In this document: piece after piece, positions 1 through 64,000 of the stretch
How the letters are laid out: each line of letters opens with the position of its first letter
Position numbering within the stretch: the stretch's first letter is position 1
NCBI GenBank assembly: GCA_028278025.1
Contig: JANQFE010000054.1
Location: 4,160-68,159 of the forward strand
Source: Thermodesulfobacteriota bacterium
Lineage (GTDB): Bacteria > Desulfobacterota > WTBG01 > CAIYCZ01 > CAIRTM01
Length of the DNA stretch: 64,000 nt
Reading direction: 5' to 3'
Program-made: the position numbers and the translations under genes
The notes under the pieces: generated by a model
The model's input: only the letters and a program-made list of their open reading frames with translations
Told to the model about the DNA's origin: nothing
Database searches by the model: none

Positions 1-1009
1 CCATTTCAGCCTCTTTGGGTGCCGGGGCCAGTATATCGGCTGGACGGGTAGCCCGTATAGCTGAAGCGTTTTTGAAAATATTCAGTTTGCCCTCGTGAAT
101 TATCTGTTTCGGATTGAGAGATTTGTCTGTATTGGTTGCAGGACAGGCAGCCTGGCATCTGCCGCACTCGGTACACGACATAAAATCAAGCAGATCGGTC
201 CATTGAAATTGAACTGCCTTTGAAATACCGAACTCCTCCCCCTTTTTAAATATCAGCCGCGGTACCGTCGAAACAAGTGATTCGCTTTTGAAAAAGCAGT
301 TCGGAATTGCTGTTAAAACATGCAGATGCTTGCTGTAGGGCAGATAATTTAAAAAGAACAAAAGCACTAAAGCATGCAACCACCAGAAAAACCGCGCAAG
401 ACTGTGAACACCCTCACTGCTTAATCCGCTGACAAATATTTTCAACCCATTTGATATCGGCATCCAGGATGCCATGGCTAGTTTACCCATGCTTGCCTCA
501 CAGGCATTCATGCCGAAGAAAGCAATCATAAGCATTGCGACAAGACTTAGTATGAAATAGGCATCCAGCGTTGGGTCAATATGTGCAGGTCTGAAAAAAG
601 TCCTGCGCAGTACTGCTATAACAACACAAACAAGCACAACAAGTGACATGATATCAGCCAAAAACATCAAGATTCCGTAAGGAATCCTGCCCATAAACAA
701 CAGGCTGAATCCCTTTACTGTTGACGTATCAGGGAAAAGTCCCGCAACCAGGAATTCGAAATTCACAAAAGCAAGGACCATAAATCCCCAGAAAAGGAAA
801 AAGTGATTGATCCCGAACCGTTCGCTGACAACCCGTAGCTGGCCGAATCCGTAAACCAGCATGTTGCGCAAACGAGACCATAGCCGGTCAAACCTGTTTG
901 CCGGTCGCCCCAGACATATAGTGGCAATCAGGCGAAAAACATTCTTCAGGAAGAAGGCAACCGCACCAAAAAAGACAATCGCGAATAGTAATCGTTCTAT
1001 GCTACTCAA
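1..1009 (-). CDS. Membrane-anchored Fe-S oxidoreductase (HdrD/GlpC-like CCG-domain protein, Etf-associated); 3' end runs off the window
   Basis: Translating the minus strand by hand gives a TTG start at 1009-1007 preceded by AAGGAG (1020-1015). The N-terminus has several hydrophobic helices, followed by FMSCTECGRCQAACPATN (a 4Fe-4S motif) and a CCG-like C-terminal region. The reading frame stays open to position 1. It is absent from the ORF track only because there is no stop codon in the window. It lies downstream of etfBA, a typical arrangement. Confidence 0.65.
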   Translation of the reverse strand, partial: MSSIERLLFAIVFFGAVAFFLKNVFRLIATICLGRPANRFDRLWSRLRNMLVYGFGQLRVVSERFGINHFFLFWGFMVLAFVNFEFLVAGLFPDTSTVKGFSLLFMGRIPYGILMFLADIMSLVVLVCVVIAVLRRTFFRPAHIDPTLDAYFILSLVAMLMIAFFGMNACEASMGKLAMASWMPISNGLKIFVSGLSSEGVHSLARFFWWLHALVLLFFLNYLPYSKHLHVLTAIPNCFFKSESLVSTVPRLIFKKGEEFGISKAVQFQWTDLLDFMSCTECGRCQAACPATNTDKSLNPKQIIHEGKLNIFKNASAIRATRPADILAPAPKEAEM

Positions 1010-1045
1010 GGGAACTCCTTTCTGCTTTAGGCTTTATGGTTTGAA

Positions 1046-2380
1046 TTATTCAACAATCTTAGCGTTAGACTGTTTCAGTTTTTCAATAATAGCCGGTATA
1101 ACGTCAAAGACATCCCCTACAATGCCCAGATGGGCTACCTCAAAAATCGGGGCGGTCTTATCTTTGTTGATTGCGATAATGTAATCAGAATCCTGCATGC
1201 CGACTAGGTGCTGAATAGCACCGGATATAGCACAGGCAATATACAGTTTCGGATGTACGGTTTTACCGGTCTGGCCCACCTGACGCGGATGTTCTATCCA
1301 TCCCTCATCAAAAGCGCAGCGTGAACCGGCGACCACACCGCCAATCAGGTCCGCCAGTTCCTGAAGCATGTCGAAATTTTCTTTGTTCAGCAGACCGCGG
1401 CCGCCTGAAACCAGAATCTTGGCCCCGGCAATATTAACAGAGCTTTCCTGGGCGGCAGAAATAATCTCCAACACCTTGGTGGGAATCTTATCTTCAGAAA
1501 GCGTAAATGATTCTTCGATCAACTCGCCCTTTCTGCCCTGCTGAAAATCGCGCTTGGGCATAACGTGTGGACGCACAGAGGCCATCTGGGGGCGTCTTGT
1601 TTCTGTGAGAATCGTGGCCATGATGTTACCGCCGAAGGCCGGTCGAGTTTGTTCCAATATCCGCATTTTTTTATCAATACTGAGCTGCGTGCAGTCTGCT
1701 GTTAGACCGGTCTTCAGATCAGTTGCCACAGCACCGGCCAAGTCTCTGCCCAGCCCGGTAGCACCCATAAGTACAATCTCAGGTTTATATTTATTCACCA
1801 GTTCAACACAGCCGTGCAGATAGGACGTAGTTCGGTAGAGTTTTAAGGCAGGATTGTCGATGACATATACTTTGTCGGCACCATAGCCGAACGCCTCATC
1901 TGACAAATGTTTGATGTTTTCACCCAGTACAAAGGCTGCAAGCTCTACGCCCAAATCATCTGCCAGCTCCCGGCCCTTTCCAAGAAGTTCCCATGATACT
2001 TCATGGGCCTTGCCGTCAACCTGTTCGACATAGACCCATACCCCTTTCCACAGAGCAATATTTGACTCTGCATTCTGGACAGGGGCAGCCACTTCCTCTT
2101 TAACCTCGGGTTCAACAGCACCTTCAGCTTCAAGTTCTTTGAGAAGTTTCTGCTCCTCGGGCGTGAAGTAGATCTCAAGTGCATCTGCAGGACAAACTTT
2201 AACACATTTTTTACATCCGATGCACTTGACTTCATCTATAATCGGCTCTTCCTTTTCGTTCATTTCTATGGCATCAACCGGGCAGGATATCTGACACCGC
2301 GCACCACATGCAATACATTTTCCTTCTATGAGACAAGCCTTACCTTTTGGTTTCTTTTTCTTCTTAGACCTTTGCTCCAT
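1046..2380 (-). CDS. etfA: Electron transfer flavoprotein alpha subunit with N-terminal 2x[4Fe-4S] ferredoxin domain
   Basis: The N-terminus has CIACGARCQISCP and CIGCKKCVKVCP dicluster motifs. The rest shows the EtfA/FixB FAD-binding fold (…LVSGGRGL…, …AISGAIQH…). Confidence 0.85.
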   Translation of the reverse strand: MEQRSKKKKKPKGKACLIEGKCIACGARCQISCPVDAIEMNEKEEPIIDEVKCIGCKKCVKVCPADALEIYFTPEEQKLLKELEAEGAVEPEVKEEVAAPVQNAESNIALWKGVWVYVEQVDGKAHEVSWELLGKGRELADDLGVELAAFVLGENIKHLSDEAFGYGADKVYVIDNPALKLYRTTSYLHGCVELVNKYKPEIVLMGATGLGRDLAGAVATDLKTGLTADCTQLSIDKKMRILEQTRPAFGGNIMATILTETRRPQMASVRPHVMPKRDFQQGRKGELIEESFTLSEDKIPTKVLEIISAAQESSVNIAGAKILVSGGRGLLNKENFDMLQELADLIGGVVAGSRCAFDEGWIEHPRQVGQTGKTVHPKLYIACAISGAIQHLVGMQDSDYIIAINKDKTAPIFEVAHLGIVGDVFDVIPAIIEKLKQSNAKIVE

Positions 2381-2413
2381 TTATCCTCCACATTCTACTT
2401 TTAATCATTGAGG

Positions 2414-3229
2414 TCATTTAACGGCAACGATATCTTTTTCAATAAGTTTGTTGAATATGGCTTCAACTGCATTGTCCTTCTGATCACCCTCGCCCATCAT
2501 GATTTCACCCTTTTCTCTTTCCGGTGCAAAAATTCTACGGACCTGGGTTGGTGAACCCAGCAGTCCGATACTATTCGGATCAAGCTTCAAGACATTATTA
2601 CTCCAAACCTGAATATCAATATCGTCAGCATCCAGCCTTCCGGGTACTGTTGGATAACGCGGGGTGTTAATCTCACGCTCAACGGTAATCATACAGGGCA
2701 TCTGCGATTCAACTATTTCATGATACCCTTCAAGTTTGCGTCGAACCTTTATGGTTTTTTGATCCTGATTTACTGATAAGACTTCATCAACAAGGGTAAG
2801 CTGCGGGATATCCATGCGGCGCGCTATACCCGGCCCGACTTGGGCGGTATCTCCGTCAATGGTCTGCTTGCCGCACAGTATGATATCAACCGGCCGTTTT
2901 TCGGCAATCCTTTTAATAGCTAACCCCAGGACAGTACTGGTTGCAAGCGTATCCGCACCACCAAAGGCCCTGTCGCTTAACAGGATACCCTCATCAGCGC
3001 CTATTGAAATTGCTTTTCGCAATACACTCTCTGCTGCTGGAGGCCCCATGGAGACAGCTGTAACGTAGGCCCCATACCTGTCCTTGAACCTGATTGCCTC
3101 TTCAACCGCATTTGTATCAAACGGGTTGGTAATGAACGGAACCCCTTCGCGTACAAGTGTGTTGGTTACCGGATCAATACTTACCTGAGTTGTATCAGGT
3201 ACCATTTTTACACAGACAACAATATGCAT
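2414..3229 (-). CDS. etfB: Electron transfer flavoprotein beta subunit
   Basis: MHIVVCVKMVPDT… is a typical EtfB N-terminus, and VSMGPP and DIILCGKQTIDGDT are conserved EtfB motifs. It lies directly upstream of etfA. Confidence 0.85.
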   Translation of the reverse strand: MHIVVCVKMVPDTTQVSIDPVTNTLVREGVPFITNPFDTNAVEEAIRFKDRYGAYVTAVSMGPPAAESVLRKAISIGADEGILLSDRAFGGADTLATSTVLGLAIKRIAEKRPVDIILCGKQTIDGDTAQVGPGIARRMDIPQLTLVDEVLSVNQDQKTIKVRRKLEGYHEIVESQMPCMITVEREINTPRYPTVPGRLDADDIDIQVWSNNVLKLDPNSIGLLGSPTQVRRIFAPEREKGEIMMGEGDQKDNAVEAIFNKLIEKDIVAVK

Positions 3230-3947
3230 TACATATCTCCTTAATAAAATTAGTTCTCCGTTGTGAATGCAAAAACAAAGCCACTATAAGGAATGTGGTG
3301 TGTTGAACTTATATTTATTGAGCCTCGCTCGCTGAGCATATATAACCCATTGTTATTACTTTATAAAAAAATTACTGGATCTCGACTTCAGCGCATAATG
3401 TGAGCGATTTCGGGTATATATCTGCACATCAGCGTCAGGGTGAGGGCCGTAATGTTTGCCAGATTGTCACAATGGATAGTATTGTTATAGCAATTTATTG
3501 TAAAAAAATAAAAAAGAAATTTATGTTGCACAATAAATGTGTCAAAATGACAATTGGGTAGTCCGGATATCTGTGTTCTTAAGGATTAATGTATTAGCTG
3601 CTTTAGTTAAAAAACATCGTTACAAATTTACAAATTAAAAGCATCTATCACATTAGAGGCTTAAAAGCAAGCCTATATTCAAACGGCCATAAACATCTCT
3701 GCAAAATACTATAGTATTTGCTACGTAACACAACTATGCATAAAAATCACATGGACTGTAGTGTCAAACAACACACATCTTTAACTTTTACTTGACATAC
3801 TATTTTATATTTGGAGCTGTAAAATATGCTTAATTTTTAAAAAATGCTTTTTAAAAGATGATATTATTTTATTATCTGGATTACTATGAAATTTTATATT
3901 GTATAATATTTTTTCAATCTACATCTAAACAGATTGAGGAGTCTGTT

Positions 3948-4196
3948 ATGAGCTCATCATGTTCCGTAGGAATTGAAGTCCTGGCAGAAATTGCTGAAAT
4001 GAAACGGACGTACGCGGCAATCTTGACCAGGATTGGAAAGATGAAATTGCAATCGGTCGGGGCCAGGGGAGTGAAGGCCGGCTGGAGCTGTACGACTTTA
4101 AACTGCACTCATACACACCTGCAGCCTACATACAGATCCAATCAGATGACTATATTACCTCAAATGGTGCATCCCGCCCGGCAGTCAAGGGTCTGA
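3948..4196 (+). CDS. Small hypothetical ORF (83 aa)
   Basis: An internal ATG sits behind a GAGGAG RBS (cagattGAGGAGtctgttATG). It has no recognisable domain and lies in an AT-rich intergenic region; it may not be expressed. Confidence 0.2.
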   Translation: MSSSCSVGIEVLAEIAEMKRTYAAILTRIGKMKLQSVGARGVKAGWSCTTLNCTHTHLQPTYRSNQMTILPQMVHPARQSRV

Positions 4197-4290
4197 AAAA
4201 TGCATCGAGCTGGGTTAGACGACTTATGCAGCTCATGCTGCACAAAATGCTTCGCAATGGTGAATAATCATTACTTAATAAAAGCGTTCG

Positions 4291-4905
4291 CTATTGTGCC
4301 AGTTTTTCTGCCAGAACAAACATGGTTTCCAAAGCTTCCGGGGTTGCATAGCCCTGGTCCTGCCAGCGAATAATGCCCTCACGGTCAAGCAGCAATGCAT
4401 GCCCCTCTTTTGGATCAATATTCAGGGCGTCACTATAATACTCCACATCACCATACATCGTTACAACATGTTTATGCTTAAACTGCGGCAGCCCACCACG
4501 CATTCCCCGATCGATCACAGGCTTCATGAACATGTAGCCGCTGGAAATCATTGGCACCTCATAGAACATAAAATCATCCCGTGCTGCAAACTTTTCAGCA
4601 AACGGGTTGAGCCATGAATCAAGCTGTCCCTGGTTTTGCTGCAAAAAAGCAACCGTTACAAGGGTTACCTTGCCACGGGCCGACTCCGGGACCGACGCCG
4701 GGTTACCTTCGAGGGTTTCAGCACTAACCGTGGGAAACGATTTGCCGATGTTAGACTTTTCTGTCATGGCGGTTTCCTCCTGCTGAGGTGCGTCTGCTTT
4801 TTTTGAACAACCGGCTGCAATCAAGCCAAACAGTAAACAGATTACAGCCGCTGGAGAACATATCCTTTTATAGTAGACACTAAGTGTTATACTCCTCCTT
4901 AGCAT
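4291..4905 (-). CDS. Lipoprotein, redoxin/thioredoxin-fold-like but without a CxxC motif
   Basis: Signal peptide with lipobox LIAAGC. The layout resembles the TlpA/AhpC fold (KVTLVTV…, …LLDREGIIRW…), but the active-site cysteines are missing. Confidence 0.45.
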   Translation of the reverse strand: MLRRSITLSVYYKRICSPAAVICLLFGLIAAGCSKKADAPQQEETAMTEKSNIGKSFPTVSAETLEGNPASVPESARGKVTLVTVAFLQQNQGQLDSWLNPFAEKFAARDDFMFYEVPMISSGYMFMKPVIDRGMRGGLPQFKHKHVVTMYGDVEYYSDALNIDPKEGHALLLDREGIIRWQDQGYATPEALETMFVLAEKLAQ

Positions 4906-4969
4906 TGTTTATTGTTTCCTTTCCCAGGTAATATTATAGATACCTTTCCGAGTATTGCCGTACCTGATC

Positions 4970-6049
4970 TTAATTGTTTTTATCTGTAAGGGCCTTATGG
5001 ATACTCTCCTGAAACGGCGGCCTGAGAATACCTTTTTCAGTCATAATGCCGGCAATATACTTATTGGGAACCACATCAAAGGCCGGATTCCACACCTTGA
5101 TCGACTCCGGAGCTATTTGGGTTCCCCGCACAGAAATCACCTCTTCGCCAGAACGCTCTTCAATCGGAATCTTATCGCCGCTCTGTGTTGATCCGTCTAT
5201 TGTCGAGACTGGTGCGGCAATATAAAAAGGGATACCGTGCTCTTGAGCCAAGATGGCAAGTGCATAGGTGCCGATCTTATTGGCAGCATCACCATTAGCG
5301 GCGATGCGGTCGGAACCTGCAATAACCAGGTCAGCCCCACGGGTCTTCATAAAATGCCCTGCCATGCCGTCGGTAATAAGCTCAAACGGTATCCCATCCT
5401 TTTTCAACTCCCAGGCTGTAAGACGGGCCCCCTGCAGCAAAGGACGGGTTTCACAAGCTGCTACACATACGTTTTTGCCCTGCTCTACTGCAGAGCGGAT
5501 TACACCAAGTGCGGTACCGTGACCGGCCGTAGCCAATGAACCGGTATTACAGATTGTAATGATTGTGGCCTGGTCAGGCACAACTTCTTGCCCGAGTCGT
5601 CCCATCCTGCGGTTAATCTCAATATCTTCATTGAGTATCTTAAGAGCTTCCTGTTTTAATATATCTTGTAAAACTTCAATGCCGGCACTGCTGTGCTGTC
5701 TGGCCAGGCTCAGCATCCTTTCAAGGGCCCATCTCAGGTTAACCGCTGTCGGTCTCGTTCCCAGCAAACGTTCATATATCTGATCGAGGTGCCTAAAAAA
5801 CTCATCGTTATTCTGCGCGGTTGATTGTCGGCATGCAAACGCGAACCCCATAGCCGCAGCAACGCCAATAGCAGGTGCCCCGCGAATCGACAAGCGCTGT
5901 ATCGCTGCTGCGATAGATTCAAGGTCGCGACATTCAAGATATACCTCCTGTACGGGCAGCTTGGTCTGGTCAAGTATGCGCACATGATCTTCCTGCCATG
6001 ATATGGATTGGATACTGTTAGCTTTCAAGTTTCCTCCGTAAAATATCAT
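4970..6049 (-). CDS. mtnA: S-methyl-5-thioribose-1-phosphate isomerase (eIF-2B-like family)
   Basis: Motifs of the MtnA/e2B2 family: ...[12 protein letters not shown]..., ...[10 protein letters not shown]..., ...[10 protein letters not shown].... Confidence 0.8.
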
Positions 6050-7472
6050 TTACCAGTTTGGGATTTGCCTTTCCTTTGGTGGCTTTCATGGCCTGTCCTA
6101 CAAAAAACCCGAAAAGCTTTTCTTTACCGCTGCGATAATCAGCAACCTCGTTTTGATTGGCATCGAGCACATCCTGGATTACTTTTTCAATCTCACCCTC
6201 ATCAGACACCTGCAGCAAACCTTTTTCTTTGACAATCGCCCCGGGCATACTGCCGGTTGCCCGCATTTCATCAAAAACGGTTTTTGCAATTTTACCGCTG
6301 ATTGTTCCTTTGTCGATCAGCTCGATCAGCTCGGCCAGATGCACGGGTGTAACCACAAAGCCGGTGATGTTGCGGGGGTCATTCAGATGTCTTAAAATAT
6401 CACTCATTATCCAGTTGCTGATTTTCTTAGGTTGCTCATAGCATTTAACACACTGCTCAAAATAATCGGCAAGCTGCCTACAGGCGGTAAGAATCTTGGC
6501 ATCATATTCCGGTATTTTATATTGTTTGACAAAACGCAGAACCTTTTGCCGGGGAAGTTCCGGAAGCTGTTTACGTACATCCTGCACCCAGGCTTCATCA
6601 ATTATCAGCGGTACGAGATCAGGGTCAGGAAAATAGCGATAATCATGGGCCTCCTCTTTACCGCGCATCGAAAACGTAACACCTTTATCAGCATCCCACA
6701 GCCGGGTCTCCTGGATTATTTTCTCACCATCCTCGATCATTTCCTGCTGCCGCTTTATTTCATATTCAAGGGCCCGTTCTACATTACGAAAAGAGTTCAT
6801 GTTTTTCAGTTCAACCTTTGTGCCGAGCTTTTCAGTCCCTTGCGGACGCAGTGACACATTAGCATCGCAGCGAAAACTGCCCTGTTCCATATTACCGTCG
6901 CACACTTCCAGGTACTGTACAATTGTGTGCAGCATTCTGAGATACGCACCGGCTTCCTCAGGACTGCGCAAATCCGGCTCGCTGACAATCTCAATGAGGG
7001 GTACACCGGTACGGTTAAAATCGACGTAGCTTGCATCAGAAGATACCCCGGCAAGTTCATGTACGAGTTTGCCGGCATCCTCTTCCATATGTATGCGGGT
7101 AATGCCGATGCGCTTTGTCCTGTTGCCCTCTTCCAGGTCAATTTCCAGATAGCCATGCTCTGCTATGGGAAGTTCAAACTGTGAAATTTGATACCCTTTA
7201 GGCAGGTCAGGATAAAAATAGTTCTTGCGTGCAAATTGATTTTCGGGATTAATACGACAGTTAGCGGCTATGGCTGTTTTCATTGCAAACTGCAGCGCCT
7301 GTTTGTTCACTACCGGCAACACCCCCGGCATACCCAGGCAAACCGGGCAGGTCTGTATGTTGGATTCGCTGCCGAAGGCAGTAGGACAGCTACAGAAAAT
7401 CTTTGTTGCAGTCAGCAGCTGGGCATGAACTTCCAGCCCTATAACCGGTTCATAGTACATACATGTCTCCAT
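6018..7472 (-). CDS. gatB: Asp-tRNA(Asn)/Glu-tRNA(Gln) amidotransferase subunit B
   Basis: [25 protein letters not shown] and the C-terminal YqeY-like domain. Overlaps mtnA by 32 nt. Confidence 0.9.
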
Positions 7473-7570
7473 ATTACCGGATTTTTGCAGTACAAAAAAA
7501 ATTAAAAGATTGTATACTATACAATAATATAAATTACATTAAAAATTTTATGTGTAATTTTATAGGGTAT

Positions 7571-8584
7571 CTACATCACCCGCATACCTTCCGGCCCGAA
7601 AAGTTGCACGAATTTCTCAAAAAAATCTTTATCAAATTCTTTTTGCAAAAGCGTATCGCGAATAACATTGAGCGTATCAAACGCACTAAAAGCTTGCTGA
7701 TAACATCTTTTGGTTGTCATTGCATCAAAGACATCCGCAACAGAGCAGATTTTCCCATATAAATTTATCCTGTCACCCTGCAGCCGTTGCGGGTAACCTG
7801 AGCCATCAGCCCTCTCATGGTGCTGAAGTACTATAATTGCTGAGTCCCTGGTGATAAATCCTGACTCCTTAAGGATATTATATCCTTGCTCAGGATGGGT
7901 TTTCATAATCTTCCATTCTTCTTCATTTAAAGGGCCTTTTTTGTTAAGTATCTCCAGAGGGATTCGTGATTTGCCGATATCATGCAGAAAAAAACCAAGA
8001 CCGAGATCATAAAAAATTTTTTCTGAAATTCCCTGCAGCAGGTTTCTGGCAAAAGCAACACTGAACACACCGACATTTACTGAATGCGTATAGGTATAGT
8101 AGTCATACTCTGTAATACGGATGAGGTGGTTGGTGGTTGCAGTGTCAGAAAGAATAAGACTTACAATATTGTTAACGGTTTTTTTTGTCCGCCCGATCAT
8201 GTCAATATTAGGATTATCAAAAAGTTTTTCCATGAGATACCGGCTTGAATCATACACTATCTTTGACTTTTGCTCTGAAACAATACGGTTATCCTGTATG
8301 ATATTCTGCAGGTTATCTTCAATATACTGCTGATAGAGATCACGATCATCTTCCGGTATGTAAATAGTATGTACTCTATTTTGCAGAAGTTTTTCTTTAA
8401 CCTCGGATGTAAAGTAGGTTCCCTTGCTGGAATAGAGTACATAGTTTTGCCTTTTTTGACACAGATAAATATCAAAAGGTTTTAATGTATCAATCCTCAA
8501 AACACTTAAATCTACCGGCAAAAAGCTTTGCTGCTCCATGTTCATATCCAGTGAGTAGTAGGTAAGAAATATTTTGACTTGCAA
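7571..8584 (-). CDS. HD-GYP domain phosphodiesterase
   Basis: HDIGK ... HHERADGSGYP are the HD and GYP motifs. Confidence 0.8.
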   Translation of the reverse strand: MQVKIFLTYYSLDMNMEQQSFLPVDLSVLRIDTLKPFDIYLCQKRQNYVLYSSKGTYFTSEVKEKLLQNRVHTIYIPEDDRDLYQQYIEDNLQNIIQDNRIVSEQKSKIVYDSSRYLMEKLFDNPNIDMIGRTKKTVNNIVSLILSDTATTNHLIRITEYDYYTYTHSVNVGVFSVAFARNLLQGISEKIFYDLGLGFFLHDIGKSRIPLEILNKKGPLNEEEWKIMKTHPEQGYNILKESGFITRDSAIIVLQHHERADGSGYPQRLQGDRINLYGKICSVADVFDAMTTKRCYQQAFSAFDTLNVIRDTLLQKEFDKDFFEKFVQLFGPEGMRVM

Positions 8585-8764
8585 GCTCCAGCAGTATAAA
8601 AAAAATGAGCCCTCGTGTCAAAATATAAGATATGGTACCGGCCCCAAGGTGTTCGGCCAGCCTATTTTTTGCTGGCGATCCTTAGCATCTATTACTAAAA
8701 CAGACTGCTGATATTGATTTAGCATAAAGATTCTGATAGTATAAAATCTTTATAATACAAAGCA

Positions 8765-9736
8765 ATGGATAAACATTTTATAATACTTACTAAGCTTTTT
8801 CTCATCCTGTACTTCACCGGTATCACCTGCGGAGTGTGCTACCGGCTGACATATGCTGAAACTCTGGAAAACTGCAACGATAACGCTTCCCTAACTACTG
8901 CATCGGTATCTGTGATGCTGTTCGACAATCAGACTTCGCACGTGCCCAGCACCTCTAATAATAATGCAGATACTCAAGACAATGCGACCGTCTTTCAGCA
9001 GCCTCGTCTTTCTGAAAAATACTCCGACAACCGGACAGACAAAACCGGAGCTGTTCCCGTAGAAGAGCAGGATTTTGATTTTACAGAAGATGATGTTTTT
9101 TTCGACCCTTTTGCAGACAATGCAACAGATGCCGCAGCACAGCTCGAAACCATACCGGACCCCATCCAAAAATATAACCGGGCTATGTTTGTTTTCAATG
9201 ATAAGCTGTATTTCTGGGCTCTGAAACCGGTTGCTATCGGTTATAAGTTCATTGTATGGCCGGAAGCAGTCCGCAAAAGTATTAAACGTTTCTGCCACAA
9301 TGTTGCTATGCCGAAAAGATTTGTCAACTGCCTCTTGCAGGCAAAGTTTAAGGGGGCCGGTGTTGAGCTCACGAGGTTTGTGACCAATACTACTATCGGT
9401 ATTGCCGGCTTTTTCGATCCTGCCAAAAGGTTTTTTCATCTGCGGCCATATGAGGAAGACACCGGCCAAACACTTGGGGTGTATGGAATGGGACCCGGCT
9501 TTTACTTTGTCTGGCCTTTTTTCAATGCATCCAGCGGGCGTGATACTCTGGGAATGCCGTTCGACATTCTGCTTGACCCTTTAACCTACCTTCCAGGGCT
9601 CTCACAATTCAGATTGATAAATAATACATCACTAACACTCGGTGAATATGAAGACCTGAAAGCCGCCGCTCTGGATCCCTACATCGCCATACGTAATGCC
9701 TATTTTCAGTACCGGGAAAGCGCTATAAAAAAATAG
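8765..9736 (+). CDS. mlaA: MlaA/VacJ-family outer-membrane lipoprotein
   Basis: Signal peptide with cysteines, then the MlaA core NRAMFVFNDKLY…LKP…VR…F.NV..P…CLLQ…TRFVTNTTIGIAGFFD. Confidence 0.7.
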   Translation: MDKHFIILTKLFLILYFTGITCGVCYRLTYAETLENCNDNASLTTASVSVMLFDNQTSHVPSTSNNNADTQDNATVFQQPRLSEKYSDNRTDKTGAVPVEEQDFDFTEDDVFFDPFADNATDAAAQLETIPDPIQKYNRAMFVFNDKLYFWALKPVAIGYKFIVWPEAVRKSIKRFCHNVAMPKRFVNCLLQAKFKGAGVELTRFVTNTTIGIAGFFDPAKRFFHLRPYEEDTGQTLGVYGMGPGFYFVWPFFNASSGRDTLGMPFDILLDPLTYLPGLSQFRLINNTSLTLGEYEDLKAAALDPYIAIRNAYFQYRESAIKK

Positions 9737-9766
9737 CCCCTATGGTGTGGCAGCTTTTTTCTTTTT

Positions 9767-10444
9767 TTACGAATCTTGTGCAGTAGCAGTGTGCTGCCTA
9801 CTAATTTTTTTGGATCGCAGCTTGGCAAGCAATTCTTCAAATGATGAATTTGCAATTATCTCATTGAATTGCACCCGGTAATTCTTCAGCAGGCTTACTC
9901 CTTCGATCGCGATATCACAAACCAGCCATTTTTCCAGGCTGTTCTTCAGCAGATAGGATACGGAAACTTCAGTTTCCTTATTAACCACTACTTTAGTCTC
10001 CACAATCGTATATTTTTTGGCTGCCTTTTCTTTAAGATAGAGAATACTGCCTTCTGAGAAATTATCCATCTTGACCACATAGCCGTCAAGCTTGTCAAAA
10101 TAAGTGTTCTCAAGAAGATCACTAAACAACCTGCTGAATTCCCGCTTTTCTTCATCGGTACGCCCACGCCAGTGGGCACCCAATGCTCGCCTGGATATTT
10201 CCTGTTCATCAACTTTTTCTTCAAGCAGTTTTTGGACAATCTTTCTGCGCTCAACTATCTTATCAGGTGTTTTCAACTTTGGATCATTCAGAAATCCTAT
10301 TACTTGGTTAATGGTCTTGCGGAGGCTATCGGTAGCCGGACCGGCCCACGCAGATGACGGCAGCAGCATCACGAAAATATAAAACAACATCATCAAACTA
10401 TGTATCTTCTTTCTTGCGTGCAGATTTTGCATCCATGAATACAT
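9767..10444 (-). CDS. MlaC/Ttg2D-family periplasmic phospholipid-binding protein
   Basis: Signal peptide followed by the Tol-tolerance/MlaC fold pattern (…EISRRALGAHW…, …LLENTY…). The N-terminal start is uncertain (several Met). Confidence 0.65.
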   Translation of the reverse strand: MYSWMQNLHARKKIHSLMMLFYIFVMLLPSSAWAGPATDSLRKTINQVIGFLNDPKLKTPDKIVERRKIVQKLLEEKVDEQEISRRALGAHWRGRTDEEKREFSRLFSDLLENTYFDKLDGYVVKMDNFSEGSILYLKEKAAKKYTIVETKVVVNKETEVSVSYLLKNSLEKWLVCDIAIEGVSLLKNYRVQFNEIIANSSFEELLAKLRSKKISRQHTATAQDS

Positions 10445-10473
10445 GCTACAAGTCTCCTTTTCGAGTGTTTTAC

Positions 10474-12990
10474 TTATTTCTTCCGTGCTTGTTTATTCAT
10501 ACCATACACCCTGAATGGTTTCCATGCCAAAATTAATTTAGGCATCAGAGTCAAAACAGCAAACATTGCAAAAAATATGGCAATTCCGGTAAAGATACCA
10601 AAGTAAATGCTGGGTATAAAATTTGATAATACCAGTATTGAAAATCCGAATATAATAGTGATTGAAGCATTCAGGACCGCCTTGCCCACGTTCCGGTGGC
10701 AAATATCCAGAGTTTCAGGATAGCTGCCGTTATCATAAAACTCTTCCCTGAATCTATAGATATAATGAATGCTGTTATCAATGGCAATACCCATGGTAAT
10801 TGCTGCAATGGTAATGGTCATCATATCAAGGGGTATATTCATCAAGCCCATCATCCCGAGCACAATGCCCACCGCAAGTATATTCGGTATAATCCCGATG
10901 ACGGCAAGCAGCAGTGATCTGAACAAAACAAACAGCATGATTGCAATACCCAACATAACAATTCCCAGCGTTGCAATCTGGGACCGAAACAGACTTTGCA
11001 GCATGTTATTATACAAAACAAGCAGCCCGGAGACGGTAAATTCATCTTTTGCAAGGCCCAGCTTATGTTGAAGCTCGTGATCGATTCTCTCCAGCAGTTC
11101 TTTTCGACGCAAATCCGTCCGAGAGTCCAGAATGCGAAGGTTTATGCGTGCTTCATTATGCTCAAATGAAATATAGGGATCAACCATTTCAGACTTAATA
11201 TCTTCAGGTACTTTTTTATACAGCACTCCCAGCTCCAGGCTGTCGAAGCTTTTGCCTTCATTGAGTTCTTCAATGGTCCTGATAATTGAAGCAAGAGACA
11301 GGACTTTGCCCACTCCGGGCAAACGTTCAAGGTAATCATGGACCTGTTTGATCCTGTTAACCTTCCGCGGGGTAAACCAGTAATCTCGGGGGTCGTAATT
11401 ATCGACCCAGCCAAAATCATCCTCCTCTGAGAAATCATCTTCAGCGTCAGCATCCGTTTCGGCAGGCTCCTTCCCGAAATGAAGTATAATGTCAAGGGGT
11501 GTTGTGCCGCCCAGCTGTTCATCAATAAGCTTTAACCCTTTGTATATTTCAGTTTTTTCCCTGAAATAATTTATAAAACTATTTTCAACCTGCAGCTTGT
11601 AAATCCCTATAATACTTGCCGCAGCAAGCCCAACTGCGATAACAATAACTTTGCCGCCATGCACTTTTGCAAGCAAGGCCAGCCTGTCGGTAATAAACAA
11701 TTGCCGGTCCTGCCTGGTGTGAACGTGTGATTTTTTAAGCATCACAAGCACTGCCGGAAAAAGCAGGAAGGAAGTTAAAAACAGCACCGTTAATCCAATC
11801 GTCATCATCCAGCCAAAATCAATAACCGGCCTGATATCACTCAGAATCAGGGACATAAAACCAAGAATTGTTGTAAGCACCGTATACAGGCACGGTGATA
11901 CCATTTTCTTAACGGTGATAAACACAATCTCCTGCTGACTTTTATCGGGCATATCTCGGCAGAGCTGCCGGTAGCGAACAGCCAGATGTATATTGGTTTC
12001 CAGGGTGAGTATCAACATCAATGAAATGAAATTTGATGAAATAACCGTCACTTTCCAGTTTAAGATTCCCAGCAGCCCGATCATGAGCACCACGGAAAAA
12101 AAACAATTCAGCAGGGGGAGCACTACCCAGCGCACCTCACGAAAAATTATCGCAAGGGTGATCACGATAAACACGAAAACTCCGAAGCCGAACACTATCA
12201 GGTCATTCCTGATGAAGGTCAGCATGTCATCGGTAATCATGGGAACACCGCCCAGATGCACCCTGCCATACTGCTTGTAAGGAACAATGGTTGCTCTAAT
12301 GTCCTCAATATCCTGATGTCTTATTTCTTTTAAAGCGTTATTATACCTGTCATATTCAGCAAGAACCCGTTTCAGTTCAGTGTGCTCTTCACGCGTAAGT
12401 TCGCCGGATCGTTTTTTTGCATTGAGCCGATCTCTTTGCTCTATAAGTTTTGAAAAAAAAGGGTCGGTCTTCAGATAAATCAACAGGGCCGTGGTGCGCC
12501 CATCAGCACCTATAAACAAATCTTTATATATAGGGCTTTCCATAAATTCTTTTTTGGCGCGCTGCTTATCAACTGCCGGGTCTTGCAGTGTTTTTAAAGT
12601 CTGCGGACTGATTTCAGAAAGGGGAACACCGGACGATTTCAAAAGCGGCATATCAAGTACTGAAGAAACAGAATCAACCCGCTCCAGATTCGCCAGGTCG
12701 GTCTTTAGCTCTTTTAGATGGTTTAGAGATGCAGGAGAAAACAGATCACCATGAGGTGTAAACGTGACCATCAGCATTTCCTGCACTTCATAGCGCTGGC
12801 TCATTTCACGAAAAATTTTCAGATCTTTGTCGTCTTCCAGCATGAGGGAATCAGCAGAGGCATCAAGTTGAAACTTGTTTGTGTGGTATGCAAAAAAGCA
12901 AAGCAGAACTACAAGCACAATGAGAACTGCAAGGGGATGGCTTAAAACAGTTTTGTTATATGCTTTGGCAAGACTGACAAACATAGTCAC
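10474..12990 (-). CDS. MMPL/RND-superfamily exporter (HpnN-like)
   Basis: 838 aa with two 6-TM bundles and two periplasmic domains, the typical RND/MMPL architecture. Confidence 0.8.
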   Translation of the reverse strand: MTMFVSLAKAYNKTVLSHPLAVLIVLVVLLCFFAYHTNKFQLDASADSLMLEDDKDLKIFREMSQRYEVQEMLMVTFTPHGDLFSPASLNHLKELKTDLANLERVDSVSSVLDMPLLKSSGVPLSEISPQTLKTLQDPAVDKQRAKKEFMESPIYKDLFIGADGRTTALLIYLKTDPFFSKLIEQRDRLNAKKRSGELTREEHTELKRVLAEYDRYNNALKEIRHQDIEDIRATIVPYKQYGRVHLGGVPMITDDMLTFIRNDLIVFGFGVFVFIVITLAIIFREVRWVVLPLLNCFFSVVLMIGLLGILNWKVTVISSNFISLMLILTLETNIHLAVRYRQLCRDMPDKSQQEIVFITVKKMVSPCLYTVLTTILGFMSLILSDIRPVIDFGWMMTIGLTVLFLTSFLLFPAVLVMLKKSHVHTRQDRQLFITDRLALLAKVHGGKVIVIAVGLAAASIIGIYKLQVENSFINYFREKTEIYKGLKLIDEQLGGTTPLDIILHFGKEPAETDADAEDDFSEEDDFGWVDNYDPRDYWFTPRKVNRIKQVHDYLERLPGVGKVLSLASIIRTIEELNEGKSFDSLELGVLYKKVPEDIKSEMVDPYISFEHNEARINLRILDSRTDLRRKELLERIDHELQHKLGLAKDEFTVSGLLVLYNNMLQSLFRSQIATLGIVMLGIAIMLFVLFRSLLLAVIGIIPNILAVGIVLGMMGLMNIPLDMMTITIAAITMGIAIDNSIHYIYRFREEFYDNGSYPETLDICHRNVGKAVLNASITIIFGFSILVLSNFIPSIYFGIFTGIAIFFAMFAVLTLMPKLILAWKPFRVYGMNKQARKK

Positions 12991-13333
12991 CCGTTTTTGA
13001 CTCTGTACGTATCCAAAATTTCGGTAAGGGATAAGGCTTACGAGCAGGCCCGACGATGAATTCTGTCGGCCATTATGCTATATGCCTTTTGCCTGCATCC
13101 CCAAACAATATAAAAGGCGTGGGATGATGAAGCTTCCGGCCGCAGGGCAGTCTCCTACAGCACCCATATGTTTATAAAAACTATATAAAACAACCCGTCT
13201 GCAATTCAAGTATTATTTTTTTTATTAAATTTTTTACTTCATTAAAAAAATATGGTATAGGTTCATGCTATGGCTACCGGACAGCTGTTCAACCTTGCAG
13301 CATTAGTCCCACAACCTGAAAAAGGAAAAGTAC

Positions 13334-13966
13334 ATGTTAGTGTTAGGCATTCTGGGAAGTCCGAGGATCAACGGCAATTGCAGCAAGCTGCTCACCAAAG
13401 CGCTGGAAGGAGCCCGCAGCACAAGTGCCGAAACCAAAAGAATTGATCTGATAAGCAAGCATATTGAATTTTGCAGAGGATGCAGCACCTGTGTGTATGA
13501 AAACCATGAACTGCCGATTGGAAAATGTCCGCAACAAGACGATATGGAATCATTGTTGGAGGAATACGTGCAGGCCGACGGTTATATTTTTGCTACTCCG
13601 GTGTATGACGGCTTTGTTACCGCTTTAATGAAAATGTTTCTTGAAAGAAAAATTGCTCTTATGTACAGGGATCCTGGTGCATACGGGAAAATACCTGCTG
13701 TCCGGCGGCCGGCTGACTTTAAAAAATGTGCTTCCATGATCGTTACCGGTAATTGCAGTGATGAATACCGGGAGGTTATGGGTGATCCGTGTTTTGAAGG
13801 TATGGAAGCCCATTTAATGATTGAGCAGGTACTGACCATTGACAAATTCTATGTTGGTGGGGTGGAAAACATAACGCAGCAGGTATTTTCTGAAAAACTC
13901 GATGAAGCTTACCGCATGGGTGTACGGCTGGTAGAGGAAATCGGCAAGGCCCAGGCAGAAAATTAA
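13334..13966 (+). CDS. Iron-sulfur flavoprotein-like NAD(P)H-dependent FMN reductase (flavodoxin-like fold)
   Basis: N-terminal LGILGSPRINGN (FMN_red signature) and the compact Cys motif CRGCSTC…C, as in Isf proteins. Confidence 0.6.
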   Translation: MLVLGILGSPRINGNCSKLLTKALEGARSTSAETKRIDLISKHIEFCRGCSTCVYENHELPIGKCPQQDDMESLLEEYVQADGYIFATPVYDGFVTALMKMFLERKIALMYRDPGAYGKIPAVRRPADFKKCASMIVTGNCSDEYREVMGDPCFEGMEAHLMIEQVLTIDKFYVGGVENITQQVFSEKLDEAYRMGVRLVEEIGKAQAEN

Positions 13967-13968
13967 AA

Positions 13969-14664
13969 ATGGCACAGCTTGAAGACATTCACCTCATTAC
14001 ATATGAAAAATTAAAAACCCGGTTTAGTCTGCAGGAATCACCCTTACAGCACCCTTTTCCGCAGCGGCCTCTCAGAATGCTCGGCATTGTGAAAATAGAC
14101 GGCCGGGCCCTGCATTCAGTAAAATTTCTGCGCGTTCTTATTATGAAAACAACGTTCATGTCCCGCGGCGTCCGTTCAATATTCTTATGTCCGCAGGCAG
14201 AGCTCCACCAACCTGTTTTCAGTTGTGAAAGCATTTTTTTTGGAAAAAAACGCGTTTTTCTTGTTGACGTGCAGCAGGCGTTTCCTTACAGCAGCCATAA
14301 TAATGAAGAATTGTTCGATAAACTTATGTCTATCCGCGAAACCTATTCTGATCTTCTGCATGATACCATCAGACCTGAAGGTAAAATCATGGAGACATTT
14401 TCCAAGGCCTCCTGTTATGTAAAATTAAATGCTGATCAGGACAGCCGAGCACTTGCGCTCTACCATGAATACCTGGACTTCTACCTTGATGTAATCGAAA
14501 AAGCCCATCCTGTACCGGATGAAAGGCTGCCACAAGCCCGACAGGATTTGGATACCTTTGTTGACATAATGATTAACCATGATCCTGCTATGAAAATATT
14601 TGCAAAACTGTTCGGTAAAAAAGGCAGCCGTAAACGGGCCCTGGAACTATTTTATAATCGATAA
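13969..14664 (+). CDS. Hypothetical protein (start uncertain, possibly an internal Met)
   Basis: An ORF with no recognisable domain, sandwiched between the two Isf-like paralogues. Confidence 0.35.
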   Translation: MAQLEDIHLITYEKLKTRFSLQESPLQHPFPQRPLRMLGIVKIDGRALHSVKFLRVLIMKTTFMSRGVRSIFLCPQAELHQPVFSCESIFFGKKRVFLVDVQQAFPYSSHNNEELFDKLMSIRETYSDLLHDTIRPEGKIMETFSKASCYVKLNADQDSRALALYHEYLDFYLDVIEKAHPVPDERLPQARQDLDTFVDIMINHDPAMKIFAKLFGKKGSRKRALELFYNR

Positions 14665-14882
14665 GAAGTCCCCTGACCACCGTCTCTGACAAAACCCAGC
14701 CACTTGAAAATCATAATATTTATAAATCAAGTCCATTGTATTCATACTAAAAACTATTTTTTTTATTTTAGTATTGCAAAATATGTGTTATGCTAATTAA
14801 ATAGTCTATTAACCTCTACCGGTTCTGTAACTCATTTTGTCATTCTACAGATCAGTTCACCAGCTATGCAAAGGAGTAGTAC

Positions 14883-15521
14883 ATGAAAATTTTGGGTTTT
14901 TTGGGTAGTCCTCGACTGAAAGGTAAGTGCAGTAAATTACTGGATAAAGCACTTGAAGGTGCTGCAAGCAAGTCGGCTGAAATTAAAAAGTTTGAACTTA
15001 TAAAGTACAATATTCAATACTGCCGGGGATGCGGCAACTGCTATTTAAAGAAACCTGAACTTTCCATCGGCATATGCCCTTTAAAGGATGATATGGCCTT
15101 GATTCTTGAGGAATACACTCAGGCTGACGGTTATATATTTGCCAGCCCGGTATATGACATGTTTATAACTGCGTTGATGAAAACCTTTGTTGAGAGAATG
15201 ATAGCCCTTACCTACAAGCCTCCCAGCGATCATGCTAAAATACCCGATGCGCGTACCGGCATCGCCGCTAACTTTACAAAGATGGCTTCCATTATTATTA
15301 CCGGTAACTGTGCTGATGAGCTGCGAGAAGTTATGGGTGAGCCCTGTTTCGAATCCTTTGACGGACATTTGATGATACAGCAGGTCGACACCGTTGATAC
15401 ATTTTATGTTGGCGGACTTGAATATATGACCGACGAAATATTTGAAAAAAGACTGGATACAGCCTATCAGCTGGGGGTGCGATTAGTAGAAAAAATTGAA
15501 AAAGCCCGGCAACATCTTTAA
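14883..15521 (+). CDS. Iron-sulfur flavoprotein-like NAD(P)H-dependent FMN reductase, paralogue of 13334..13966
   Basis: Colinear similarity to 13334..13966 over the full length (LGFLGSPRLKGKCSKLLDKALEGA…CRGCGNC…EEYTQADGYIFASPVYD…). Confidence 0.6.
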   Translation: MKILGFLGSPRLKGKCSKLLDKALEGAASKSAEIKKFELIKYNIQYCRGCGNCYLKKPELSIGICPLKDDMALILEEYTQADGYIFASPVYDMFITALMKTFVERMIALTYKPPSDHAKIPDARTGIAANFTKMASIIITGNCADELREVMGEPCFESFDGHLMIQQVDTVDTFYVGGLEYMTDEIFEKRLDTAYQLGVRLVEKIEKARQHL

Positions 15522-15616
15522 TACGCCCGTCGGCAGGCTGCCGACTACCAGCCGACAGCATCTTCAGCAAGAACATCATCCGGTTGCTGATGATGGATTC
15601 TTACAGATAATACGAA

Positions 15617-15820
15617 TCAACTTTTCGTTTTTACTTTAACTGCCTGAAGCCCTTTTTTACCTTCTTCATAATCAAAGAAAACTGATTCGCCTTCCTTCAA
15701 AGCACGGAACCCTTGGTCTTCAATAGCGGTGTAGTGTACAAACACATCACCAAGCTCATCCGACTCGATAAAACCGAAACCTTTTTTTTCATTGAACCAC
15801 TTTACGCGTCCTTCTGTCAT
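15617..15820 (-). CDS. cspA: Cold-shock protein (CspA family)
   Basis: KWFNEKKGFGFI and VFVHY match the RNP1 and RNP2 motifs. Confidence 0.9.
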   Translation of the reverse strand: MTEGRVKWFNEKKGFGFIESDELGDVFVHYTAIEDQGFRALKEGESVFFDYEEGKKGLQAVKVKTKS

Positions 15821-15895
15821 GATAGTCCCCTTATCTTTATGTATTGTGCAGATAAGTTATTGTGAAAGTGTGTATAATAATTTTTTGGTTTTATG

Positions 15896-16984
15896 TCATG
15901 CATTTTGAGCAGAAACTGCAGATGCTGGAATTGTGACGAAAACTTCGGTTCCGGATCCCTTGATGCTCGATATATGAATATCACCGCCATGGAGTGCCAG
16001 GATATGCTTTACCATGGCAAGTCCCATGCCCGCACCCGACATTTTTGATGTGTAAAACGGGCGAACGATCTGAGACAACTCACTTTCCGAGATACCGATA
16101 CCTGAATCGGAAATGATTACATTAATTTTGTCTGCATGCGGTTGCACCGTAAGTGAAAGCACGCCTCCATTATCCATGGCTTCCACAGCATTCTCAATGA
16201 GATTGCAAAAAGTTTTTTTTAAATGCCCACTATCCCCATGTATTAGAGGTAACGCGGGGATAAAATTCTTTTGCACACTAATCTGTTTTGCTTTTATGGA
16301 TGACTGAAACTGCTGCAGGGCGCTTTCAAGCGCGTTGGTAATATCAACGTGTTCATCTAGGGAGACCACTATGGTTTTCAGCTTAATGATTTCATTAAGC
16401 ATTGTTTCAAGACGCTCAACTTCATGTGCGATGTGGTCGGCATACATTCTTAGATTGTCTTCAGCGGGAAGCCTTTCCCTTATTCTTCTGGCAAACCCCC
16501 CTATGGCCACGATAGGGTTGCGCACTTCATGCGCAACACTTTCAAGCATTTTTTCCAGTGCCTCCAGTTTCTCATCTTCAGACTTTTTCCGCTGATAAAG
16601 CCGTCGTTCAATCAACCCTTTTATACGCAGAGCAAATTCTTTTGCATTAAAAGGCTTGGTAATATAATCATCGGCTCCCTTTTCCAGGCCTGTGATTTTA
16701 TCCTCGACAAAGTCTTTTGATGTCAGCATTACAATGGGAATAAGGCGTGTATCTTCACTGCTTTTAAGTCTGCGGCATACTTCAAGACCATTAAGTTTGG
16801 GCATATTAACGTCAAGCACTATCAGGTCGGGGTTTGACTCAGATACTTTCCGGAGGGCTTCTTCTCCATCGTAGGCTTTTAAAATCTGATAGCCTGTTCC
16901 CTGCAGTATCTTTTCAATCAGGGATATAATGAAGAGTTCATCATCGACAACAAGAATTTTAGGTGTGCTTTGCACTATGTTCAC
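15896..16984 (-). CDS. Hybrid two-component protein: N-terminal receiver domain fused to HisKA-HATPase histidine kinase
   Basis: REC domain (VVDDE…DLIVLDVNMP…), H-box (AHEVRNPIVAI) and G-boxes (DSGIGI…GAGMGLA). Confidence 0.8.
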   Translation of the reverse strand: MNIVQSTPKILVVDDELFIISLIEKILQGTGYQILKAYDGEEALRKVSESNPDLIVLDVNMPKLNGLEVCRRLKSSEDTRLIPIVMLTSKDFVEDKITGLEKGADDYITKPFNAKEFALRIKGLIERRLYQRKKSEDEKLEALEKMLESVAHEVRNPIVAIGGFARRIRERLPAEDNLRMYADHIAHEVERLETMLNEIIKLKTIVVSLDEHVDITNALESALQQFQSSIKAKQISVQKNFIPALPLIHGDSGHLKKTFCNLIENAVEAMDNGGVLSLTVQPHADKINVIISDSGIGISESELSQIVRPFYTSKMSGAGMGLAMVKHILALHGGDIHISSIKGSGTEVFVTIPASAVSAQNA

Positions 16985-17240
16985 CTGTGGGAATACTGAT
17001 CCTCTAAAAATCTTACCAGGAAAAGCGGCCTAAAGATGTGCCGACAGGAAAAACTGGTGAGTGTAAAAGTTAAGCAAACAACCTTCATAAATGTTAATCC
17101 AGGCAACAGCATTGTACAGGAAAGCCTACCATCTTATGCCGGATAATTGCCAAAGATGTAAATGTCGCTTTTGTATACCTACAATGTATACTAATTGCTC
17201 CGCAATATCAAGCAGTAATGCATCTGGCTTGCGTAATTGT

Positions 17241-17426
17241 TTACTCTTTTCGGTTTTTCTTTTTAATTATAGCAGCGTTGGGACATACCCGCGCACAGGC
17301 TCCGCACTCGACACAGGTTTCCTGATTGATACTGTAATACCATTCGTATTCTTCGATAGAATCAGTTGGGCAAATTTCCCAGCAGGTTCCGCATATTATG
17401 CAATTTTCAGTTATATAATAGGCCAT
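17241..17426 (-). CDS. 2x[4Fe-4S] ferredoxin
   Basis: Two cysteine motifs, CIICGTCWEICP and CVECGACARVCP, in 61 aa. Confidence 0.8.
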   Translation of the reverse strand: MAYYITENCIICGTCWEICPTDSIEEYEWYYSINQETCVECGACARVCPNAAIIKKKNRKE

Positions 17427-17452
17427 GGGATTCTCTCCTTGTAAACGTACGG

Positions 17453-18139
17453 TTACATTACCTCTCCACTGGATATATTCTCAATGTTTTCAACAATGAG
17501 CGGTAAAAGATCATAATGAATAAAGCAGTACATCTCGCCCGGTTTAAGCTTCATAAGAAACCGGGAAGGCGGATCTCCCATATTAAAGGTCATAGTCTTG
17601 GTCCTGTACACAAGCGGCAGTGAATTAGCGCACCAGGCCGTTCCTGAAATGCCGTGTACCAGTTCGCCGGTCTTCCACGTATATACTTTGCACAAACGCA
17701 TAACCCGGTTTGCATCGGCAACAATCATTATCACATCAGGATTTTCAACATCCTCGAGTTTTCCAAGAATCAGATATTTATGATATTTAAAATGGTGGGG
17801 GATCTGCTGGTTCACCCTGCGCATCACCTCTCTGGAGGCATAGGCCTTCTGCGGACCTATGCTGGTTGCCATGCCGACATCAAAATCCTCTTTTGTCATT
17901 CGCCTGTTGCCAATCCCGGAATACACAGCACCACCGCATAGAACATTTTTATTATTAATATAAAACGGTTTGCGCCCCTCTTCCCACACCTCAGAGAACG
18001 TATAACATTCAAATGACATATCATCACCGTAGGGCTCTACACCTTCAGGGACTTCATCACAGAGTTTAATCGCAATAATATCCCGCTCATAGCCTTCTAT
18101 CTCTTTCAGTTTTTGTGCGTATTCTTTGTTTTTACTCAT
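17453..18139 (-). CDS. DUF169-family protein
   Basis: DUF169-like architecture. The start was moved from the track's 18223 to the ATG preceded by GGGAGG (MSKNKEY…). Confidence 0.55.
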   Translation of the reverse strand: MSKNKEYAQKLKEIEGYERDIIAIKLCDEVPEGVEPYGDDMSFECYTFSEVWEEGRKPFYINNKNVLCGGAVYSGIGNRRMTKEDFDVGMATSIGPQKAYASREVMRRVNQQIPHHFKYHKYLILGKLEDVENPDVIMIVADANRVMRLCKVYTWKTGELVHGISGTAWCANSLPLVYRTKTMTFNMGDPPSRFLMKLKPGEMYCFIHYDLLPLIVENIENISSGEVM

Positions 18140-18328
18140 TGGGGCCTCCCTGGTTTCGTGATTAGTAACTTGTAATTCGTGATGGGCAGGAGCACCTACC
18201 GGTGCAATTTTTTTCGCGGCCACAATCCGTTCCTGCTTCTTAATCCTTTAATTCTGAATCATTATTTACTCCTTTCGGCCTGCCTCTTAGCCATTCACTC
18301 TTATCCAGTTGCTCTTTTAATGCTTATT

Positions 18329-19303
18329 TCACATCTGATCAAGCATTTCATCAAGATTCATACCCATTTCTGCCATCTGTTCTTCCATTGACTTTCGTGA
18401 AACCTGCTCATAGCCCTTCTTGCGTGCAAATTCCTCCGAGTTGTTTACAACCATTTCCAGAATCCCCTCAGGCACTTTTTTTAAAATCTGCCCGGCTTCG
18501 TCATTCCACGGCATGCTGAAAGAAATCTCTCCTGTCTGATCAGGAGCCTGCTCTGCAGCCTGTGTTTTTGAATTCTTGCCCTTGTTCTGCCAGAATGGTG
18601 AATGGACCGGTTTGGTCATCTCGCGGGAACGTTTCACATCAACTCTAATATTCTGCAAAATTTTTTCCACATAGTCGGCAAATTCAATTGGAATAATAAC
18701 GAACAGCTGATCCTGTTTAATCCGGTTATGCATTCGGCCCCCAAAATCCCCGCCAACTACCATTACATTTCTAATGTGCCAGGGAACCGCAAAAATCTCT
18801 CCGCACAACGAAGTACCGAAGGTTCCGTAAGGTGGAATACCTTCCTGCGCAAGCCTGCAACCGCCGATCGTATTTGCATTGTGAGGGTTGCAGACAACGA
18901 CAATCCAGTCAACCTGGACACCATCAGGGACCTGATCAAGCGGTGCAGCACCAATTGCTTTTACCATACCGGCAGGCAAAACGGGTGTGCCTGATTTCAG
19001 GCGGGCAGCACCTTCTTCTGTGAAAAAATCACTTGTTTTTGACAGGTACTCGCCAGCCACAATCTCTTTCTTCCCAGGTGTAATACCTGCATGGTGCACA
19101 CCGACTAAACAGTCGTGATGTTCTGCATCAAAGTAGACCTTTTTACCTGCATCCATTGCATAGCGGACAATTGCACAAGGTGTGACCTGTATGGGCTCAA
19201 ATCCCGCCGGGATTGCACCGCGAAACAAACTTATAGCTACCGGATTTCCCCTTACCTTGCCTTTGTTTTTCAATATTTCTGCTAATGCCTTTAAGTCAGC
19301 CAC
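18329..19303 (-). CDS. DUF169-family protein with C-terminal PCP-reductase-like (PF08369-type) tail
   Basis: The N-terminal 250 aa parallel the neighbouring DUF169 protein. The C-terminus (PWNDEAGQILKKVPEGILEMV…ARKKGYEQVS…) resembles the protochlorophyllide-reductase 57-kDa C-terminal domain. Confidence 0.55.
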   Translation of the reverse strand: MADLKALAEILKNKGKVRGNPVAISLFRGAIPAGFEPIQVTPCAIVRYAMDAGKKVYFDAEHHDCLVGVHHAGITPGKKEIVAGEYLSKTSDFFTEEGAARLKSGTPVLPAGMVKAIGAAPLDQVPDGVQVDWIVVVCNPHNANTIGGCRLAQEGIPPYGTFGTSLCGEIFAVPWHIRNVMVVGGDFGGRMHNRIKQDQLFVIIPIEFADYVEKILQNIRVDVKRSREMTKPVHSPFWQNKGKNSKTQAAEQAPDQTGEISFSMPWNDEAGQILKKVPEGILEMVVNNSEEFARKKGYEQVSRKSMEEQMAEMGMNLDEMLDQM

Positions 19304-19425
19304 CGCGACCTCCTTTTGTGAAATTTATTTAATATCCTAAATATTAGCACAACAACTAATAAATATCAAGAAGCCCGATGCTAACGGCCTGGGGGTAGTG
19401 AGAAAATCTTGCTAAATGCGGAGAG

Positions 19426-20358
19426 TTACAATCCCTTGTAAAATTTTTTACCCTCATGACGTATTTCTTGAATCTTTCCTTCACAGAGCATGTTCAGGAT
19501 CCTTTTTTCAATCTCCGCCTCTGTGATACCAAGGGATTGTCTGATTTGTGCAATTGAGCACGGGCGTCTTTTTACAAGCTGTAAGATCCTTTGGCCGGTC
19601 TCTTCCAAGGAGTCGCTTATACTATGTTTATTAAACTCATCAATGAGTTCAGCGGGTTTCCCGAACAGTTTAAGAGCTAACCTGAACACTTCTGGTGAAG
19701 CCGGTTCAATACCGTGCAGAGCAGCAGGTCTTGAAACAGAATTAATCTGGATTTTGTCCGGCCTTATACTCTGAGCAACCGTTGCTATCCTCTCTAACTC
19801 TTGCCTGTTGTCATTAACTCCTTTAACAATCATGACCTCAAGCCAAAGACTGCCCTGAAACTCCTTTCGAAAAGTCTTTATGCCTTCAATAATCTTTGCA
19901 ACATCAAGCTCTGCATGCGGGCAGTTCAGGCGGTCAAACACCTTCGGTGTGACGGCATCCAGCGAGGGGACAACCAGATCAGCCCCCCTAAGGTCACGGC
20001 GAACATCCGGAAGATACAGCAGGGTCCCATTGGTTAACACTGCCACGGGAATAGAACTTATTTGTTTTATTTTTCTGAGAAGCACCCCCAGCGAAGTATT
20101 CAGTGTAGGTTCACCTGAACCGGAAAAGGTTATATAATCTATCTGTTCTCCCCGCGAGAGGGCCCTGACAAGATCGTCGAAGGCGTGATCCGGGTCTACC
20201 CACTGTTTTCTCTCAATGGTCTTTTCTATTGTAGGGCCTACCTGACAGTACACGCAATCAAGCGTACAGGTCTTGCGTGGTACTATATCGACTCCAAGGG
20301 AATACCCCAGTCTGCGCGATGGTACCGGACCAAAAACGTGTGTCATAACTTTTACCAA
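19426..20358 (-). CDS. Radical SAM protein (COG0731-like) with C-terminal winged-helix-like region
   Basis: GPVPSRRLGYSLGVDIVPRKTCTLDCVYCQ contains a CxxxCxxC radical-SAM motif. SGSGEPT matches the SAM-binding GGEP motif. Confidence 0.75.
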   Translation of the reverse strand: MVKVMTHVFGPVPSRRLGYSLGVDIVPRKTCTLDCVYCQVGPTIEKTIERKQWVDPDHAFDDLVRALSRGEQIDYITFSGSGEPTLNTSLGVLLRKIKQISSIPVAVLTNGTLLYLPDVRRDLRGADLVVPSLDAVTPKVFDRLNCPHAELDVAKIIEGIKTFRKEFQGSLWLEVMIVKGVNDNRQELERIATVAQSIRPDKIQINSVSRPAALHGIEPASPEVFRLALKLFGKPAELIDEFNKHSISDSLEETGQRILQLVKRRPCSIAQIRQSLGITEAEIEKRILNMLCEGKIQEIRHEGKKFYKGL

Positions 20359-20420
20359 TTACCAATCACGAATTACCTGTCACGCCATAGCTTCAGCGAC
20401 GGTGGACGAATTACGAATTA
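20356..20420. repeat. Short dispersed intergenic repeat motif (core about AATTCGTGATTGGTAATT / TTCGTAAYTCGT). Related copies at 18161..18195 and 60783..60812
   Basis: Minus strand here: ccttAATTCGTAATTCGTcc…ggtAATTCGTGATTGGTAATTgg. At 60783: gATTCGTAACTCGTGATTGGTGATTAGTA. At 18161: tTTCGTGATTAGTAActtGTAATTCGTGATgg. All three lie in short intergenic spacers. Confidence 0.35.
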
Positions 20421-20966
20421 AGGTTTTTTAATTTGTTTCATAAACCGCTCCTTAATTGCGCGCGGCTCCAGAGGAATCACAGGAACCTCTTCATTCCCCG
20501 GTTCTACCTCTGCAACTATTATTGTCTTTTGCTCTCTGCACCTGGCAAGTGCATTGCAAAGCTCTGTAACGGACTTCACCCTAACAACATACTTATTCCC
20601 CGCACTGTGTGCTATTTCAGCCAAATCTGCTTTTTGGGAAGTATATGTTGGCTGATTGCCTGTGCTGCCGTAAACTTTGTTGTCTATAATAATAAGACAG
20701 AAATTATCAGGTGCATGGTGTGCTATGGTGACCAGAGAACCCATGTTCATTAAAATCGATCCATCACCATCAATCACATAGACAAAGTGTGAACTGCTCA
20801 GTGCCAGCCCAAGACCTATCGAGCTTGCCAGCCCCATCGATCCCAGCATATAGAAATATGCAGGTTTATCGGCAAACGCATAGAGTTCGCGGGAAGGAAA
20901 ACCAAGATTGGCAACCACTAAGCCCTCCTGCCTGGCAACTTCTTTTATAGCATCACCTCGCTTCAT
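20418..20966 (-). CDS. comE: Sulfopyruvate decarboxylase beta subunit (TPP-binding)
   Basis: TPP-binding motif …GSMGLASSIGLGLAL… and …VIDGDGS…N. The start was placed at MKRGDAIKE, so it overlaps the comD stop by 14 nt, the same overlap as at comA/comB. Confidence 0.7.
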   Translation of the reverse strand: MKRGDAIKEVARQEGLVVANLGFPSRELYAFADKPAYFYMLGSMGLASSIGLGLALSSSHFVYVIDGDGSILMNMGSLVTIAHHAPDNFCLIIIDNKVYGSTGNQPTYTSQKADLAEIAHSAGNKYVVRVKSVTELCNALARCREQKTIIVAEVEPGNEEVPVIPLEPRAIKERFMKQIKKP

Positions 20967-21456
20967 CCCAAAGCTCACCTGTAATGAATGCAGCCTGTAA
21001 TAAGCTGCTGTTATATGTCTCTTTGATAAAAGTTTTAAGATTTTCAAGATCCGCTTGTGCAGTTACGGACAGATAATCTATCTTTAGTGTATCTAACAGC
21101 AAAGGGGCTGCTTTTCCCATAGGAATCTGGGCTGATATTTTTTCACCCTGGCCGCCCCGATGACTCATGAGCATAAACAAGGGCAAATGATACAGGGCCG
21201 TAAGCGACATAAGGGCGTTAATGCAGTTGCCCAGTCCTGAATTTTGCATCAGCAGTGCTGGTTTTCTGCCTGCCAGCGCAGCGCCTGCAGCAATACCAAC
21301 ACCCTCCTCCTCCCTGCAAACAGTAATATGCTGAATGGAAAGCCGTGTATCTATTTCAGACAGAATACCTGTCAGCATATTACAGGGTAAACTCACGACA
21401 ATATCAATTCCGGCAGATTCCATTACATCAACTATGAGTCTATCTACCATAAACAC
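20953..21456 (-). CDS. comD: Sulfopyruvate decarboxylase alpha subunit
   Basis: About 167 aa with a TPP-enzyme N-terminal pyrimidine-binding domain (…VSLPCNMLTG…, …GIAAGAALAG…). The split alpha/beta arrangement is typical of ComDE rather than fused phosphonopyruvate decarboxylase. Confidence 0.7.
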   Translation of the reverse strand: MFMVDRLIVDVMESAGIDIVVSLPCNMLTGILSEIDTRLSIQHITVCREEEGVGIAAGAALAGRKPALLMQNSGLGNCINALMSLTALYHLPLFMLMSHRGGQGEKISAQIPMGKAAPLLLDTLKIDYLSVTAQADLENLKTFIKETYNSSLLQAAFITGELWDEAR

Positions 21457-21493
21457 ATTCCCTATTGCCTATTCACTATTCCCTGTTTACTGT

Positions 21494-22144
21494 TCACGGA
21501 GCAATAGTAACAATTTTCTTTCCATCAAAATGCGGGATAACATTAAATATATTGACACGTGTGATAAAATCAATATCTTTACCATAGCCGATATTTATCA
21601 GATGTTGTGCTGCTTGTGATTCTCGTGCAAAGCAGGTTATCAGACTCGTATCAAATATAGTCCTGCTCATACAGGCTTGCAGAGCAAAGGCTACACCAAG
21701 ATCCTCTGTAGCGCCCTTGTGTCCCCCTACTGCAAGTATACAGACGTTTTTGTTTTCAAGATAGGCTGCAATTGATGCAAGATTAAGACTGGAACAGATC
21801 AATGCCTCAGGTAGTCGGCTGAGCAGTGGTATTAAATTTGAAGTTTTAAGGACCAGTGTGGTAAATGGTGATGTATTATAAAATTCTACAAGCTCCACCG
21901 GGGAATTGCCTAAATCGTAGCCCTCAATTTTCTCTCCTCCGGATTCCCCGGCAATAACAGCTCCATTATTCCGTAAAGCAAAAGCCTCTTCATCATCCAG
22001 GACAGGCATTATTTTTTCAACACCAAGAGCCAGTGCAGTTACTATGGTGCTCGAAGCCCGCAGGTTATCAATAACTACCACAGCCTCTTGTGCGCTTATC
22101 TCATCCAGCAACGTGTTGCCGATACCTATCCTATAATTTGCCAC
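21494..22144 (-). CDS. comB: 2-phosphosulfolactate phosphatase
   Basis: ComB family (PF04029-like) pattern. A probable GTG start (VANYRIG…) gives a 14-nt overlap with comA. Confidence 0.65.
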   Translation of the reverse strand: MANYRIGIGNTLLDEISAQEAVVVIDNLRASSTIVTALALGVEKIMPVLDDEEAFALRNNGAVIAGESGGEKIEGYDLGNSPVELVEFYNTSPFTTLVLKTSNLIPLLSRLPEALICSSLNLASIAAYLENKNVCILAVGGHKGATEDLGVAFALQACMSRTIFDTSLITCFARESQAAQHLINIGYGKDIDFITRVNIFNVIPHFDGKKIVTIAP

Positions 22145-22907
22145 ATGTGTCGCCTCGAATGCCCCGTCTGAGTGTTTCCAGGGGTATAACATCGTCAGGC
22201 TTAATATTGCCCAGATTTACATCACTGTTAAAAAGTATAATAAGACGAGCCTGCTGGCTTTTATCCGGAGCTTCAAACATAATATTTTCAATGCCAATGC
22301 TGTCTACCAGCTGTTGTGCCATCTCTTCTTTGAGTCCTCCAGTATCATCATAGACCCCCAGGCTTTTGCCTCCTTCCCTGGCTTCTATAATAATGAGATG
22401 GGCTCCTGCTTCCAGATCACTTTGGGCCTCGGTTGTGCGGTCCTCCAAGGAAAGCTTGCGGTCTTCTGCAGGATCTTTCTTGCCGACCTCAGAGATAACA
22501 TAAAAACCCATTGCCCGGGCAGTCCGTATAATCTCTGCCTTCTGTTCAATATTTATAGGTACTACTCCATTGGATACCTCAATAATCTCAAAACCAAACC
22601 CCTGGCAATATTCAAGGAACTGTTCTAATTTTTTTTGCTGATACATAATTTCAAGCAGCGTACCGCCATTGCCAACCCGAATAGCATGTTTGCGGTAAAC
22701 ACTAATTTTCTCACGAATTATATCCTCTGAAAAAAGCCGTGGTGTACCCCACCCCAGTTTTATTATATCAATGTATACAGCCATATGCATGAGATCCTGC
22801 ACATGATGCAACCCTAACCCCTTATCAAGAACCATGGTAAGCCCTTTTCGTCTCGGCTTTTCGCTGCGTACAGGTATATCCAGAAAACCAAATGCGTTAT
22901 CTTTCAT
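22131..22907 (-). CDS. comA: Phosphosulfolactate synthase
   Basis: …YIDIIKLGWGT… is the hallmark (2R)-phospho-3-sulfolactate synthase motif. The start was placed at MKDNAFGF. Confidence 0.7.
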   Translation of the reverse strand: MKDNAFGFLDIPVRSEKPRRKGLTMVLDKGLGLHHVQDLMHMAVYIDIIKLGWGTPRLFSEDIIREKISVYRKHAIRVGNGGTLLEIMYQQKKLEQFLEYCQGFGFEIIEVSNGVVPINIEQKAEIIRTARAMGFYVISEVGKKDPAEDRKLSLEDRTTEAQSDLEAGAHLIIIEAREGGKSLGVYDDTGGLKEEMAQQLVDSIGIENIMFEAPDKSQQARLIILFNSDVNLGNIKPDDVIPLETLRRGIRGDTCGKL

Positions 22908-23460
22908 GGTACGCGTCCATCCTTTTACTAAATATACATCCACAGTATTGTTGACGATAAAATCCGTAACGCCGGCTTAATTCACAACTTTTTCTGAAAC
23001 CATCTTTTTTTTTGAAATCATACTCAAGAAACTGTATTTTGTATTCTTTAGCCGCTTCAGTACCAATCGTATTAATGACACGGGCATTTTTGTGAGGACT
23101 TATCGTAAGTGTTGTTGTGACGTTCGGTATACCTTTCTGGTGAGCAGCCTCAGCTACCTTTGCAAGCCTTATCCGAAAGCACATAGTGCATCTGTGTTTA
23201 CCCTCTGGTTCATCTTCCAACCCCCTTATCTGTGCAAACCAGGCTGATGCATCATACTGTGGGACTATAAGCTTTATTTTTTTTATTTCACAAAGCTTTT
23301 CTAGATCCTTCAGACGTTTTGAATATTCGCTTTCTGGCTGGATGTTAGGGTTGTAAAAAAAAGCGGTGATTCTGTATGTTTGTGAAAGCGTATCAATAAC
23401 ATGCGCAGTGCATGATGCACAACAGGTATGCAGCAGAAGTTCTTCGTTCACGCTCTGCAC
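22897..23460 (-). CDS. queH: Epoxyqueuosine reductase QueH (DUF208)
   Basis: LLLHTCCASC and the C-terminal CGC cysteines are typical of QueH. GTG start. Confidence 0.7.
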   Translation of the reverse strand: MQSVNEELLLHTCCASCTAHVIDTLSQTYRITAFFYNPNIQPESEYSKRLKDLEKLCEIKKIKLIVPQYDASAWFAQIRGLEDEPEGKHRCTMCFRIRLAKVAEAAHQKGIPNVTTTLTISPHKNARVINTIGTEAAKEYKIQFLEYDFKKKDGFRKSCELSRRYGFYRQQYCGCIFSKRMDAYHER

Positions 23461-23905
23461 GACAGTTCCTATCTTCTTTTGCCCCTGCCGATCCGTTTCA
23501 CTTTTCTTTTACGGCGCTTTCTTTTAGCTGTTTGCTGTCGGCTGATTTTGCCCATCTTTACTCCTTAATAAGTATTAAAGAAAATATAAGTTTTACCTGT
23601 AGTATTACGTTCTTTCTTGCAATTCAGTAAGCAATTTTCATCTTTTACTATTCACTATCTTAAGCAAATGTTACAGAGCCTACAAAAGTATCTCATTTTC
23701 CTGTTCATTTCAACTATTTTTCTGGTGTAGCTGTTTGCTCAAGAATATGCCGGTTTTTTTAAATAGTAATAAATACTTTATTATAAAAAATCATAATAAT
23801 ACCGCATACAAAAAAAGCCCCTGAACCATGTCAGGGGCTTATTACATACATGCATATCCACTCCTGAGGACTTGCTGCTATTAGGCTGGCATAATATAAA
23901 AAAAT

Positions 23906-24109
23906 CTACGCAATCTTTTTTGTGCCTACACGTGCGATTTCGTCAATGGTTTCTCTGTTGTATCTCCAGGAACTGCCGATTCTGAAACCAGGGATCTCAC
24001 CCTTTTGTGTAAGTTTATATACAGTTATCTTAGAAAGTTTAAGATATTCTGCAACTTCATCGACTGTCATAATGATTGAATCAGTCTTTTCCTTTTTTTC
24101 CTTCTTCAT
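23906..24109 (-). CDS. Excisionase/MerR-type helix-turn-helix DNA-binding protein
   Basis: MTVDEVAEYLKLSKITVYKLTQKGEIPGFRIGSSWRY matches the excisionase-family HTH_17 pattern. Confidence 0.6.
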   Translation of the reverse strand: MKKEKKEKTDSIIMTVDEVAEYLKLSKITVYKLTQKGEIPGFRIGSSWRYNRETIDEIARVGTKKIA

Positions 24110-24504
24110 CCTTTATCACTCCTTTCGCTAAAGCATTTTCCCCTGAAGGTACGGACTGTATGCTTTGATTTTCTGTGTATTGCATATGTACACATTATAA
24201 ATTATATAAAATTTTTTGAAAAAGTCAATATTCTTCTTAAATTAATAGCTGCTTTGAAAAATATTACATATTACATGAGGTTATAAAATATTGCAAGCAG
24301 ATTTAATTATTATGTAAAAATATCGTTTGATACTTTACTGTGAAACAATGATAATTAACGTAACTTATTGTAAAAGCTCTAATTTATTGTAATATTGGTT
24401 TGGATTATAAAATAATTTCTTTTGTATTTACTATGATGCTATTTTATTATATATTTATTATTATAACGTTAAAGCTAATCGTTTGCAATTAAAGGACTTT
24501 GTAA

Positions 24505-24866
24505 TGGCTGATGATTATGATTTGCATGTAAAACCTATTGATCAGCATAAAGGATTTGGTGAACAGCACAAGCAGGGCAAGAAAAAGAAAAGGAGAAAAC
24601 CGGATAATCACAGTGAAGCAAAGGACCATGTGAAGGACCTGGCACTGACCGTGGAACGGGTGAATGGATTGCTTACCAACAAGAAGTCACCCTATCGTTT
24701 TTCTATTGAACAGAAACAAGATGAAATTTTCATTCATCTCATTATCCTTGATGAACAGGGTAATCCTCAAAAAAAGATAAAAGAGAATATAACTCACCAG
24801 GAATTTACAAAAATAATTGAACAGATTGAAAAACTTGATGGTTTCTTAGTAGACTATACGGTATAA
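24505..24866 (+). CDS. FlaG-like protein
   Basis: The C-terminal half (RFSIEQKQDEIFIHLIILDEQGNPQKKI…ITHQEFTKIIEQIEKLDGFLVDYTV) follows the FlaG pattern (RFS.DEETGR..V.V.D.ETGEVIR.IP.EE..…L.GLLVD). The start was moved to the ATG after AAAGGA. Confidence 0.45.
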
Positions 24867-25184
24867 AGACAGTAATGAGTAACGAGCAATGAGTGCTGAA
24901 AAAAAATAGCTTATGGAACATTTGGGGTCAGGCTAACCTTTTTAACTCTTGTGTAACATGACAGGAGTCTTAGATTGAGAATGGTTGGAGGGTGTTTAAA
25001 ACAGTGCTGAGAGAACTGGATTCTGGATGCTATTTGCTTGATGCTGGATAATAAATGTAAAACGAAAAGCGTAAGATGTAAAGCGAGAGATCAGCTAAAG
25101 GCTGGTAAACAAAATTGTCGGATTTTATTTCATTCTATCCGACCTACCGGCTAACTCAAAAGTGGCTCATACAAAGGGGTAAAG

Positions 25185-25400
25185 TCAAGACAACCTACCC
25201 AAAGAACCGTTCAGAAAAAACATATATAATAAAACCACAGAAAATATGACGTTTAATAGTCCTAAAAATAAAGGAAGGCCAACAGCCATTTTACGTCCTT
25301 TTATACCAAGAAAAGGACTTTTAGGCTTAGGCAGTTTCTCTCCTGCGATCTCTTCACATTTATTCATATACTGTGAATCCCTATGCATTAGTAAACTCAC
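25185..25400 (-). CDS. Small hypothetical membrane protein
   Basis: 71-aa ORF with one strongly hydrophobic C-terminal helix, in a low-GC islet. Confidence 0.2.
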   Translation of the reverse strand: MSLLMHRDSQYMNKCEEIAGEKLPKPKSPFLGIKGRKMAVGLPLFLGLLNVIFSVVLLYMFFLNGSLGRLS

Positions 25401-25486
25401 GTATACTAGAAGAACAGCACTTAAAAATAAAACACATATGCTTATAATAAATTGAGAAACTCTGTATATGCTATCTTCCTGAAAAT

Positions 25487-26554
25487 TTACAGATACTTTT
25501 TTCTATCATCATCCTCTTTCAGCAGTTCTACCACCCCTTTAACATCCTGGACTTTATCTGCATCGCAAATCAGCAGGGCATCCTCTGTATCCACAACAAT
25601 AAGATTGCTTACGCCCACAACGGCAGTAAGTTTTTTGGGAGAGTGCACCAGGTTGGACTGGGAATCTATGGCAACCACATCCCCACGCAGCACATTTTCG
25701 TTTTCATCCTTTGGGGAAAGATCAAATATTGCCGACCAGCTTCCGATATCATTCCAGCCAAAATCACCCGTGAGCGTAAGCACATTGGTTGTCTTTTCCA
25801 ACACACCATAGTCAATGGAGATGGAAACGGTTCTTTCATATGCGGATATGATTGCCTGTTCGATATCAGGCGTGTGCCACAAAGGTTCAATCGCTGTAAT
25901 GGTGGAATATAGTTCGGGAAGGTGTTTTTCTATTTCCTGCAGAATAGTAGACACCTTCCATACAAACATACCGCTGTTCCACAGGTAATTGCCTTTTTGA
26001 AGGTACTCCGCGGCTTTTTGTGCATCCGGTTTTTCATGGAAACAGGTAACCCGGCAGGTTTGCGATTCTCCATCCAGCTGTCGGTCAAACTCTATATAGC
26101 CGTAACCGGTCTCGGGTGCCTGTGGTTTAATACCGATAGTGATCAGTGTACTGTGTGTGCGAGCCGCTTCTTCGGCCTTATGAATACACCTGTAGAAAGC
26201 CTCGCGGTCAGCAATGTAATGATCGGCCGGTAAAACAGCCATTACTGCTTCAGGATCACGCTGGTGTATCCAGGTTGCCGCAAGACAAATACATGCGGCC
26301 GTATTCCTGCCAAAGGGCTCGGCAATGATGTTCTCTGCAGGTAATTGGGGAAGCTGGGCTTTTAGTTCCTGCGCCTGCTGCTTATTGGTAACTACTATAA
26401 TCCTGTCATGATCAACAAGCGGTTCAATTCTTTCTACCGTTTCCTGTATCATGGTCTTACTGCTGATAATATCAAGGAGCTGCTTAGGCTTGGCAGCCCT
26501 GCTTCGGGGCCAAAAGCGTGTTCCTTTACCACCTGCCATGATTACGACGTACAT
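25487..26554 (-). CDS. manC: Mannose-1-phosphate guanylyltransferase (GDP-mannose pyrophosphorylase)
   Basis: VVIMAGGKGTRFWP and the nucleotidyl-transferase fold. The start was placed at MYVVIM. Confidence 0.8.
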   Translation of the reverse strand: MYVVIMAGGKGTRFWPRSRAAKPKQLLDIISSKTMIQETVERIEPLVDHDRIIVVTNKQQAQELKAQLPQLPAENIIAEPFGRNTAACICLAATWIHQRDPEAVMAVLPADHYIADREAFYRCIHKAEEAARTHSTLITIGIKPQAPETGYGYIEFDRQLDGESQTCRVTCFHEKPDAQKAAEYLQKGNYLWNSGMFVWKVSTILQEIEKHLPELYSTITAIEPLWHTPDIEQAIISAYERTVSISIDYGVLEKTTNVLTLTGDFGWNDIGSWSAIFDLSPKDENENVLRGDVVAIDSQSNLVHSPKKLTAVVGVSNLIVVDTEDALLICDADKVQDVKGVVELLKEDDDRKKYL

Positions 26555-26598
26555 ATGCTCCTCCTTCCCGAAGAATTTTTCACTCATCAAACAAGGGG

Positions 26599-27387
26599 TT
26601 ATACTTTACAGGCATCACGCCAGTCCCCTAAAAACAGGAGCAGCTCTTCCGGTGGGACCAACCATATATCTGCACTGGTGGAGCGCAGCTCCCGGCGTAC
26701 CAGTATGCGCAGTCCTTTTCCCTCAAGCTCATGAAATGCATCTTCATCGGTAGTATCATCACCCAGGTATGCAGCTGCACAATCAGCATCTGATTCAGAA
26801 AGTATCTGCCGCACGGCATCACCCTTATTTTTGCCGGGTATTCTGAATTCGAACCCGCCATCAAATTCTTTTAGTTCAAGATGGTTGCTATGCGGAATAA
26901 GGAACCAGTTGTCCTTAACCTTTTCTTTAATCAGCTCAATGCGTCTTTGGCCCAATCCCCGCCAATGCAAAGCAACGCATGCCGGTTTGGGTTCACACAG
27001 CTCGTATAGACCTTCTTGCTGGAGCCAGTCCTCGGCACAGGTAAGTGCTTTAAGAGCATGCTCGGGTATTGCAGCAATCCGGCAGGAACTGTCCGGCAGC
27101 ATTCTTTCCCAGCCATGGGAGCCCCAGATTTCCGGTCTCCTGTTCAGGTGTATAAGCTTAAGCAAATCTTTTGTCCAGCGCCCGCTAACCAGCACAACTC
27201 TACACAACTGTGTCTCCATAATGGCATTTAATAACTCTTCTACACCTTTATATGGTACAGCCTCGTCCCTTTTGGTTTTAAACGGGGCCAGCGTACCGTC
27301 ATAATCAAGCATAAGAATACGCTGACGGGACTCGGCCAGTCGAGCAAAAAAATCATTTAATGCTATTTTATTGTTAAGTACTTTCAA
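26599..27387 (-). CDS. otsB: Trehalose-6-phosphate phosphatase-like HAD-IIB phosphatase
   Basis: LDYDGTL and YLGDDTTDEDAF are signatures of OtsB-type phosphatases. Confidence 0.65.
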   Translation of the reverse strand: MKVLNNKIALNDFFARLAESRQRILMLDYDGTLAPFKTKRDEAVPYKGVEELLNAIMETQLCRVVLVSGRWTKDLLKLIHLNRRPEIWGSHGWERMLPDSSCRIAAIPEHALKALTCAEDWLQQEGLYELCEPKPACVALHWRGLGQRRIELIKEKVKDNWFLIPHSNHLELKEFDGGFEFRIPGKNKGDAVRQILSESDADCAAAYLGDDTTDEDAFHELEGKGLRILVRRELRSTSADIWLVPPEELLLFLGDWRDACKV

Positions 27388-27454
27388 TATTTTATCTATA
27401 TTGTATAATATTTTATGTTAAGTAAAAAAAATTGGGCAGATTACCGGTAAATTT

Positions 27455-28123
27455 CTATACAGGCTGATTTATAAGTCGCACAACCGGCGTGCTCTCAAAA
27501 AAATCAATAATATTCAAACAGGCATAGGCCTGGTCAATTTTAACAAGGTTATTAAGGTCAAGCCCCAGCACGTGACACAGAATCACCCTGTTGACACCCC
27601 CATGCGCTACAAGCAAAATATTTTCTCCCCTGTGCTTTTTGATACATGCCTCAAGTTGAGGAATAACCCGTTCATATACGTCCTTGAAACTTTCACCACC
27701 GCTAACTCTGAATGTTGCCAGATTTGATGATCGTTCATCAAATTCCTCTTTATACTCAGTTACTATTTCCTCAAGGGTCATGCCTTCCCAATGACCGATA
27801 TTAATCTCACGAAATTCCTTATAGCTCACCGGGGTAAGACCGATCATTGCACCAATAATCTCAGCTGATTTTACACATCGCTGTAAATCACTTGCCAGCA
27901 CGTGATGTATATTTTCCTGCAGCAGCCGTATGCCAAGCTTTTTTATCTGATTAACACCATTATCATTAAGTTCAACATCCATGTGGCCTACATAGCGCCA
28001 TTCTCTGGACGTTGTCAATTCACCATGCCGCACCAGATACAGCCGTGTCCTGTTATCACTATTACTTTCGAGTTCCTGCTGGATTGAAACTGTTTTATGC
28101 ATTGTGACTTGTTGGCTGCTCAT
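27455..28123 (-). CDS. Histidine phosphatase family protein (phosphoglycerate-mutase-like)
   Basis: LVRHGE … AHGG match the catalytic motifs. Confidence 0.7.
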   Translation of the reverse strand: MSSQQVTMHKTVSIQQELESNSDNRTRLYLVRHGELTTSREWRYVGHMDVELNDNGVNQIKKLGIRLLQENIHHVLASDLQRCVKSAEIIGAMIGLTPVSYKEFREINIGHWEGMTLEEIVTEYKEEFDERSSNLATFRVSGGESFKDVYERVIPQLEACIKKHRGENILLVAHGGVNRVILCHVLGLDLNNLVKIDQAYACLNIIDFFESTPVVRLINQPV

Positions 28124-28257
28124 ACTATTATCAGATCTTAAAAGCCTTTGTTAGAAAGTGTGCCGGATTTTTAAGGAAGGTAAGCTGCAGACTGTTTGTG
28201 ACAGGGATTATGAATCTTACATGTGTTCTTGTGCTACATTCTTCATATCCCCGGTGT

Positions 28258-30441
28258 TCACAGGTGCATATTGTCACGAATCATGCGAACAAGAGTTGCA
28301 TTTTCACCGTGACCTGTCATGTTTGCCGTTATCTTACCCTTGATAGGACGACCCAGTAAATACAGGTCACCCATCATATCCAGAATTTTGTGCCGGACAA
28401 ATTCATCCGGAAACCTGAGGTCAGTATTAATAATTTTTTCATCATCTATCAAGATGAAATTATTTAACCGACCGCCATCGGCCAAGCCCTTTTGTGACAA
28501 CGCTTCGATATCTTTCACAAATCCAAATGTGCGTGCAGGTGCAATTTCATTTTTAAAAACTTCTTCATCATCCAAGACAAAGGTAAATTCCTGAACCCCT
28601 ATGGGCTTAGGATAACGCAGCGTATAATGAATTGAAAATTTTTCCGATGGTTCAACTACAACAAATTTACTTTTGGGGTTAACATCACCAACAGTATAAC
28701 GATCAGTAATAACAATTTCTTCCAGTTCCTCATCCTGTTCCTCGATGCCGGCATCTTCAATAATCTGGCAGAAGTCAACTGCAGATCCATCCATAATTGG
28801 TACTTCATTGTTGATTTTAATCATCAGATTAGTTATGCGGTAGGCATGCAGGGCCGCAAGAAAATGTTCTGTGGTGCGGGCAACAGTGTTTGTGCTTTGC
28901 AAACACGTTGCATAGTCGGTTGACACAACATAGTCTATATCAGCAGGAATAGTTTCACCACTGGAAATACTGCCAAAAATAATTCCGCTGTTTGGCGGCA
29001 GGGGTGTCAGCATAAGACCGGTCTTGTCCCCTGAATGCAGTCCGCGACCGCTCATGACCATGCTGCGCTTGAGGGTTCTTTGAAGCCGTTTCCTGGTCTT
29101 TTTCTCACGCCCGAAGACAATACCATATTCCTTAATATATTTCTTTAAATTTTTCTCCTTAATATATAATTTTTTAGATGTTTTTTTAACATCCTTATCA
29201 TTTTTTCTAAGATGATAAAGAATATAATTTTTTCTCCAAGCAGCTTCTGCTTCTTCAAAGCTTTTATACCGTTCATAGAACCGGGCCATGCTGGATTGCA
29301 TATCATCTCGCAATGAAAGCGGAATATCATGGGCGGAAATATTCTTGGTCGGGACTGAAACAACCAGTTTTTCAGCCAGATTTTTGACTTCCTTCACATT
29401 ACCAGGCCAATCATAATTTACCAGTATTTCAACAGCATCATCTTCCAGATGTTTCTCCCTGAACCCATACTCCTCACAAAATTGTGAAATAAAAAATGTA
29501 AGCAGTAAAGGTATATCAGACCTCCTATGCCGTAATGCGGGCACACGCAGAGTATGACTGAAACATTCCAGCAGCTCAGGCTGAAAAACGCCTGCCTCTA
29601 CAATATCATCCGGGTCTTTTATCGTTGCTGCAATAATTCGCATTCCGGATTCTTTATGTTTTGATGATGAAATACTTTTAGTAATTCGTTTTTGTAATTT
29701 GACCGGTAGTGCATCAACTGCCTCAAGAAACACCGTACAGTCTGAAGTGTTTTGCAAAATGCCCTGCTTTGCGGAAGCCTCTTCTTTGCTCTTGTGAGAG
29801 CCAAAAAGCTTCACTTCAAGTTCCTGAGGGCTATAAAACGAACAATTAATTTTTATAAAAGAGACCGCATCTTTTTTTGACTGGGCATGTATATGCCAAG
29901 CAATCAATTCTTTCCCGCTGCCAAGCTCGCCCTGGAGAAAGATATGCTCATTGTGTGTGGCCAACTGTCCAATCTCTTCCTTTATAACCAAAACAGCAGG
30001 TGTTTCCCCTGTCAAGTCAGGCACAATCTCTTCGTCTACCGGCTTCTCAGGCTGCACAGCAGTTGTAGAAGCTTTTTGTTTCTCGGTAACTTTTTTGATG
30101 ATATTAATTACCGTATCCAGAGAAAATGGTTTTTCCAGGAAATCAAATGCTCCCTGCTTTACAGCCTGGACTGCGGTGTTGACAGTACCATGCCCTGTCA
30201 TCATAACTACATCAATATCGGAATCAAAATCCTTGATTGCCGTGAGTGTTGTCATTCCATCCATTTCCGGAAGCCATATGTCAAGGAAAACAATGTCGAC
30301 CGGTTGGAATTTGATTATCTCCATTGCTTTCATTCCATCCGAAGCAGTCAAGACAATGTACCCCTCATCCTCAAGACTGCCGCGCAATGAATTCACAATC
30401 GTATTTTCATCATCAACCAGTAAGATTACCGGGGTCTTCAT
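28258..30441 (-). CDS. lpxC: Fusion protein: NtrX-like response regulator (REC + degenerate sigma54 AAA+ + Fis HTH) fused to complete LpxC, UDP-3-O-acyl-N-acetylglucosamine deacetylase
   Basis: The N-terminus is a REC domain (LLVDDE…DIVFLDIWLPEMDG). This is followed by a sigma54-type AAA+ domain with Walker A GELGSGKE but without a GAFTGA loop, and then a Fis-like HTH. The C-terminal 274 aa (about 28261..29082) carry all LpxC hallmarks: QRTLKR, GLHSG, TEHFLAAL, PIMDGSA, ARTFGF..DIE.L…GLA.GG, FVRHKILDMMGD and TGHGEN. A single continuous frame of 727 aa runs through all of these. Confidence 0.8.
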   Translation of the reverse strand: MKTPVILLVDDENTIVNSLRGSLEDEGYIVLTASDGMKAMEIIKFQPVDIVFLDIWLPEMDGMTTLTAIKDFDSDIDVVMMTGHGTVNTAVQAVKQGAFDFLEKPFSLDTVINIIKKVTEKQKASTTAVQPEKPVDEEIVPDLTGETPAVLVIKEEIGQLATHNEHIFLQGELGSGKELIAWHIHAQSKKDAVSFIKINCSFYSPQELEVKLFGSHKSKEEASAKQGILQNTSDCTVFLEAVDALPVKLQKRITKSISSSKHKESGMRIIAATIKDPDDIVEAGVFQPELLECFSHTLRVPALRHRRSDIPLLLTFFISQFCEEYGFREKHLEDDAVEILVNYDWPGNVKEVKNLAEKLVVSVPTKNISAHDIPLSLRDDMQSSMARFYERYKSFEEAEAAWRKNYILYHLRKNDKDVKKTSKKLYIKEKNLKKYIKEYGIVFGREKKTRKRLQRTLKRSMVMSGRGLHSGDKTGLMLTPLPPNSGIIFGSISSGETIPADIDYVVSTDYATCLQSTNTVARTTEHFLAALHAYRITNLMIKINNEVPIMDGSAVDFCQIIEDAGIEEQDEELEEIVITDRYTVGDVNPKSKFVVVEPSEKFSIHYTLRYPKPIGVQEFTFVLDDEEVFKNEIAPARTFGFVKDIEALSQKGLADGGRLNNFILIDDEKIINTDLRFPDEFVRHKILDMMGDLYLLGRPIKGKITANMTGHGENATLVRMIRDNMHL

Positions 30442-30533
30442 TAAAAAATCCTTTCTTTTACGACTGTTCGGTTCCCTGCCCCTGCTGCCGGTTTTCTTAG
30501 CTACTTTTTTAACTTCGATTTCTGTTTTTGACT

Positions 30534-32774
30534 TTATATATTTACTTTCTGGCGTACCGGCAGTTCAATAACAAAACAGGTTCCCTTGGGCTTATTATCA
30601 CGTACGCGGATGTATCCGCTATGGTCTGCAATAATCGTATTTACTATTGCCAGCCCCAGTCCGGTGCCGCCCTTTTTAGTGGAAAAATTAGGCTCAAAAA
30701 GTTTAGACTTTAGTTGGGGTTGTATGCCGTAGCCGGTATCCGCAATTTCAATAGTAACAACCTCCTGGGCATCATTGTAGTGGGTACGGATTGTTACCGT
30801 GCCACCATTTTCCATGGAGTCAACTGCATTGTCAAGCAGATTAATCAGGGCTCTCTTTATTTGATCTCTATCAAGGTTAAAGCGCTTTACGGCCTCACCC
30901 TTTATAAATTTAAACGTTATATCTTTATGTGCTTCTTTGTACAAAAGCAGGGTCTCATCTATGATCTCATGCAAATCATTGGGAAGGGGTTTTGTGGCAG
31001 GCATTCGTGCAAAGTTTGAAAATTCATTAACCAGGGTTTTCAGTTCATCAACCTGGTTGATAATAGTCCATGTACATTCATCAAAAATTTTAGCCTCATG
31101 ATTAATCTGGGACTGAAATTTTTTTCTCAGGCGCTGTGCAGATAGTTTAATTGGCGTAAGCGGGTTTTTAACCTCGTGGGCAATTTTACTTGCAACTTCC
31201 TTCCAAGCGTAGGCCCTTTGGGCCTGCTGAATTTGAGTGAGGTCTTCAGCCACAATTACCAGCCCCAAATAATTTTGTTCCTTGTCAAACAGCATGTTGG
31301 AACGTATGTAGAGAAATATTGTCTTTTGTGGAAAAGCAAGTGTGATCTGCTTTTCAGCTGCTCTGAGACAAAATTTATTTATCTCATCTATAAAATCACA
31401 CAGGGGTTGCAGCGGTTCGGAGGCAAAAACTTCTGCATAGGATTTAGCAAGTGCCCTTTCCATCTGAACATCAAGCATTTTCTCAGCAGACTTGTTAAAG
31501 GCCGTAATTATGCCTTCTTTATTAATGGAAATAACCACAGATGCAACATTATCCAGTAAAATTTCCATATATAGTCTGCGGTGATCAAGCTCCCCGATTG
31601 TATCGCGCAAATCATTCGTGGTTGATTCGACCTGCTCCTTGCTCACTTTTAAATCACAGGTCATCTGGTTAAAGGCATTGACCAGACTGCCGATCTCATC
31701 ATCAGTTGCAGGTTCAATCTGAAAATCAAGGTTGCCCTGGGAAACTTGATGGGTCGCATCAGCAAGCGAGCTTATCGGTACAGTAATAACCTTAGACAAA
31801 TGGAATCCAAACCACGTTGCAGAAAATATTATTAATAGTGTCACTACAGACAGCAGAATCATATAAATAAGCTTTATAGGATTTTTGTAAATTTTAAGCT
31901 GTTTGTACTCCTGAAATGCCCGGGAGATTGTATCCATTTTGGAAACAAGGCTCTGTGGCACATAATAATTAACAACTACTACTCCAACCACGTCTTTACG
32001 CTTCCAGGTAGAAAGCACGGGTACGACACCTCGTATAATGTCACCTTCGCCGGCTGGTTGTATACGGGTAACCTCTTTGCCCTCCAGAGCCTGCTGCACT
32101 AATGAGGACTCTGCGCTGATAAAATCGCTGTCAGGTATATTAGGATTCATTATTTTAAGAAGTTCTTCACGCTGAGATGAAAACACCTCCACTACTCCCA
32201 GATTATATTCCACCTGCTTTTCCGTTACATACTCTTCAAGATTGTCCAGATTTTTCTCATTAAGCAGTTTTTTATCTGTAATTTTACCGCTTATCTGACG
32301 TGCATAATAAAGGGCATTAGCAGCAGAACTTTTATAGTATACCTCAGCCACATTGAGTGACTCTTCAAGAGAACTTTCAACTTTAAAACTGAACCAATTC
32401 TCTATGGTATTTGTTATGAAACCGATGGAGACCCAAAAAAGCAGCAGGGTTGGTATAAGCGACAGGCCAACAAAGGCCATGACCAGTTTAGTTCTGAGCT
32501 TTGAGCCGAGAATGCCTTTCCTGCGTTCAAAAAAAAGTTTAACAACATTGCGCACAACCAGAAATATAAGCAGCAAAAGCAGCATCGCATTAACATTTAT
32601 AAGACTGAAAACCAGGATGTTTTGAGGCAGTAAGGCTTCGCCTTTCAGTCCGCTCAGATATACAAGCAGTGATGTCAGTACGACCACCAGAAGGATAACA
32701 ACTATTATTATAGTTCTTTCACGTCTGCGCCTTTTCTTTTCCGCTTTCTGCTGTTTGTGTAATTCTTCGTTCAT
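30534..32774 (-). CDS. ntrY: NtrY-like sensor histidine kinase (TM-HAMP-PAS-HisKA-HATPase)
   Basis: N-terminal TM segments, HAMP and PAS domains, the H-box AHEVKNPLTPIKLSAQRL (NtrY signature) and the HATPase G-boxes. Confidence 0.8.
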   Translation of the reverse strand: MNEELHKQQKAEKKRRRRERTIIIVVILLVVVLTSLLVYLSGLKGEALLPQNILVFSLINVNAMLLLLLIFLVVRNVVKLFFERRKGILGSKLRTKLVMAFVGLSLIPTLLLFWVSIGFITNTIENWFSFKVESSLEESLNVAEVYYKSSAANALYYARQISGKITDKKLLNEKNLDNLEEYVTEKQVEYNLGVVEVFSSQREELLKIMNPNIPDSDFISAESSLVQQALEGKEVTRIQPAGEGDIIRGVVPVLSTWKRKDVVGVVVVNYYVPQSLVSKMDTISRAFQEYKQLKIYKNPIKLIYMILLSVVTLLIIFSATWFGFHLSKVITVPISSLADATHQVSQGNLDFQIEPATDDEIGSLVNAFNQMTCDLKVSKEQVESTTNDLRDTIGELDHRRLYMEILLDNVASVVISINKEGIITAFNKSAEKMLDVQMERALAKSYAEVFASEPLQPLCDFIDEINKFCLRAAEKQITLAFPQKTIFLYIRSNMLFDKEQNYLGLVIVAEDLTQIQQAQRAYAWKEVASKIAHEVKNPLTPIKLSAQRLRKKFQSQINHEAKIFDECTWTIINQVDELKTLVNEFSNFARMPATKPLPNDLHEIIDETLLLYKEAHKDITFKFIKGEAVKRFNLDRDQIKRALINLLDNAVDSMENGGTVTIRTHYNDAQEVVTIEIADTGYGIQPQLKSKLFEPNFSTKKGGTGLGLAIVNTIIADHSGYIRVRDNKPKGTCFVIELPVRQKVNI

Positions 32775-33199
32775 TCTGGTATAATTAATTATAAAACATT
32801 ATTTTTGTTAACAATTTGCCAAACAATCAAAACAGAAAAATATAAAAAAACTAAAGTCTTAAATGTAACATTATCTGTTTTTGTGTCAATATTAAAAAAA
32901 ACATCGGTTTTTCTCCAAATGCGCTGTGCGGTGCAACCACATTCGTGCCATCCTCAGGCCGGCCGGCAAGCAGTCTAAGCAAGCGTTAACACCTCGTAGT
33001 TATAGAAGTCAATTAAGCCTCTTTTTCCGGGGAATATCTATTATGCAAATCATCTTGACAATAAAATAAATTTATGTTTTTCTATTACATTATCTTAATT
33101 ATTGTTAAATCAGCAACTTATGTAAGTATACCTATACTTGTGCTGTGTGTCATTACAACGCCGGCATACACATGCAACTGTTTATAAAAGGAGACTACC

Positions 33200-33334
33200 T
33201 TGAAACGGACATTTCAACCAAGCACATTGAAACGAAAACGCACACATGGTTTCTTGCATCGCATGAGCACGAAAGCAGGGCAGAATATTATCAAAAGAAG
33301 AAGAAGGAAGGGCCGCAAAACACTCAGTGCATAA
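33200..33334 (+). CDS. rpmH: 50S ribosomal protein L34
   Basis: Hand translation from the TTG after AAGGAG gives (M)[43 protein letters not shown]. It is not in the ORF track because it is under 60 aa. Confidence 0.85.
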
Positions 33335-33382
33335 TAATATACTATACCCACATCGGATTATAATCAATTTTGCATATGCCCC

Positions 33383-33754
33383 TTGAATATGAGCCCCTTC
33401 TCTTTTAAAAAAAAGGAAAGAGTTCGAAAACGTACTGATTTTATAACAATATATAATAAAGGAGTTAAGCAAGAGACGCAGCACTTTAAAATTGCAACGT
33501 TACCTAACAACTTACAATGGAGCCGTTTAGGGTTAACGGTTAGTAAAAAAGTCGGGAAGGCAGTGCAAAGAAATTATGTAAAACGCCGGCTGAGGGAGTA
33601 TTTTAGACTACACAAAGCATATTTACCTATGTCGTGTGATATAGTTATAACTTCTAAATCAGGTGCACAAAAACTTACGTATGTTGAAATGTGCCAAGAG
33701 CTTAACGCAATCTTGTGTCCTGATTTACAGATGCCGGACAGAACTAAAGGGTAA
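33383..33754 (+). CDS. rnpA: RNase P protein component
   Basis: Basic approximately 120-aa protein immediately after rpmH, with a …KRRLRE… RNR-like motif. Confidence 0.8.
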   Translation: MNMSPFSFKKKERVRKRTDFITIYNKGVKQETQHFKIATLPNNLQWSRLGLTVSKKVGKAVQRNYVKRRLREYFRLHKAYLPMSCDIVITSKSGAQKLTYVEMCQELNAILCPDLQMPDRTKG

Positions 33755-33772
33755 TTCTTTGCTGGTTTTATC

Positions 33773-33988
33773 ATGGATACACTTAGCAAATTGTTTATTT
33801 ATCCCATAAAATTTTATCAATTTTTTATCTCTCCCCTGCTTGGTTCAAACTGCCGTTTTATACCGACGTGCTCCACGTACGCACTCAGTGCTTTTGAAAA
33901 GTACGGTCCCTTGAAGGCACTAATGATGGTGGGAAAACGAATCCTGAAATGCCATCCTTTTCATCCTGGCGGAATAGACCCTGCCTAA
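33773..33988 (+). CDS. yidD: Membrane protein insertion efficiency factor YidD
   Basis: FYQ..ISP…C.F.PTCS.YA…HPGG.D matches the YidD signature. Confidence 0.8.
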
Positions 33989-34091
33989 AAAAATCGTGTA
34001 CCCGTAAGAGTGTGTAGGTAACATAAACAACCTGTAATTGCACAGGTGGGCTGCTTGCGTTTTACTGCTTCTATTTTAAGGAATACACTGC

Positions 34092-35867
34092 ATGGACAAT
34101 GAAAAAAGAGTTTTGCTTGCAATAATACTTTCAATAGCAGTCCTTTTTTTGTACCAATCGTTTCTGGCACCCCCGGCTCCCCAAAAACCGCCTGAGAAAG
34201 GACCGGCAGAGTACCAGCCGCCGCAGGAAATGCCCAAGCCTGCAATCACACCCAAGGCTGCCCAAAGAAAACTTTCGATTACATCAATGCCGCAGACTCC
34301 TGAGGCTGTTAGCGACACTACACCAAAGCAGGTTACGGTAAAGACACAAATGTTTTCTGCGGTGTTTTCCTCCCGGGAAGCTGCTTTGCAAAGCTTCAGA
34401 CTGCACAACTACAAAGAAAAACTTGCAAGCCCGGCCATTATACGGTTTGTTAATAAACTCATTTCTGCAGACAGCTCTGATGAATCCACTGATAATGAAC
34501 AGATGTTTAAGGAGCTTGTCCACATACAGCAGCCCCAGCCTCTTCCGCTGCTGGCGTCATTTTTGAATACAAACGGCAACCCTGCGGCACATACATCCTG
34601 GCATACGGATAAAGACCAGCTTTTGCTGGAAGATACCCGTCCTGAAGGTACTCTTACATTTACGCGTACCGACCCTCAGGGGCTTACCCTACAAAAAGAA
34701 TTTGTATTCAATGATGGTGAGTATAAAATTGACTTTAACTTTACAGTGTCTAATGCATCGGAAACACAGCTTGAAGGCAATCCGTTTATTGAATGGACGG
34801 CACCTTATCCTGCAGGAAACGGCGGTGGTTTTTTTAGTATGAACACCCAAAATATTTCCCGTTTTGCTTATTTTATCAAGAATAAAGTTAAAAAAAAGGA
34901 ACTGCAAAAAATCGAGAAAAACATCACCCTTGAAGGTGATATCCTCTGGACCGCTATTGAGCAAAAATACTTTACTTCTGCCATTATATCCAATGGCCAA
35001 AAACCCGTTCAGGTGCTTCTGGGGAAAGCCGGTGAACAGACATTTGCATATCAGCTTGTCTACCCTTTTGTCTCGCTCCAGCCCGGCGAGCAGAAGACCT
35101 ATTCATTATCTCTCTATCTGGGGCCCAGGGATATTGACATTTTGAAGGCCCAGGGTGCTCGACTGGAAAAAACAATTGATTTTGGTGTTTTTGATGTTTT
35201 AGCAAAACCTCTGCTGCTGACCGTCAAATTTTTCTACTCTTTTCTCGGCAATTACGGCTTGGCAATAATCCTTTTAACTATTATCATAAAAATCCTTTTC
35301 TGGCCGCTTTCTCATAAAAGCATGCAGTCGATGAAGGATATGCAAAAAATTCAGCCGGAGCTTGCCAAGCTGAAAGAAAAATATAAAAACAACAAGGAAG
35401 AGTTTGCACGCCAGCAGATGGCAATGTATAAAAAATATAAAGTTAATCCCCTCGGCGGCTGTCTCCCTATGCTCCTGCAAATACCTGTTTTTATTGCTCT
35501 GTATCGTGCACTGATGGACTCTATTGAACTGCGCCATGCAAATTTTATATCTTTTTGGATCAATGACCTATCTGCAAAAGATCCCACGTATATTGCACCG
35601 ATCATTATGGGTTTATCTATGCTGCTGCAGCAAAAGATGACTCCTTCCACTGCTGATCCCGCCCAGGCAAAAATGATGATGTTTATGCCCATTATTTTTA
35701 CCGTAATGTTTCTGAATTTTCCTTCCGGTCTGGTTATATACTGGCTGGTTAATAATGTCCTTTCAATTGCACAGCAATTGTACATAAATAAAAAATCTCA
35801 TCAGTCAGGAGGTAGCGAATGCAATCAATCGAAGTCGAAGCAAAAAGTCTCGAAGAAGCAATCTTAA
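34092..35867 (+). CDS. yidC: Membrane protein insertase YidC
   Basis: An N-terminal TM segment, a large periplasmic domain and the conserved C-terminal 5-TM core (…GLAIILLTIIIKILFWPL…, …GGCLPMLLQIPVFIALY…). Confidence 0.9.
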   Translation: MDNEKRVLLAIILSIAVLFLYQSFLAPPAPQKPPEKGPAEYQPPQEMPKPAITPKAAQRKLSITSMPQTPEAVSDTTPKQVTVKTQMFSAVFSSREAALQSFRLHNYKEKLASPAIIRFVNKLISADSSDESTDNEQMFKELVHIQQPQPLPLLASFLNTNGNPAAHTSWHTDKDQLLLEDTRPEGTLTFTRTDPQGLTLQKEFVFNDGEYKIDFNFTVSNASETQLEGNPFIEWTAPYPAGNGGGFFSMNTQNISRFAYFIKNKVKKKELQKIEKNITLEGDILWTAIEQKYFTSAIISNGQKPVQVLLGKAGEQTFAYQLVYPFVSLQPGEQKTYSLSLYLGPRDIDILKAQGARLEKTIDFGVFDVLAKPLLLTVKFFYSFLGNYGLAIILLTIIIKILFWPLSHKSMQSMKDMQKIQPELAKLKEKYKNNKEEFARQQMAMYKKYKVNPLGGCLPMLLQIPVFIALYRALMDSIELRHANFISFWINDLSAKDPTYIAPIIMGLSMLLQQKMTPSTADPAQAKMMMFMPIIFTVMFLNFPSGLVIYWLVNNVLSIAQQLYINKKSHQSGGSECNQSKSKQKVSKKQS

Positions 35868-36463
35868 TTGCCTGTGAAAAACTGCACACATCAAAGGATA
35901 AAATGCACGTTGAAGTGCTTGAGGAACCATCCGGTAAGCTCATGTCTCTTTTTTCGAACAAAAAGGCCCGCATACGAGCCAGCATGATGGCAGTATCACA
36001 ACAATCCGACAGTGATGCCATAGATACGTTAAAAGAGATTTTGGAAACAATTGTGTCCGGCATATACCCTAAAGCTTCCGTAAAGATAAAGAAAGAATAT
36101 GACGAAACAGTTCTGAACATCATTGGAGACGGCAGCGGCATCTTTATTGGCAAAAAGGGCCAGACTCTTGAAGCCTTTCAATATCTTATTAATAAAATAC
36201 GGCTCAGCAAATTTAAAAACGCGCCCCATATTACCGTTGACTCTGAATCATACCGTTCACGACATATAGCTTCTCTTGTAAGCCTTGCAAAACGGTTGAG
36301 CGAAAAGGCTAAAAAACGCGGTGGACCGGTAACAACAAATCCGCTCACTCCCGGTGACAGGAGAATTATTCACATGACGTTAAAAAAAGATTCAGAACTG
36401 ACAACCTGGAGCAAGGGCGATGGGAATTTGAAGAAAGTTATTATTGCACCACGTCAATCATAA
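35819..36463 (+). CDS. jag: Jag/KhpB RNA-binding protein (KH + R3H domains)
   Basis: Jag N-terminal domain, a KH-like segment and a C-terminal R3H domain. Conserved position after yidC. A terminator hairpin follows at 36543..36577. Confidence 0.8.
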   Translation: MQSIEVEAKSLEEAILIACEKLHTSKDKMHVEVLEEPSGKLMSLFSNKKARIRASMMAVSQQSDSDAIDTLKEILETIVSGIYPKASVKIKKEYDETVLNIIGDGSGIFIGKKGQTLEAFQYLINKIRLSKFKNAPHITVDSESYRSRHIASLVSLAKRLSEKAKKRGGPVTTNPLTPGDRRIIHMTLKKDSELTTWSKGDGNLKKVIIAPRQS

Positions 36464-36542
36464 TAGATGCTTTTGATACAGTTGTACCCGTAAGGTTAAA
36501 AAGTAAAAAAACTAAAAGTCGACAAGATCCAACAATGACATA

Positions 36543-36577
36543 AAAGGCATGGCCAAAGTAAGGCCTTGCCTTTTTTT
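36543..36577 (+). terminator. Rho-independent terminator after jag
   Basis: Hairpin aaGGCAtGGCCaaagtaaGGCCtTGCCtt followed by TTTTTTT. Confidence 0.55.
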
Positions 36578-36609
36578 ACCTGCAACTTCACTGATAGATA
36601 CGAGAAAAC

Positions 36610-38007
36610 ATGCCTGAAAACAGAATATATGCTCAAGATACCATTGCTGCCATTGCCACTCCCGTCGGCAGGGGAGGTATCGGTATCATTAAAATCAGCG
36701 GTCCTGATGCGATTAAAATTATTCAGCCTTTTTTTCGTTCCGGTTCTTTTGATCCTATCAGGCCAAACACACACCGCATCTATTACGGCAAAGTCATAGA
36801 TCCTGTAGACGGCTGCGAGCTTGATGAAGTTCTGGTATCATATATGCAGGGTCCCACATCCTATACAGGGGAAGATGTGGTTGAAATAAACTGCCACAGC
36901 GGGCTGGTTGTCCTGCAGCAGCTGCTTAATCTGGTAATTAACAGCGGGGCGCGGCCGGCCGAACCTGGTGAATTTACCAAACGCGCTTTTTTAAATGGAC
37001 GCATTGATCTTACTCAGGCCGAAGCTGTTGTCGATGTAATTGAGGCCCAGACAGACACGGGCCTTAAGCTCGCTGCCCGTCAAATGAAAGGAGCCCTTAC
37101 TAAAAAAGCCGCCGAGGTTCAGCAAAAGCTGCTCGAGGTAACCGCTTTTCTTGAAGCTTCGATTGACTTCCCCGAGGATGATCTGGACGACTTGAATCCG
37201 CATACTATGGTACAAAAAGTCCAACATGCCGCTGAAACAATAAAAAATCTTATTGCTACATTTGATGAAGGCCGTCTGTACCGTGCGGGTATACAGGTAG
37301 TCATCGTAGGCAAACCCAATGTCGGCAAATCAAGCCTGCTTAATGCTTTAGTGGGTGATACAAGGGCAATTGTTACAGCGATTCCCGGCACAACACGGGA
37401 TGTAATACATGAAACCATAAGCATTCAGGGGATACCGGTCAAACTGCTCGATACTGCAGGTCTCCATCAGGGTAATGACGAAATCGAAAAAATAGGCATA
37501 GACATAACACTTTCAAAAATACCTGAAGCTGATCTGGTGCTGCTTGTGCTCGACGGCAGCAGTAATCTTGACGAGCGTGACTGGTCGATCATCGAAACAG
37601 TCAGGGATACATCTGCAATTATCATAGTAAATAAGTCCGACCTTCCTCAGGTGCTTTCAGTGCAGAAACTGCCTAATGAAGCCTACCATAAAAACATTGT
37701 CAAGGTTTCCGCCCTGTATCACCACGGTATTGATGAGCTGAAAAAAACCATCACACACACTATTATACATGAAAAACATGATATAACCTCAAACATCCTT
37801 ATATCAAATGCCCGCCATAAAAATGCACTTGAAAAAACCCTTGCATCTTTGCAGATCGTTTTGAAAGGATTTCAAGAGCAGCTTGCTGCTGAACTTGTTG
37901 CCGTTGACCTCCAGGCCGCCCTCAGTTACCTTGGAGAACTTACCGGTGAAACAACCACTGATGATATTCTCGATATGATTTTTAGCCGTTTCTGTATTGG
38001 AAAGTAA
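36610..38007 (+). CDS. mnmE: tRNA modification GTPase MnmE
   Basis: DTIAAIATP..GGIGIIKISG at the N-terminus, G1-G4 GTPase motifs (GKPNVGKSS, DTAG, NKSD) and the C-terminal CIGK. Confidence 0.9.
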   Translation: MPENRIYAQDTIAAIATPVGRGGIGIIKISGPDAIKIIQPFFRSGSFDPIRPNTHRIYYGKVIDPVDGCELDEVLVSYMQGPTSYTGEDVVEINCHSGLVVLQQLLNLVINSGARPAEPGEFTKRAFLNGRIDLTQAEAVVDVIEAQTDTGLKLAARQMKGALTKKAAEVQQKLLEVTAFLEASIDFPEDDLDDLNPHTMVQKVQHAAETIKNLIATFDEGRLYRAGIQVVIVGKPNVGKSSLLNALVGDTRAIVTAIPGTTRDVIHETISIQGIPVKLLDTAGLHQGNDEIEKIGIDITLSKIPEADLVLLVLDGSSNLDERDWSIIETVRDTSAIIIVNKSDLPQVLSVQKLPNEAYHKNIVKVSALYHHGIDELKKTITHTIIHEKHDITSNILISNARHKNALEKTLASLQIVLKGFQEQLAAELVAVDLQAALSYLGELTGETTTDDILDMIFSRFCIGK

Positions 38008-38155
38008 GGTAAAAAGATCAAGAGATTAAAAAGTTTTGTCACTCATTACTCATCACCTTTTACCCCTTGACTCGGCAATTCCTTTCCATTATACTTCCAC
38101 AGAATAGTATAACCATACAAAAATTCATTAATAATTCATTGTGTGATGGTATTCC

Positions 38156-39013
38156 ATGAAGGTATCGGTGGTTATCCCTGCCCATAACGAAAGCCACTCA
38201 ATTGGGAGGGTTATTACATCCGTGCGTAACAAAGTTCCGGGATGCGAAATTTTTGTGGTTAATGATGCTTCTACCGACGACACAGTAAAAATTGCCCAGG
38301 AGGCAGGCGCCTGGGTTTTTAGCCATCCTTACAATATGGGAAACGGTGCGGCAGTTAAAACCGGCATACGCATGGCAACAGGTGATAAGATCGTTTTAAT
38401 AGATGGAGATGGACAACATAATCCTGAGGATATCCCCCGTTTGTTAGAGGCTTCCAAGAATTATGATATGGTGGTTGGTGCGCGCAGCCCCCGAACCCAG
38501 GCAAACATACTCAGAAGATGTGCTAATTTCATGTACAATATCCTGGCCAGTTATGTTACCAGAAGAAAAATTAAGGACTTGACCTCAGGGTTTCGGGTGG
38601 TAGATCGTAAAACAGTTTTAAATTACCTAAGCCTGCTTCCAAATACTTTTTCCTATCCCACCACCATTACATTATCGTATTTGCGCAGCGGTAGATCCGT
38701 ATGTTATATCCCCATACATGCGGGCAAAAGACGTGGAAAAAGTAAAATACGGCTCCTGCGTGATGGTGTCCGCTTTTTCTTAATTATCATTAAAATATCC
38801 ACACTTTTTTCACCGCTGCTGATCTTTTTACCGGTGAGTTTTACTTCCTTTATGATTGGAATGCTGTACTATGCTTACACCTACCTTGCCCAGCACCGTT
38901 TTACTAATATGTCGGCACTTTTATTTATCAGCTCTGTAATAATCTTTATGATGGGACTTATAAGTGAACAGATAACACAGCTGCGCTATGATCGCCTGGA
39001 TAACGGCGGCTAA
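38156..39013 (+). CDS. GT2-family polyprenyl-phosphate glycosyltransferase (DPM1/ArnC/GtrB-like) with C-terminal TM helices
   Basis: VVIPAHNE, VNDASTD and DGDGQH (DxD) motifs, followed by C-terminal hydrophobic segments. Confidence 0.8.
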   Translation: MKVSVVIPAHNESHSIGRVITSVRNKVPGCEIFVVNDASTDDTVKIAQEAGAWVFSHPYNMGNGAAVKTGIRMATGDKIVLIDGDGQHNPEDIPRLLEASKNYDMVVGARSPRTQANILRRCANFMYNILASYVTRRKIKDLTSGFRVVDRKTVLNYLSLLPNTFSYPTTITLSYLRSGRSVCYIPIHAGKRRGKSKIRLLRDGVRFFLIIIKISTLFSPLLIFLPVSFTSFMIGMLYYAYTYLAQHRFTNMSALLFISSVIIFMMGLISEQITQLRYDRLDNGG

Positions 39014-39026
39014 CAGGAACCTGTAT

Positions 39027-41264
39027 ATGGCACGTAAAAAAAAGCAAAGGGCCAGCAGTAAAAAAAAAACAGCTGCACCGGCAGCTACCCTTACAAAAGG
39101 CAAAGATTCAAAGATAATCAATATTTCAAAAAAAGGGGCGGTTTCGGCTGAAAACTTTTTTAAAAGCCTGTCAAAATATAGCCGCTGGATAGAGATTTGC
39201 GCGCTTGTGGCAATTATTGTCACCGGCGTTCTTTTTCGTCTGGAAGACCTGAGCCAGTGGCAGAACCGTGAACAGAAAGCCTTTTTTGATAATCAGCCTC
39301 TGCACACTACATTTGATGCGTGGTTTTATCTAAGCCTTGCTAAAGATATTGCCGAAGACACCTATTATCCTATTGACGAAAAGCGCGGTGTCCCTGACAG
39401 TCCTCCCCGCCCTTCCCCGCCACCGCTTATTTCTTGCCTGACTGCTGTAATTGCAAAAACAACATCATTTTCTATGAGCTGGATTGGTGCCATACTGCCT
39501 CCTCTGCTTGGTCCTCTGCTTGCTATTCCGCTGTTTTTGCTCGGACGCTACTATGGCGGTCCTATTATGGGACTCAGCGCTGCGCTGATGGCGCTTCTCT
39601 ATCCATTCTATGTATACCGGAGTAATGTGGGCAGGTTCGATACAGACTGTATGAATGTTACCTGGGCTGCATGTGCTGCGTATCTTTTTTTAAGGTTCGG
39701 CATTCTGGAAACAAAAAAAAGATACATTTATTTGCTCGGCGGGTTTATCGTGTATGCGCTGTTTTTATGGTGGTGGGATCAGACTCCTGCCGTAGTGGGC
39801 GCCATTACGTTTCTTCCTCTGGCAGTAGCTCTGGCATTATTCTATCGCCCGCCCAAAAAAGAAGCCTTCCTGCTGTATGGCGGTCTTGGTGCCGGAGTGG
39901 TCATACTTCTTGCAGTTAACGGTATTGCTATGCCGGTAAAAATCTTACAGTCAATCTGGCACCAGTATCTGTATATTACCAAGGATGCCTCCGGAGATTT
40001 CCCCAACATCGGCCTTACCATAAGCGAGCAGTCCCGGCCGTCTTTTGACCTGGTATTAGGCTATACCACAAAGAACATCCTTGCCTTTGTTTTTAGTGTT
40101 GCCGGAATTATTTTGCTTGTGTGGAAACGTTTTAAAGATGCCCTTTTTCTGCTTTCTTTGATTATTTTATCTATTATGGCGGTCACCACTGCAAACCGTT
40201 TCCTGATTTTCCTGATTCCCATCCTGGCGCTCGGCGCGGGCTTTTCCCTGTCGATGCTCTGGGGCCTTCGTAAGCAATTCACAGCGCTTACAGTTGTTTG
40301 CCCCGTGCTGATACTGTGTATGTGCATCCCGCTCTATAAGGCCAATTCAGATTACGTGCAGTGGCCTAAAGAATCCGCGCCTATCATTGCCGGCATGGAC
40401 ACTGCCAAAAAGAAAACACCTTCAGACGCTGTAATCTGGGCCTGGTGGGACCATGGGTATGCCCTTACTTACTATGCCCGGCGTGCCACCATCAATGACG
40501 GTTCCATTCACAGCGGTGAACGAACCGTATATACGGGAATCCCGCTTGCTACAGACAGTTTTCAGCTTGCTGCAAACTTTATGCAATTCTACGTCATCCG
40601 CGGCATGAAGGGCATCAAGAAATTACACAATGCAACTGATGATAATCCCGGCAGCGGGTTAACCCTGCTTAAGAAGATCCTCCGCGCCGGCCCTGATAAA
40701 GGCCGGGCACTTATAGCAGAGGCTAACTTGAAGCCGGTTGGAAACTGGAAAACTGTTGATGACTGGCTGCGATTCTTTTATCCTCCCGAAAAGCGCCCGG
40801 TTTACCTGTTCGTTGACAACCTTTTAACTAAGACCAGCTACTGGTGGCACTGGTTCGGCACCTGGGACATGCAAAAGCAGGAAGGCCTTCACCCCGTGTA
40901 CCAGCCTTTCTACAACGTTAAGAAAAAAGGTGGCATGATAAGAGGCACCGGCGGGCTGCAAATAAATATGGAGACAGGTGATCTTTACACAAAAAACAAT
41001 CGCATCAAAATATCTAATTTGTTAATCCGCAAGAAAAAGGATATTAAAGAACAAAATTACGGCACTAAAAAAGGTTATAGATTTGAGATGCTTGAGCAGG
41101 CTCGCTACGGTGCCCTGATGGATGCACGAATTTCAGAATCAGTTTTTAATAAACTGTTTATCCGCCATATCTTTCCGAAAAAATATTTCCGCCCCGTAGA
41201 AATCAACTCCCCGTTTTATCAGCTCTGGGAAGTCCGGGGTGATTCCCTCCCAGATGCTGCCTGA
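39027..41264 (+). CDS. AglB/PglB/STT3-family oligosaccharyltransferase homologue
   Basis: About 13 predicted TM helices and then a soluble domain containing WAWWDHGY, a variant of the WWDYG catalytic motif. The start was placed at MARKKKQ to avoid overlapping the GT2 gene. Confidence 0.6.
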   Translation: MARKKKQRASSKKKTAAPAATLTKGKDSKIINISKKGAVSAENFFKSLSKYSRWIEICALVAIIVTGVLFRLEDLSQWQNREQKAFFDNQPLHTTFDAWFYLSLAKDIAEDTYYPIDEKRGVPDSPPRPSPPPLISCLTAVIAKTTSFSMSWIGAILPPLLGPLLAIPLFLLGRYYGGPIMGLSAALMALLYPFYVYRSNVGRFDTDCMNVTWAACAAYLFLRFGILETKKRYIYLLGGFIVYALFLWWWDQTPAVVGAITFLPLAVALALFYRPPKKEAFLLYGGLGAGVVILLAVNGIAMPVKILQSIWHQYLYITKDASGDFPNIGLTISEQSRPSFDLVLGYTTKNILAFVFSVAGIILLVWKRFKDALFLLSLIILSIMAVTTANRFLIFLIPILALGAGFSLSMLWGLRKQFTALTVVCPVLILCMCIPLYKANSDYVQWPKESAPIIAGMDTAKKKTPSDAVIWAWWDHGYALTYYARRATINDGSIHSGERTVYTGIPLATDSFQLAANFMQFYVIRGMKGIKKLHNATDDNPGSGLTLLKKILRAGPDKGRALIAEANLKPVGNWKTVDDWLRFFYPPEKRPVYLFVDNLLTKTSYWWHWFGTWDMQKQEGLHPVYQPFYNVKKKGGMIRGTGGLQINMETGDLYTKNNRIKISNLLIRKKKDIKEQNYGTKKGYRFEMLEQARYGALMDARISESVFNKLFIRHIFPKKYFRPVEINSPFYQLWEVRGDSLPDAA

Positions 41265-41313
41265 AACATCTTATTTCCTTTAGATAGAGTAAAGCTGCGG
41301 GACGGCGCAAAAA

Positions 41314-41415
41314 AATCGCCCGGCTCCCAAAGCCACGAAACAGAGCCGGGCGATAAAAAAGTTGTCCCGGATATGAGGGGTTTAAGGTAGGAAATCACCC
41401 GGGACAACTGTATGT
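41314..41415 (-). terminator. Two consecutive stem-loops with T-tracts on the minus strand (TCGCCCGGCTC…GAGCCGGGCGA and GTTGTCCCGG…CCGGGACAAC), terminator candidates
   Basis: Perfect 11-bp and 10-bp inverted repeats read from the sequence. On the minus strand each is followed by TTTTTT(T). They sit between the convergent OST gene and the GGR-family gene. Confidence 0.4.
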
Positions 41416-41687
41416 AATTATAAAAAATATAATACAAAAAATGTGCCATCACAGCTTTATATAGCCGACAAAAACAAATCCAGCAAAATTAGATAATTAC
41501 ACTATTCCAGGTATTTGTGCTGCAAGGAGGATAATCAGGACTTGTCTTACCGTGCAAGAGAAGTCTTGAGGAGCAAGACAAGTGCTTTATAGTTATAGGG
41601 GAGAAAACATATTGTTTTCGATGCAATAAATTTCTTGCGAATTGCGGACTTGCCCTGACGCATCGTGGTTATTTTTGAAGCCAACGG

Positions 41688-42959
41688 TCAGGCCAGCACC
41701 ATGCTGTCCAGGGCTTTAATTTTTTCATGGATTTCAGGTTTTTCACGAGCGATTCGATCCTGATGACGAAGAATGGACTCCCACATCAATCGTGGTGTTT
41801 TGTACTGACTCAAGGTTCCCTCAAGCACTTCATCCTCCGTCAGGGAAAACAGGTAATCCAACTCATCATCATTATAGGTGGGGGAGAGTGAATACCCTTG
41901 CGCAACCCGCAAAAAATCACTACTATTAAATTCAAAGGTATCATTCCACCACCTGGTGTATTCACTGAATCCTTTTTTTCCCTGCAGCTCACGGACAATT
42001 GCAATTCCTGCATGATAGCCGCACATGATACCACCCTGAACCTGCACCTCGACAAATGCAGCTGCATCACCAATAAGCAGAGCACTGTCCTTGTACGGGA
42101 CGGGGATGGTGCTGCAGGCCTTGAGGGTACACCCTGTAGTTTCGACCACTTCGGCATCTTCAAACATGTAGGCCAGTGGGCTTTGGGTGGTGAAATAATG
42201 AAAGATCTCTTTCGGTTTCAGCTCCGTGTCCCCTGACACCAGAAGGTCCATGGTGTTGTCCCCCAAAAGGGTTGGCCCCATGAGAATCGGGCGCTTTGAG
42301 CCGTAAACTAATCCGTTGGCATTTTTAAAGGTATGGGGCTCAAACCCTTTGACTCCTTCCATTACGGTCATGATACAAAGTGCCGTTGTAAAATGGGTGC
42401 GGTTTTGATTGAAACCAAGACAGGCTGCGAGTTTTGAATTTACTCCATCGGCAACAATCAGCTTCTTAGCCCGCAGCTTTTGTTCCTTTCCACCCCTGCT
42501 GAAGCGAACGGAGATACCCTCCGGGCTGTTGTGGGCATCACGGGTAATGGCACTATTGATAAACTCTACCCCCAGCCTTTCACACTGCTGCAACAGCTGC
42601 TGTAGCAGGCGACCCTTGTCATATCGCAGCCCAATGGGTTGTCGGCCCTGATGAGAAAAGTGTATTTTGTGCCCCCTGGGAGAAAGATAATACTTTTCAT
42701 TAATATCAACTGTCGGCCCATCGTAATCTATTTCAAAATTGTTTCGGGTAAAAACAATCTTTCCTTGTTTAACACTGATGCCTTCATTTTGATAATCATT
42801 ATCCATAATGAGCATCTGACAGCAGGAACGGGTTATTCTTGATATATCCCTCTGTTTTTCCACTAGGACCACCTTCAGGCCCTGTTGAGCTGCGGTGATG
42901 GCGGCCTGTAGACCAGCCGGCCCAGCTCCCACAATGATTACATCCCATTTTTTTTCCAT
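41688..42959 (-). CDS. FAD-dependent oxidoreductase of the geranylgeranyl reductase family
   Basis: DVIIVGAGPAG is a Rossmann FAD motif. The …LIGDAAAFV… region and overall length match GGR-family reductases. Confidence 0.7.
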   Translation of the reverse strand: MEKKWDVIIVGAGPAGLQAAITAAQQGLKVVLVEKQRDISRITRSCCQMLIMDNDYQNEGISVKQGKIVFTRNNFEIDYDGPTVDINEKYYLSPRGHKIHFSHQGRQPIGLRYDKGRLLQQLLQQCERLGVEFINSAITRDAHNSPEGISVRFSRGGKEQKLRAKKLIVADGVNSKLAACLGFNQNRTHFTTALCIMTVMEGVKGFEPHTFKNANGLVYGSKRPILMGPTLLGDNTMDLLVSGDTELKPKEIFHYFTTQSPLAYMFEDAEVVETTGCTLKACSTIPVPYKDSALLIGDAAAFVEVQVQGGIMCGYHAGIAIVRELQGKKGFSEYTRWWNDTFEFNSSDFLRVAQGYSLSPTYNDDELDYLFSLTEDEVLEGTLSQYKTPRLMWESILRHQDRIAREKPEIHEKIKALDSMVLA

Positions 42960-43061
42960 TGATTATGTTTTCCTCTCGTTTTCTTTTAGTTTTTCTTTGA
43001 GCATATCACAATTAACAGAAAATACTTTCTCTTCTGAGGGAGGGCATAAAGTCCGCACCGG

Positions 43062-44822
43062 TCATTGTCTATCCGTGACAGACACAGCAAATTCCAAAAC
43101 ATGCTTTGCAAGAATTTCACCAACCCGGGGGTCATCATTTGCCTGCTGAGCGATCTCCCAGGTACCCGTGTACTGTTCCTGAACAGGCATGTGCGAATTA
43201 AGCGAATCCGATGCCGGATCATAGCCAAGATGTCCGTAATTGCTCACATCAAAAGCAAGCGAAGGATCAAGATTACTGATAGCTTCGTCAATCGGAGTCT
43301 GGCGGGGGGGAGGATAGGGTCTTCCGTCAGCACAGCCGCCCATTTCAAAGCAGCACTCAGCACCGTCGCAGTCAGTAGTGACATAGGTCCCCCAGTAATC
43401 GGCAAAAGGATCCCCATAGTCAGGGAATCTTGCGTAATCAAAAACACCCCATTTCGCCCATGTTCTCATGCCAATCTCTTTGCCGATCTGGTTGAAGAGC
43501 TCAACGCCGTGGAGAGCGTTTTCAGTCAGTAACTGCGGCCAACCAATAATAATATGTTTGATACCACGATCCTTTAAATATTCCAGTCCATCCCAGTAGC
43601 GGTATCCCCAGGGATGGCCCGACAGCGGCTCATCTGCCTCATGCAGGTAGCATGCAGCAAAAGATTCACCCCTCATGTTGCGAGTATATTCCTCGATGTC
43701 GTTCTCAGGATTCACCTCTTTTTCTCCACCAAAGGAGCCGATTATGTTGTCGGGGTCAAAACCGGGATGCCGTTCAAGCAGAAGTGTTTTAATATTTTCA
43801 TTAAACAGATTAGTATCATTCATTTTAGGGTCAAAATAACGTCTACTTTTCCTAAATAGGCCGTGGTTAAAAAATAAAATACCGGTTTGATTGTCAGGGA
43901 CTGTTTCAGACAGGACAGCTTCGATTCCTTCCACATGAAGCAAGGCATAGTCCATATCTTCAATCAGCGGATTCTGGCCTGCTGCCACATCAGCATGCTG
44001 GTCTGTGGTTGGCTCGCCATACCAGGGAGTCCAGTCCTCAGGCTCGCTCGGATATGAGCGTTCCATAAGACCGGTATAATCATTAACCCAGGTGAGTTCA
44101 ACATCCTTCAGGTGCTTGGCATTCCATTGTTCCAGCACGAGCTTGCACATCTGGACAACATCATAGCCCTTGTAAAAACGAACTCCCCCGACCGCGGTGT
44201 CGATCACGATAATATGCTGTACACCTTTTTTAAGCAGCCGCTCTACCGGACCGTCCACGTTGTATCGTTGCGGGTCACAGTCTTCCCAGGGGCCATCATC
44301 CAGCCCTTCGCCGCAGTAGTTAATATGCACCCCTTTTTCATCGGGCAGATTATAAATATATCTTGGATAAGCATAGTGGTCAGGATAGCCTGCCGGGCTC
44401 CAACCTGCCCAGTCAACCTCAAAAGTTATACCGTGGGTGTTTTTGTCCAGTTCGGTCTTCATATCCTGTAGTTGCGTCATCGTAAAGTCCATGAACGGCT
44501 CAACCCCTCCTACCCGGTCATAGGTAAAACGAAACCGCTCGGCATACTCGGCCACAAAAGGGTTCAATTCTGGGGTTACAAGCACAGGCCACATTGCCGG
44601 ATTTTTTATAACAAATTTATGCACATGATCATACGGGTCATACGATGCCATCTGGACTGCCACGTCCCACAGGTACTGAAGTTTGTAGGTATCGGCTGTC
44701 CCGTGGACAACATAGATGACACCAATTTTTGTTTTTGTCACCGGAGCACAGGTCAGCATAGCAGCTGAAAGACTCAAGACTAAAATGCATAGCATGATTT
44801 TGTTTCGCACATGTGACCTCAT
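43062..44822 (-). CDS. Secreted protein of unknown function, member A of a three-gene paralogous family (possible class-II chelatase-like fold)
   Basis: Signal peptide, then KIGVIYVVHGTADTY and a later ILFFNHGL. Both are hydrophobic-strand-HG elements reminiscent of CbiK/CbiX chelatase half-domains. The same N-terminal pattern recurs in 45722..48364 and 49538..52108. Confidence 0.6.
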   Translation of the reverse strand: MRSHVRNKIMLCILVLSLSAAMLTCAPVTKTKIGVIYVVHGTADTYKLQYLWDVAVQMASYDPYDHVHKFVIKNPAMWPVLVTPELNPFVAEYAERFRFTYDRVGGVEPFMDFTMTQLQDMKTELDKNTHGITFEVDWAGWSPAGYPDHYAYPRYIYNLPDEKGVHINYCGEGLDDGPWEDCDPQRYNVDGPVERLLKKGVQHIIVIDTAVGGVRFYKGYDVVQMCKLVLEQWNAKHLKDVELTWVNDYTGLMERSYPSEPEDWTPWYGEPTTDQHADVAAGQNPLIEDMDYALLHVEGIEAVLSETVPDNQTGILFFNHGLFRKSRRYFDPKMNDTNLFNENIKTLLLERHPGFDPDNIIGSFGGEKEVNPENDIEEYTRNMRGESFAACYLHEADEPLSGHPWGYRYWDGLEYLKDRGIKHIIIGWPQLLTENALHGVELFNQIGKEIGMRTWAKWGVFDYARFPDYGDPFADYWGTYVTTDCDGAECCFEMGGCADGRPYPPPRQTPIDEAISNLDPSLAFDVSNYGHLGYDPASDSLNSHMPVQEQYTGTWEIAQQANDDPRVGEILAKHVLEFAVSVTDRQ

Positions 44823-44926
44823 GGCATGTCCTCCCTCTAAAAAATTTTATAAAAAAGTAGTTCACCTCTTAATATCATTGCTTCGGGAAGTAAGGATTGA
44901 ACTTTTTTCTTTCTCCAAGCATTTTT

Positions 44927-45718
44927 TCAGTTGTTTTTATTGGAAACGTGTCGTGTCCATCGCTGCCATGGCCGGTAGTCCATTTTTCTGAATTCTACGT
45001 TGGTGATTGTTGCCTCTTTGACGGTTATCCTGCTTCCCACCATCATCTGTTTAAACATCGTCCGGCACTTATCCGGGGAAATTTTTCTTGCGCTTGCCTG
45101 TGCCTCGTATGGAATAAACTCCTTTAAATTTTTTTCAAATTCAGGATCACTACCTTCAATAAGTTCCGCGGTTCCGCTAAACTGTATGCAAAGGAGTTTG
45201 GTAAATGATTCATATTCACGATGCCAGTTAATGCTGACCCTGGGGTTTTGCTGTATGTGGAAAAGCTTTGCGGTGCCTTTTTCATGAATACCGTAAAGGG
45301 TCATTTCACTCGGGTCCAGGGTAAATTCTGCTGTTGTACTTAAGGGCGTGTTATTAACACAGGTGGAAAGTACACAGGTCTTACTTTGTTTTTTTCCACC
45401 CATAACATCTGCAATGGCCTTCTCTATTTTATCACGGGACATCATTCCCTCTTTGGCATTAAAATCGGCATAATCTCCTGAAAGCCAGACCTGTGTCGCA
45501 GTGGTTTTTGCATCCAGTTTAATTTCATGACAGTCCACGCAGCTAACTCCTGCTCCTACCTCTGGATGATTTTCCTGTATCTCTTCAGACGCTTCAATTT
45601 TTTTTGCCTCTTTTACATCCCTTCCGTCATTTTCTGCAGACAGTGTTGATATCATACAAACAAAAATTATTGCAAAACAGCCCGCAATAACTGTAAATGC
45701 GTTGTTTCTCCTTGCCAT
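44927..45718 (-). CDS. Secreted protein with a single CxxCH haem-binding motif and a PNPOx-like (general-stress-protein-26-type) FMN-binding fold
   Basis: Signal peptide, GVSCVDCHEI, and a C-terminal region resembling the pyridoxamine-5'-phosphate-oxidase-like fold. Confidence 0.45.
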   Translation of the reverse strand: MARRNNAFTVIAGCFAIIFVCMISTLSAENDGRDVKEAKKIEASEEIQENHPEVGAGVSCVDCHEIKLDAKTTATQVWLSGDYADFNAKEGMMSRDKIEKAIADVMGGKKQSKTCVLSTCVNNTPLSTTAEFTLDPSEMTLYGIHEKGTAKLFHIQQNPRVSINWHREYESFTKLLCIQFSGTAELIEGSDPEFEKNLKEFIPYEAQASARKISPDKCRTMFKQMMVGSRITVKEATITNVEFRKMDYRPWQRWTRHVSNKNN

Positions 45719-45721
45719 CGT

Positions 45722-48364
45722 TTACGCTCCTGTCTGTTTATTCTCAAAATTAAAAAACGGCACCCACATAACGACCCACACATCACACCTGCCGTCATTC
45801 TGTGTCGTTATCGGCACCCGCGCAATGTGCAGACCTGCATCCAACCCTGATCGACCCACTGTGAGCATTAGCACTACTGAGCCGGATTCTTCCACAAGAC
45901 CAGCAGAAGGAGCCGGAGTCAACCAATTACCATCTTCACCACGTTCGCTGCCGAAAATATACTCCGGGTCTCCTACTTTCCATAACAGACTTCCGGATCC
46001 ATCATTGTGGATAGTTATGCCATATTTTGTCATTTCACGATTTAAAAAGACCAGTTGCGGATCTACTCTGATAAGCGGCATCTCTGAGATAATCGGTGTC
46101 TTGTAAGTCAGCACCTCCTCAACACTCCGGTAAACGGCCTCGACCAGGTTTGTACGCACATCGGCATCGGCGACAGTCAGTTGAGGCCCGGTGATGATCA
46201 CGGTTGTCGGGTTGGTCGTGCTGCCCTTATAAACGGTTACCGGCGGATCTCCGGACGGTGCGATGCAGGTATATGAGCAAATAGAAGGATTACTCGACAT
46301 CGGCTCTGAACAGAAGCAGTCATCTGCACCGATCGTGCAGGTGCATTCGGCGGGTGCGCTGGGGATGTGGACGGTTTCAAAAACAGTACCGTCCAAGTTT
46401 ACCATAACAAAATACTCTCCGTCAGTTTCATTATAATCAGTGCCTGGTATATACCCCACATAGTCCTGCGGACCGAACCGGTCACCATCCGGGCTTAATC
46501 CGTTGCGCTCACTATGTTGTGCCTCCAAATGATATTCCATACTTGAAAGCGCTTCTTTTTTTTCATGGAAGTCGCCGGAGAACCCTTCAAAAAAGTACGG
46601 TACGGCAATTATGTAGCTGTATCTGTCATTACCGTTATCAATAATATCTCCATAGTAGTTCAGATAGGTACCGTTGGTGCAGTTGTCAACCTGTTCACCC
46701 AGTGACATGACATTACCGAACCAGCTGTACTCCGGTATCGAGTCCGGCGGCAGGGGTTTGGCAGGCGGAACATCACTGGTCGAATAATGACCTTCAGCAT
46801 ATTCGCCGGCACCGCGCACTACCTTCATTTTGCTGAACCTGTAAGGCAGATCAGTTTTAGTCATGAGGTACTCATGTGCCTGGTCAAATCTCACCGCATC
46901 CTCAACAAAACCGACATCACAGGTAGCAGAATCTCTGTGTACGCCATGATAGCCGTGATCAACGAGTATAACTGCCAGGGATTGTGTGCCGTTATCGGGG
47001 ATGGAGAATTTGTTTATCGTGTAGTTGATCATAGCTTCAACCGATTTGTCAGCCTCTTCATATTTTCCGTATGCCGGAGCAAACTGAAGATCAACCTCGA
47101 CACCATTGCTGGTTGCAATAACATCTACCATTTCAACAATTTCAGGCCATGGATTATTCGGGCGATACTCTTCTGGCTTTTCACTGAAATAGGCATCCCG
47201 TTCTGCCGGGTCATGTACCGTACCGGCTGTGTAGCCGGGCCCGTAGTCGTCATCAAGGTCTTTAATGCACTGCAGATAGGTTTTGCCGGGTACACGGCTG
47301 ACAGGGGTACCATGATCAGGGTCATATCGATACTCTTTTTCATACCAGCTATCACCGTATTGGGTCATATTATAAAAAGCCGAATTGTTATGTACTACCA
47401 GAATTCTATCAACCCCATCAACTACAATAAAATTTTCCAGTGCTGTTTCCACACTTTCGGGAACCGTTGCCGGCAATCCTGTCGGACCCAAATTTTTTAT
47501 GGCAACTTCCCAGCCGTAACGGAAGACAAATTCAAAATCGTCTGTCAGGTCTGATGCAAGGATGCGGTCCTTAACATTGGCGAGCTCAGGAGTGTCTCTT
47601 CCACAGCCGGGATCAATCCCTTCACAATCGGCATCGTTTCCAAACCAAAATTTCCGGTAGTCTTTTCTGTGCGGATCATATCCCCATGTACCATAGGCTG
47701 CTGGAAGTTCAGCATGGTAATCAAAGCGTCCCCAGGCTACAATTTCATGGAATTCGGGAAACCCCTGACCGGGATTAAATGCAGCTTCGGGTTCAAGGAC
47801 CGGACCGACTATGTTAAGGCCGGTGGAGGGATCGATCGTGTGGTTTGCAGAAGAAAACATTGCATAGGACCTGCCGAAATTCGGATAGCAGTCGTCAGAG
47901 AAAGAACCGTCACCCCCCTGAGTGACCGGACCATATTCTTTTATTGAATGTACCACTGTCATTGGAGGATATTCATTGCAGAACACATCGATCAGATCCT
48001 CTGCTGCAACATCACTGAAACCCGCCGCCTGACAGCCCAAGGCTTCGTTTTCAGTTGCATAATGAACCTGTGTATAACATTTGAGCTGGTCGGTCGGCTT
48101 ACCTATAAAACCACCCACGTGAAAACCGTCAGCGAAGATACTCCACATGTTGTTAAAAAACGCCGATACCCACTCACCGCTGTTCGGATAATATTCACCA
48201 GCACCCGTCCGGATAAAAAGCACCCCGACTTTTTCCTTGCCGAACGACACAGCAGGAGTGCTTGCAGTAATGATCAGAGTCAGTGCAAGACCCAATAATT
48301 TTCGAAAAAAAGTTTCTTTGTTCCTTTTTTTTAACTGCAAAATTTCACAATAGATTAGTTGCAT
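45722..48364 (-). CDS. Large secreted protein (880 aa), paralogous family member B, cysteine-rich Ig-like C-terminal region
   Basis: Signal peptide, KVGVLFIRTGAGEYY, RILVVHNNSAF and LAVILVDHGYHG elements, and a C-terminal Cys-rich stretch (CTCTIGADDCFCSEP…). Confidence 0.6.
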   Translation of the reverse strand: MQLIYCEILQLKKRNKETFFRKLLGLALTLIITASTPAVSFGKEKVGVLFIRTGAGEYYPNSGEWVSAFFNNMWSIFADGFHVGGFIGKPTDQLKCYTQVHYATENEALGCQAAGFSDVAAEDLIDVFCNEYPPMTVVHSIKEYGPVTQGGDGSFSDDCYPNFGRSYAMFSSANHTIDPSTGLNIVGPVLEPEAAFNPGQGFPEFHEIVAWGRFDYHAELPAAYGTWGYDPHRKDYRKFWFGNDADCEGIDPGCGRDTPELANVKDRILASDLTDDFEFVFRYGWEVAIKNLGPTGLPATVPESVETALENFIVVDGVDRILVVHNNSAFYNMTQYGDSWYEKEYRYDPDHGTPVSRVPGKTYLQCIKDLDDDYGPGYTAGTVHDPAERDAYFSEKPEEYRPNNPWPEIVEMVDVIATSNGVEVDLQFAPAYGKYEEADKSVEAMINYTINKFSIPDNGTQSLAVILVDHGYHGVHRDSATCDVGFVEDAVRFDQAHEYLMTKTDLPYRFSKMKVVRGAGEYAEGHYSTSDVPPAKPLPPDSIPEYSWFGNVMSLGEQVDNCTNGTYLNYYGDIIDNGNDRYSYIIAVPYFFEGFSGDFHEKKEALSSMEYHLEAQHSERNGLSPDGDRFGPQDYVGYIPGTDYNETDGEYFVMVNLDGTVFETVHIPSAPAECTCTIGADDCFCSEPMSSNPSICSYTCIAPSGDPPVTVYKGSTTNPTTVIITGPQLTVADADVRTNLVEAVYRSVEEVLTYKTPIISEMPLIRVDPQLVFLNREMTKYGITIHNDGSGSLLWKVGDPEYIFGSERGEDGNWLTPAPSAGLVEESGSVVLMLTVGRSGLDAGLHIARVPITTQNDGRCDVWVVMWVPFFNFENKQTGA

Positions 48365-48564
48365 TGCGATCTCCTTTTTGAATTAGGTGTTCGGTCAGCG
48401 TTTGTCTATTGAAACCGTCCAAAACGCCGGGTAGCGGGCATTGCTGAAACAAAGTGATGCTCACCAGTGTATGGCCGGATCAACCAATACAATAGATGCT
48501 GTTTTTTGTCATATCTGTTTCACCGGACCGGCCTCCACGCCGGCATTCCCTGGCGGCTATATTA

Positions 48565-48582
48565 GAATTAGAATTCTAATTC
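48565..48582. promoter_or_regulatory. Perfect palindrome GAATTAGAATTCTAATTC (extendable to the 22-bp palindrome TAGAATTAGAATTCTAATTCTA at 48563..48584), putative TetR operator upstream of the 880-aa secreted-protein gene
   Basis: Read directly from the sequence. It equals its own reverse complement. It lies between the tetR stop (48630) and the start of gene 45722..48364. Confidence 0.55.
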
Positions 48583-48629
48583 TATTTATGGTTAAAAAAG
48601 AATGCTACTTACTTGAGTATTACGCCTGA

Positions 48630-49247
48630 TTACTTCTGAATAAATTCTCTAATTAAGCTCTTAAGGGCCCTTAGCGCGTCACCAGCAGTATAGTCGATAG
48701 CTCTATTCTGATACTGACCGTAGTACAGCCCGTCCAAAACGGCCCGGATGCTTCCCCCCAGAATGGCTCTCAGGAGGCTAGGTTTGTATATCGAATTAAA
48801 TAGACCGGCTTTTTGACCAGCGAGAATGACGCCATCAATGGTTTGCATCAAAGTGGCGTTCTCGTTGTAGATTTTACGGCGCTTGCCAAGTAGTTTTTTG
48901 TTCTTAACCACTGAAATCTGGGGCCAGGCTTCACTGAGCACTTTCATTACGGGCAGTTTATCGTCTTGATTACAAAGGGATAAGAAATTGTCCACAATAC
49001 CCAACAAGGCCTCCACCGGATTAAGTGTTTTTTTGATCACCTCCTGGCTGCTTTGGTTCAACTTTTGGAAAAACCCCAGCACGATGGAGAGAATGATGTC
49101 ATCTTTGTTGAGAAAATAGGAGTATATCAGTCCGGTTGAAAAGCCCGAAGCTTTCACAATGCCGGTGATGGTGGCATTGTGATAACCGTTCTCGGCGAAT
49201 ACCCGGGTTGCGGCGATGAGTACTTTCTGTTTTTTTTCTTTATTCAT
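48630..49247 (-). CDS. TetR/AcrR-family transcriptional regulator
   Basis: The N-terminal HTH (AATRVFAENGYHNATITGIVKASGFSTGLIYSYF) is the classic TetR_N domain. It is flanked by palindromic operators. Confidence 0.85.
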   Translation of the reverse strand: MNKEKKQKVLIAATRVFAENGYHNATITGIVKASGFSTGLIYSYFLNKDDIILSIVLGFFQKLNQSSQEVIKKTLNPVEALLGIVDNFLSLCNQDDKLPVMKVLSEAWPQISVVKNKKLLGKRRKIYNENATLMQTIDGVILAGQKAGLFNSIYKPSLLRAILGGSIRAVLDGLYYGQYQNRAIDYTAGDALRALKSLIREFIQK

Positions 49248-49257
49248 GACCAATATA

Positions 49258-49275
49258 GAATTAGAATTCTAATTC
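49258..49275. promoter_or_regulatory. Second copy of the palindrome GAATTAGAATTCTAATTC, about 11 nt upstream of the tetR ATG (putative autoregulatory operator)
   Basis: Identical 18-bp core to 48565..48582, located over the RBS/promoter of tetR. Confidence 0.55.
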
Positions 49276-49537
49276 CAATATAGCATGGCATTTGATCATG
49301 TCAAGTTTTTTATCGCAGAGGTAAAATTCAATACAAGCTACTAATTACTTGGTAACATATAAAGAGTATCAACATTGTAATTTACTATGGCTGAAACCCC
49401 GTTGTACATGTCTGGGCAGGACCGACAATATCAAGTATATCTTCTTCCGTATAGGTGATCACTGTTGGGGTTTCATATTCTTTAATTTGTTTCTTCCATG
49501 CTGTAAATCCTCCAATTATATCGCTATGTTATTTTCC

Positions 49538-52108
49538 TTATTTCACCCTAATGGTAGAGGAAACAGGTCCATGCAAAGTTGAGACTCCATTAACATCCAC
49601 ATCCTCCAGTTTATACCAGCACGCTTGCCGCATCTGTACATCCCTATCGACGAACTCATAATCTGCTCCCTGTGTAGCAGAGCCCTGGGCTGGGATAAGA
49701 CTATCATTTATCTTTATATACTCCCCGTCCTCTGTAACGGAACGGTACAGGTTGAACCCGGCATTGTCAACCTCGCTGGAGGTGGCCCATTTTATAATAG
49801 CGGTGCGAGCAACCTTACGGGCTTCAAATGATTCAAGGGTTATAAGCGTGGGGGTATCCACCGCCAAGACAAAAATACCAAGTGTTTGCACATCAAAAGA
49901 AACCGTGCTGGCAACATCGTCTACAACCAGGCCGTCACCAGCCGGCACCGGGTAGACCCTGTCCCAACCATGTGTCAAATCGTTGAAGATATACGGACGT
50001 ATCTCAGCCGGGTCAGCTACCTGTGCAGGATTATACGGCAGCGTGATCCGGGCCGGTTTGTTGAACAGGGTCCGGTAAGGTCCGAAGTAGACCTGCGGGC
50101 CGACCATAGCAGCACCGCTCATATCCGGCAGAGCCGCCCCCGGTTCAACCTCCGCCTGCTCGCCGATATAGGCCGTAAAGTCAAACCAGGCCCCGATCTT
50201 GGGATCCTCGGGGTCATTGATGGTTTCGTAAATAATACCATGCTCATCAGTTGGGTAATATCCTTCCGGTAAATCAGGGTCGGGATCTGCCGGAACCACG
50301 ATTTTAGCCCCTGTCCGGGGGCCACTGGTCACTGCGGCTGATCCTCCGGTAAGCATGCTGACCGGTCCCTGGGCATCAACCGTTATGTTAAGGTCAGGAA
50401 AAATTCCGAAACGTTCGACCCCACCCCGAATTCGCTGAGCATAGCCGTGAATAAACTCGGTTGCGACATCGTCAAAAGTCTGGGTAAAAAGAATATGTAT
50501 GTCATCAGGATCCGAGCAGGCATATCCTGCAGGGCTTATTTCGGTAAAAGTGTTGTCGCCGGGCACAGGACTTTCACACCAGTCGAGCCAGAACTTGTCA
50601 TTTTCAAGGTCCTCGTACGGGTTGAATGGAAGCTCGTTGACATCCCGCATGGCATGCCCGTTATCAATGCTGTCGTAATACCAGTGCGAAAGCAGAATAA
50701 CCGCTTCTTTCCTGCCATCCTGTTTCATGAGATCAATAGTCTCACGGACATTCTTGAACGTGCTCTCATTATCCCCGGGTATTGTGTAATACTCCGGCTG
50801 AAACATACCGTAGATGTAGTAATTGTCCAGCCTGTCATCGCCGGTTGTGCCGGCCCGGTTGTAAATCAGGTTGTAGGTATCACCCAGTACATCCTCGGCA
50901 TAGCGCTTGAAGTTCAGATAATTATAATATGCATTTTCCATATATACATCGCTCACCCACGGGTGTGGAACACCAAAGGGGGTATTTGGGTTAGAGCTTG
51001 TGCCGGGCCATGGATTACCGTAAGTCACATACCCAAGGGCCACGGGATCTGCCCCCGGATCGAGCCTTTCAAGATGAGGGATCAGGTTTGCCAGTACCAT
51101 GGTGTTGTACTCAGGTGTCCTGCCCACCTGCTTGACCTGTTTTATATCAACCTCGGTGTCATAGCCGCTGAGGCATAGTTCCCGGTCCACATAGTAGCGG
51201 GTCATAAACATGTTGGCGTAATTGTTGTTGTCGGTGGTCTCCCGGGTCAGCACCATCTTGGTCAGGCCGTCCTGGGCCATCTGCAGGGCCACGTCTTCAT
51301 GGCGTTCGGTCAAACCCTCTGTTTCCTCGTACATACCAAAGCGTATATCAACCGTATCGCCGAAAAACGTGTCAAAATAGTGGGTTAAATCCTCTTCGAT
51401 CTGCAGTGTAAAAGGATGTATACGCGGGCCGTCAGCATACTCCGGGATAGCCATCATTCTTACCACTCGCCACCAGTAGGCCAGATCAAGTTCTACCGCA
51501 TCGTGCACACCATTGGCAAATCCCTGGTAGTGAATCTTACCGGTTGCGGGGTGTAGGTAGGGCGCTCCTATGATGTAGAACCCTTCAAGGTGGTCTGTTC
51601 CATTACGCGTATCAGGTGTAAAAATTGCCCTGCCGCGGCCGAACTCAATATTGCGTGCGGGCTCATAAATGACAGGTGCAATGATACTGCTTTTCAATAC
51701 GGTATTGCTCGGCTCAAGCACATTGACGAAAGTTTCGTTGTCCTCGCTCAGCCAGTAAAGCCCGTAGGCATCATAGGCTGATTCATAAAAAGTACCGACC
51801 ATTTTAAAACAGATCATATAGGGCATCACACCAATTTGCTGGCGCAGCGGATAAGTCCCCACATAGTTTTCAGTACAGGGTTCGGTTTCTGAAGATGCAT
51901 TGTCTCCTATTCTGGAACGGTGCCCGATCTTGCTGTAATAGTTGAAATCCATGCCATCCGGTGTGCCCCAGTCCGTTACCAGGATGCCGACTTTATCCTC
52001 AACAGGGGTCTGTGCCAGGGCAAGACCGGCTATAGCTATAGTGATTGTCAATACAACTGCTCCCACAACACTCAGTACAACTTTCAGATTAAAGTGTTTT
52101 TTCTGCAT
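49538..52108 (-). CDS. Large secreted protein (856 aa), paralogous family member C, with C-terminal beta-sandwich (FN3/Ig-like) domain
   Basis: Signal peptide, KVGILVTDWGTPDGM and EAVILLSHWYYD elements, and a C-terminal approximately 100 aa with a …W.T.SE.DN.GFNLYR…YKLEDVD.NG.STLHGPV pattern. Confidence 0.6.
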   Translation of the reverse strand: MQKKHFNLKVVLSVVGAVVLTITIAIAGLALAQTPVEDKVGILVTDWGTPDGMDFNYYSKIGHRSRIGDNASSETEPCTENYVGTYPLRQQIGVMPYMICFKMVGTFYESAYDAYGLYWLSEDNETFVNVLEPSNTVLKSSIIAPVIYEPARNIEFGRGRAIFTPDTRNGTDHLEGFYIIGAPYLHPATGKIHYQGFANGVHDAVELDLAYWWRVVRMMAIPEYADGPRIHPFTLQIEEDLTHYFDTFFGDTVDIRFGMYEETEGLTERHEDVALQMAQDGLTKMVLTRETTDNNNYANMFMTRYYVDRELCLSGYDTEVDIKQVKQVGRTPEYNTMVLANLIPHLERLDPGADPVALGYVTYGNPWPGTSSNPNTPFGVPHPWVSDVYMENAYYNYLNFKRYAEDVLGDTYNLIYNRAGTTGDDRLDNYYIYGMFQPEYYTIPGDNESTFKNVRETIDLMKQDGRKEAVILLSHWYYDSIDNGHAMRDVNELPFNPYEDLENDKFWLDWCESPVPGDNTFTEISPAGYACSDPDDIHILFTQTFDDVATEFIHGYAQRIRGGVERFGIFPDLNITVDAQGPVSMLTGGSAAVTSGPRTGAKIVVPADPDPDLPEGYYPTDEHGIIYETINDPEDPKIGAWFDFTAYIGEQAEVEPGAALPDMSGAAMVGPQVYFGPYRTLFNKPARITLPYNPAQVADPAEIRPYIFNDLTHGWDRVYPVPAGDGLVVDDVASTVSFDVQTLGIFVLAVDTPTLITLESFEARKVARTAIIKWATSSEVDNAGFNLYRSVTEDGEYIKINDSLIPAQGSATQGADYEFVDRDVQMRQACWYKLEDVDVNGVSTLHGPVSSTIRVK

Positions 52109-52407
52109 GGTAACCTCCCTGCTTAAAGGTTAATAAAGTTTAAAATAATAAATATAGAAATAATCAAAGGTACTTGTCTGGATGCCCAGCATTGGCTGGG
52201 GTATTTAAGTAGAAGATAATTACATGTTATGTGCCGAAAAGATGAAAAATCGAAAAATATTTTTTATAGTTTTTTCAAATATTTATGCAAATCATACACA
52301 AAAAGGATAAACATAGACTAAGGCATTATGCCTAAGTACAGGACGGCTGTTTACTCGAGCAGAACTAATTTTGTAAGTTAATTAAAATAGTTATAGAATG
52401 GGCGGCA

Positions 52408-53826
52408 TTATGCCGTAGTATACGGCGTTTTGCCGTCTTCTGTGGTAAGTTTTTTCAACTTGCGCTGGAGGGTACGCAGATCAATTCCCAAAATCACGGC
52501 AGCCCTGGTGCGGTTGCCGTCGGTAAAATCAAGTACCCGCTTTATATGCATTTTTTCCATCTTTGCCAGGGAAATAAGCCCCCCGTCATCTGTGTGCCCG
52601 GTTACCTTTTCAGAAAAGACATTCAGACCATAAACAGAAGCCTGTGACAGGATGCTACCAGGTTCTAAAATGACTGCTTTAGCCATTACACTTTCGAGTT
52701 CCCTGACATTGCCGGGCCAGTAATACCTGAGCATAACCTCTTCAAGATCAGCAGCGAGGCTGGTGATCTTTTTTTTGTTACGAGAGGCGTGCACTTGCAG
52801 AAAGTGGCGAGCCAGTGGAAGGATGTCCTTGGGACGCATCCTGAGTGGAGGAATATGGATTGCAAACATGTTGAGCCGGTAAAACAAATCCTCTCGAAAT
52901 GCCTTCTTCTGGATTTCTTCAGAAATGTCCCGGTTGGTTGCCGCAATAATGCGGACATCCGCTTTTTGAGGCCGGGCACTGCCCAGACGGTAGAATTCAC
53001 CTTCCTGGAGCACCCGCAAGAGCTTGGCCTGCAAATTCGTATCCAGTTCGGTTACTTCATCCAGAAACAGGGTGCCGGTGTGGGCTGCTTCAAAAAAACC
53101 CTGCTTATCACTGAGGGCTCCGGTAAAAGCACCTTTTACATGTCCGAAAAATTCGTCCTCAAAGAGCTGGTGGTTGAACGCAGCCATATTAACCGGAACA
53201 AAAGGACCGTCGGCACGTGTGCTCAGGGAGTGTATAGTCCGTGCCAGCAATTCCTTACCCGTACCGGACTCACCGGTTATAATCAAGCTGTAATCGGTTG
53301 GCGCAATGGCTTCGGCCTGGTTGAAAATACGGGCCATGGTCTCATCCGCCGCTACCATATCTGCAAAAGCATCGGGGTGCTCCAGGCTGGCAAACGAAGG
53401 CTTGCTCTTAAAAAAAGCGAGTTCTCTACGCATGGCATAACGTTCCAGGGCATTCTTAATAACCACTACCAGTTTTTTCCGATCTACAGGCTTGACAAGG
53501 TAATCATAGGCACCCAGTTTTATGGCCTGGACCGCTGTGGAAACGTCATCAATGGCAGTTATAATGAGGCATTCGGTTTCCGGGGCAATTTCTTTAATCT
53601 GCTGCAGCAGTTCGATCCCGCCTATATGGGGCATGATAAGATCAAGGAGAACCAGAGAAAAATGTTGTTCCCCGATAACATCCATCACCTGCCGGCTGTC
53701 TGACAGAAGGGTAGGTTCAGGCATTCCGGCACTGATCAGAGCCGCTTCCATGCTGGAAAGCAGTCCCTTATCATCATCCACAATGAGGATCGGCGTTTTC
53801 TCAAACGGCAGCAATTCCATATACAC
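52408..53826 (-). CDS. Sigma54-dependent response regulator (NtrC family: REC-AAA+-Fis HTH)
   Basis: REC domain, Walker A GESGTGKE, an intact GAFTGA loop, an arginine finger region and a C-terminal Fis HTH. Confidence 0.85.
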   Translation of the reverse strand: MYMELLPFEKTPILIVDDDKGLLSSMEAALISAGMPEPTLLSDSRQVMDVIGEQHFSLVLLDLIMPHIGGIELLQQIKEIAPETECLIITAIDDVSTAVQAIKLGAYDYLVKPVDRKKLVVVIKNALERYAMRRELAFFKSKPSFASLEHPDAFADMVAADETMARIFNQAEAIAPTDYSLIITGESGTGKELLARTIHSLSTRADGPFVPVNMAAFNHQLFEDEFFGHVKGAFTGALSDKQGFFEAAHTGTLFLDEVTELDTNLQAKLLRVLQEGEFYRLGSARPQKADVRIIAATNRDISEEIQKKAFREDLFYRLNMFAIHIPPLRMRPKDILPLARHFLQVHASRNKKKITSLAADLEEVMLRYYWPGNVRELESVMAKAVILEPGSILSQASVYGLNVFSEKVTGHTDDGGLISLAKMEKMHIKRVLDFTDGNRTRAAVILGIDLRTLQRKLKKLTTEDGKTPYTTA

Positions 53827-53873
53827 TATTCCTCACATTGAGCAGCCGCTACCACGTGATTCCCTGCGGGCGA

Positions 53874-55619
53874 CTATGTCACTATTGGAAACGATACAAC
53901 AAACGTAGTCCCTTTATCAAGCGTACTCTCAAAGGTAATGGTTCCGTCATGGTCCTGTACAAGGTTATAGGTAATGGAAAGCCCCAGGCCGGTACCGCCC
54001 CGCTCCTGCTTGTCGGTAAAAAAGGGATCAAAAATATTTTCAGCAACCTTCGGATCAATACCGCATCCATTATCGTTAACCGTCACGAACACTTCACGGG
54101 TCTTCTCCCGGAAGCCGCTCTTGATCGTGACCAGGCCATGCTCATGCTCCACCGCCTCAATCGCATTGATGAGCAGGTTCAGGATTACCTGCTCAATCTG
54201 CTGCGGCATGCCCTGCATCAAGGGTGCCTTATCGACAAGCTGGAGATCCAAATCCACCCCTGCTTTCCTGAGGGCTGTTTGCGACAAGGTTACCGCATTT
54301 TTTACAGCTTCATTAATATCCATATGCCGTTTGTCTTCATAGCTTGAGTGGCGGCTGAAACTCTTTAAGCTTTCAACAATTTTTGCAATCCGGCTGGCGG
54401 CAATTCCCATATCATCCAGCAGGGTGTCCAGCTTGCGCTCCACATAGCCATAGGGGAGACCACCAAACTTTTTCTGCGGGTCACTGCATCCCGCTGCTTC
54501 AAGCACCGGCTTGGCATCCCGCCACACATCCTGCACCAGAGGCAGATTGATCATGATCAGGTTGACGGGGTTGTTAATCTCATGCGCAATGCCGGCCACA
54601 AGGGTTCCCAGCGAGGCCATCTTAGCAGCCTGAATCAACTGTTCCTGCTGCCTCTGTGCTTTTGCCTCCATCTGTTTGCGTTTTGTTATATCACGGACCG
54701 AGCAAACGCTGCCGATCAGTTGGTGTTTGTTATCCTGCAGGGTCGTTATATTAAGCTCCACCGGATAGGTAGTGCCGTCTTTTTTTACCTGTTTCGATTC
54801 GAAACCTTTTACAATCCCCTCTGTGAAGAGCTGTTCAACCAGGGGGTGTCCTGTACCTGGTTTTAAAGCCGTTGGCGCTAATTCGGTCACATGCTTTCCG
54901 ATAAGCTCCGGTTCGGTATAGCCTGTCATCTTATAAAAGGTACGGTTGGCCATCACCAGAAGGCCCTGAGCATCTGTGACAAAAATACCGTCACCGGTGG
55001 TCTCAAAAACATTCTCAATAAATTCCTTGGATTCCCGCAGCTCTGCCTCACCTGTTAAAAGCTGTTGATTGGCCTCCTGGAGTTCGACAGTTCTGGTCTT
55101 GACCAGTTCATCCAAATGGTCACGATGCAGCATCAACTCGTGCTCGGCCCGTTTTCTTTCTTTTACCTCAGCATTTAAGTCCCGGTTGACAAACCGCAGC
55201 TGCAGACTGACGTCACGCAGACGGCCCACCATAGCCCCGATAAACGTGACTGCCGTGGTGCCGATGATAATCGTACCCCAGGAAAAGCCCTGGTGAAGAA
55301 CGTGTTCACCCAGCATGAGATACATGAGGATATTGACCGGTGCTGCCAAAATGCCCGCACAAAAGCCCCGCCCGAACCCGTACAGCCATGCAATCACAAT
55401 CACCGGTATGACGGCAATAATAGAGCTGCCGAACCCTGCCAGACGATACAGTACGACAAAACCCAACACATAAAAAGCAACTGCACCAAGGGCAAAAAAG
55501 AGATAACTTTGGGGAGTTTCGTATAGCGCGGTGGTTTCGACTATCATTTCGTTATCTCTTGCAGGCTGGGGCATCTTCGGCACCTCGTCATTTAAACATT
55601 CGAATTGTATCCATGACAC
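53874..55619 (-). CDS. Sensor histidine kinase (multi-TM N-terminus, PAS, HisKA, HATPase)
   Basis: Five or six hydrophobic helices, a PAS domain, the H-box AHEINNPVN and G-boxes. It is the cognate partner of the upstream-transcribed NtrC-family regulator. Confidence 0.8.
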   Translation of the reverse strand: MSWIQFECLNDEVPKMPQPARDNEMIVETTALYETPQSYLFFALGAVAFYVLGFVVLYRLAGFGSSIIAVIPVIVIAWLYGFGRGFCAGILAAPVNILMYLMLGEHVLHQGFSWGTIIIGTTAVTFIGAMVGRLRDVSLQLRFVNRDLNAEVKERKRAEHELMLHRDHLDELVKTRTVELQEANQQLLTGEAELRESKEFIENVFETTGDGIFVTDAQGLLVMANRTFYKMTGYTEPELIGKHVTELAPTALKPGTGHPLVEQLFTEGIVKGFESKQVKKDGTTYPVELNITTLQDNKHQLIGSVCSVRDITKRKQMEAKAQRQQEQLIQAAKMASLGTLVAGIAHEINNPVNLIMINLPLVQDVWRDAKPVLEAAGCSDPQKKFGGLPYGYVERKLDTLLDDMGIAASRIAKIVESLKSFSRHSSYEDKRHMDINEAVKNAVTLSQTALRKAGVDLDLQLVDKAPLMQGMPQQIEQVILNLLINAIEAVEHEHGLVTIKSGFREKTREVFVTVNDNGCGIDPKVAENIFDPFFTDKQERGGTGLGLSITYNLVQDHDGTITFESTLDKGTTFVVSFPIVT

Positions 55620-55678
55620 AAATCAGAAAAAAATACATGAAAACAAGGTGAGTCTTGGAGGGGCAATAATGAGTATTA

Positions 55679-56800
55679 TTATTTAATCGAACGTACCGTT
55701 GTAATAATAAATTCGGCATATTTTTTATGGCCGGAATTGTTAAAATGCCCGTCCGGGGGATCGACATAGTCTTGATCAGTAAAAGAATCCGGCGAAGGGT
55801 GATAAAATGAAAACCCTCTGAAATTATACTTATTATATTCGATACTATTGTTCTTATCTCTCAGCTCAGGATGAGGCGGGATTAAAAAAAACATACAGCG
55901 CGCCCCGTGTTGTTCAGACACACGCTTGATTCTGCTAAAGCATTCCCGCACATTAGACAGAGCTTTTTTTCTCCTGGGATCTTGTATTGTATGGTGATCC
56001 TTCGCAACCGATTTTACAGTACGAACATAGCGATAGATATTTCTAGTTTTCTCTTTGGCTGCCGACAAGCCGGCCCAGCAATATGAACCGACAACCGACT
56101 TCAAAAAAACACTTCGCATGACTCTGTGGAACAAACCCTCTGTTTCTTCAATAAAAGCTAAATTTGTTTTAGGCAGGTAATAATCATATGTTTGCTGCGG
56201 AGACATGTAATTGCCCTTGTGATCAAAAGCATACAACCAGCCTGCATTGGTAATGTGAAACAGATTTTTATTGGGCAGCATGGGTTGAGCCTCTAAAATA
56301 TCATTCCCTCTGAAAAACATCGTCGCCACTATATCCGGTTTAAGGGTGGGTACATACTTTTCGGCTAAATATGCATACTGATTGGGATGTCCGCATGGAA
56401 TGCCGGTATTGAACGTCAGAAAATCATTTCTGGTGACAATGTCAACAAAGCTGTTTGTTAACGGTTGTGCCTCTCCCCCCCAGGTATATGAATCTCCCAG
56501 AAAAAGTATTTTTGTCTTTTCGGTTTCATAGTGCTTAAACTCAATACTGCGAAATCCATCAGAGTTTATTGAGCACTCTTGAGGCCATGGGTGCTTGGGA
56601 TCAGCCTTAAACACTCCCTCATCATCGGTGTAAAAAAAACGATCAACTTCTAGCTGCTCTACATGCTTGTATCCCACATGATATCGGGAAATATATCCGG
56701 GAGCTTTGCCTGCAAAACGAAGAAGCAACTCTATAACAATCAGGCAGATTACAATAGAACAAACAACTAAACCAAAATTTAAAATAAATCCGCGTTTCAT
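55679..56800 (-). CDS. Membrane-anchored SGNH/GDSL-family hydrolase
   Basis: N-terminal TM helix, FLGDSYTWG (GDS block) and a distal DGHFN (DxxH). Confidence 0.6.
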   Translation of the reverse strand: MKRGFILNFGLVVCSIVICLIVIELLLRFAGKAPGYISRYHVGYKHVEQLEVDRFFYTDDEGVFKADPKHPWPQECSINSDGFRSIEFKHYETEKTKILFLGDSYTWGGEAQPLTNSFVDIVTRNDFLTFNTGIPCGHPNQYAYLAEKYVPTLKPDIVATMFFRGNDILEAQPMLPNKNLFHITNAGWLYAFDHKGNYMSPQQTYDYYLPKTNLAFIEETEGLFHRVMRSVFLKSVVGSYCWAGLSAAKEKTRNIYRYVRTVKSVAKDHHTIQDPRRKKALSNVRECFSRIKRVSEQHGARCMFFLIPPHPELRDKNNSIEYNKYNFRGFSFYHPSPDSFTDQDYVDPPDGHFNNSGHKKYAEFIITTVRSIK

Positions 56801-57151
56801 AATCTTATTCTGGGTAACCCTCTGTTTTTTTTAATTTAATTATAATTATCTTTCATGTCAAATCATTTTATTAAACATTGTAGTATAAAGATATCTGTAA
56901 TAAGCCGCACTTTCTAAAAACCGCTCATCATGAATTACATTATTGTAATTTGCCGCTCTAACAATTAACAATATTGTGATTTATTGACCGGTAAGGTTTT
57001 TGACTGATGTGGCGTGCCGGTACAAGTTGATTGATTTAGTGTAGTTTTTTCAATAGGTTGAATTACAAAACGGCTTTTAGCTGGCTTTAGGCATCTATAT
57101 TGCAAAATATTGTATTTAAAAAGGATAGGCGCTAAAAAGCAACCCAAAATT

Positions 57152-57589
57152 ATGATGTATGGGAAAACAGTCATGCAACCAAACATAACTATCTTTCATT
57201 GTATCAATACTTTCGCTGATGGCAATTTTTTGCCTGTCGGCGATAACGTTAATTGTGAACTCAACATGGTAAAATTGCCCTGCTCGGGAATGGTCAAGGA
57301 TGTATTCCTCCTGCGTGCTTTTGAATCAGGGGCTGATGCGGTTATCGTAATGGCCTGTCCCGAAGGGGAGTGCCGTCATGTTGAGGGAAATATTCGTGCT
57401 CAGAAACGGGTTGAGTGGACAAAAAAGATACTGGACGAAATCGGTCTTGATAGCAGGAGGCTAACGCTTGTCAACATCTCTCCGGGAGATGTGAATTCTG
57501 CCATAGACGCAATTCAACAAACAATTTCAAGCTTAGCGGATTTTATTCCCAATCCGCCTGCTACCGTCAGGGAGACAGCTGTTGCCTGA
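57152..57589 (+). CDS. mvhD: MvhD/FlpD-like hydrogenase-delta-subunit-domain Fe-S protein
   Basis: ITIFHCIN, LPCSGMV, GADAVIVMACPEGECRHVEGN and AQKR follow the MvhD (PF02662) pattern. The start is uncertain: TTG 57110, ATG 57152 or ATG 57173. Confidence 0.65.
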   Translation: MMYGKTVMQPNITIFHCINTFADGNFLPVGDNVNCELNMVKLPCSGMVKDVFLLRAFESGADAVIVMACPEGECRHVEGNIRAQKRVEWTKKILDEIGLDSRRLTLVNISPGDVNSAIDAIQQTISSLADFIPNPPATVRETAVA

Positions 57590-57693
57590 CATGTGCAGCG
57601 CTATCTGACAAGCTGAAATTACCGACAACCTGGTTTTTCACAAACTGATTCTCCGGCACATAACCGCTAATTTTAAACTCACAGGAGTTCTCC

Positions 57694-58362
57694 ATGATAG
57701 TTGGCGAACAAAAAACTATTGCAGAAATTAAGGAAATAATAGCACCCTACAGCAGAGTGCTTGTTCTGGGCTGCGGCACCTGTGTCAAAACATGCTTTGC
57801 TGGCGGCGAGGATGAAGTAGCAACCCTTACATCCGCCCTGCGCCTGGCGTATAACAAAGACGCTAAGCAGATTTCGCTTGAGGAGTTTACGGTAGAGCGC
57901 CAATGTGAAGACGAATTTATTCAGGAAGCATCCGCAGCCATCAGCCGTAATGACGCTGTGTTGTCTCTGGCCTGTGGGGCCGGTGTGCAGGCGATCGCTA
58001 AACGCTTTTATAAAGTTCCTGTTCTGCCCGGTGTTAATACAACCTTTATCGGAATGCTTGAAAAGCACGGCCTGTTTACCGAAGAATGCCTGGGCTGCGG
58101 CGACTGTAAGCTTGCCGTTTTCGGCGGAATTTGTCCGATTGCACGCTGCTCTAAAAAACTGCTCAACGGTCCCTGCGGCGGCTCACAAAACGGAACCTGT
58201 GAAGTCGATCCCGAAACCGAATGCGCCTGGCAGATAATTATTGAACGGCTAACAAGCCTTAAGCAACTTGATAACTTGAAAAAATACATTGCTCCCAAAG
58301 ACTGGCGTTCCAGCAACGCCGGCGGACCACGGAAATTAGTCAGAGAGGATCATATCATATGA
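57694..58362 (+). CDS. metV: MetV-like zinc-ribbon/Fe-S subunit of acetogen-type methylene-THF reductase (MTHFR C-terminal-like domain)
   Basis: CSKKLLNGPCGGSQNGTCEV is the hallmark motif of MetV/MTHFR_C proteins. Cys clusters are present. The 3' end overlaps metF by 4 nt (ATGA). Confidence 0.7.
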   Translation: MIVGEQKTIAEIKEIIAPYSRVLVLGCGTCVKTCFAGGEDEVATLTSALRLAYNKDAKQISLEEFTVERQCEDEFIQEASAAISRNDAVLSLACGAGVQAIAKRFYKVPVLPGVNTTFIGMLEKHGLFTEECLGCGDCKLAVFGGICPIARCSKKLLNGPCGGSQNGTCEVDPETECAWQIIIERLTSLKQLDNLKKYIAPKDWRSSNAGGPRKLVREDHII

Positions 58363-59291
58363 ACAATGGATCATACAGCCGATTGCAGCAGGTTTTGTCA
58401 AAAGGTGATTTTGCCGTTACCGCTGAGTGCGGGCCACCCCGCGGAACAGATGCCGGGATTATCCAAAAAAAATGCAGTTTGTTAAAAGACTGTGTTGATG
58501 CTGTTAACGTAACCGATAACCAGACTGCTATTGTACGGATGTCAAGTATTGCGGCCTGTGTCCATCTTCTGCAGAACGGCATTGAACCGGTTATGCAGAT
58601 GGTAACCAGGGACCGCAACCGCATTGCACTGCAATCGGATATTATGGGGGCGTTTTCACTGGGCATCACCAATATCCTCTGCCTGACCGGTGACCACCAG
58701 TCTTTTGGCAGTCAGCCGGATGCACTGAATGTTTTTGATATTGACTCAATGAACCTTATCCATGCTCTGCGGGATATGCGTGACAGCGGGACCGATATGA
58801 GCGGATACAAGCTTTCTGAACCTCCCAAAATGTTTATCGGCGCGGCTGCCAATCCTTTTGCCGATCCGTTTGAATACCGTGTGTTGCGCCTTGCCAAAAA
58901 AATCGATGCGGGTGTGGATTTTATCCAGACCCAGTGTGTGTACAATACAAAACGGTTTTGGGAATGGATAAAAATGGCCCGTGATGAAGGCCTGGCCGAA
59001 AAGGTTCACATCATTGCAGGGGTTACCCCCTTGAAATCAGCAGCAATGGCTAAATACATGGCCGGCAAGGTCGCCGGAATGGATGTGCCTGATGAAATCA
59101 TTAAAAGAATGGAAGGAGTACCCAAGAAGAAAGCTGCTGAAGAGGGTATTAAGATATGCCTGGAGACTATTTCCTTCCTGCGTGAAATTAGCGATGTCCA
59201 CGGCGTACACATTATGGCCATTGAATGGGAAGAGAAGGTACAGGAAATTGTAGAAGCTGCCGGACTGCTACCGCGTCCTCAGCTTACATAA
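58359..59291 (+). CDS. metF: 5,10-methylenetetrahydrofolate reductase
   Basis: TIM-barrel MTHFR pattern (…VTAECGPP…, …VNVTDN…, …LCLTGD…) of the acetogen/SRB type. Confidence 0.8.
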   Translation: MNNGSYSRLQQVLSKGDFAVTAECGPPRGTDAGIIQKKCSLLKDCVDAVNVTDNQTAIVRMSSIAACVHLLQNGIEPVMQMVTRDRNRIALQSDIMGAFSLGITNILCLTGDHQSFGSQPDALNVFDIDSMNLIHALRDMRDSGTDMSGYKLSEPPKMFIGAAANPFADPFEYRVLRLAKKIDAGVDFIQTQCVYNTKRFWEWIKMARDEGLAEKVHIIAGVTPLKSAAMAKYMAGKVAGMDVPDEIIKRMEGVPKKKAAEEGIKICLETISFLREISDVHGVHIMAIEWEEKVQEIVEAAGLLPRPQLT

Positions 59292-59369
59292 ACATTGGTT
59301 TTTATTCTAACAATATTCTGGTGTATAACAGCACACCGGTTAAACAGCATATAGAGTCTGGAGGCTTGC

Positions 59370-60782
59370 GTGCCAAAGAAGTATCACATACCTGTTGAAA
59401 ATACCCCGCCGCGTTTTCTGGTGGTGGGCAAATATGCCACCCTAGAGTTTCGCGAAGACTGTGCCGGAAGCTGTCGCGAATGCGTTAAGAAAAAATGCGT
59501 CTATGATATCTTCAAAGAAAACCAGCAGCATATCAGCTCTATGGACGAGCCTGAATATCTTTACACATGCATGAGCTGCTTTCGCTGTGTTCAGGAGTGT
59601 ACCAAGGGTATTTTTTCACGTGTAATTAACCCTGATTACCGCAGCCTTGGTGATGATTACTGGCATGCCGACATTATCAGCCGCACCTGGTACCAGGCAC
59701 ATACCGGCAAGATACCTGTATCCGGTGCAGGATATCGCGGGCCTTTTGTTGGTAAAGGGTTTGACTCCATGTGGACTGACATGTCAGAGATTGTGCGCCC
59801 CACCCGGGACGGGATTCACGGTCGTGAATACATAAACACCTCCATTGAGCTCTCCCGCAGGTTAACCCGTCTGCAGTTTAATGAAGATATGAGCATTGCT
59901 TCAAAACTACCGCCGATTATGGAAATACCTCTGCCGCTGCTGTTTCAGCTGCCTGATTTCGGTGTTCTGGGTCAGGGAGTAGCAGAATCAATCGCACGTG
60001 CTGCGCACAGGCTGGGTACGTTGCTGTTCATCAGACCCGAACAATACAGTGATGCCCTGTCTGCCTATACTGACAGTCTCATCCCGTGCCTTACTAAAGA
60101 CAACTATACAGAGCATCCCAGTCTTATTAAACAGAGTCGCATGATCGAACTGGAATACAAAACCGGAATCGGCCAGGAAATTTCTGCTGTGCGTGCTATC
60201 AACCCCGATGTGATTGTATCCGTGGGCATTCCGCTTAATAGTCGTGCTGCAGAGCGTGCTGTTGTGCTGACCCAGGATGATGTGGATACGCTGCATTTCT
60301 ACGCGGACAATCACGGCAATGAACTGGGTAGTGACGATCCCCGCTTTCTGAAAGAAATGATCAGAGAAATTCATCTCAGGCTGGTAAAGGGATTGATACG
60401 CCAGAAGGTAAAACTTATCTTTTCAGGCGGTATTGCCATGGCAGAGCACATGGCCAAGTCAATTATCTGTGGTGCTGATGGTGCCTCAATTGATATACCG
60501 CTTCTGATAGCGCTGGAGTGCCAGGTATGCTACCGCTGCAAAAAAGACCAGCCCTGTCCTGTCAGTCTTGAAGAGGTAGAGCCCGAATGGGGCAGTAAGC
60601 GTATCATGAACCTCATGGGTGCCTGGCGCAATCAGCTCCTGGAGGTTATGGGGGCTATGGGCATCCGTGAGGCCCGCAGGCTGTGCGGCGAGGTCGGCCG
60701 TTCCATGTGGTTTGAAGACCTTGAAAAAGAATGCTTTGGGCCGTTGTTTGGAGAACGCAAGGTAAAAGGACTGGGATGCTAG
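59370..60782 (+). CDS. Ferredoxin-fused GltB-domain-2-like (glutamate-synthase FMN-domain-related) protein, divergent/degenerate copy
   Basis: N-terminal Cys clusters (CAGSCRECVKKKC…CMSCFRCVQEC). The C-terminus is colinear with the next gene (IFSGGIAMAEHMAKSIICGADGASID…ECQVCYRCK) but lacks a clear DGxxGGTGA FMN loop. Confidence 0.55.
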   Translation: MPKKYHIPVENTPPRFLVVGKYATLEFREDCAGSCRECVKKKCVYDIFKENQQHISSMDEPEYLYTCMSCFRCVQECTKGIFSRVINPDYRSLGDDYWHADIISRTWYQAHTGKIPVSGAGYRGPFVGKGFDSMWTDMSEIVRPTRDGIHGREYINTSIELSRRLTRLQFNEDMSIASKLPPIMEIPLPLLFQLPDFGVLGQGVAESIARAAHRLGTLLFIRPEQYSDALSAYTDSLIPCLTKDNYTEHPSLIKQSRMIELEYKTGIGQEISAVRAINPDVIVSVGIPLNSRAAERAVVLTQDDVDTLHFYADNHGNELGSDDPRFLKEMIREIHLRLVKGLIRQKVKLIFSGGIAMAEHMAKSIICGADGASIDIPLLIALECQVCYRCKKDQPCPVSLEEVEPEWGSKRIMNLMGAWRNQLLEVMGAMGIREARRLCGEVGRSMWFEDLEKECFGPLFGERKVKGLGC

Positions 60783-60888
60783 ATTCGTAACTCGTGATTG
60801 GTGATTAGTATTCAAACTAAACAAAACACTAAACACAATTATTACTGTAACACTTTAAGTCCTCAATAGAGCAACTGGGATTATTCAT

Positions 60889-62433
60889 ATGACAGACAAG
60901 AAAACAACATTGCCTTTGACAGCCGAAACGCCTTCACGATTTCGCAATACCATCGGGAAGTATATAATCAGGCGCAATTCCCGCTGCACATCCTGTGGGC
61001 TGTGTGCTAAACTGTGTCCTTACGGTGTGCATCCCCGCTACGATAATTACGCGAAGCCGATGCGCCCACAAACTCATAAATGCGTCGGTTTTGCCTGCAA
61101 AGATAATGATTACTACTGTGTTGATCGCTGCCCTGAAAAAGCCCTGAGTCTCAGGCTTAATCCAATCATGGAAACACTTGGCGATTACCGCTGGACAACA
61201 GAGATGATTTTGGGTCACTGGGCCATGGCAGAATCCGGTGAGCTTCCGGTTGTCGACCTGGAATACAGCCTTGGCAACAGCGGCGGTGGCTTTGACAAGA
61301 TACGCTTCAAAAAGGCCCCTAAAAAAGATCGCTTGGACATATCCGATGAGGAAATTGACACAAGCATCATCCTGAACAAACGCGGTGACGGCAGGCCCGA
61401 GAAAAAAATTTCAATACCCTGCTACGGCGGCGGCATGTCCTACGGTTCAACCGCTCTGCCGGTTATTATTGGCCGTGCCCGGGCCGCCAAACGACTCAAT
61501 ACCCTGACCTGCACCGGAGAGGGCGGCTATCCTGAAGAGCTTGTTCCGTATAAAGATCATGTTATTACCCAGATGGCTACGGGTCTTTTTGGCGTACGTG
61601 AAGAAACAATTCAGCATGCTCCTGTTCTTGAGTTCAAGTATGCTCAGGGTGCCAAACCCGGTCTGGGCGGCCATCTGCTTGGTGACAAAGTAACACCAGA
61701 GGTGGCTGCCATGCGCGAGACCGTGGTCGGCAATGCCCTTTTTTCTCCTTTTCCGTTTCATAGCGTTTACTCGGTTGAGGATCACAAAAAACATGTTGAT
61801 TGGGTTAAACAGGTGAACCCGCGCCTGCTGGCATCGGTAAAGGTTTCAACACCTACCGATGTTGACATGGTCGCTGTGGGCAGCTATTATGCCGGCGCTC
61901 ATATTGTGCATATCGACGGCAGCTACGGCGGCACTGGTGCCGCGCCGGACATTGCTAAAAAAAATATTGCTATGCCTATTGAATATGCCATCCCGAAAGT
62001 ACATCGATTTTTGCTGGATGAAGGCGTACGCGACAACATAACTCTGATTGCCAGCGGCGGTATTCGCAATGCCATGGACGTAGCCAAAGCCATAGCGCTT
62101 GGAGCAGACGGGGTGGTAATCGGTACTGCGGAAATGGTAGCAATGGAATGTGTTCGCTGCGGCAACTGTGAAAGCGGTCGCGGCTGCGCGCGCGGCATAG
62201 CATCAACCGATTCCGAGTTGGGCTACATCATCACCCAGGAGTGGACTGAACAGCGCATTGTCAATATGTATATGGCCTGGAGAAAGCAGTGGTGCAATCT
62301 GCTGCGCAGCTTCGGCATGCGCTCTATCAGGGAACTTGTAGGCCGTTCTGATCTGCTTGTGCACCTTGATTATCTTGAGGAGAAAGAAAGGTCCCGCTAT
62401 CAGCCGGCACCAAGTGAAGCCCTAATACTATGA
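60889..62433 (+). CDS. Glutamate synthase FMN-binding domain protein (GltB domain 2) with N-terminal ferredoxin-type cysteines, archaeal split-GOGAT type
   Basis: CTSCGLCAKLCP … CYGGGMSYGS … CTGEGG … QGAKPGLGGHLLGDKVT … HIDGSYGGTGAAP … ASGGIRNAMDVAKAIALGADGV are canonical GltB FMN-domain motifs. Confidence 0.75.
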   Translation: MTDKKTTLPLTAETPSRFRNTIGKYIIRRNSRCTSCGLCAKLCPYGVHPRYDNYAKPMRPQTHKCVGFACKDNDYYCVDRCPEKALSLRLNPIMETLGDYRWTTEMILGHWAMAESGELPVVDLEYSLGNSGGGFDKIRFKKAPKKDRLDISDEEIDTSIILNKRGDGRPEKKISIPCYGGGMSYGSTALPVIIGRARAAKRLNTLTCTGEGGYPEELVPYKDHVITQMATGLFGVREETIQHAPVLEFKYAQGAKPGLGGHLLGDKVTPEVAAMRETVVGNALFSPFPFHSVYSVEDHKKHVDWVKQVNPRLLASVKVSTPTDVDMVAVGSYYAGAHIVHIDGSYGGTGAAPDIAKKNIAMPIEYAIPKVHRFLLDEGVRDNITLIASGGIRNAMDVAKAIALGADGVVIGTAEMVAMECVRCGNCESGRGCARGIASTDSELGYIITQEWTEQRIVNMYMAWRKQWCNLLRSFGMRSIRELVGRSDLLVHLDYLEEKERSRYQPAPSEALIL

Positions 62434-62467
62434 TCTAACAACGATTATACCCGTACCAGAGGAATAT

Positions 62468-64000
62468 ATGCAGCACAATCATGATGCCCTCATTGAGACA
62501 ATTTTAAAATCCAGAGCAAAACTGCCCCGTAGCGCTGTGCCGATGAACAAAGCCGCTGAGGAAGGCGGTTGCGGTGTGACCGGCTTTATCGCGTCCATCC
62601 CGGTAGCAGGCCGTCATATTTTCGAGCCTTCCGTGCAGATGCACAACCGGGGTAACGGCAAAGGCGGCGGTATTGCTGCTGTTGGGCTATCCGCCAAGGA
62701 TTTAGGGGTAACCCAGGATATTCTGGATTCACATTATCTGCTGCAGATTGCCCTGCTTGACCCGAAATCACTGCCTGAAATTGAATCTACATTTATCGAT
62801 CCCCTTTTTGAAGTGCACAAGGCCCAGCAGCTTCAAACCGTTGATGATTTTAGAGATATTGACGGTCTGGATGTAAAGCCTCCTGATGTTCAGCGCTATT
62901 TTGTCAGAGTCAAAAAAGGTTTTTTGGACCAATACATTGAAGATAATAATCTCTACAAGATGGATCCTCGTAAGATTGAGGATGAGCTTGTATATCAGAA
63001 CTCTATCCGTATAAACCAGCAGTTTTATGCCTCTTTGGGAGAAAAACAGGCTTTTGTACTGTCCCACGGCCGCAATATCATGATCCTGAAGATTGTCGGC
63101 TATGCTGAAAAAGTCGTACAGTATTACTGTATGGACGATTTCAAGGCCCACGGCTGGATTGCACACCAGCGCTACCCCACCAAAGGCCGCGTGTGGCATC
63201 CTGGCGGTGCCCATCCTTTTATCGGTATGGATGAAGCTCTGGTGCATAACGGTGATTTTGCCAACTATCATGCGGTCAGTGAATATCTGCAGGAGCATAA
63301 TATCTTTCCGCAGTTTTTAACCGACACAGAAGTATCGGCCCTGCTGCTTGACCTGTATAACCGCACCTTTGAGTATCCACTTGAATATATTATCGAGGCC
63401 CTGGCCCCTACAACCGAACACGATTTTGATCTGCTGCCTTCTGAAAAACAGCAGGCATACCGCTATATACAGGCCGGCCATACCCAGGGCGCTCCCGATG
63501 GTCCCTGGTTTTTTATCATTGCCCGCAATAACCCTTATAAAAACTATTTCCAGTTAATCGGCATCACCGACACTGCCATGCTGCGCCCCCAGGTTTTTGC
63601 TCTGCAGGAGGGCGAGGTGCAGATTGGCCTCATCTGCTCTGAAAAACAGGCTATTGATGCCACGCTGCAAAGCCTGTCTGCAGAAGACAGCCGCTTTTGC
63701 CCGATAGCCGATAAATACTGGAATGCCCGCGGCGGCAGCGCTACTGACGGCGGATCATTTATCTTTACGGTAAAAGACTCTGATGCTCGGGACGGCACCA
63801 AGGATCTCGTTTGCACAAATAAGTTCGGTGATGTTGTCAAAACCATGGGCAACCAGACCCATTATACGGTTACACCTGAGCTGCGTATACCGTCAAAACC
63901 CGACGTTATCGCAGAGACAATTCTGGACGGCCTTTCCATGGCAGACATCTCGGATTTCAAAGACTACTGTATCAAGAATCTGGCTATCTGGGATTACGAT
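62468..64000 (+). CDS. Class-II glutamine amidotransferase domain protein (GltB domain 1), 3' end beyond window
   Basis: ATG after GAGGA. GGCGVTGFIAS contains the N-terminal nucleophile Cys of Ntn-type amidotransferases. The frame stays open to the window end (511 codons). It is not in the ORF track because it has no stop. Confidence 0.65.
   Translation, partial: MQHNHDALIETILKSRAKLPRSAVPMNKAAEEGGCGVTGFIASIPVAGRHIFEPSVQMHNRGNGKGGGIAAVGLSAKDLGVTQDILDSHYLLQIALLDPKSLPEIESTFIDPLFEVHKAQQLQTVDDFRDIDGLDVKPPDVQRYFVRVKKGFLDQYIEDNNLYKMDPRKIEDELVYQNSIRINQQFYASLGEKQAFVLSHGRNIMILKIVGYAEKVVQYYCMDDFKAHGWIAHQRYPTKGRVWHPGGAHPFIGMDEALVHNGDFANYHAVSEYLQEHNIFPQFLTDTEVSALLLDLYNRTFEYPLEYIIEALAPTTEHDFDLLPSEKQQAYRYIQAGHTQGAPDGPWFFIIARNNPYKNYFQLIGITDTAMLRPQVFALQEGEVQIGLICSEKQAIDATLQSLSAEDSRFCPIADKYWNARGGSATDGGSFIFTVKDSDARDGTKDLVCTNKFGDVVKTMGNQTHYTVTPELRIPSKPDVIAETILDGLSMADISDFKDYCIKNLAIWDYD

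Follow-up and report, generated by a model that had tools for sequence, protein, structure and literature searches.

A conserved operon of uncultured Thermodesulfobacteriota joins a small basic ORF and queH to archaeal-type comABDE genes and likely encodes a route to sulfoacetaldehyde

Among the described systems closest to the locus reported here is the archaeal ComA-ComB-ComC-ComDE-ComF (MMP16) pathway of Methanocaldococcus and Methanobacteriales, which leads to coenzyme M (CoM). As in the present case, its decarboxylase consists of separate alpha and beta subunits, and our ComA, ComD and ComE pass the corresponding equivalog models, ComA aligning over its full length (residues 20-257) with M. 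jannaschii ComA (1QWG, E 3.5e-66). In contrast, the host is here an uncultured bacterium of the sulfate-reducer type, ComC and MMP16 are lacking from the cluster and from the entire window (i.e., the whole 64-kb stretch of DNA that was analysed), and a small basic open reading frame (ORF) and queH open the operon, which a radical-SAM gene usually closes. The cysteate-synthase route of Methanosarcinales meets this pathway at sulfopyruvate and ComDE, while the present cluster uses ComA and ComB instead. In Bacillus subtilis, YitD and YitC (PDB 1U83), which we take to be homologues of ComA and ComB, presumably make sulfolactate; to our knowledge Bacillus has no ComDE, so that its pathway ends there, whereas ComDE would here carry on to sulfoacetaldehyde.

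Another bacterial system is the XcbB1-C1-D1-E1 pathway of Xanthobacter autotrophicus Py2, whose first enzyme is likewise a ComA homologue that uses phosphoenolpyruvate (PEP) and sulfite (PMC9457059). According to the available part of Murphy et al. (bioRxiv 10.1101/2021.03.22.436540), xcbB1 is the only gene of this set with an archaeal com homologue (comA), the remaining steps being catalysed by unrelated enzymes along a different route; the cluster described here has ComB and ComDE instead. The same part of that publication lists complete archaeal-like comABCDE sets for Ca. Anaeropigmentia, a class of Desulfobacterota, and for 14 other bacterial genomes. Archaeal-type comABCDE genes have been known in Desulfobacterota since this 2021 publication, of which the earlier note on our locus was unaware. 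Phylum and archaeal-type gene set are the same here, and the G+C content of the window (~44%) and its pigment-related oddities are compatible with Ca. Anaeropigmentia as portrayed in the available text, membership of this class being a candidate assignment only. In that same portion, the published work is a KEGG-level inventory and gives no account of operon structure, of linkage to queH or a small ORF, of a neighbouring radical-SAM gene or of a lack of MMP16.

Within the window, six minus-strand ORFs occupy positions 19426-23460 and encode QueH, ComA, ComB, ComD, ComE and a radical-SAM protein (Table 1), exactly where the earlier note had placed its comA-comB-comD-comE cluster with the adjacent radical-SAM gene and queH. 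The small ORF that heads them, ending 8 nt before the queH start, is absent from that note. Several starts lie inside the longest ORFs: ATG 22907 is likelier than GTG 22943 (the end of the longest ORF) for comA, ATG 20966 likelier than 21047 for comE, and ATG 20346 likelier than 20358 for the radical-SAM gene, while comB possibly starts at GTG 22144, thereby overlapping comA by 14 nt. The 11-14-nt overlaps previously said to join the genes are indeed obtained (11, 14, and 14 nt) with ATG 22907, GTG 22144, and ATG 20966, but they depend on the choice of start codon, and they do not extend to the comB/comD and comE/radical-SAM junctions, where gaps of 37 and 71 nt are present. The proposed operon organisation is borne out by these tight junctions, by the lack of any terminator within the operon, including between comE and the radical-SAM gene, and by the terminator-like hairpin upstream of the small ORF. 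This hairpin terminates the HTH_17 gene that precedes the operon and sets the operon's upstream limit. The radical-SAM gene is probably co-transcribed with the others. On the other side, a promoter-like site located in the gap that follows suggests that the downstream DUF169 genes form a separate transcription unit; these genes and the ferredoxin gene (17241..19303) are found at none of the related loci. Genes for a trehalose-phosphatase-family protein, a histidine phosphatase and a ManC-type nucleotidyltransferase adjoin the operon, both here and in relatives.

Table 1. Features of the com operon and its surroundings, in window coordinates.
Feature	Coordinates	Strand	Remarks
Intrinsic-terminator-like hairpin	23815..23840	-	10-bp stem, 6 G-C pairs, then T run
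Small basic ORF, 28 aa, MGKISRQQTAKRKRRKRKVKRIGRGKRR	23469..23555	-	AAGGAG ribosome-binding site; first gene of conserved block
queH, epoxyqueuosine reductase (DUF208 family)	22897..23460	-	PF02677, 224 bits
comA, (2R)-phospho-3-sulfolactate synthase	22131..22907	-	PF02679, TIGR03849, 1QWG match
comB, 2-phosphosulfolactate phosphatase family	21494..22192	-	PF04029; sits between comA and comDE
comD, sulfopyruvate decarboxylase alpha subunit (TPP_enzyme_N)	20953..21456	-	TIGR03845
comE, sulfopyruvate decarboxylase beta subunit (TPP_enzyme_C)	20418..20966	-	TIGR03846; 14-nt overlap with comD
Radical-SAM protein (COG0731-like), C-terminal winged helix	19426..20346	-	CTLDCVYC; PF04055
Promoter-like site TTGATA-17-TAATAT, extended TG	19341..19369	-	In 122-nt gap before DUF169 genes
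DUF169 gene with PCP_red-like tail	18329-19303	-	Outside conserved block
DUF169 gene	17453-18223	-	Outside conserved block
2x[4Fe-4S] ferredoxin gene	17241-17426	-	Outside conserved block

The com block occurs in only one lineage of uncultured Thermodesulfobacteriota, as 20 distinct variants; the same gene order in 20 distinct lineages, drawn from genomes and metagenomes, makes the locus a compact conserved operon. Gene order, coupling and block conservation, as well as the family membership of the four Com enzymes, are direct observations. Archaeal CoM genes were also found in Asgard archaea, Nitrospirota, and Chloroflexota, and ComDE adjoins cysteate synthase in Nitrospirota, Chloroflexota, and Bathyarchaeia.

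Scores below the family thresholds would, according to the earlier note, have spoken against ComA and ComB. ComA passes both the Pfam model PF02679 (297.8 bits, cut-off 25.2) and the curated, full-length NCBIfam equivalog TIGR03849 (297.1 bits, cut-off 280), and it carries the YIDIIKLGWGT motif noticed before; synthesis of (2R)-phosphosulfolactate from PEP and sulfite is its predicted activity. ComB is well above the Pfam cut-off (PF04029, 124.4 bits vs. 26.4) and matches PDB 2yyv (E 2e-22), but is below every NCBIfam ComB equivalog cut-off (best NF002057, 108.7 vs. 235; TIGR00298, 94 vs. 175), and its function is thus assigned because of its family membership together with its position between comA and comDE. 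For the two decarboxylase subunits, ComD scores 184 bits with TIGR03845 (cut-off 148) and ComE 232 bits with TIGR03846 (cut-off 221.5, a margin of only ~10 bits), while the phosphonopyruvate decarboxylase model TIGR03297 gives 91 and 144 bits, respectively, far below its cut-off of 312.5; this agrees with the initial assignment of the TPP pair as a sulfopyruvate, and not a phosphonopyruvate, decarboxylase. The stretch GSMGLASSIGLGLAL, first quoted as the TPP motif, is present in ComE, but the classical TPP-binding motif, GDGS...(N)DN, lies downstream of this Gly-rich segment. In the ComE translation, the GDG...N motif reads IDGDGSILMNMGSLVTIAHHAPDNFCLIIIDN, and D66, G67, D68, G69, and N96 are invariant or nearly so among 23 homologues. 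Among solved structures, ComE comes closest to 9iz3 (E 2e-24), the beta subunit of a putative phosphonopyruvate decarboxylase, there being no ComDE structure to compare, and one could thus imagine that the pair decarboxylates phosphonopyruvate or another 2-oxoacid and that the cluster has nothing to do with sulfonates. Given the profile scores above, the translational coupling of comD and comE to the comA and comB genes, and the lack of a PEP mutase in the window, this is very improbable.

In the pathway that we propose, ComA would add sulfite to PEP to form (2R)-phosphosulfolactate, which ComB would dephosphorylate to (R)-sulfolactate; a dehydrogenase whose gene lies elsewhere, either ComC or an enzyme of the malate/lactate-dehydrogenase type, would oxidise the latter to sulfopyruvate, and the split TPP enzyme ComDE would then decarboxylate sulfopyruvate to sulfoacetaldehyde. 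ComC had been reported as missing from the cluster, and this is true of the whole window, where none of the ~55 ORFs matches the Ldh_2 family of ComC (NF040650); tblastn with two ComC queries likewise returned nothing from the window or the bacterial loci. MMP16, the coenzyme M synthase (TIGR03287, COG1900), adjoins ComDE in 13 methanogen loci and has no match in the window or the bacterial loci, and cysteate synthase is missing from the window as well as from the sequence flanking related loci. The encoded route therefore appears to run from PEP and sulfite to sulfoacetaldehyde with an unlinked dehydrogenase step. As neither a sulfoacetaldehyde reductase nor an aminotransferase is present in the window or in the 8-10 kb around related loci, the pathway is incomplete as seen. 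Judging from gene order and family assignments, it is nonetheless likely that the small ORF, queH, comA, comB, comD, comE and usually the radical-SAM gene form a co-transcribed operon, best explained by this PEP-dependent route. That the cluster leads to sulfoacetaldehyde, with the end product left open, was already the initial proposal and is supported by the Com assignments and gene content; our inferences concern the substrates actually used by the Com enzymes, the separately encoded dehydrogenase and what becomes of sulfoacetaldehyde.

A degradative direction, with sulfolactate broken down through ComDE as in marine Alphaproteobacteria, has a precedent in the SAR116-type members of this group, whose ComDE homologues adjoin ABC-transporter and permease genes. 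It is hardly to be expected here, since ComA and ComB correspond to biosynthetic steps (PEP plus sulfite, then dephosphorylation) and no transporter, Xsc, sulfolyase or desulfonation gene lies near the operon, both of which count for a biosynthetic route. In addition, a rough ComE tree places the Desulfobacterota clade apart from the alphaproteobacterial one.

As for the fate of sulfoacetaldehyde made by the biosynthetic route, it may be converted to CoM by a COG1900 sulfurtransferase encoded elsewhere, or to a C2 sulfonate such as isethionate or taurine. In the first case, which is possible if rather doubtful, the lineage would make 2-mercaptoethanesulfonate (CoM) as a thiol cofactor or redox buffer, the COG1900 enzyme being an MMP16 homologue or an L-aspartate-semialdehyde sulfurtransferase. 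This is consistent with the archaeal equivalog models passed by ComA, ComD, and ComE, and with the full comABCDE annotated in a Desulfobacterota class in the available part of Murphy et al. Moreover, L-aspartate-semialdehyde sulfurtransferase can partly replace MMP16 in Methanosarcina (PMC12068725) and is used for homocysteine synthesis by many sulfate reducers, DUF39/COG1900 serving this purpose in Desulfovibrio (PMC4045070). However, the MMP16/COG1900 gene found beside ComDE in methanogens is missing from the window and from the vicinity of the bacterial loci, no CoM-using enzyme and no methyl- or alkyl-CoM reductase context were seen in the window, and alkene/CoM enzymes are, in the portion of Murphy et al. 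available, not found in Ca. Anaeropigmentia. If CoM were the product, this cofactor would have a wider known range, and sulfate-reducer physiology would gain a thiol cofactor. In the second case, which we regard as plausible and hold tentatively, sulfoacetaldehyde would be turned not into CoM but into isethionate, taurine, sulfoacetate or the head group of a sulfonolipid, and this product would serve the cell as a compatible solute or in its membrane. The phosphatase and nucleotidyltransferase genes adjoining the operon, the lack of a linked CoM synthase, and the mainly hypersaline origin of the published Anaeropigmentia genomes (Murphy et al., available part) are in line with such a product. 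The neighbourhood argument is weak, though, and no sulfoacetaldehyde reductase, aminotransferase or acyltransferase is encoded in or near the operon. Were isethionate or taurine the product, the operon would represent a new anaerobic source of C2 sulfonates feeding sulfidogenic bacteria.

The radical-SAM protein has PF04055 as its only family-level match (61.6 bits vs. 29.5). Both the CTLDCVYCQ motif and the winged-helix-like tail first recognised from the sequence were recovered, the latter as three helices and a beta-hairpin (residues 247-305) in an AlphaFold model, whose partial TIM-barrel gives generic fold matches to TYW1, NifB, PFL activase and viperin (TM about 0.5-0.6). LipS2 was rejected as an identity (21 bits vs. 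270), as was TYW1/wyosine synthase, the JGI name for homologues (TIGR03972, 30.9 vs. 318), the auxiliary-cluster (pyruvate-binding) cysteines of which are absent. Across 34 homologues, the CX3CX2C cysteines C27, C31, and C34 are invariant and no other cysteine is invariant or nearly so, which argues against an auxiliary Fe-S cluster of the LipA/BioB/MiaB type; with only these three canonical cysteines and a winged-helix tail, a role in sulfur insertion is unsupported. The adjacency of the gene to comDE had been considered suggestive of precisely such a role. It does follow comE in 9 of the 11 lineages with enough sequence, its start overlapping the comE stop by 4 nt in the relatives L084 and L090, and no terminator intervenes in the window. 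But the gene is missing from the operon in the other two lineages (L093 and L112) and also from 75 other ComDE loci, if one disregards a non-conserved copy that lies 5 kb away at one Methanothrix locus; in other phyla, no com genes adjoin its homologues (48-50% identity). The adjacency is confined to a single syntenic lineage. Furthermore, the step from aldehyde to thiol, a reductive thiolation, is now attributed to MMP16 (PMC12068725). It is thus very unlikely that the radical-SAM enzyme takes part in the pathway, inserting sulfur or performing another missing step; the gene is best read as a lineage-specific accessory neighbour, neither core to the pathway nor needed for it.

The head of the operon is more constant. 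QueH scores 223.6 bits with PF02677 (cut-off 23.5) and can be aligned from end to end with Thermotoga QueH (7lc5/9dco, E 4e-32), the HxCC, RCxxC, and YCGC cysteine motifs being kept. An invariant linkage of the small ORF and QueH to comABDE, together with a frequent TYW1-like, winged-helix radical-SAM enzyme, could reflect a shared function, in which the C2 sulfonate would not serve CoM synthesis but be transferred to a nucleic acid or a cofactor, e.g., in a sulfonated tRNA or a queuosine-type modification; alternatively, the radical-SAM enzyme and the peptide could be the missing components of a new, MMP16-independent bacterial CoM route. We consider this joint reading decidedly unlikely. The very basic small ORF, directly upstream of queH, is unannotated, has no match in Pfam, NCBIfam or the PDB, and is new in this analysis as the head of the operon. 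Overlooked by standard gene callers, it is a concrete new object: it is found in 20/20 distinct lineages and, with 13-20 synonymous versus 1-3 non-synonymous codon differences, is under strong purifying selection.

The proteins of the locus were scanned against Pfam and NCBIfam, and the scores were set against the curated cut-offs (see table). ComA, ComD and ComE each exceed the cut-off of an NCBIfam family (TIGR03849, TIGR03845 and TIGR03846, respectively), in line with the identities proposed in the earlier note, and ComA is matched over its full length by the solved M. jannaschii enzyme 1QWG (E 3.5e-66). The ComB assignment holds at the level of Pfam and falls short of the cut-off for the best NCBIfam equivalog. 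All motifs quoted in that note were found in the locus proteins, and in QueH the cysteine motifs seen in its Thermotoga counterpart are retained. Phosphonopyruvate decarboxylase is rejected as an identity for the TPP-dependent pair ComD/ComE, whose scores of 91 and 144 bits with TIGR03297 lie far below its cut-off of 312.5, and sulfopyruvate decarboxylase, the original reading, is favoured.

Features of the window and of related or comparison loci (handles beginning with L); comA, comE and radical-SAM coordinates are those of the ORF listing
Feature	Position	Strand	Evidence or remark
Terminator-like hairpin	23840-23815		strong; ends upstream HTH_17 gene
Small ORF MGKISRQQTAKRKRRKRKVKRIGRGKRR	23555-23469	minus	28 codons, good ribosome-binding site
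queH	22897-23460	minus	PF02677 224 bits, cut-off 23.5
comA	22131-22943	minus	PF02679 298 bits, cut-off 25.2; TIGR03849 297, cut-off 280
comB	21494-22192	minus	PF04029 124 bits, cut-off 26.4; best NCBIfam equivalog 109, cut-off 235
comD	20953-21456	minus	TIGR03845 184 bits, cut-off 148
comE	20418-21047	minus	TIGR03846 232 bits, cut-off 221.5
Radical-SAM gene	19426-20358	minus	PF04055, general domain only
Promoter-like site	19369-19341		ahead of DUF169 genes
DUF169-DUF169-ferredoxin genes	17241-19303	minus	
Small-ORF copies	L001 4722; L003 4642; L005 7331; L006 7620; L084 4842; L090 4820; L091 4702; also L093-L113		
Radical-SAM homologues away from com genes	L086 8001-11123; L088 7012-8936 and 13886-14851; L092 7786-11302		
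Nitrospirota/Thermodesulfovibrionia ComDE loci	L062, L066, L069, L072, L073, L080		
SsuA/NMT1-like genes	L078 5575-6519; L082, L014, L073, L074, L029		farther off in Methanothrix L011, L025, L028, L035, L065, L077
Asgard ComDE loci	L008, L009, L037, L044, L048, L058, L061, L070, L071		
727-aa fusion gene	28258-30441; L001 1-1535; L084 1-2006	minus (window)	
Bilin-reductase-like region	13334-15521	plus	PF05996 54 bits
ORFs of 586, 880 and 856 aa	43062-44822, 45722-48364, 49538-52108	minus	
Glycosyltransferase and oligosaccharyltransferase genes	38156-41264	plus	

Homology and context give good support to the reaction series predicted for the four com genes: PEP and sulfite would yield phosphosulfolactate and then sulfolactate, which an unlinked dehydrogenase would convert to sulfopyruvate, the presumed precursor of sulfoacetaldehyde. 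Across the 64 kb of the window, about 55 ORFs were scanned against Pfam, and archaeal-locus sequences of confirmed identity served as tblastn queries for ComC (sulfolactate dehydrogenase), MMP16 (the COG1900-family coenzyme M, or CoM, synthase) and cysteate synthase. Neither approach found any of these three in the window, and the Pfam scan of these ORFs revealed no PEP mutase, Xsc, or candidate sulfoacetaldehyde reductase or aminotransferase. The absence of the ComC step, first noticed for the cluster, thus extends to the entire window; the oxidation step must come from elsewhere, and the locus covers the first, second and fourth steps of the archaeal pathway, with sulfoacetaldehyde as its end point. 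This gene content speaks against a catabolic cluster, which is disfavoured, as is a role in phosphonate metabolism, against which the profile scores count as well. Two fates of sulfoacetaldehyde are about equally likely: conversion to CoM by a COG1900 enzyme encoded elsewhere, in favour of which sulfate reducers commonly have such an enzyme for homocysteine synthesis (PMC4045070), or conversion to another C2 sulfonate, e.g., isethionate or taurine.

With the most plausible starts (ATG 22907, GTG 22144, ATG 20966 and ATG 20346), the overlaps of 11-14 nt described earlier are found at the queH/comA (11 nt), comA/comB (14 nt) and comD/comE (14 nt) junctions and not between comB and comD, which are 37 nt apart; a further gap of 71 nt separates comE from the radical-SAM gene. 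No terminator-like site was found between the locus genes. No Rfam family reached its gathering score anywhere in the window, the operon leader giving only chance-level matches, so that a riboswitch or other known RNA 5' of the operon was rejected; the same search found no rRNA in the window. Downstream lie two DUF169 (COG2043) genes and a 2x[4Fe-4S] ferredoxin gene, one of the DUF169 proteins bearing a C-terminal tail like the C-terminal domain of the protochlorophyllide reductase BchB/ChlB (PCP_red). This trio occurs in no related locus and is an insertion specific to the window's genome; given this and its separate promoter-like site, it was dismissed as part of the pathway.

The adjacency of the radical-SAM gene to comDE had been regarded as suggestive of sulfur insertion, a view that comparison does not support. 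When a ComE alignment was used to scan GTDB, with each species represented by a single genome, 80 loci were obtained. The closest (56-65% identity) came from a few Thermodesulfobacteriota MAGs; among the others were many from methanogens, as well as loci of Asgard archaea, Bathyarchaeia, Nitrospirota, Chloroflexota, and Alpha- and Gammaproteobacteria. When the window proteins were searched against these loci by tblastn, the order queH-comA-comB-comD-comE-radical-SAM was confined to the closest Thermodesulfobacteriota, and the radical-SAM gene adjoined ComDE in none of the 75 other loci; one Methanothrix locus has a copy that its sister loci lack, 43% identical and at a distance of 5 kb on the opposite strand. 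Homologues with 50-61% identity lie in the same com block, with flanks partly conserved and partly different, the gene start overlapping the comE stop by 4 nt in L084 and L090, while no com genes were found near homologues of 48-50% identity from other phyla. Among 11 distinct lineages with at least 1.8 kb of sequence 3' of comE, nine carry the gene; in the other two (L093 and L112) the operon stops at comE and is followed by convergent, unrelated genes. The radical-SAM gene is hence a frequent, non-obligatory last gene, dispensable for the block.

The protein itself matches only PF04055; named families, MoaA and TYW1 among them, give weak hits below cut-off. Its family is very large, with at least 8000 members (all 8000 candidates scored significant), labelled 'wyosine synthetase', i.e., COG0731, by JGI. 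The only invariant cysteines in an alignment of 34 homologues are the three of the CX3CX2C motif. In an AlphaFold model (pLDDT 87), residues 247-305 form a winged helix after the radical-SAM core, in agreement with the tail suspected from the sequence, and Foldseek returned generic radical-SAM relatives only (TM 0.5-0.6). No feature of this protein indicates sulfur insertion, and recent genetics assigns the step from sulfoacetaldehyde to CoM to MMP16, with L-aspartate-semialdehyde sulfurtransferase as backup (PMC12068725). Homologues away from com genes share DUF6485, DUF6125, class-I methyltransferase and class-IV aminotransferase neighbours, and this setting may be where the true function of the family lies; in one Saccharicenans genome, about 1.4 kb separates a homologue from queF, and queC-queD-queE are found farther upstream.

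Clustering of neighbouring ORFs placed MMP16 beside ComDE in 13 loci from methanogens and in none of the bacterial or Asgard loci, ComC beside ComDE in Methanobacteriales, and cysteate synthase in Methanosarcinales, Nitrospirota, Chloroflexota and Bathyarchaeia. The Desulfobacterota clade is monophyletic in a neighbour-joining ComE tree that is too rough for naming a donor lineage. In the Nitrospirota/Thermodesulfovibrionia loci, a stretch about 1-9.4 kb 5' of ComDE holds several notable genes: cysteate synthase lies directly 5' of ComDE, and beyond it comes a CCG-domain Fe-S protein of TfrB/HdrD type, with subunit B of CoM/CoB-dependent fumarate reductase as its best NCBIfam match, below cut-off. 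Together with an MtrH-family methyltransferase (above cut-off) in these loci, this protein is a hint of possible use of a CoM-like thiol by these bacteria. Another repeated neighbour of ComDE, in Bathyarchaeia, Thermoplasmata, Nitrospirota, Ca. Desulfatibia and Methanothrix, is an SsuA/NMT1-like protein that looks cytoplasmic and scores below cut-off for this sulfonate-binding family. Asgard archaea (Freya-, Jord-, Hermod-, Thor- and Promethearchaeia) are a further non-methanogen group with sulfoacetaldehyde genes: L008 carries ComA, ComB and a cysteate-synthase-like gene besides ComDE, and no MMP16 was found within 10 kb of Asgard ComDE.

At its 5' end, the operon is headed by a small basic ORF (57% Lys/Arg; consensus MGKISRQQ[ST]AKRK..KVKRIGRGKRR), whose stop lies 8 nt 5' of queH and which, at 87 nt, is missing from the gene calls supplied with the related loci. 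The peptide precedes queH in all seven related loci found via other genes, with 25-27 of its 28 residues identical, while the adjacent enzymes are merely 50-70% identical; the 13-20 synonymous versus 1-3 non-synonymous codon differences from the window copy imply strong purifying selection. Searching with a degenerate nucleotide pattern built on the first 11 codons retrieved 21 metagenome contigs, every sufficiently long one of which carries queH and comA-comB-comD-comE downstream. Counting lineages as distinct at 95% ComA identity or less, the ORF lies directly 5' of queH in 20 of 20, and the conserved core is small ORF-queH-comABDE. This linkage of queH and the small ORF with the com genes is perfectly conserved, every example coming from one lineage, so that inherited synteny is not separable from shared function. 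The peptide matched nothing in Pfam, NCBIfam or all PDB chains, ribosomal proteins included; it may act as a small protein that binds RNA or the ribosome, or else as an arrest/leader peptide.

According to a 2021 preprint, every genome of Ca. Anaeropigmentia, a class of Desulfobacterota, carries archaeal-like comABCDE, as do 14 further bacterial genomes (bioRxiv 10.1101/2021.03.22.436540); by that account, archaeal-type com genes were already known in Desulfobacterota. The bacterial Xcb pathway of Xanthobacter autotrophicus Py2, as outlined in the literature, differs in sharing ComA alone with the locus. Added here are the operon structure, the lack of ComC and MMP16 genes linked to it, the evidence against a radical-SAM role in the pathway, the broad spread of ComDE among non-methanogens and the conserved small ORF. 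Overall, the com assignments of the earlier note stand and its radical-SAM link does not. The central feature was thus already in print, and nothing here establishes a new mechanism; what lifts the locus above the trivial is its small ORF, along with the question of the pathway product.

Elsewhere in the window, an unusual 727-aa fusion protein conserved in related MAGs joins a response-regulator receiver, a sigma-54 AAA+ activator and a lid domain to a complete LpxC deacetylase domain scoring 285 bits, which occupies the usual place of the DNA-binding HTH. Three large ORFs near a TetR regulator gene and a PNPOx-like gene match no Pfam family at E <= 1e-6. A ferredoxin-dependent bilin-reductase-like gene, unexpected for a strictly anaerobic Desulfobacterota-type genome, sits between two NADPH-dependent FMN-reductase-like genes. 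Finally, the bacterium may carry out N-linked protein glycosylation, as suggested by a family-2 glycosyltransferase gene with an oligosaccharyltransferase gene of STT3/PglB type (758 aa) after it.

Follow-up and report, generated by a model that had tools for sequence, protein, structure and literature searches.

A response regulator fused in frame to LpxC suggests phosphorylation control of lipid A synthesis in relatives of sulfate-reducing bacteria

Introduction

Can the enzyme that commits a bacterium to lipid A serve as the output domain of a response regulator? The question is raised by one gene in a stretch of 64,000 nucleotides from a Thermodesulfobacteriota genome (contig JANQFE010000054.1 of assembly GCA_028278025.1; the whole stretch is called the window below). 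LpxC is the zinc deacetylase of UDP-3-O-acyl-GlcNAc, and its reaction commits the cell to lipid A for the outer membrane. It is a major antibiotic target, and excess and shortage of the enzyme are both harmful. What is known of its regulation comes mainly from a few Proteobacteria, in which proteolysis is the means of control. Post-translational control is exerted through FtsH, LapB and YejM in E. coli and through Lon in some alphaproteobacteria, and the links between LpxC and two-component systems given in the same 2025 review are exclusively transcriptional (PMC12444477). Degradation of the E. coli enzyme is ascribed to a C-terminal signal by Fuhrer et al. 2006, as cited in PMC3333781.

A sequence-only reading of the window had proposed that a full-length LpxC is fused to an NtrX-type response regulator and lies next to an NtrY-like kinase, in an architecture for which it knew of no description. 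Here we report a computational analysis of this gene, its relatives and its genomic surroundings.

Results

One uninterrupted gene encodes a regulator and LpxC

The fusion gene occupies 28258..30441 on the minus strand, where 727 codons plus stop run without interruption from an ATG, as the sequence-only reading had claimed. The protein consists, in order, of a receiver (REC) domain, a decayed sigma54-type AAA+ module, a Fis-like three-helix segment resembling a helix-turn-helix (HTH), a 12-residue basic linker and full-length LpxC. Chance is ruled out by E-values ranging from 1e-85 to 1e-31. The linker (residues 442-453, VFGREKKTRKRL; 29083..29118, minus strand) contains no stop codon and no conserved internal start. 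Its identity across the family is 0.21, and pLDDT is <50 at residues 444-449 in the AF2 model. Alignment to E. coli LpxC (4mdt) begins at 4mdt residue 4 with 'QRTLKR'. The junction is in frame, and its motif Q454-x-T456 is invariant in the 27 aligned long forms.

The reading had itself raised the worry of an assembly error. Under that explanation a sequencing error deleted a stop codon and merged adjacent ntrX and lpxC genes. We found no support for it: unfused neighbours exist elsewhere, but in a different order, lpxC-ntrY-ntrX. The same in-frame junction is present in more than 120 clusters drawn from NCBI, JGI, ENA and Logan assemblies. It also occurs in 13 metagenome loci, and the coding sequence of the gene is identical in an independent Logan assembly. 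The invariant junction motif and the lack of a conserved internal start also argue against such an error, which we regard as extremely improbable. GC and GC3 match between the two halves of the gene. Assembly artefact and chimera are ruled out by the clusters, the independent assembly and the metagenome loci; the fusion is real, is a single protein and is ancient.

The LpxC and receiver domains are intact and conserved

The LpxC domain spans residues 454-727 (28261..29082, minus strand). A Pfam scan, which the reading had suggested as a check, finds LpxC (PF03331) in the C-terminal part at residues 454-721 (285.5 bits against a cut-off of 27; profile positions 1-266 of 268) and detects Response_reg and Sigma54_activat as well. 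The NCBIfam lpxC equivalog TIGR00325 scores 271.2 bits against a cut-off of 187.25. Every motif quoted in the earlier reading was found, and the catalytic residues align to 4mdt. E. coli E78/H79, T191/F192, H238/K239/D242/D246 and H265 are all matched; these comprise the zinc ligands H79, H238 and D242, and the catalytic E78, H265, T191, K239 and D246. In the fused proteins, E525, H526, T638, F639, H684, K685, D688, D692 and H711 are invariant across 27 long forms, and the zinc and catalytic residues are likewise invariant in 22 short ones. All LpxC signatures are intact, mean identity in the family alignment is 0.70, and the domain is a predicted UDP-3-O-acyl-GlcNAc deacetylase. It stops near E. 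coli residue 280 and lacks the C-terminal extension of the E. coli enzyme.

The receiver domain (residues 6-115; 30097..30426, minus strand) matches Pfam Response_reg with 107 bits (cut-off 30.2). It has the acidic pocket, phospho-acceptor Asp, Thr, aromatic switch residue and Lys of PF00072 members. The codon of the phospho-acceptor, Asp54, lies at 30280..30282 (minus strand); its counterpart in the L007-type short form is D58. D10, D11, D54, T82, F101 and K104 are invariant in all 27 aligned long forms, their equivalents are invariant in all 22 short forms, and mean pairwise identity is 0.69.

The transcription machinery between them has decayed

The sigma54-type AAA+ core (residues 144-291; 29569..30012, minus strand) scores 84 bits with Pfam Sigma54_activat, compared with 225.6 bits for a canonical activator encoded in the same window, and is followed by a lid (residues 304-384; 29290..29532, minus strand; AAA_lid_14, 73 bits). 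The core is the least conserved domain of the family (mean identity 0.36). Across the 27 long forms, the Walker A Lys (K177) and sensor-II Arg306 in the lid are kept throughout, the Walker B Asp is kept in 13 and the Walker B Glu in none, and neither arginine-finger position carries Arg in any sequence. The Walker B region reads VFLEAV in the window protein versus LYLDEV in NtrX of Brucella abortus (PDB 5m7n), and the arginine-finger region FQPELLECF versus FREDLFHRL. The GAFTGA loop is absent; the corresponding stretch is GSHKSKEEASAKQG and varies within the family. Its absence had been likened to that in NtrX, and comparison with the Brucella protein bears this out. GAFTGA-like loops are still present in the nearest unfused relatives (GSFTGA in one, L010), and the loss may therefore be convergent. 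The unfused neighbours of lpxC-ntrY also keep the Walker B Glu and the arginine-finger Arg. A functional sigma54 activator is ruled out by the motif counts and by the comparison with the canonical activator in the window.

NtrX from B. abortus is the best PDB match, and NtrX the best NCBIfam match, to residues 6-441. The NtrX equivalog NF051870 is matched over positions 4-452 of 452 with 273.7 bits, against a cut-off of 600, and we rejected strict NtrX membership on this score. The label 'NtrX-type' given earlier thus holds loosely at best: no family scores higher, but the score is well short of the equivalog cut-off and the Walker B Glu and both arginine fingers are lost.

For the Fis-like HTH of the earlier reading the findings diverge. 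The segment (residues 395-441; 29119..29259, minus strand), aligned to the NtrX model and the 5m7n HTH, follows the NtrX HTH through to its end, and in the AF2 model it forms three helices (395-413, 418-425 and 429-438). However, Pfam HTH_8 (PF02954) was not detected in the fusion protein at E<=0.01 (the canonical activator in the window scores 48.9 bits), and the position aligned to the 'ERS' Arg of Brucella NtrX and L010, the expected DNA contact, is Glu in 15 of 27 sequences and Arg in one. A DNA-binding role may persist, as the HTH is kept in the window's clade and in some forms that have no AAA+ module.

The fused proteins form one widespread clade

A search for REC+LpxC architectures, also proposed in the earlier reading, returned at least 120 protein clusters from independent assemblies, 49-73% identical, that share the window architecture, together with shorter forms. 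Judged from lengths and matched stretches, fused forms make up about 45 of the best 150 representatives at 50% clustering. In minimal REC-LpxC proteins (422-447 aa) REC and LpxC are the only Pfam domains, and the best 120 matches to a REC-LpxC profile are all of REC-LpxC architecture. Shorter REC-HTH-LpxC and REC-AAA-LpxC proteins were also found, and fused forms from Desulfomonile have no HTH.

In phylogenetic trees the fused LpxC domains form one clade (bootstraps 100/100 and 30/30) in which long and short forms are interleaved. The clade sits on a long stem: its members are 38-40% identical to free LpxC, compared with 52% among free LpxC. The clade has nine signature positions of its own, at E. 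coli residues 12, 25, 95, 161, 166, 168, 217, 226 and 263; these, F161Y, I166G and S263T among them, seldom occur in free LpxC. The fusion is common in relatives of sulfate reducers, CP070817.1 is one of the genomes that carry it, and the clade is old, widespread and of single origin.

Unfused relatives carry lpxC-ntrY-ntrX as neighbours on one strand. The lpxC that lies 5' of ntrY in these genomes is missing from the fused loci, an absence more in keeping with relocation than with duplication. Among the matches listed in a scan of a genome collection, at least 8 loci are fused and none shares an assembly with a free lpxC locus.

A kinase gene accompanies the fusion

Upstream of the fusion gene lies a gene for an NtrY-type sensor histidine kinase of 746 aa (30534..32774, minus strand), the adjacency that the sequence-only reading had pointed out. 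Its Pfam domains run from an NtrY_N membrane/periplasmic region (32.1 bits, cut-off 23.2) through HAMP, PAS (PAS_9) and HisKA to HATPase_c, all above their own cut-offs. The spacer is 92 nt (30442..30533, minus strand); no terminator-like site was found in it or downstream of the fusion gene, and the two genes are probably co-transcribed. Kinase orthologues, 39-77% identical, are encoded directly upstream of fused genes in four other loci (L002, L007, L009 and L083) and in 9 of the 10 informative metagenome loci of the window's clade. In L007 and L009 the gene that follows is a minimal REC-LpxC, at 9989-11257 in L009. Among more distant fused loci, roughly half have no kinase gene beside them. 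In unfused loci, NtrY orthologues stand between lpxC and ntrX. That this kinase senses the envelope, as the sequence-only reading supposed, is an assumption.

Sites resembling TGGCAC-N5-TTGCW (one mismatch) occur upstream of lpxC in two of four unfused clusters, compared with none in the window and none in 10 fused loci; the background is about 1 per 13 kb per strand, and this sigma54 promoter pattern is suggestive only. Downstream of the fusion gene are genes for a CobC-like phosphatase (162.3 bits, just below the 162.9 cut-off), a trehalose-phosphatase and a ManC-like protein, and in L083 a His_Phos_1 gene is preceded by a CobO-like gene. We rejected these downstream genes as parts of the system, as they look like unrelated housekeeping. 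Scanning the window for Rfam families and tRNAs gave no matches.

Discussion

The intact receiver and enzyme, and the decayed module between them, suggest direct phosphorylation control of lipid A synthesis in these bacteria. In the reading we prefer and consider fairly probable, LpxC was joined to a regulator that had formerly controlled lpxC, and the enzyme is now modulated directly when the NtrY-like kinase phosphorylates Asp54. The starting point would most likely have been an NtrY-partnered, sigma54-type activator encoded beside lpxC and regulating it. After fusion, the transcription machinery would have decayed, with loss of the sigma54 loop, the ATP hydrolysis residues and the arginine fingers; some lineages would then have dropped the AAA+ module, the HTH or both, with REC and LpxC held under strong constraint throughout. 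In present-day cells the membrane kinase encoded upstream would phosphorylate Asp54, and the resulting change in the receiver would alter LpxC activity within the same polypeptide, setting lipid A flux post-translationally. We infer the phosphotransfer, its effect on catalysis and the direction of that effect, and the case is strengthened because some relatives consist of REC and LpxC only.

For the direction of the effect, CheB offers the closest functional analogy to the REC-LpxC forms. CheB consists of a REC domain, a flexible linker and a methylesterase, and its REC gates catalytic activity. A comparable scheme is the most likely one here: unphosphorylated REC would inhibit LpxC across a flexible tether and phosphorylation would relieve the inhibition. 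In the AF2 models the domains are folded and the tethers between them disordered; in the short forms these tethers are about 30 residues long. A confident REC-LpxC interface was not found by AF2 (pTM 0.41 for the long form; no agreement among the five short-form models). CheB differs in catalytic fold and pathway, and the window protein keeps the decayed AAA+ module and the HTH between receiver and enzyme. PleD, WspR and RpfG are further response regulators with enzymatic outputs, so this class is already known; LpxC appears to be a new output domain in it, as we found it described as such nowhere.

The missing interface prediction would also suit a fusion that only secures joint expression of a regulator with the target it once had. 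In that case the N-terminal part would still be a DNA-binding regulator, for example one autoregulating the ntrY-fusion operon, and LpxC would be constitutively active or controlled via stability or localisation. The HTH-like segment is indeed kept as a three-helix bundle in the AF2 models and is retained even in REC-HTH-LpxC proteins that have no AAA+ module. Once fused, moreover, lpxC belongs to the operon of the regulator itself, and any autoregulation would extend to LpxC. Yet many members have no DNA-binding domain and still keep the phospho-acceptor set invariant, the Desulfomonile forms lack the HTH, and the expected contact Arg is mostly replaced where the segment remains. Conservation of REC matches that of the enzyme, and in REC-LpxC proteins a receiver with no output would not readily account for this. 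We judge tethering without allostery to be unlikely.

The unusual divergence of the fused clade from free LpxC raises the possibility of an altered role. An ordinary free lpxC might be kept elsewhere in these genomes, with the fused domain a diverged copy that either has a different substrate or acts as a ligand sensor, signalling lipid A precursor levels to the regulatory part; the long stem, the 38-40% identity and the nine signature positions would fit such a paralogue. However, the fused domain clears the curated cut-off of the lpxC equivalog (271 vs 187), its zinc and catalytic residues, which a pure sensor would not need, are invariant in all 49 aligned fused sequences, and the absence of the 5' lpxC fits relocation over duplication. 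We hold this explanation to be rather unlikely. More tentatively, and with real doubt, the fusion may be the sole LpxC of these bacteria, an essential enzyme switched by two-component phosphorylation, with the long form as an intermediate and REC-LpxC as the end point. If so, a sigma54 factor was fused to the product of its own target, shed its transcription machinery stepwise and became an allosteric regulator in cis.

Several known systems resemble the fusion in part. NtrX shares with the fusion the REC-AAA+-HTH order, the missing GAFTGA loop and an NtrY-type partner kinase, but has no enzyme domain and keeps the Walker B 'LDEV' and the 'FREDLFHRL' arginine motif. In alphaproteobacteria, NtrYX has been tied to the composition of the envelope and to the level of lpxC mRNA, which in R. 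sphaeroides rises about 9-fold on NtrYX loss (PMC7240162, PMC12444477). In D. vulgaris, lpxC is the only mapped target of the sigma54-dependent response regulator DVU2934, for which it was tested because the nearest predicted sigma54 promoter lies there; in Syntrophobacter fumaroxidans, lpxC lies directly upstream of the orthologous regulator operon (PMC3333781), a position that matches our unfused lpxC-ntrY-ntrX loci. DVU2931/DVU2934 thus resembles the fusion in coming from the former Deltaproteobacteria and in giving lpxC a dedicated two-component link, but it acts transcriptionally and through separate proteins. Proteolysis acts on the same committed step and is also post-translational, whereas the fusion has no C-terminal tail and would use phosphorylation within the polypeptide.

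The sole other LpxC fusion found in the literature or libraries searched is the bifunctional LpxC/FabZ (NCBIfam PRK13188), in which FabZ is C-terminal to LpxC, two metabolic steps are joined and signalling domains are absent; only the LpxC part of the window protein matches PRK13188. Full-text literature searches returned no description of LpxC fused to a response regulator. This agrees with the sequence-only reading, which knew of no description; in sequence databases, however, the architecture is common.

A large natural family with LpxC as response-regulator output would represent a different solution to LpxC control, in which the enzyme is controlled directly by phosphorylation. It would also point to envelope lipid synthesis as what NtrY-type kinases ultimately control, and its living intermediates would document how a transcription factor came to control, allosterically, the product of its former target. 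A REC-LpxC protein of 420-450 aa with its adjacent kinase makes a simple experimental system. The names that databases give the fused proteins automatically are 'LpxC' or 'NtrX'; either one leaves half of the protein out of sight.

Domain architecture of the fusion protein

The gene at 28258..30441 (-) starts with ATG and reads through 727 codons without interruption. Its product carries Response_reg (residues 6-115, 107 bits), Sigma54_activat (144-291, 84 bits), AAA_lid_14 (304-384, 73 bits) and a complete LpxC (454-721, 285.5 bits, profile positions 1-266 of 268). The single frame and these four Pfam domains bear out the in-frame receiver (REC)/AAA+/LpxC fusion proposed in the sequence-only reading, and the Pfam scan suggested there places LpxC in the C-terminal part. 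On the NCBIfam lpxC equivalog model TIGR00325 the protein reaches 271.2 bits, well over the cut-off of 187.25. The alignment to E. coli LpxC begins at E. coli residue 4 ('QRTLKR'), and E78/H79, T191/F192, H238/K239/D242/D246 and H265 (E. coli numbering) are all found, as are all the LpxC signatures named from the sequence. The term 'NtrX-type' holds only loosely. Residues 6-441 align with the NtrX equivalog model along its whole length (positions 4-452 of 452) and the best solved-structure match of the N-terminal half, reaching the end of the HTH, is Brucella NtrX (5m7n, E 5.5e-62), but the score is only 273.7 bits against the equivalog cut-off of 600.

The NtrY-like kinase reported immediately upstream lies at 30534..32774 (-), 92 nt from the fusion gene, and contains NtrY_N, HAMP, PAS, HisKA and HATPase_c domains; every sequence feature listed in that reading was found in the fusion gene and its surroundings. 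Between ntrY, the fusion gene and the gene that comes after it there are no terminator-like sites.

Recurrence of the fusion in independent assemblies

In a search of the kind the reading had proposed, run over 5.8 billion clustered proteins, this set of four Pfam domains recurred in at least 120 clusters, from NCBI, JGI, ENA and Logan assemblies. Full-length members are 715-749 aa and 49-73% identical. Where named, they are 'UDP-3-O-acyl-GlcNAc deacetylase' of a Thermodesulfobacteriota, Desulfobacterota or Deltaproteobacteria bacterium, or 'NtrX'. An independent Logan assembly encodes exactly the same protein with an identical coding sequence. The recurrence across assembly sources and this identical coding sequence exclude a stop codon lost through assembly error. 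The two halves match in composition (GC/GC3 0.404/0.380 in the N-terminal half, 0.427/0.398 in the LpxC half). Among the best 150 hits when 1.84 billion representatives at 50% identity were searched exhaustively, approximately 45 are fused proteins, as counted from lengths and matched stretches. The encoded protein is real, and the original finding is correct and wider in scope than was recognized. The sequences are already in databases under automatic names; a full-text literature search found no description of a receiver-LpxC or NtrX-LpxC fusion, and the sole other LpxC fusion found was LpxC-FabZ.

Arrangements in relatives

Arrangements were taken from loci among the matches listed in a scan of species-representative genomes and from tblastn of the separate halves. 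Separate lpxC, ntrY and ntrX genes, all in the same orientation, occur in a Deltaproteobacteria isolate (locus L010), a Deltaproteobacteria MAG (L025), a Desulfobacula MAG (L077) and a Magnetococcales MAG (L043). Window-like long fusions, with ntrY followed by REC-AAA-HTH-LpxC, occur at L001-L003. Desulfomonile loci L004 and L005 encode a long form of 702-704 aa without the HTH, and the representative search added two more HTH-less long forms (P0252, P0256) and two REC-HTH-LpxC proteins (P0260, 491 aa; P0263, 505 aa). Short REC-LpxC proteins of 422-447 aa, identified from ORFs and Pfam, are present in Ca. Binataceae (L009), a Syntrophobacter MAG (L007) and other MAGs (L006, L008); all 120 of the top 120 clusters in a short-form profile search contain REC plus LpxC only.

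Scanning metagenomes with the junction segment returned 13 junction-spanning loci of the window's clade. Ten of these extend far enough upstream to be informative, and in 9 of the 10 the fusion gene is immediately preceded by NtrY. Compared with the window, LpxC is 70-84% identical, NtrY 63-77% and the regulator half 48-59%. NtrY is also upstream of the fusion at L002 and L083, and at L007 and L009 the gene just before the short form encodes an NtrY-type kinase. No adjacent kinase was found at the more distant long forms L004, L005 and L082 or the short forms L006, L008 and L084. Separately, sigma54 -24/-12-like sites with one mismatch each precede the free lpxC of two unfused lpxC-ntrY-ntrX clusters (L010 at 6512, TGGCAAGACTATTGCA; L043 at 6045, TGGCGCGATAATTGCT); the window operon and 10 fused loci have no such site upstream, a difference that at these small numbers is at most suggestive.

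Single origin of the fused LpxC

In neighbour-joining trees of the LpxC domain, all fused sequences form one clade, in 100 of 100 bootstraps with 9 fused and 72 free domains and in 30 of 30 with 56 fused and 72 free. Long and short forms are interleaved within it, requiring two state changes by parsimony on the best tree (1-3 over bootstraps). Because the AAA+ modules of both long-form lineages are homologous and in a similar state of decay, the simplest history has a single fusion that gave the long form and, later, one or more losses (probably several) of the AAA+ module and/or HTH. The fused clade has a long stem, with 38-40% identity to free LpxC versus 52% among free LpxC. Nine signature positions are near-invariant in the 56 fused domains and rare in the 72 free ones (window residues 462, 475, 542, 610, 615, 617, 664, 673 and 709; Q12V, T25G, E95K, F161Y, I166G, S168Q, V217L, E226T and S263T in E. 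coli numbering). These are candidates for a receiver-docking surface or altered enzyme properties.

Decay of the AAA+ module and conservation of REC and LpxC

All 27 aligned long fusions have the Walker A lysine, 13 have the Walker B aspartate and none has the Walker B glutamate (Ala in 16, Ser in 11). Neither arginine of the 'FRxDLyyRL' motif occurs in any of the 27, and the AAA+ core has no GAFTGA loop. The module is more decayed than that of NtrX, since Brucella NtrX keeps 'LDEV' and 'FREDLFHRL' intact whereas both motifs are degraded in the fusion. Unfused NtrX-like proteins beside lpxC-ntrY (L010, L025, L077) retain Walker B 'LFLDEIGD' and 'FR(K/Q)DL..RLN', with intact or lightly altered sigma54 loops (GSFTGA in L010, GAFEGA in L077, GAFEKA in L025). 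The fused AAA+ module is a remnant, unable to hydrolyse ATP canonically or contact sigma54.

A canonical sigma54 activator at 52408..53826 (-) serves as an in-window control for the decay of both AAA+ and HTH. Its Sigma54_activat domain scores 225.6 bits, compared with 84 in the fusion, and its HTH_8 48.9 bits, whereas HTH_8 has no Pfam match in the fusion protein. It also carries REC and the lid and adjoins a PAS histidine kinase (53874..55619 (-)); its GC content (0.494) exceeds that of the ntrY-fusion operon (~0.41).

The constrained parts of the fusion are REC and LpxC. Mean pairwise identity is 0.69 for REC and 0.70 for LpxC, 0.56 for the AAA+ lid, 0.48 for the HTH segment, 0.36 for the AAA+ core and 0.21-0.22 for the two linkers. 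Receiver residues D10, D11, D54, T82, F101 and K104 and LpxC residues E525, H526, T638, F639, H684, K685, D688, D692 and H711 are kept in all 27 long fusions, and in short forms the phospho-site and catalytic residues are likewise invariant.

Possible control of LpxC by the receiver

The fusion protein is a response regulator with an enzymatic output, a known category. The adjacent kinase would phosphorylate Asp54, and this may alter LpxC activity in the same polypeptide. The closest analogy is CheB, by which the tethered receiver would occlude or release the catalytic domain. If the ancestor activated lpxC, more activity on phosphorylation would be the more parsimonious direction, although this is a guess. 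AlphaFold2 (AF2) models contain folded domains joined by low-confidence tethers (long form, residues 126-138, 381-390 and 444-449; one short form, residues 127-157) and no reliable inter-domain packing in either; pTM is 0.41 for the long form and 0.69 for the best of five short-form models, which disagree.

Receiver control has to be weighed against tethering without allostery, in which a DNA-binding role survives. The HTH-like segment is modelled by AF2 as three helices. P0260 and P0263 have lost the AAA+ module and retain a canonical-looking Fis-type HTH (e.g. 'AAEALRMKEHSLRRKLGALGI'), so the HTH may retain function in some fused lineages. The position aligned with the Arg of 'ERS' in Brucella NtrX and the unfused L010 protein, the expected DNA-contact residue of Fis-type HTH domains, is Glu in 15 and Arg in 1 of the 27 long fusions, and the phospho-switch is kept in lineages without any DNA-binding domain. 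The fusion might instead be a diverged paralogue beside a free lpxC. By tblastn of the separate halves, lpxC is missing from its place 5' of ntrY in the fused loci, which fits relocation, not duplication.

Links between such regulators and lpxC have been reported. NtrYX influences lpxC mRNA and LPS levels in Caulobacter and, probably indirectly, in Rhodobacter sphaeroides (PMC7240162, PMC12444477). The single mapped target of the sigma54-dependent regulator DVU2934 of Desulfovibrio vulgaris is lpxC, picked for testing because of the nearest predicted sigma54 promoter, and in Syntrophobacter fumaroxidans lpxC is directly upstream of the orthologous regulator operon (PMC3333781). The latter placement, as described, agrees with the unfused lpxC-ntrY-ntrX loci.

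Other genes in the window

Divergent from the ntrY-fusion operon, which occupies the place of dnaA in many bacteria, is a classical origin-proximal cluster (~33200..38007 (+)): an rpmH-like ORF with an apparent TTG start near 33200, judged by eye, then rnpA, yidD, yidC, jag and mnmE. No tRNA genes or Rfam families at gathering threshold were detected on either strand of the 64 kb. ORFs of 586, 880 and 856 aa at 43062..44822 (-), 45722..48364 (-) and 49538..52108 (-) match no Pfam family at E<=1e-5; a PNPOx-like gene and one for a TetR-family regulator (48630..49253) lie among them. An MlaA lipoprotein gene for outer-membrane lipid asymmetry (8765..9736 (+), 203.9 bits) and an MMPL/RND-type transporter gene (10474..12990 (-)) fit an outer-membrane organism, as lipid A synthesis requires. 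The 362-aa protein encoded at 15896..16984 (-) is an unusual soluble hybrid kinase in which REC precedes HisKA and HATPase_c. A family-2 glycosyltransferase gene (38156..39013 (+)) overlaps a gene for a 758-aa STT3/PglB-type oligosaccharyltransferase (38988..41264 (+)), which scores 79 bits on Pfam STT3 but only 103.6 on NCBIfam PglB, whose cut-off is 1300. This pair (38156..41264 (+)) may serve N-linked protein glycosylation in a Desulfobacterota-like organism; at L082, too, an STT3/PMT_2 gene is near the fusion gene.

Follow-up and report, generated by a model that had tools for sequence, protein, structure and literature searches.

A GT2 glycosyltransferase paired with an STT3/PglB-type oligosaccharyltransferase homologue: a candidate two-gene glycosylation unit in Thermodesulfobacteriota

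To our knowledge, almost all that is understood of bacterial N-glycosylation comes from PglB of Campylobacter and a handful of Desulfovibrio enzymes, which are all taken to be users of diphosphate-linked oligosaccharides. In an uncultured sulfate-reducer-type bacterium, a gene for a GT2 glycosyltransferase is followed on the forward strand by one for a predicted STT3-family protein, which raises the question of whether the two form a glycosylation unit and, if so, what kind of donor they would use. We analysed the pair within a window of 64,000 nt (contig JANQFE010000054.1 of assembly GCA_028278025.1). A first-pass annotation, made from the sequence alone, had proposed an N-glycosylation-like module of these two genes and a convergently encoded flavoprotein of the geranylgeranyl-reductase (GGR) family. 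The sequence features it had listed (the GT2, the spacer, the WAWWDHGY segment and the convergent flavoprotein) are all present.

Between the end of the GT2 stop codon, at 39013, and the next ATG, at 39027, lies the 13-nt spacer described earlier. An alternative frame from 38988 would give 758 aa, and we prefer the start at 39027 because the N-termini of homologues support it. A single, weak promoter-like site lies in the 148 nt that separate mnmE from the GT2 gene, and a search for an intrinsic terminator 3' of the STT3 gene (41265-41687) gave minus-strand or weak hairpins only. Neither Rfam nor a tRNA scan gave a match in the window. Three large secreted proteins are encoded downstream; in BLASTP comparisons neither p586 nor p856 showed similarity to p880, leaving their paralogy unsupported.

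Table 1. Features of the locus, in positions of the window. Residue numbers refer to the encoded protein; PglB numbering is that of C. lari.
Feature	Position	Strand	Basis
Promoter-like site TTGACT-17-TATACT	38067..38095	+	consensus scan, 10/12 matches; weak
GT2 enzyme of polyprenyl-phosphate glycosyltransferase type, GtrB/ArnC/DPMS/AglJ-like, 285 aa	38156..39013	+	Pfam, PDB matches, Foldseek, hydropathy
SVVIPAHNE of GT2	38165..38191	+	
DGDGQH of GT2	38402..38419	+	
Predicted STT3/PglB-type oligosaccharyltransferase homologue, 745 aa	39027..41264	+	PF02516, PF21436, AF2 model, Foldseek
D97, external loop 1 = PglB D56	39315..39317	+	HMMER alignment to 5OGL; 255/256 family members
R198 = PglB R147	39618..39620	+	alignment to 5OGL
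D205-T-D207 = PglB D154-x-D156	39639..39647	+	alignment to 5OGL, family conservation
T-I-S-E334, external loop 5 = PglB TIxE/E319	40017..40028	+	E334 in 255/256
R391 = PglB R375	40197..40199	+	253/256 family members
WAWWDHGY: WWD residues 473-475, variant WWDHG 473-477, Y478 = PglB Y468	40437..40460	+	alignment
L600-T-K-T603 ~ PglB M569-x-x-I572 'MI' motif	40824..40835	+	profile alignment to 5OGL only
GGR-superfamily-like FAD flavoprotein, 423 aa; outside module	41688..42959	-	synteny, cutoff, homologue contexts

The polytopic 745-aa protein matches the Pfam STT3 family (PF02516; E 4.6e-22, 79.5 bits against a cutoff of 24.5) and the STT3/PglB core (PF21436; E 7.9e-11, 43 bits against a cutoff of 23), scores that for this predicted protein far exceed chance and that bear out the earlier STT3/AglB/PglB call. 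Its AF2 model (pLDDT 84.9) runs from a cytoplasmic Lys/Arg-rich N-terminal tail (15 Lys/Arg) through 13 membrane helices to a periplasmic domain at residues 443-745. Foldseek ranks PglB structures at the top (6GXC, 5OGL and 3RCE; E 5e-29, TM 0.72-0.76, full length), whereas ArnT, PMT and AftA appear only at E 1e-4 to 1e-2, a result that sets the protein apart from the ArnT and PMT families with which it might otherwise have been grouped. Searched against the PDB, a family profile retrieves PglB at E 1e-36, with no AglB scoring under 0.01, and the putative enzyme is nearer to the bacterial PglB lineage than to archaeal AglB. Its identity to PglB is about 18-19%, and the PglB equivalog model NF050801 gives 103.9 bits against a cutoff of 1300. 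Together, family, fold and predicted topology support its assignment as an STT3/PglB-type oligosaccharyltransferase homologue (GT66).

The candidate catalytic residues (D97, D205/D207, E334 and R391) are kept in over 98% of the 256 members of the family; among these residues, D205-T-D207 and T-I-S-E334 match the PglB equivalents of the DxD and external loop 5 motifs that the first-pass annotation had advised looking for. That annotation had also read WAWWDHGY as a variant of WWDYG, and the segment fits this description: WWDHG lies past the 13 helices, in the C-terminal domain that is predicted to be periplasmic and not cytoplasmic, and has His at its fourth position where PglB has Tyr. Across the family, the putative MI-type motif has L or M at its first position in 208 of the 256 members and T, I or V at its fourth in 181. 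Tyr346 aligns with PglB Arg331, in a stretch of external loop 5 where the alignment is of modest reliability; at this position the rest of the family mostly carries Lys or Arg.

The WWD triad, for whose role we follow PMC10859629, is altered in 69 of the 256 members of the wider family, and the catalytic residues are retained there. The sequon reader may have decayed in parts of the family, with some members shifted to other acceptors. Such changes contrast with the strict conservation of WWD in STT3 proteins (PMC10859629), and they favour an explanation in which the STT3-like protein would be a periplasmic glycosyltransferase of the Gtr type, acting on a glycan, a lipid or a residue other than a sequon asparagine. 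Pairing of a synthase with a GT-C enzyme, as in three-component glycan-modifying systems (PMC11127046), points the same way. However, the protein studied here and its near relatives retain WWD, a putative MI-type motif and the two acidic residues with which PglB holds the amide of the acceptor, and we consider a Gtr-type role for it improbable.

The GT2 enzyme matches PF00535 (E 3.1e-30), and hydropathy marks two C-terminal hydrophobic helices, at about residues 204-240 and 249-274. Its GT-A metal site is of the DxD type, D83-G-D85 within LIDGDGQH, and both aspartates are invariant in 18 orthologues. By sequence it matches ArnC, DPMS and GtrB in the PDB, with phmmer aligning residues 2-275 to GtrB residues 27-313; Foldseek of the AF2 model likewise places ArnC, GtrB and DPMS on top over about 300 columns, the TM part being modelled at pLDDT 46-68. 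The description of a DPM1/ArnC-like enzyme with VVIPAHNE...DGDGQH motifs and C-terminal TM helices is thereby upheld. The best curated family is AglJ (TIGR04182), matched over the full length at 135 bits and under its 325-bit cutoff; the other named equivalogs are not reached either (PpgS, 93 bits with a cutoff of 370; ArnC, 75 with a cutoff of 529). These matches support a polyprenyl-phosphate glycosyltransferase type. In Haloferax, AglJ puts the first sugar onto dolichol phosphate (PMC3871713).

Glycan transfer systems of this kind had been called rare in bacteria, which is overstated for the STT3 clade: a family profile search finds 658 cluster representatives at E<=1e-30. The clade is found mostly in Thermodesulfobacteriota and includes Desulfobulbia, Thermodesulfobacteria, Dissulfurirhabdus and others. 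We found no description of this clade in the literature on bacterial STT3 phylogeny and AglJ-like bacterial enzymes and no paper reporting experimental work on it, and a literature search for 'WWDHG' gave irrelevant matches only.

Of the 61 loci that are informative, each flank extending for 1 kb or more, 33 have a TM-anchored GT2 gene directly beside the STT3 gene; in roughly half of the STT3 loci, no GT2 adjoins. With six truncated loci included, the 39 adjacent cases comprise 23 in which the GT2 lies downstream, 13 upstream and 3 on the opposite strand. Adjacency thus occurs in both gene orders, and it does so in at least eight distinct flanking contexts. The adjoining GT2 genes belong to two subfamilies, and one MAG carries two STT3 paralogues, each with a separate GT2 subtype. 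In the cultured species Dissulfurirhabdus thermomarina, the pair stands alone amid housekeeping genes.

Scanned from the other side, STT3 is next door in only 8 of 80 GT2-orthologue loci, and the GT2 is therefore not dedicated to STT3. Members of the GT2 family also occur paired with other GT-C candidates or with GT4 genes, and we rejected the idea of an exclusive STT3 partner. Some orthologues adjoin other GT-C-type enzymes (PMT_2, or TPR-bearing proteins of 10-11 TM helices), and others head GT4/GT2, methyltransferase and Wzx clusters devoid of a phosphoglycosyltransferase; in Desulfacinum, Desulfosoma and FWPV01 the orthologue heads a cluster of glycosyltransferases, a methyltransferase and a Wzx-type flippase.

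Our reading of the locus is based on what was observed of the two proteins, namely their family, fold, topology and retained catalytic and sequon-binding residues, and on the conserved gene pairing. With confidence slightly better than even, we propose a two-gene glycosylation unit in which the GT2 supplies a polyprenyl-monophosphate sugar to the STT3 enzyme for transfer to asparagine, either directly or after elongation. We infer a shared pathway for the two enzymes, a donor linked through a monophosphate, in the style of archaeal AglJ/AglB or by a Gtr-like three-component logic, rather than a Campylobacter-type diphosphate, and protein asparagine as the acceptor. A monophosphate is favoured by the AglJ match of the GT2, by the scarcity of phosphoglycosyltransferase motifs near STT3 loci and by the places in which GT2 orthologues occur elsewhere, beside other GT-C-type enzymes or at the head of clusters that lack a phosphoglycosyltransferase. 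In such a unit, the GT2 would make a polyprenyl-monophosphate sugar, and the lipid-linked sugar, perhaps first extended by GT4/GT2 enzymes whose genes lie elsewhere, would be flipped into the periplasm. The STT3 enzyme would work through the PglB apparatus (D97, D205/D207, E334 and R391, with a divalent metal), read the N-x-S/T sequon with WWD and the L-x-x-T motif, and move the glycan onto asparagine side chains of exported proteins. More tentatively, and at less than even confidence, we extend the proposal to a bacterial STT3-family enzyme that is fed by its partner GT2's polyprenyl-monophosphate sugar, as one sugar or as a short glycan assembled on the monophosphate, in an archaeal- or Gtr-style asparagine glycosylation that would be widespread in Thermodesulfobacteriota and distinct from the diphosphate scheme of Campylobacter.

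The donor could instead follow the classical route, with an undecaprenyl-diphosphate-linked oligosaccharide whose initiating enzyme is encoded elsewhere and a GT2 that serves later periplasmic decoration or another envelope glycan. By sequence and fold the STT3 enzyme is closest to PglB, a user of diphosphate donors, and diphosphate carriers are the bacterial rule (PMC10859629). Further, Tyr478 matches PglB Tyr468, the reader of the N-acetyl group (PMC10859629). Within the proposed unit, this conserved residue hints at a HexNAc as the sugar; its fit to the usual 2-acetamido reducing-end sugar counts against the monophosphate model. The service of the GT2 family to other GT-C enzymes also speaks for the classical route. 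An initiating phosphoglycosyltransferase may be encoded away from its locus, as wecA is in E. coli.

Against the diphosphate explanation, a motif scan for initiating phosphoglycosyltransferases, with motifs taken from general knowledge and a positive control for one of the two enzyme classes, gave a single WbaP-like hit in the roughly 1.2 Mb that surround 80 STT3 loci. A second GT-C enzyme able to use the GT2 product was found neither among the scanned ORFs of the window nor in most paired loci, and the pairing of GT2 with STT3 survives many rearrangements. We rate the classical route here as rather unlikely.

Within the window, Pfam scans of 16 ORFs found no PglC-type phosphoglycosyltransferase, PglK flippase or GT4 elongating enzyme, the other glycosylation gene being ManC alone, 12 kb away. 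A tblastn search of the window with relatives' GT4, GT9, SMR, UbiA and other genes gave no match, and neither approach detected a flippase there. Downstream in close relatives are genes for an ArnE/F-like SMR protein and for a DPPR synthase, and other relatives have a Wzx-type gene.

The first-pass annotation had gone further, assigning the convergent flavoprotein a role in saturating the polyprenol to give a dolichol-like carrier. A convergent FAD flavoprotein is indeed encoded 423 nt from the STT3 stop codon, and this proximity, together with a partial match to the GGR superfamily model TIGR02032, is what favours the idea. That match, however, covers residues 5-201 only and reaches 91.8 bits against a cutoff of 158.8, short of the level for assignment to the GGR family, and matches to solved structures are confined to the first ~40 residues, the FAD dinucleotide motif. 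The gene lies on the opposite strand as the last of a run extending from 48364 down to 41688. No homologue was found by tblastn near STT3 in 80 related loci, including the closest relatives with 10 kb of downstream flank, where a GT4 gene occupies its position. Homologues 48-59% identical occur in unrelated contexts, Clostridium among them, beside ferredoxin and thiolase genes or, in Clostridium, a paralogue. On synteny, family cutoff, PDB matches, homologue spread and these two homologue contexts, we rejected the flavoprotein as a module member and judge it unlinked to the glycosylation unit, in which it would have no role; a carrier saturated by this protein is highly improbable.

If a monophosphate-linked donor is correct, the known donor chemistry of bacterial oligosaccharyltransferases would be extended by an STT3 clade found habitually beside a GtrB/AglJ-type synthase, the split between archaeal monophosphate and bacterial diphosphate carriers would be blurred, and compact two-gene modules would become available for glycoengineering. 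If the classical route holds, the enzyme would be merely another PglB-like protein from a new lineage. Because cultured species possess the pair or its parts, the monophosphate hypothesis is directly testable; the cultured carriers are Dissulfurirhabdus thermomarina for the pair and Desulfacinum and Desulfosoma for the GT2-headed cluster.

Among known systems, the predicted STT3 enzyme resembles PglB of Campylobacter lari and C. jejuni (3RCE, 5OGL, 6GXC) in its full-length fold of 13 TM helices and a periplasmic domain, and in having equivalents of D56, R147, D154/D156, TIxE-E319, R375, WWD and Y468, and putatively of the MI-type motif. It differs in carrying WWDHG in place of WWDYG and Tyr346 in place of Arg331, the residue with which PglB reads the acidic residue at -2. 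Unlike the Campylobacter pgl locus, the one described here has a polyprenyl-phosphate GT2 partner instead, and no PglC/PglK-type cluster was found.

The linkage of a GT2 gene whose best curated match is AglJ to a gene for an STT3-family transferase recalls AglJ-AglB of Haloferax volcanii, and the GT2-headed clusters of Desulfacinum, Desulfosoma and FWPV01 recall Haloferax aglJ/G/I/E/P/R (PMC3871713). In contrast to Haloferax, the AglJ score is 135 bits against 325, the STT3 protein is of PglB lineage and the carrier would be undecaprenol, with monophosphate use as our proposal. A gene for a GtrB/ArnC-fold synthase beside one for a GT-C-fold transferase is also the arrangement of the GtrA/GtrB/GtrC, ArnC/ArnE-F/ArnT and polyprenyl-phosphoribose systems. 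Unlike in those three-component systems, the GT-C partner here is of the STT3 family with intact sequon-binding motifs, and no flippase was found in the window; because of those intact motifs, the expected acceptor is protein asparagine rather than O-antigen or lipid A.

Finally, likened by description only, the protein resembles the PglB homologues of Desulfovibrio, which are likewise of the STT3 family and from the former Deltaproteobacteria; these are relaxed-sequon bacterial oligosaccharyltransferases, sampled in Desulfovibrio only (PMC4894442, PMC12229607). The non-arginine residue at the site aligned with Arg331 would fit a relaxed sequon. Unlike the Desulfovibrio-only studies, the clade described here spans Desulfobulbia, Thermodesulfobacteria, Dissulfurirhabdus and other lineages.

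The GT2 gene and the gene for the STT3 protein follow rnpA, yidC, jag and mnmE on the plus strand, after a gap of 148 nt that holds a promoter-like hexamer pair, with 13 nt between the GT2 stop codon and the STT3 start codon. GC content in this region is the same as in the remaining window, and every motif quoted in the first-pass annotation was recovered in its place. The convergent STT3 and flavoprotein genes are separated by 423 nt, and this spacer contains two inverted repeats of 10 bp. Because an A7 run flanks the first of them on the plus strand, that repeat is terminator-like on the minus strand only. About 10 kb upstream of GT2, genes for ManC and for two phosphatase-family proteins are consecutive, and no link between this row and the GT2/STT3 module was established. 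A separate ORF encodes a response-regulator receiver and a sigma-54 AAA+ domain with lid; in place of the expected HTH it continues into a full LpxC deacetylase domain (residues 454-721). It adjoins an NtrY-like kinase gene. An assembly artefact is excluded by a syntenic metagenome contig (L089), in which this fusion is also called, at 722 aa.

Features of the window
Feature	Position	Strand	Description
ManC, trehalose-phosphatase-family and histidine-phosphatase-family genes	25487-28123	-	ManC, mannose-1-phosphate guanylyltransferase
LpxC-fusion ORF	28258-30441	-	727 aa
NtrY-like kinase gene	30534-32774		
GT2 gene	38156-39013	+	285-aa protein
STT3 gene	39027-41264	+	ATG at 39027; 745-aa polytopic protein
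Inverted repeat, first	41317-41352		10 bp
Inverted repeat, second	41361-41409		10 bp
FAD flavoprotein gene	41688-42959	-	423 aa, convergent to STT3 gene
Secreted protein	43062-44822	-	586 aa, signal peptide
PNPOx-like protein	44927-45718	-	CxxCH haem site
Secreted protein	45722-48364	-	880 aa, signal peptide
TetR regulator	48630-49253	-	
Secreted protein	49538-52108	-	856 aa, signal peptide

The GT2 product is of the polyprenyl-phosphate glycosyltransferase type, as had been proposed (PF00535, E 3e-30). Its PDB sequence matches are ArnC, DPMS and GtrB, the last spanning residues 2-275; in the structure search its model came closest to ArnC, GtrB and DPMS over the full length, and two hydrophobic helices stand at its C-terminus. 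Among curated families it matches AglJ best: the match spans the full length and scores 135 bits, short of the equivalog cutoff of 325. In Haloferax, AglJ attaches the first sugar to dolichol phosphate (PMC3871713). Sequence and model together point to a polyprenyl-phosphate glycosyltransferase whose sugar is not assignable from sequence.

The larger product passed both Pfam STT3 models, which upholds its earlier designation as an STT3-family protein. In a phmmer search of PDB sequences, C. lari and C. jejuni PglB were its sole matches (E about 1e-18); a 17-member family profile reached PglB over nearly its whole length at E 1e-36 and eukaryotic STT3 only at E 2e-3, and AglB was absent from the profile's matches. 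The AlphaFold model (pLDDT 84.9, pTM 0.81) has a Lys/Arg-rich N-terminal tail, 13 membrane helices and then a 300-residue C-terminal domain. Foldseek placed PglB first (E 5e-29, TM-score 0.72-0.76, about 740 columns), followed by eukaryotic STT3 and A. fulgidus AglB (about 1e-12 to 1e-10); ArnT, AftA, DPY19 and PMT reached merely 1e-4 to 1e-2, and the protein groups with PglB. These data identify it as an STT3-family member in the bacterial PglB lineage and a probable oligosaccharyltransferase. Assignment as a PglB orthologue was ruled out (104 bits against an equivalog cutoff of 1300, ~18-19% identity).

Aligned to the C. lari PglB structure (5OGL), the STT3 protein places D97 at PglB D56, R198 at R147, D205/D207 at D154/D156, T-I-S-E334 at TIxE-E319, R391 at R375, WWDHGY (Y478) at WWDYGY (Y468) and L600-x-x-T603 at M569-x-x-I572. 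In the loop alignment, Tyr346 falls at PglB Arg331, the residue with which the Campylobacter enzyme recognises an acidic side chain at -2; this suggests that the STT3 protein may have no such requirement.

The first-pass annotation had also counted the flavoprotein, as a GGR-family reductase, among the module's members. We left it out because it scores 91.8 bits against a GGR superfamily cutoff of 158.8, its solved-structure matches are confined to the FAD dinucleotide motif, a homologue occurs in none of 80 related STT3 loci, a GT4 gene occupies its position in the closest relatives, its homologues stand in unrelated contexts, and its gene ends a minus-strand run (a TetR gene, two large secreted proteins without known family and a PNPOx-like protein). 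The homologues, 48-59% identical, are widespread, including in Clostridium butyricum, and adjoin ferredoxin and thiolase genes or a paralogue. In the closest relatives (L002-L005, L010, L015, L089), the STT3 gene is followed by a convergent GT4 gene, a small lipoprotein-like gene (weak GNA1162-like match), a 4-TM ArnE/F-like SMR protein and a decaprenyl-phosphate phosphoribosyltransferase whose 289 bits exceed the cutoff of 234; the window lacks this set and has the flavoprotein cluster at that position. The three signal-peptide proteins within 43062-52108, among which the PNPOx-like and TetR genes are interspersed, have no Pfam match; the 586- and 880-aa proteins have no NCBIfam match, and neither the 586- nor the 856-aa protein resembles the 880-aa protein by BLASTP.

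The GT2-STT3 pairing is conserved. The 80 related STT3 loci, all from species-representative genomes, include 61 whose flanks each extend 1 kb or more. A TM-anchored GT2 adjoins STT3 in 33 of these and in 6 truncated loci besides; in these 39 it lies downstream (23), upstream (13) or on the opposite strand (3). Flanking contexts vary, with yidC-jag-mnmE as in the window, glnE plus heptosyltransferase genes, and several more; the cultured Dissulfurirhabdus thermomarina has the pair by itself among flagellar and fatty-acid genes. Two GT2 subfamilies (28% mutual identity), both with C-terminal TM segments, adjoin STT3 genes. In one MAG (DTYO01; loci L012 and L039), two STT3 paralogues share 52% identity, and the GT2 genes that follow them belong to different subfamilies. 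A GT4 gene adjoins STT3 in 17 loci.

GT2 orthologues are well conserved, with 62-78% identity among the 120 best matches listed and 56-71% in the 80 metagenome loci kept. Their distribution is wider than that of the STT3 gene, which adjoins them in only 8 of those 80 loci. Forty-seven loci span 5 kb or more, and 23 of them have a GT-C-type candidate within 3 kb of the GT2 orthologue; by locus, the candidates are STT3 (5), PMT_2-type (7) and a ~700-aa 10-11-TM protein with TPR repeats (13). This pattern, taken with the gene clusters described next, fits a GT2 that serves as a lipid-monophosphate-sugar synthase feeding periplasmic GT-C enzymes, the STT3-family enzyme being one such partner. A GT2 orthologue (65-68% identical) also heads a cluster of GT4/GT2, methyltransferase and Wzx-type flippase genes in Desulfacinum hydrothermale, Desulfosoma caldarium and FWPV01 (L085, L086, L088); gene calls within 8 kb of it include no phosphoglycosyltransferase in any of the three, and upstream of it Desulfacinum and Desulfosoma carry BacA and a DedA-type (VTT) gene. 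Directly 5' of many GT2 orthologues (L107, L116, L120, L123, L128, L130, L137 and others) stands a gene for a ~700-790-aa protein of 10-11 TM helices, whose first external loop has an acidic motif and whose C-terminal part bears TPR repeats. One or two prepilin-type (N_methyl) genes often come before it, and together these could be a pilin glycosylation unit.

The analysis documents the folds, residues, topology and gene linkage of GT2 and the STT3 protein, which probably act in a common pathway with a monophosphate donor and a protein acceptor. GT2 would load a sugar onto undecaprenyl phosphate, the lipid-linked sugar would be flipped, possibly after elongation, and the STT3 enzyme would move the glycan to Asn in N-x-S/T. 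The main alternative, which we consider less likely, is the classical route, in which the STT3 protein uses a diphosphate-linked glycan begun elsewhere in the genome; the protein's PglB-like ancestry and Tyr478 both favor such a donor. We scanned the 80 STT3 loci for initiating phosphoglycosyltransferases with two motifs, DE[LIVM]PQ and N..[ND]..DG.DG[LI], which we take to mark PglC/WbaP and WecA/MraY, respectively; one WbaP-like gene was found and no other match.

The STT3 protein has more than 250 close homologues (44-67% identity among 120 listed); those with names carry the labels Thermodesulfobacteriota, Desulfobulbia, Desulfurivibrionaceae, Thermodesulfobacteriaceae or Dissulfurirhabdus, and the majority are unnamed. 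Among 1.84 billion, the family profile matched 3403 cluster representatives at E<=1e-3, of which 658 reached E<=1e-30. More than 98% of 256 full-length members retain the catalytic Asp, Glu and Arg residues; the WWD triad is intact in 187 (73%), including the window's protein and its near relatives, and altered in 69 (for example L055, L062 and L066), with forms including SWG, DWG, NWG and TWE. This decay is unexpected because WWD is described as strictly conserved in STT3 proteins (PMC10859629), and it suggests that part of the clade may no longer read the +2 Ser/Thr. The literature searched contained no description of the clade or its WWDHG variant; one Desulfobacterota survey sampled Desulfovibrio only (PMC12229607). 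Cultured carriers of the pair offer a clear experimental route.

By sequence and model, the STT3 protein would work like PglB within the STT3 family. Its gene, however, is not set in a Campylobacter pgl-type locus; the pairing with GT2 instead resembles the archaeal aglJ-aglB pair and the GtrB-GtrC and ArnC-ArnT layouts.
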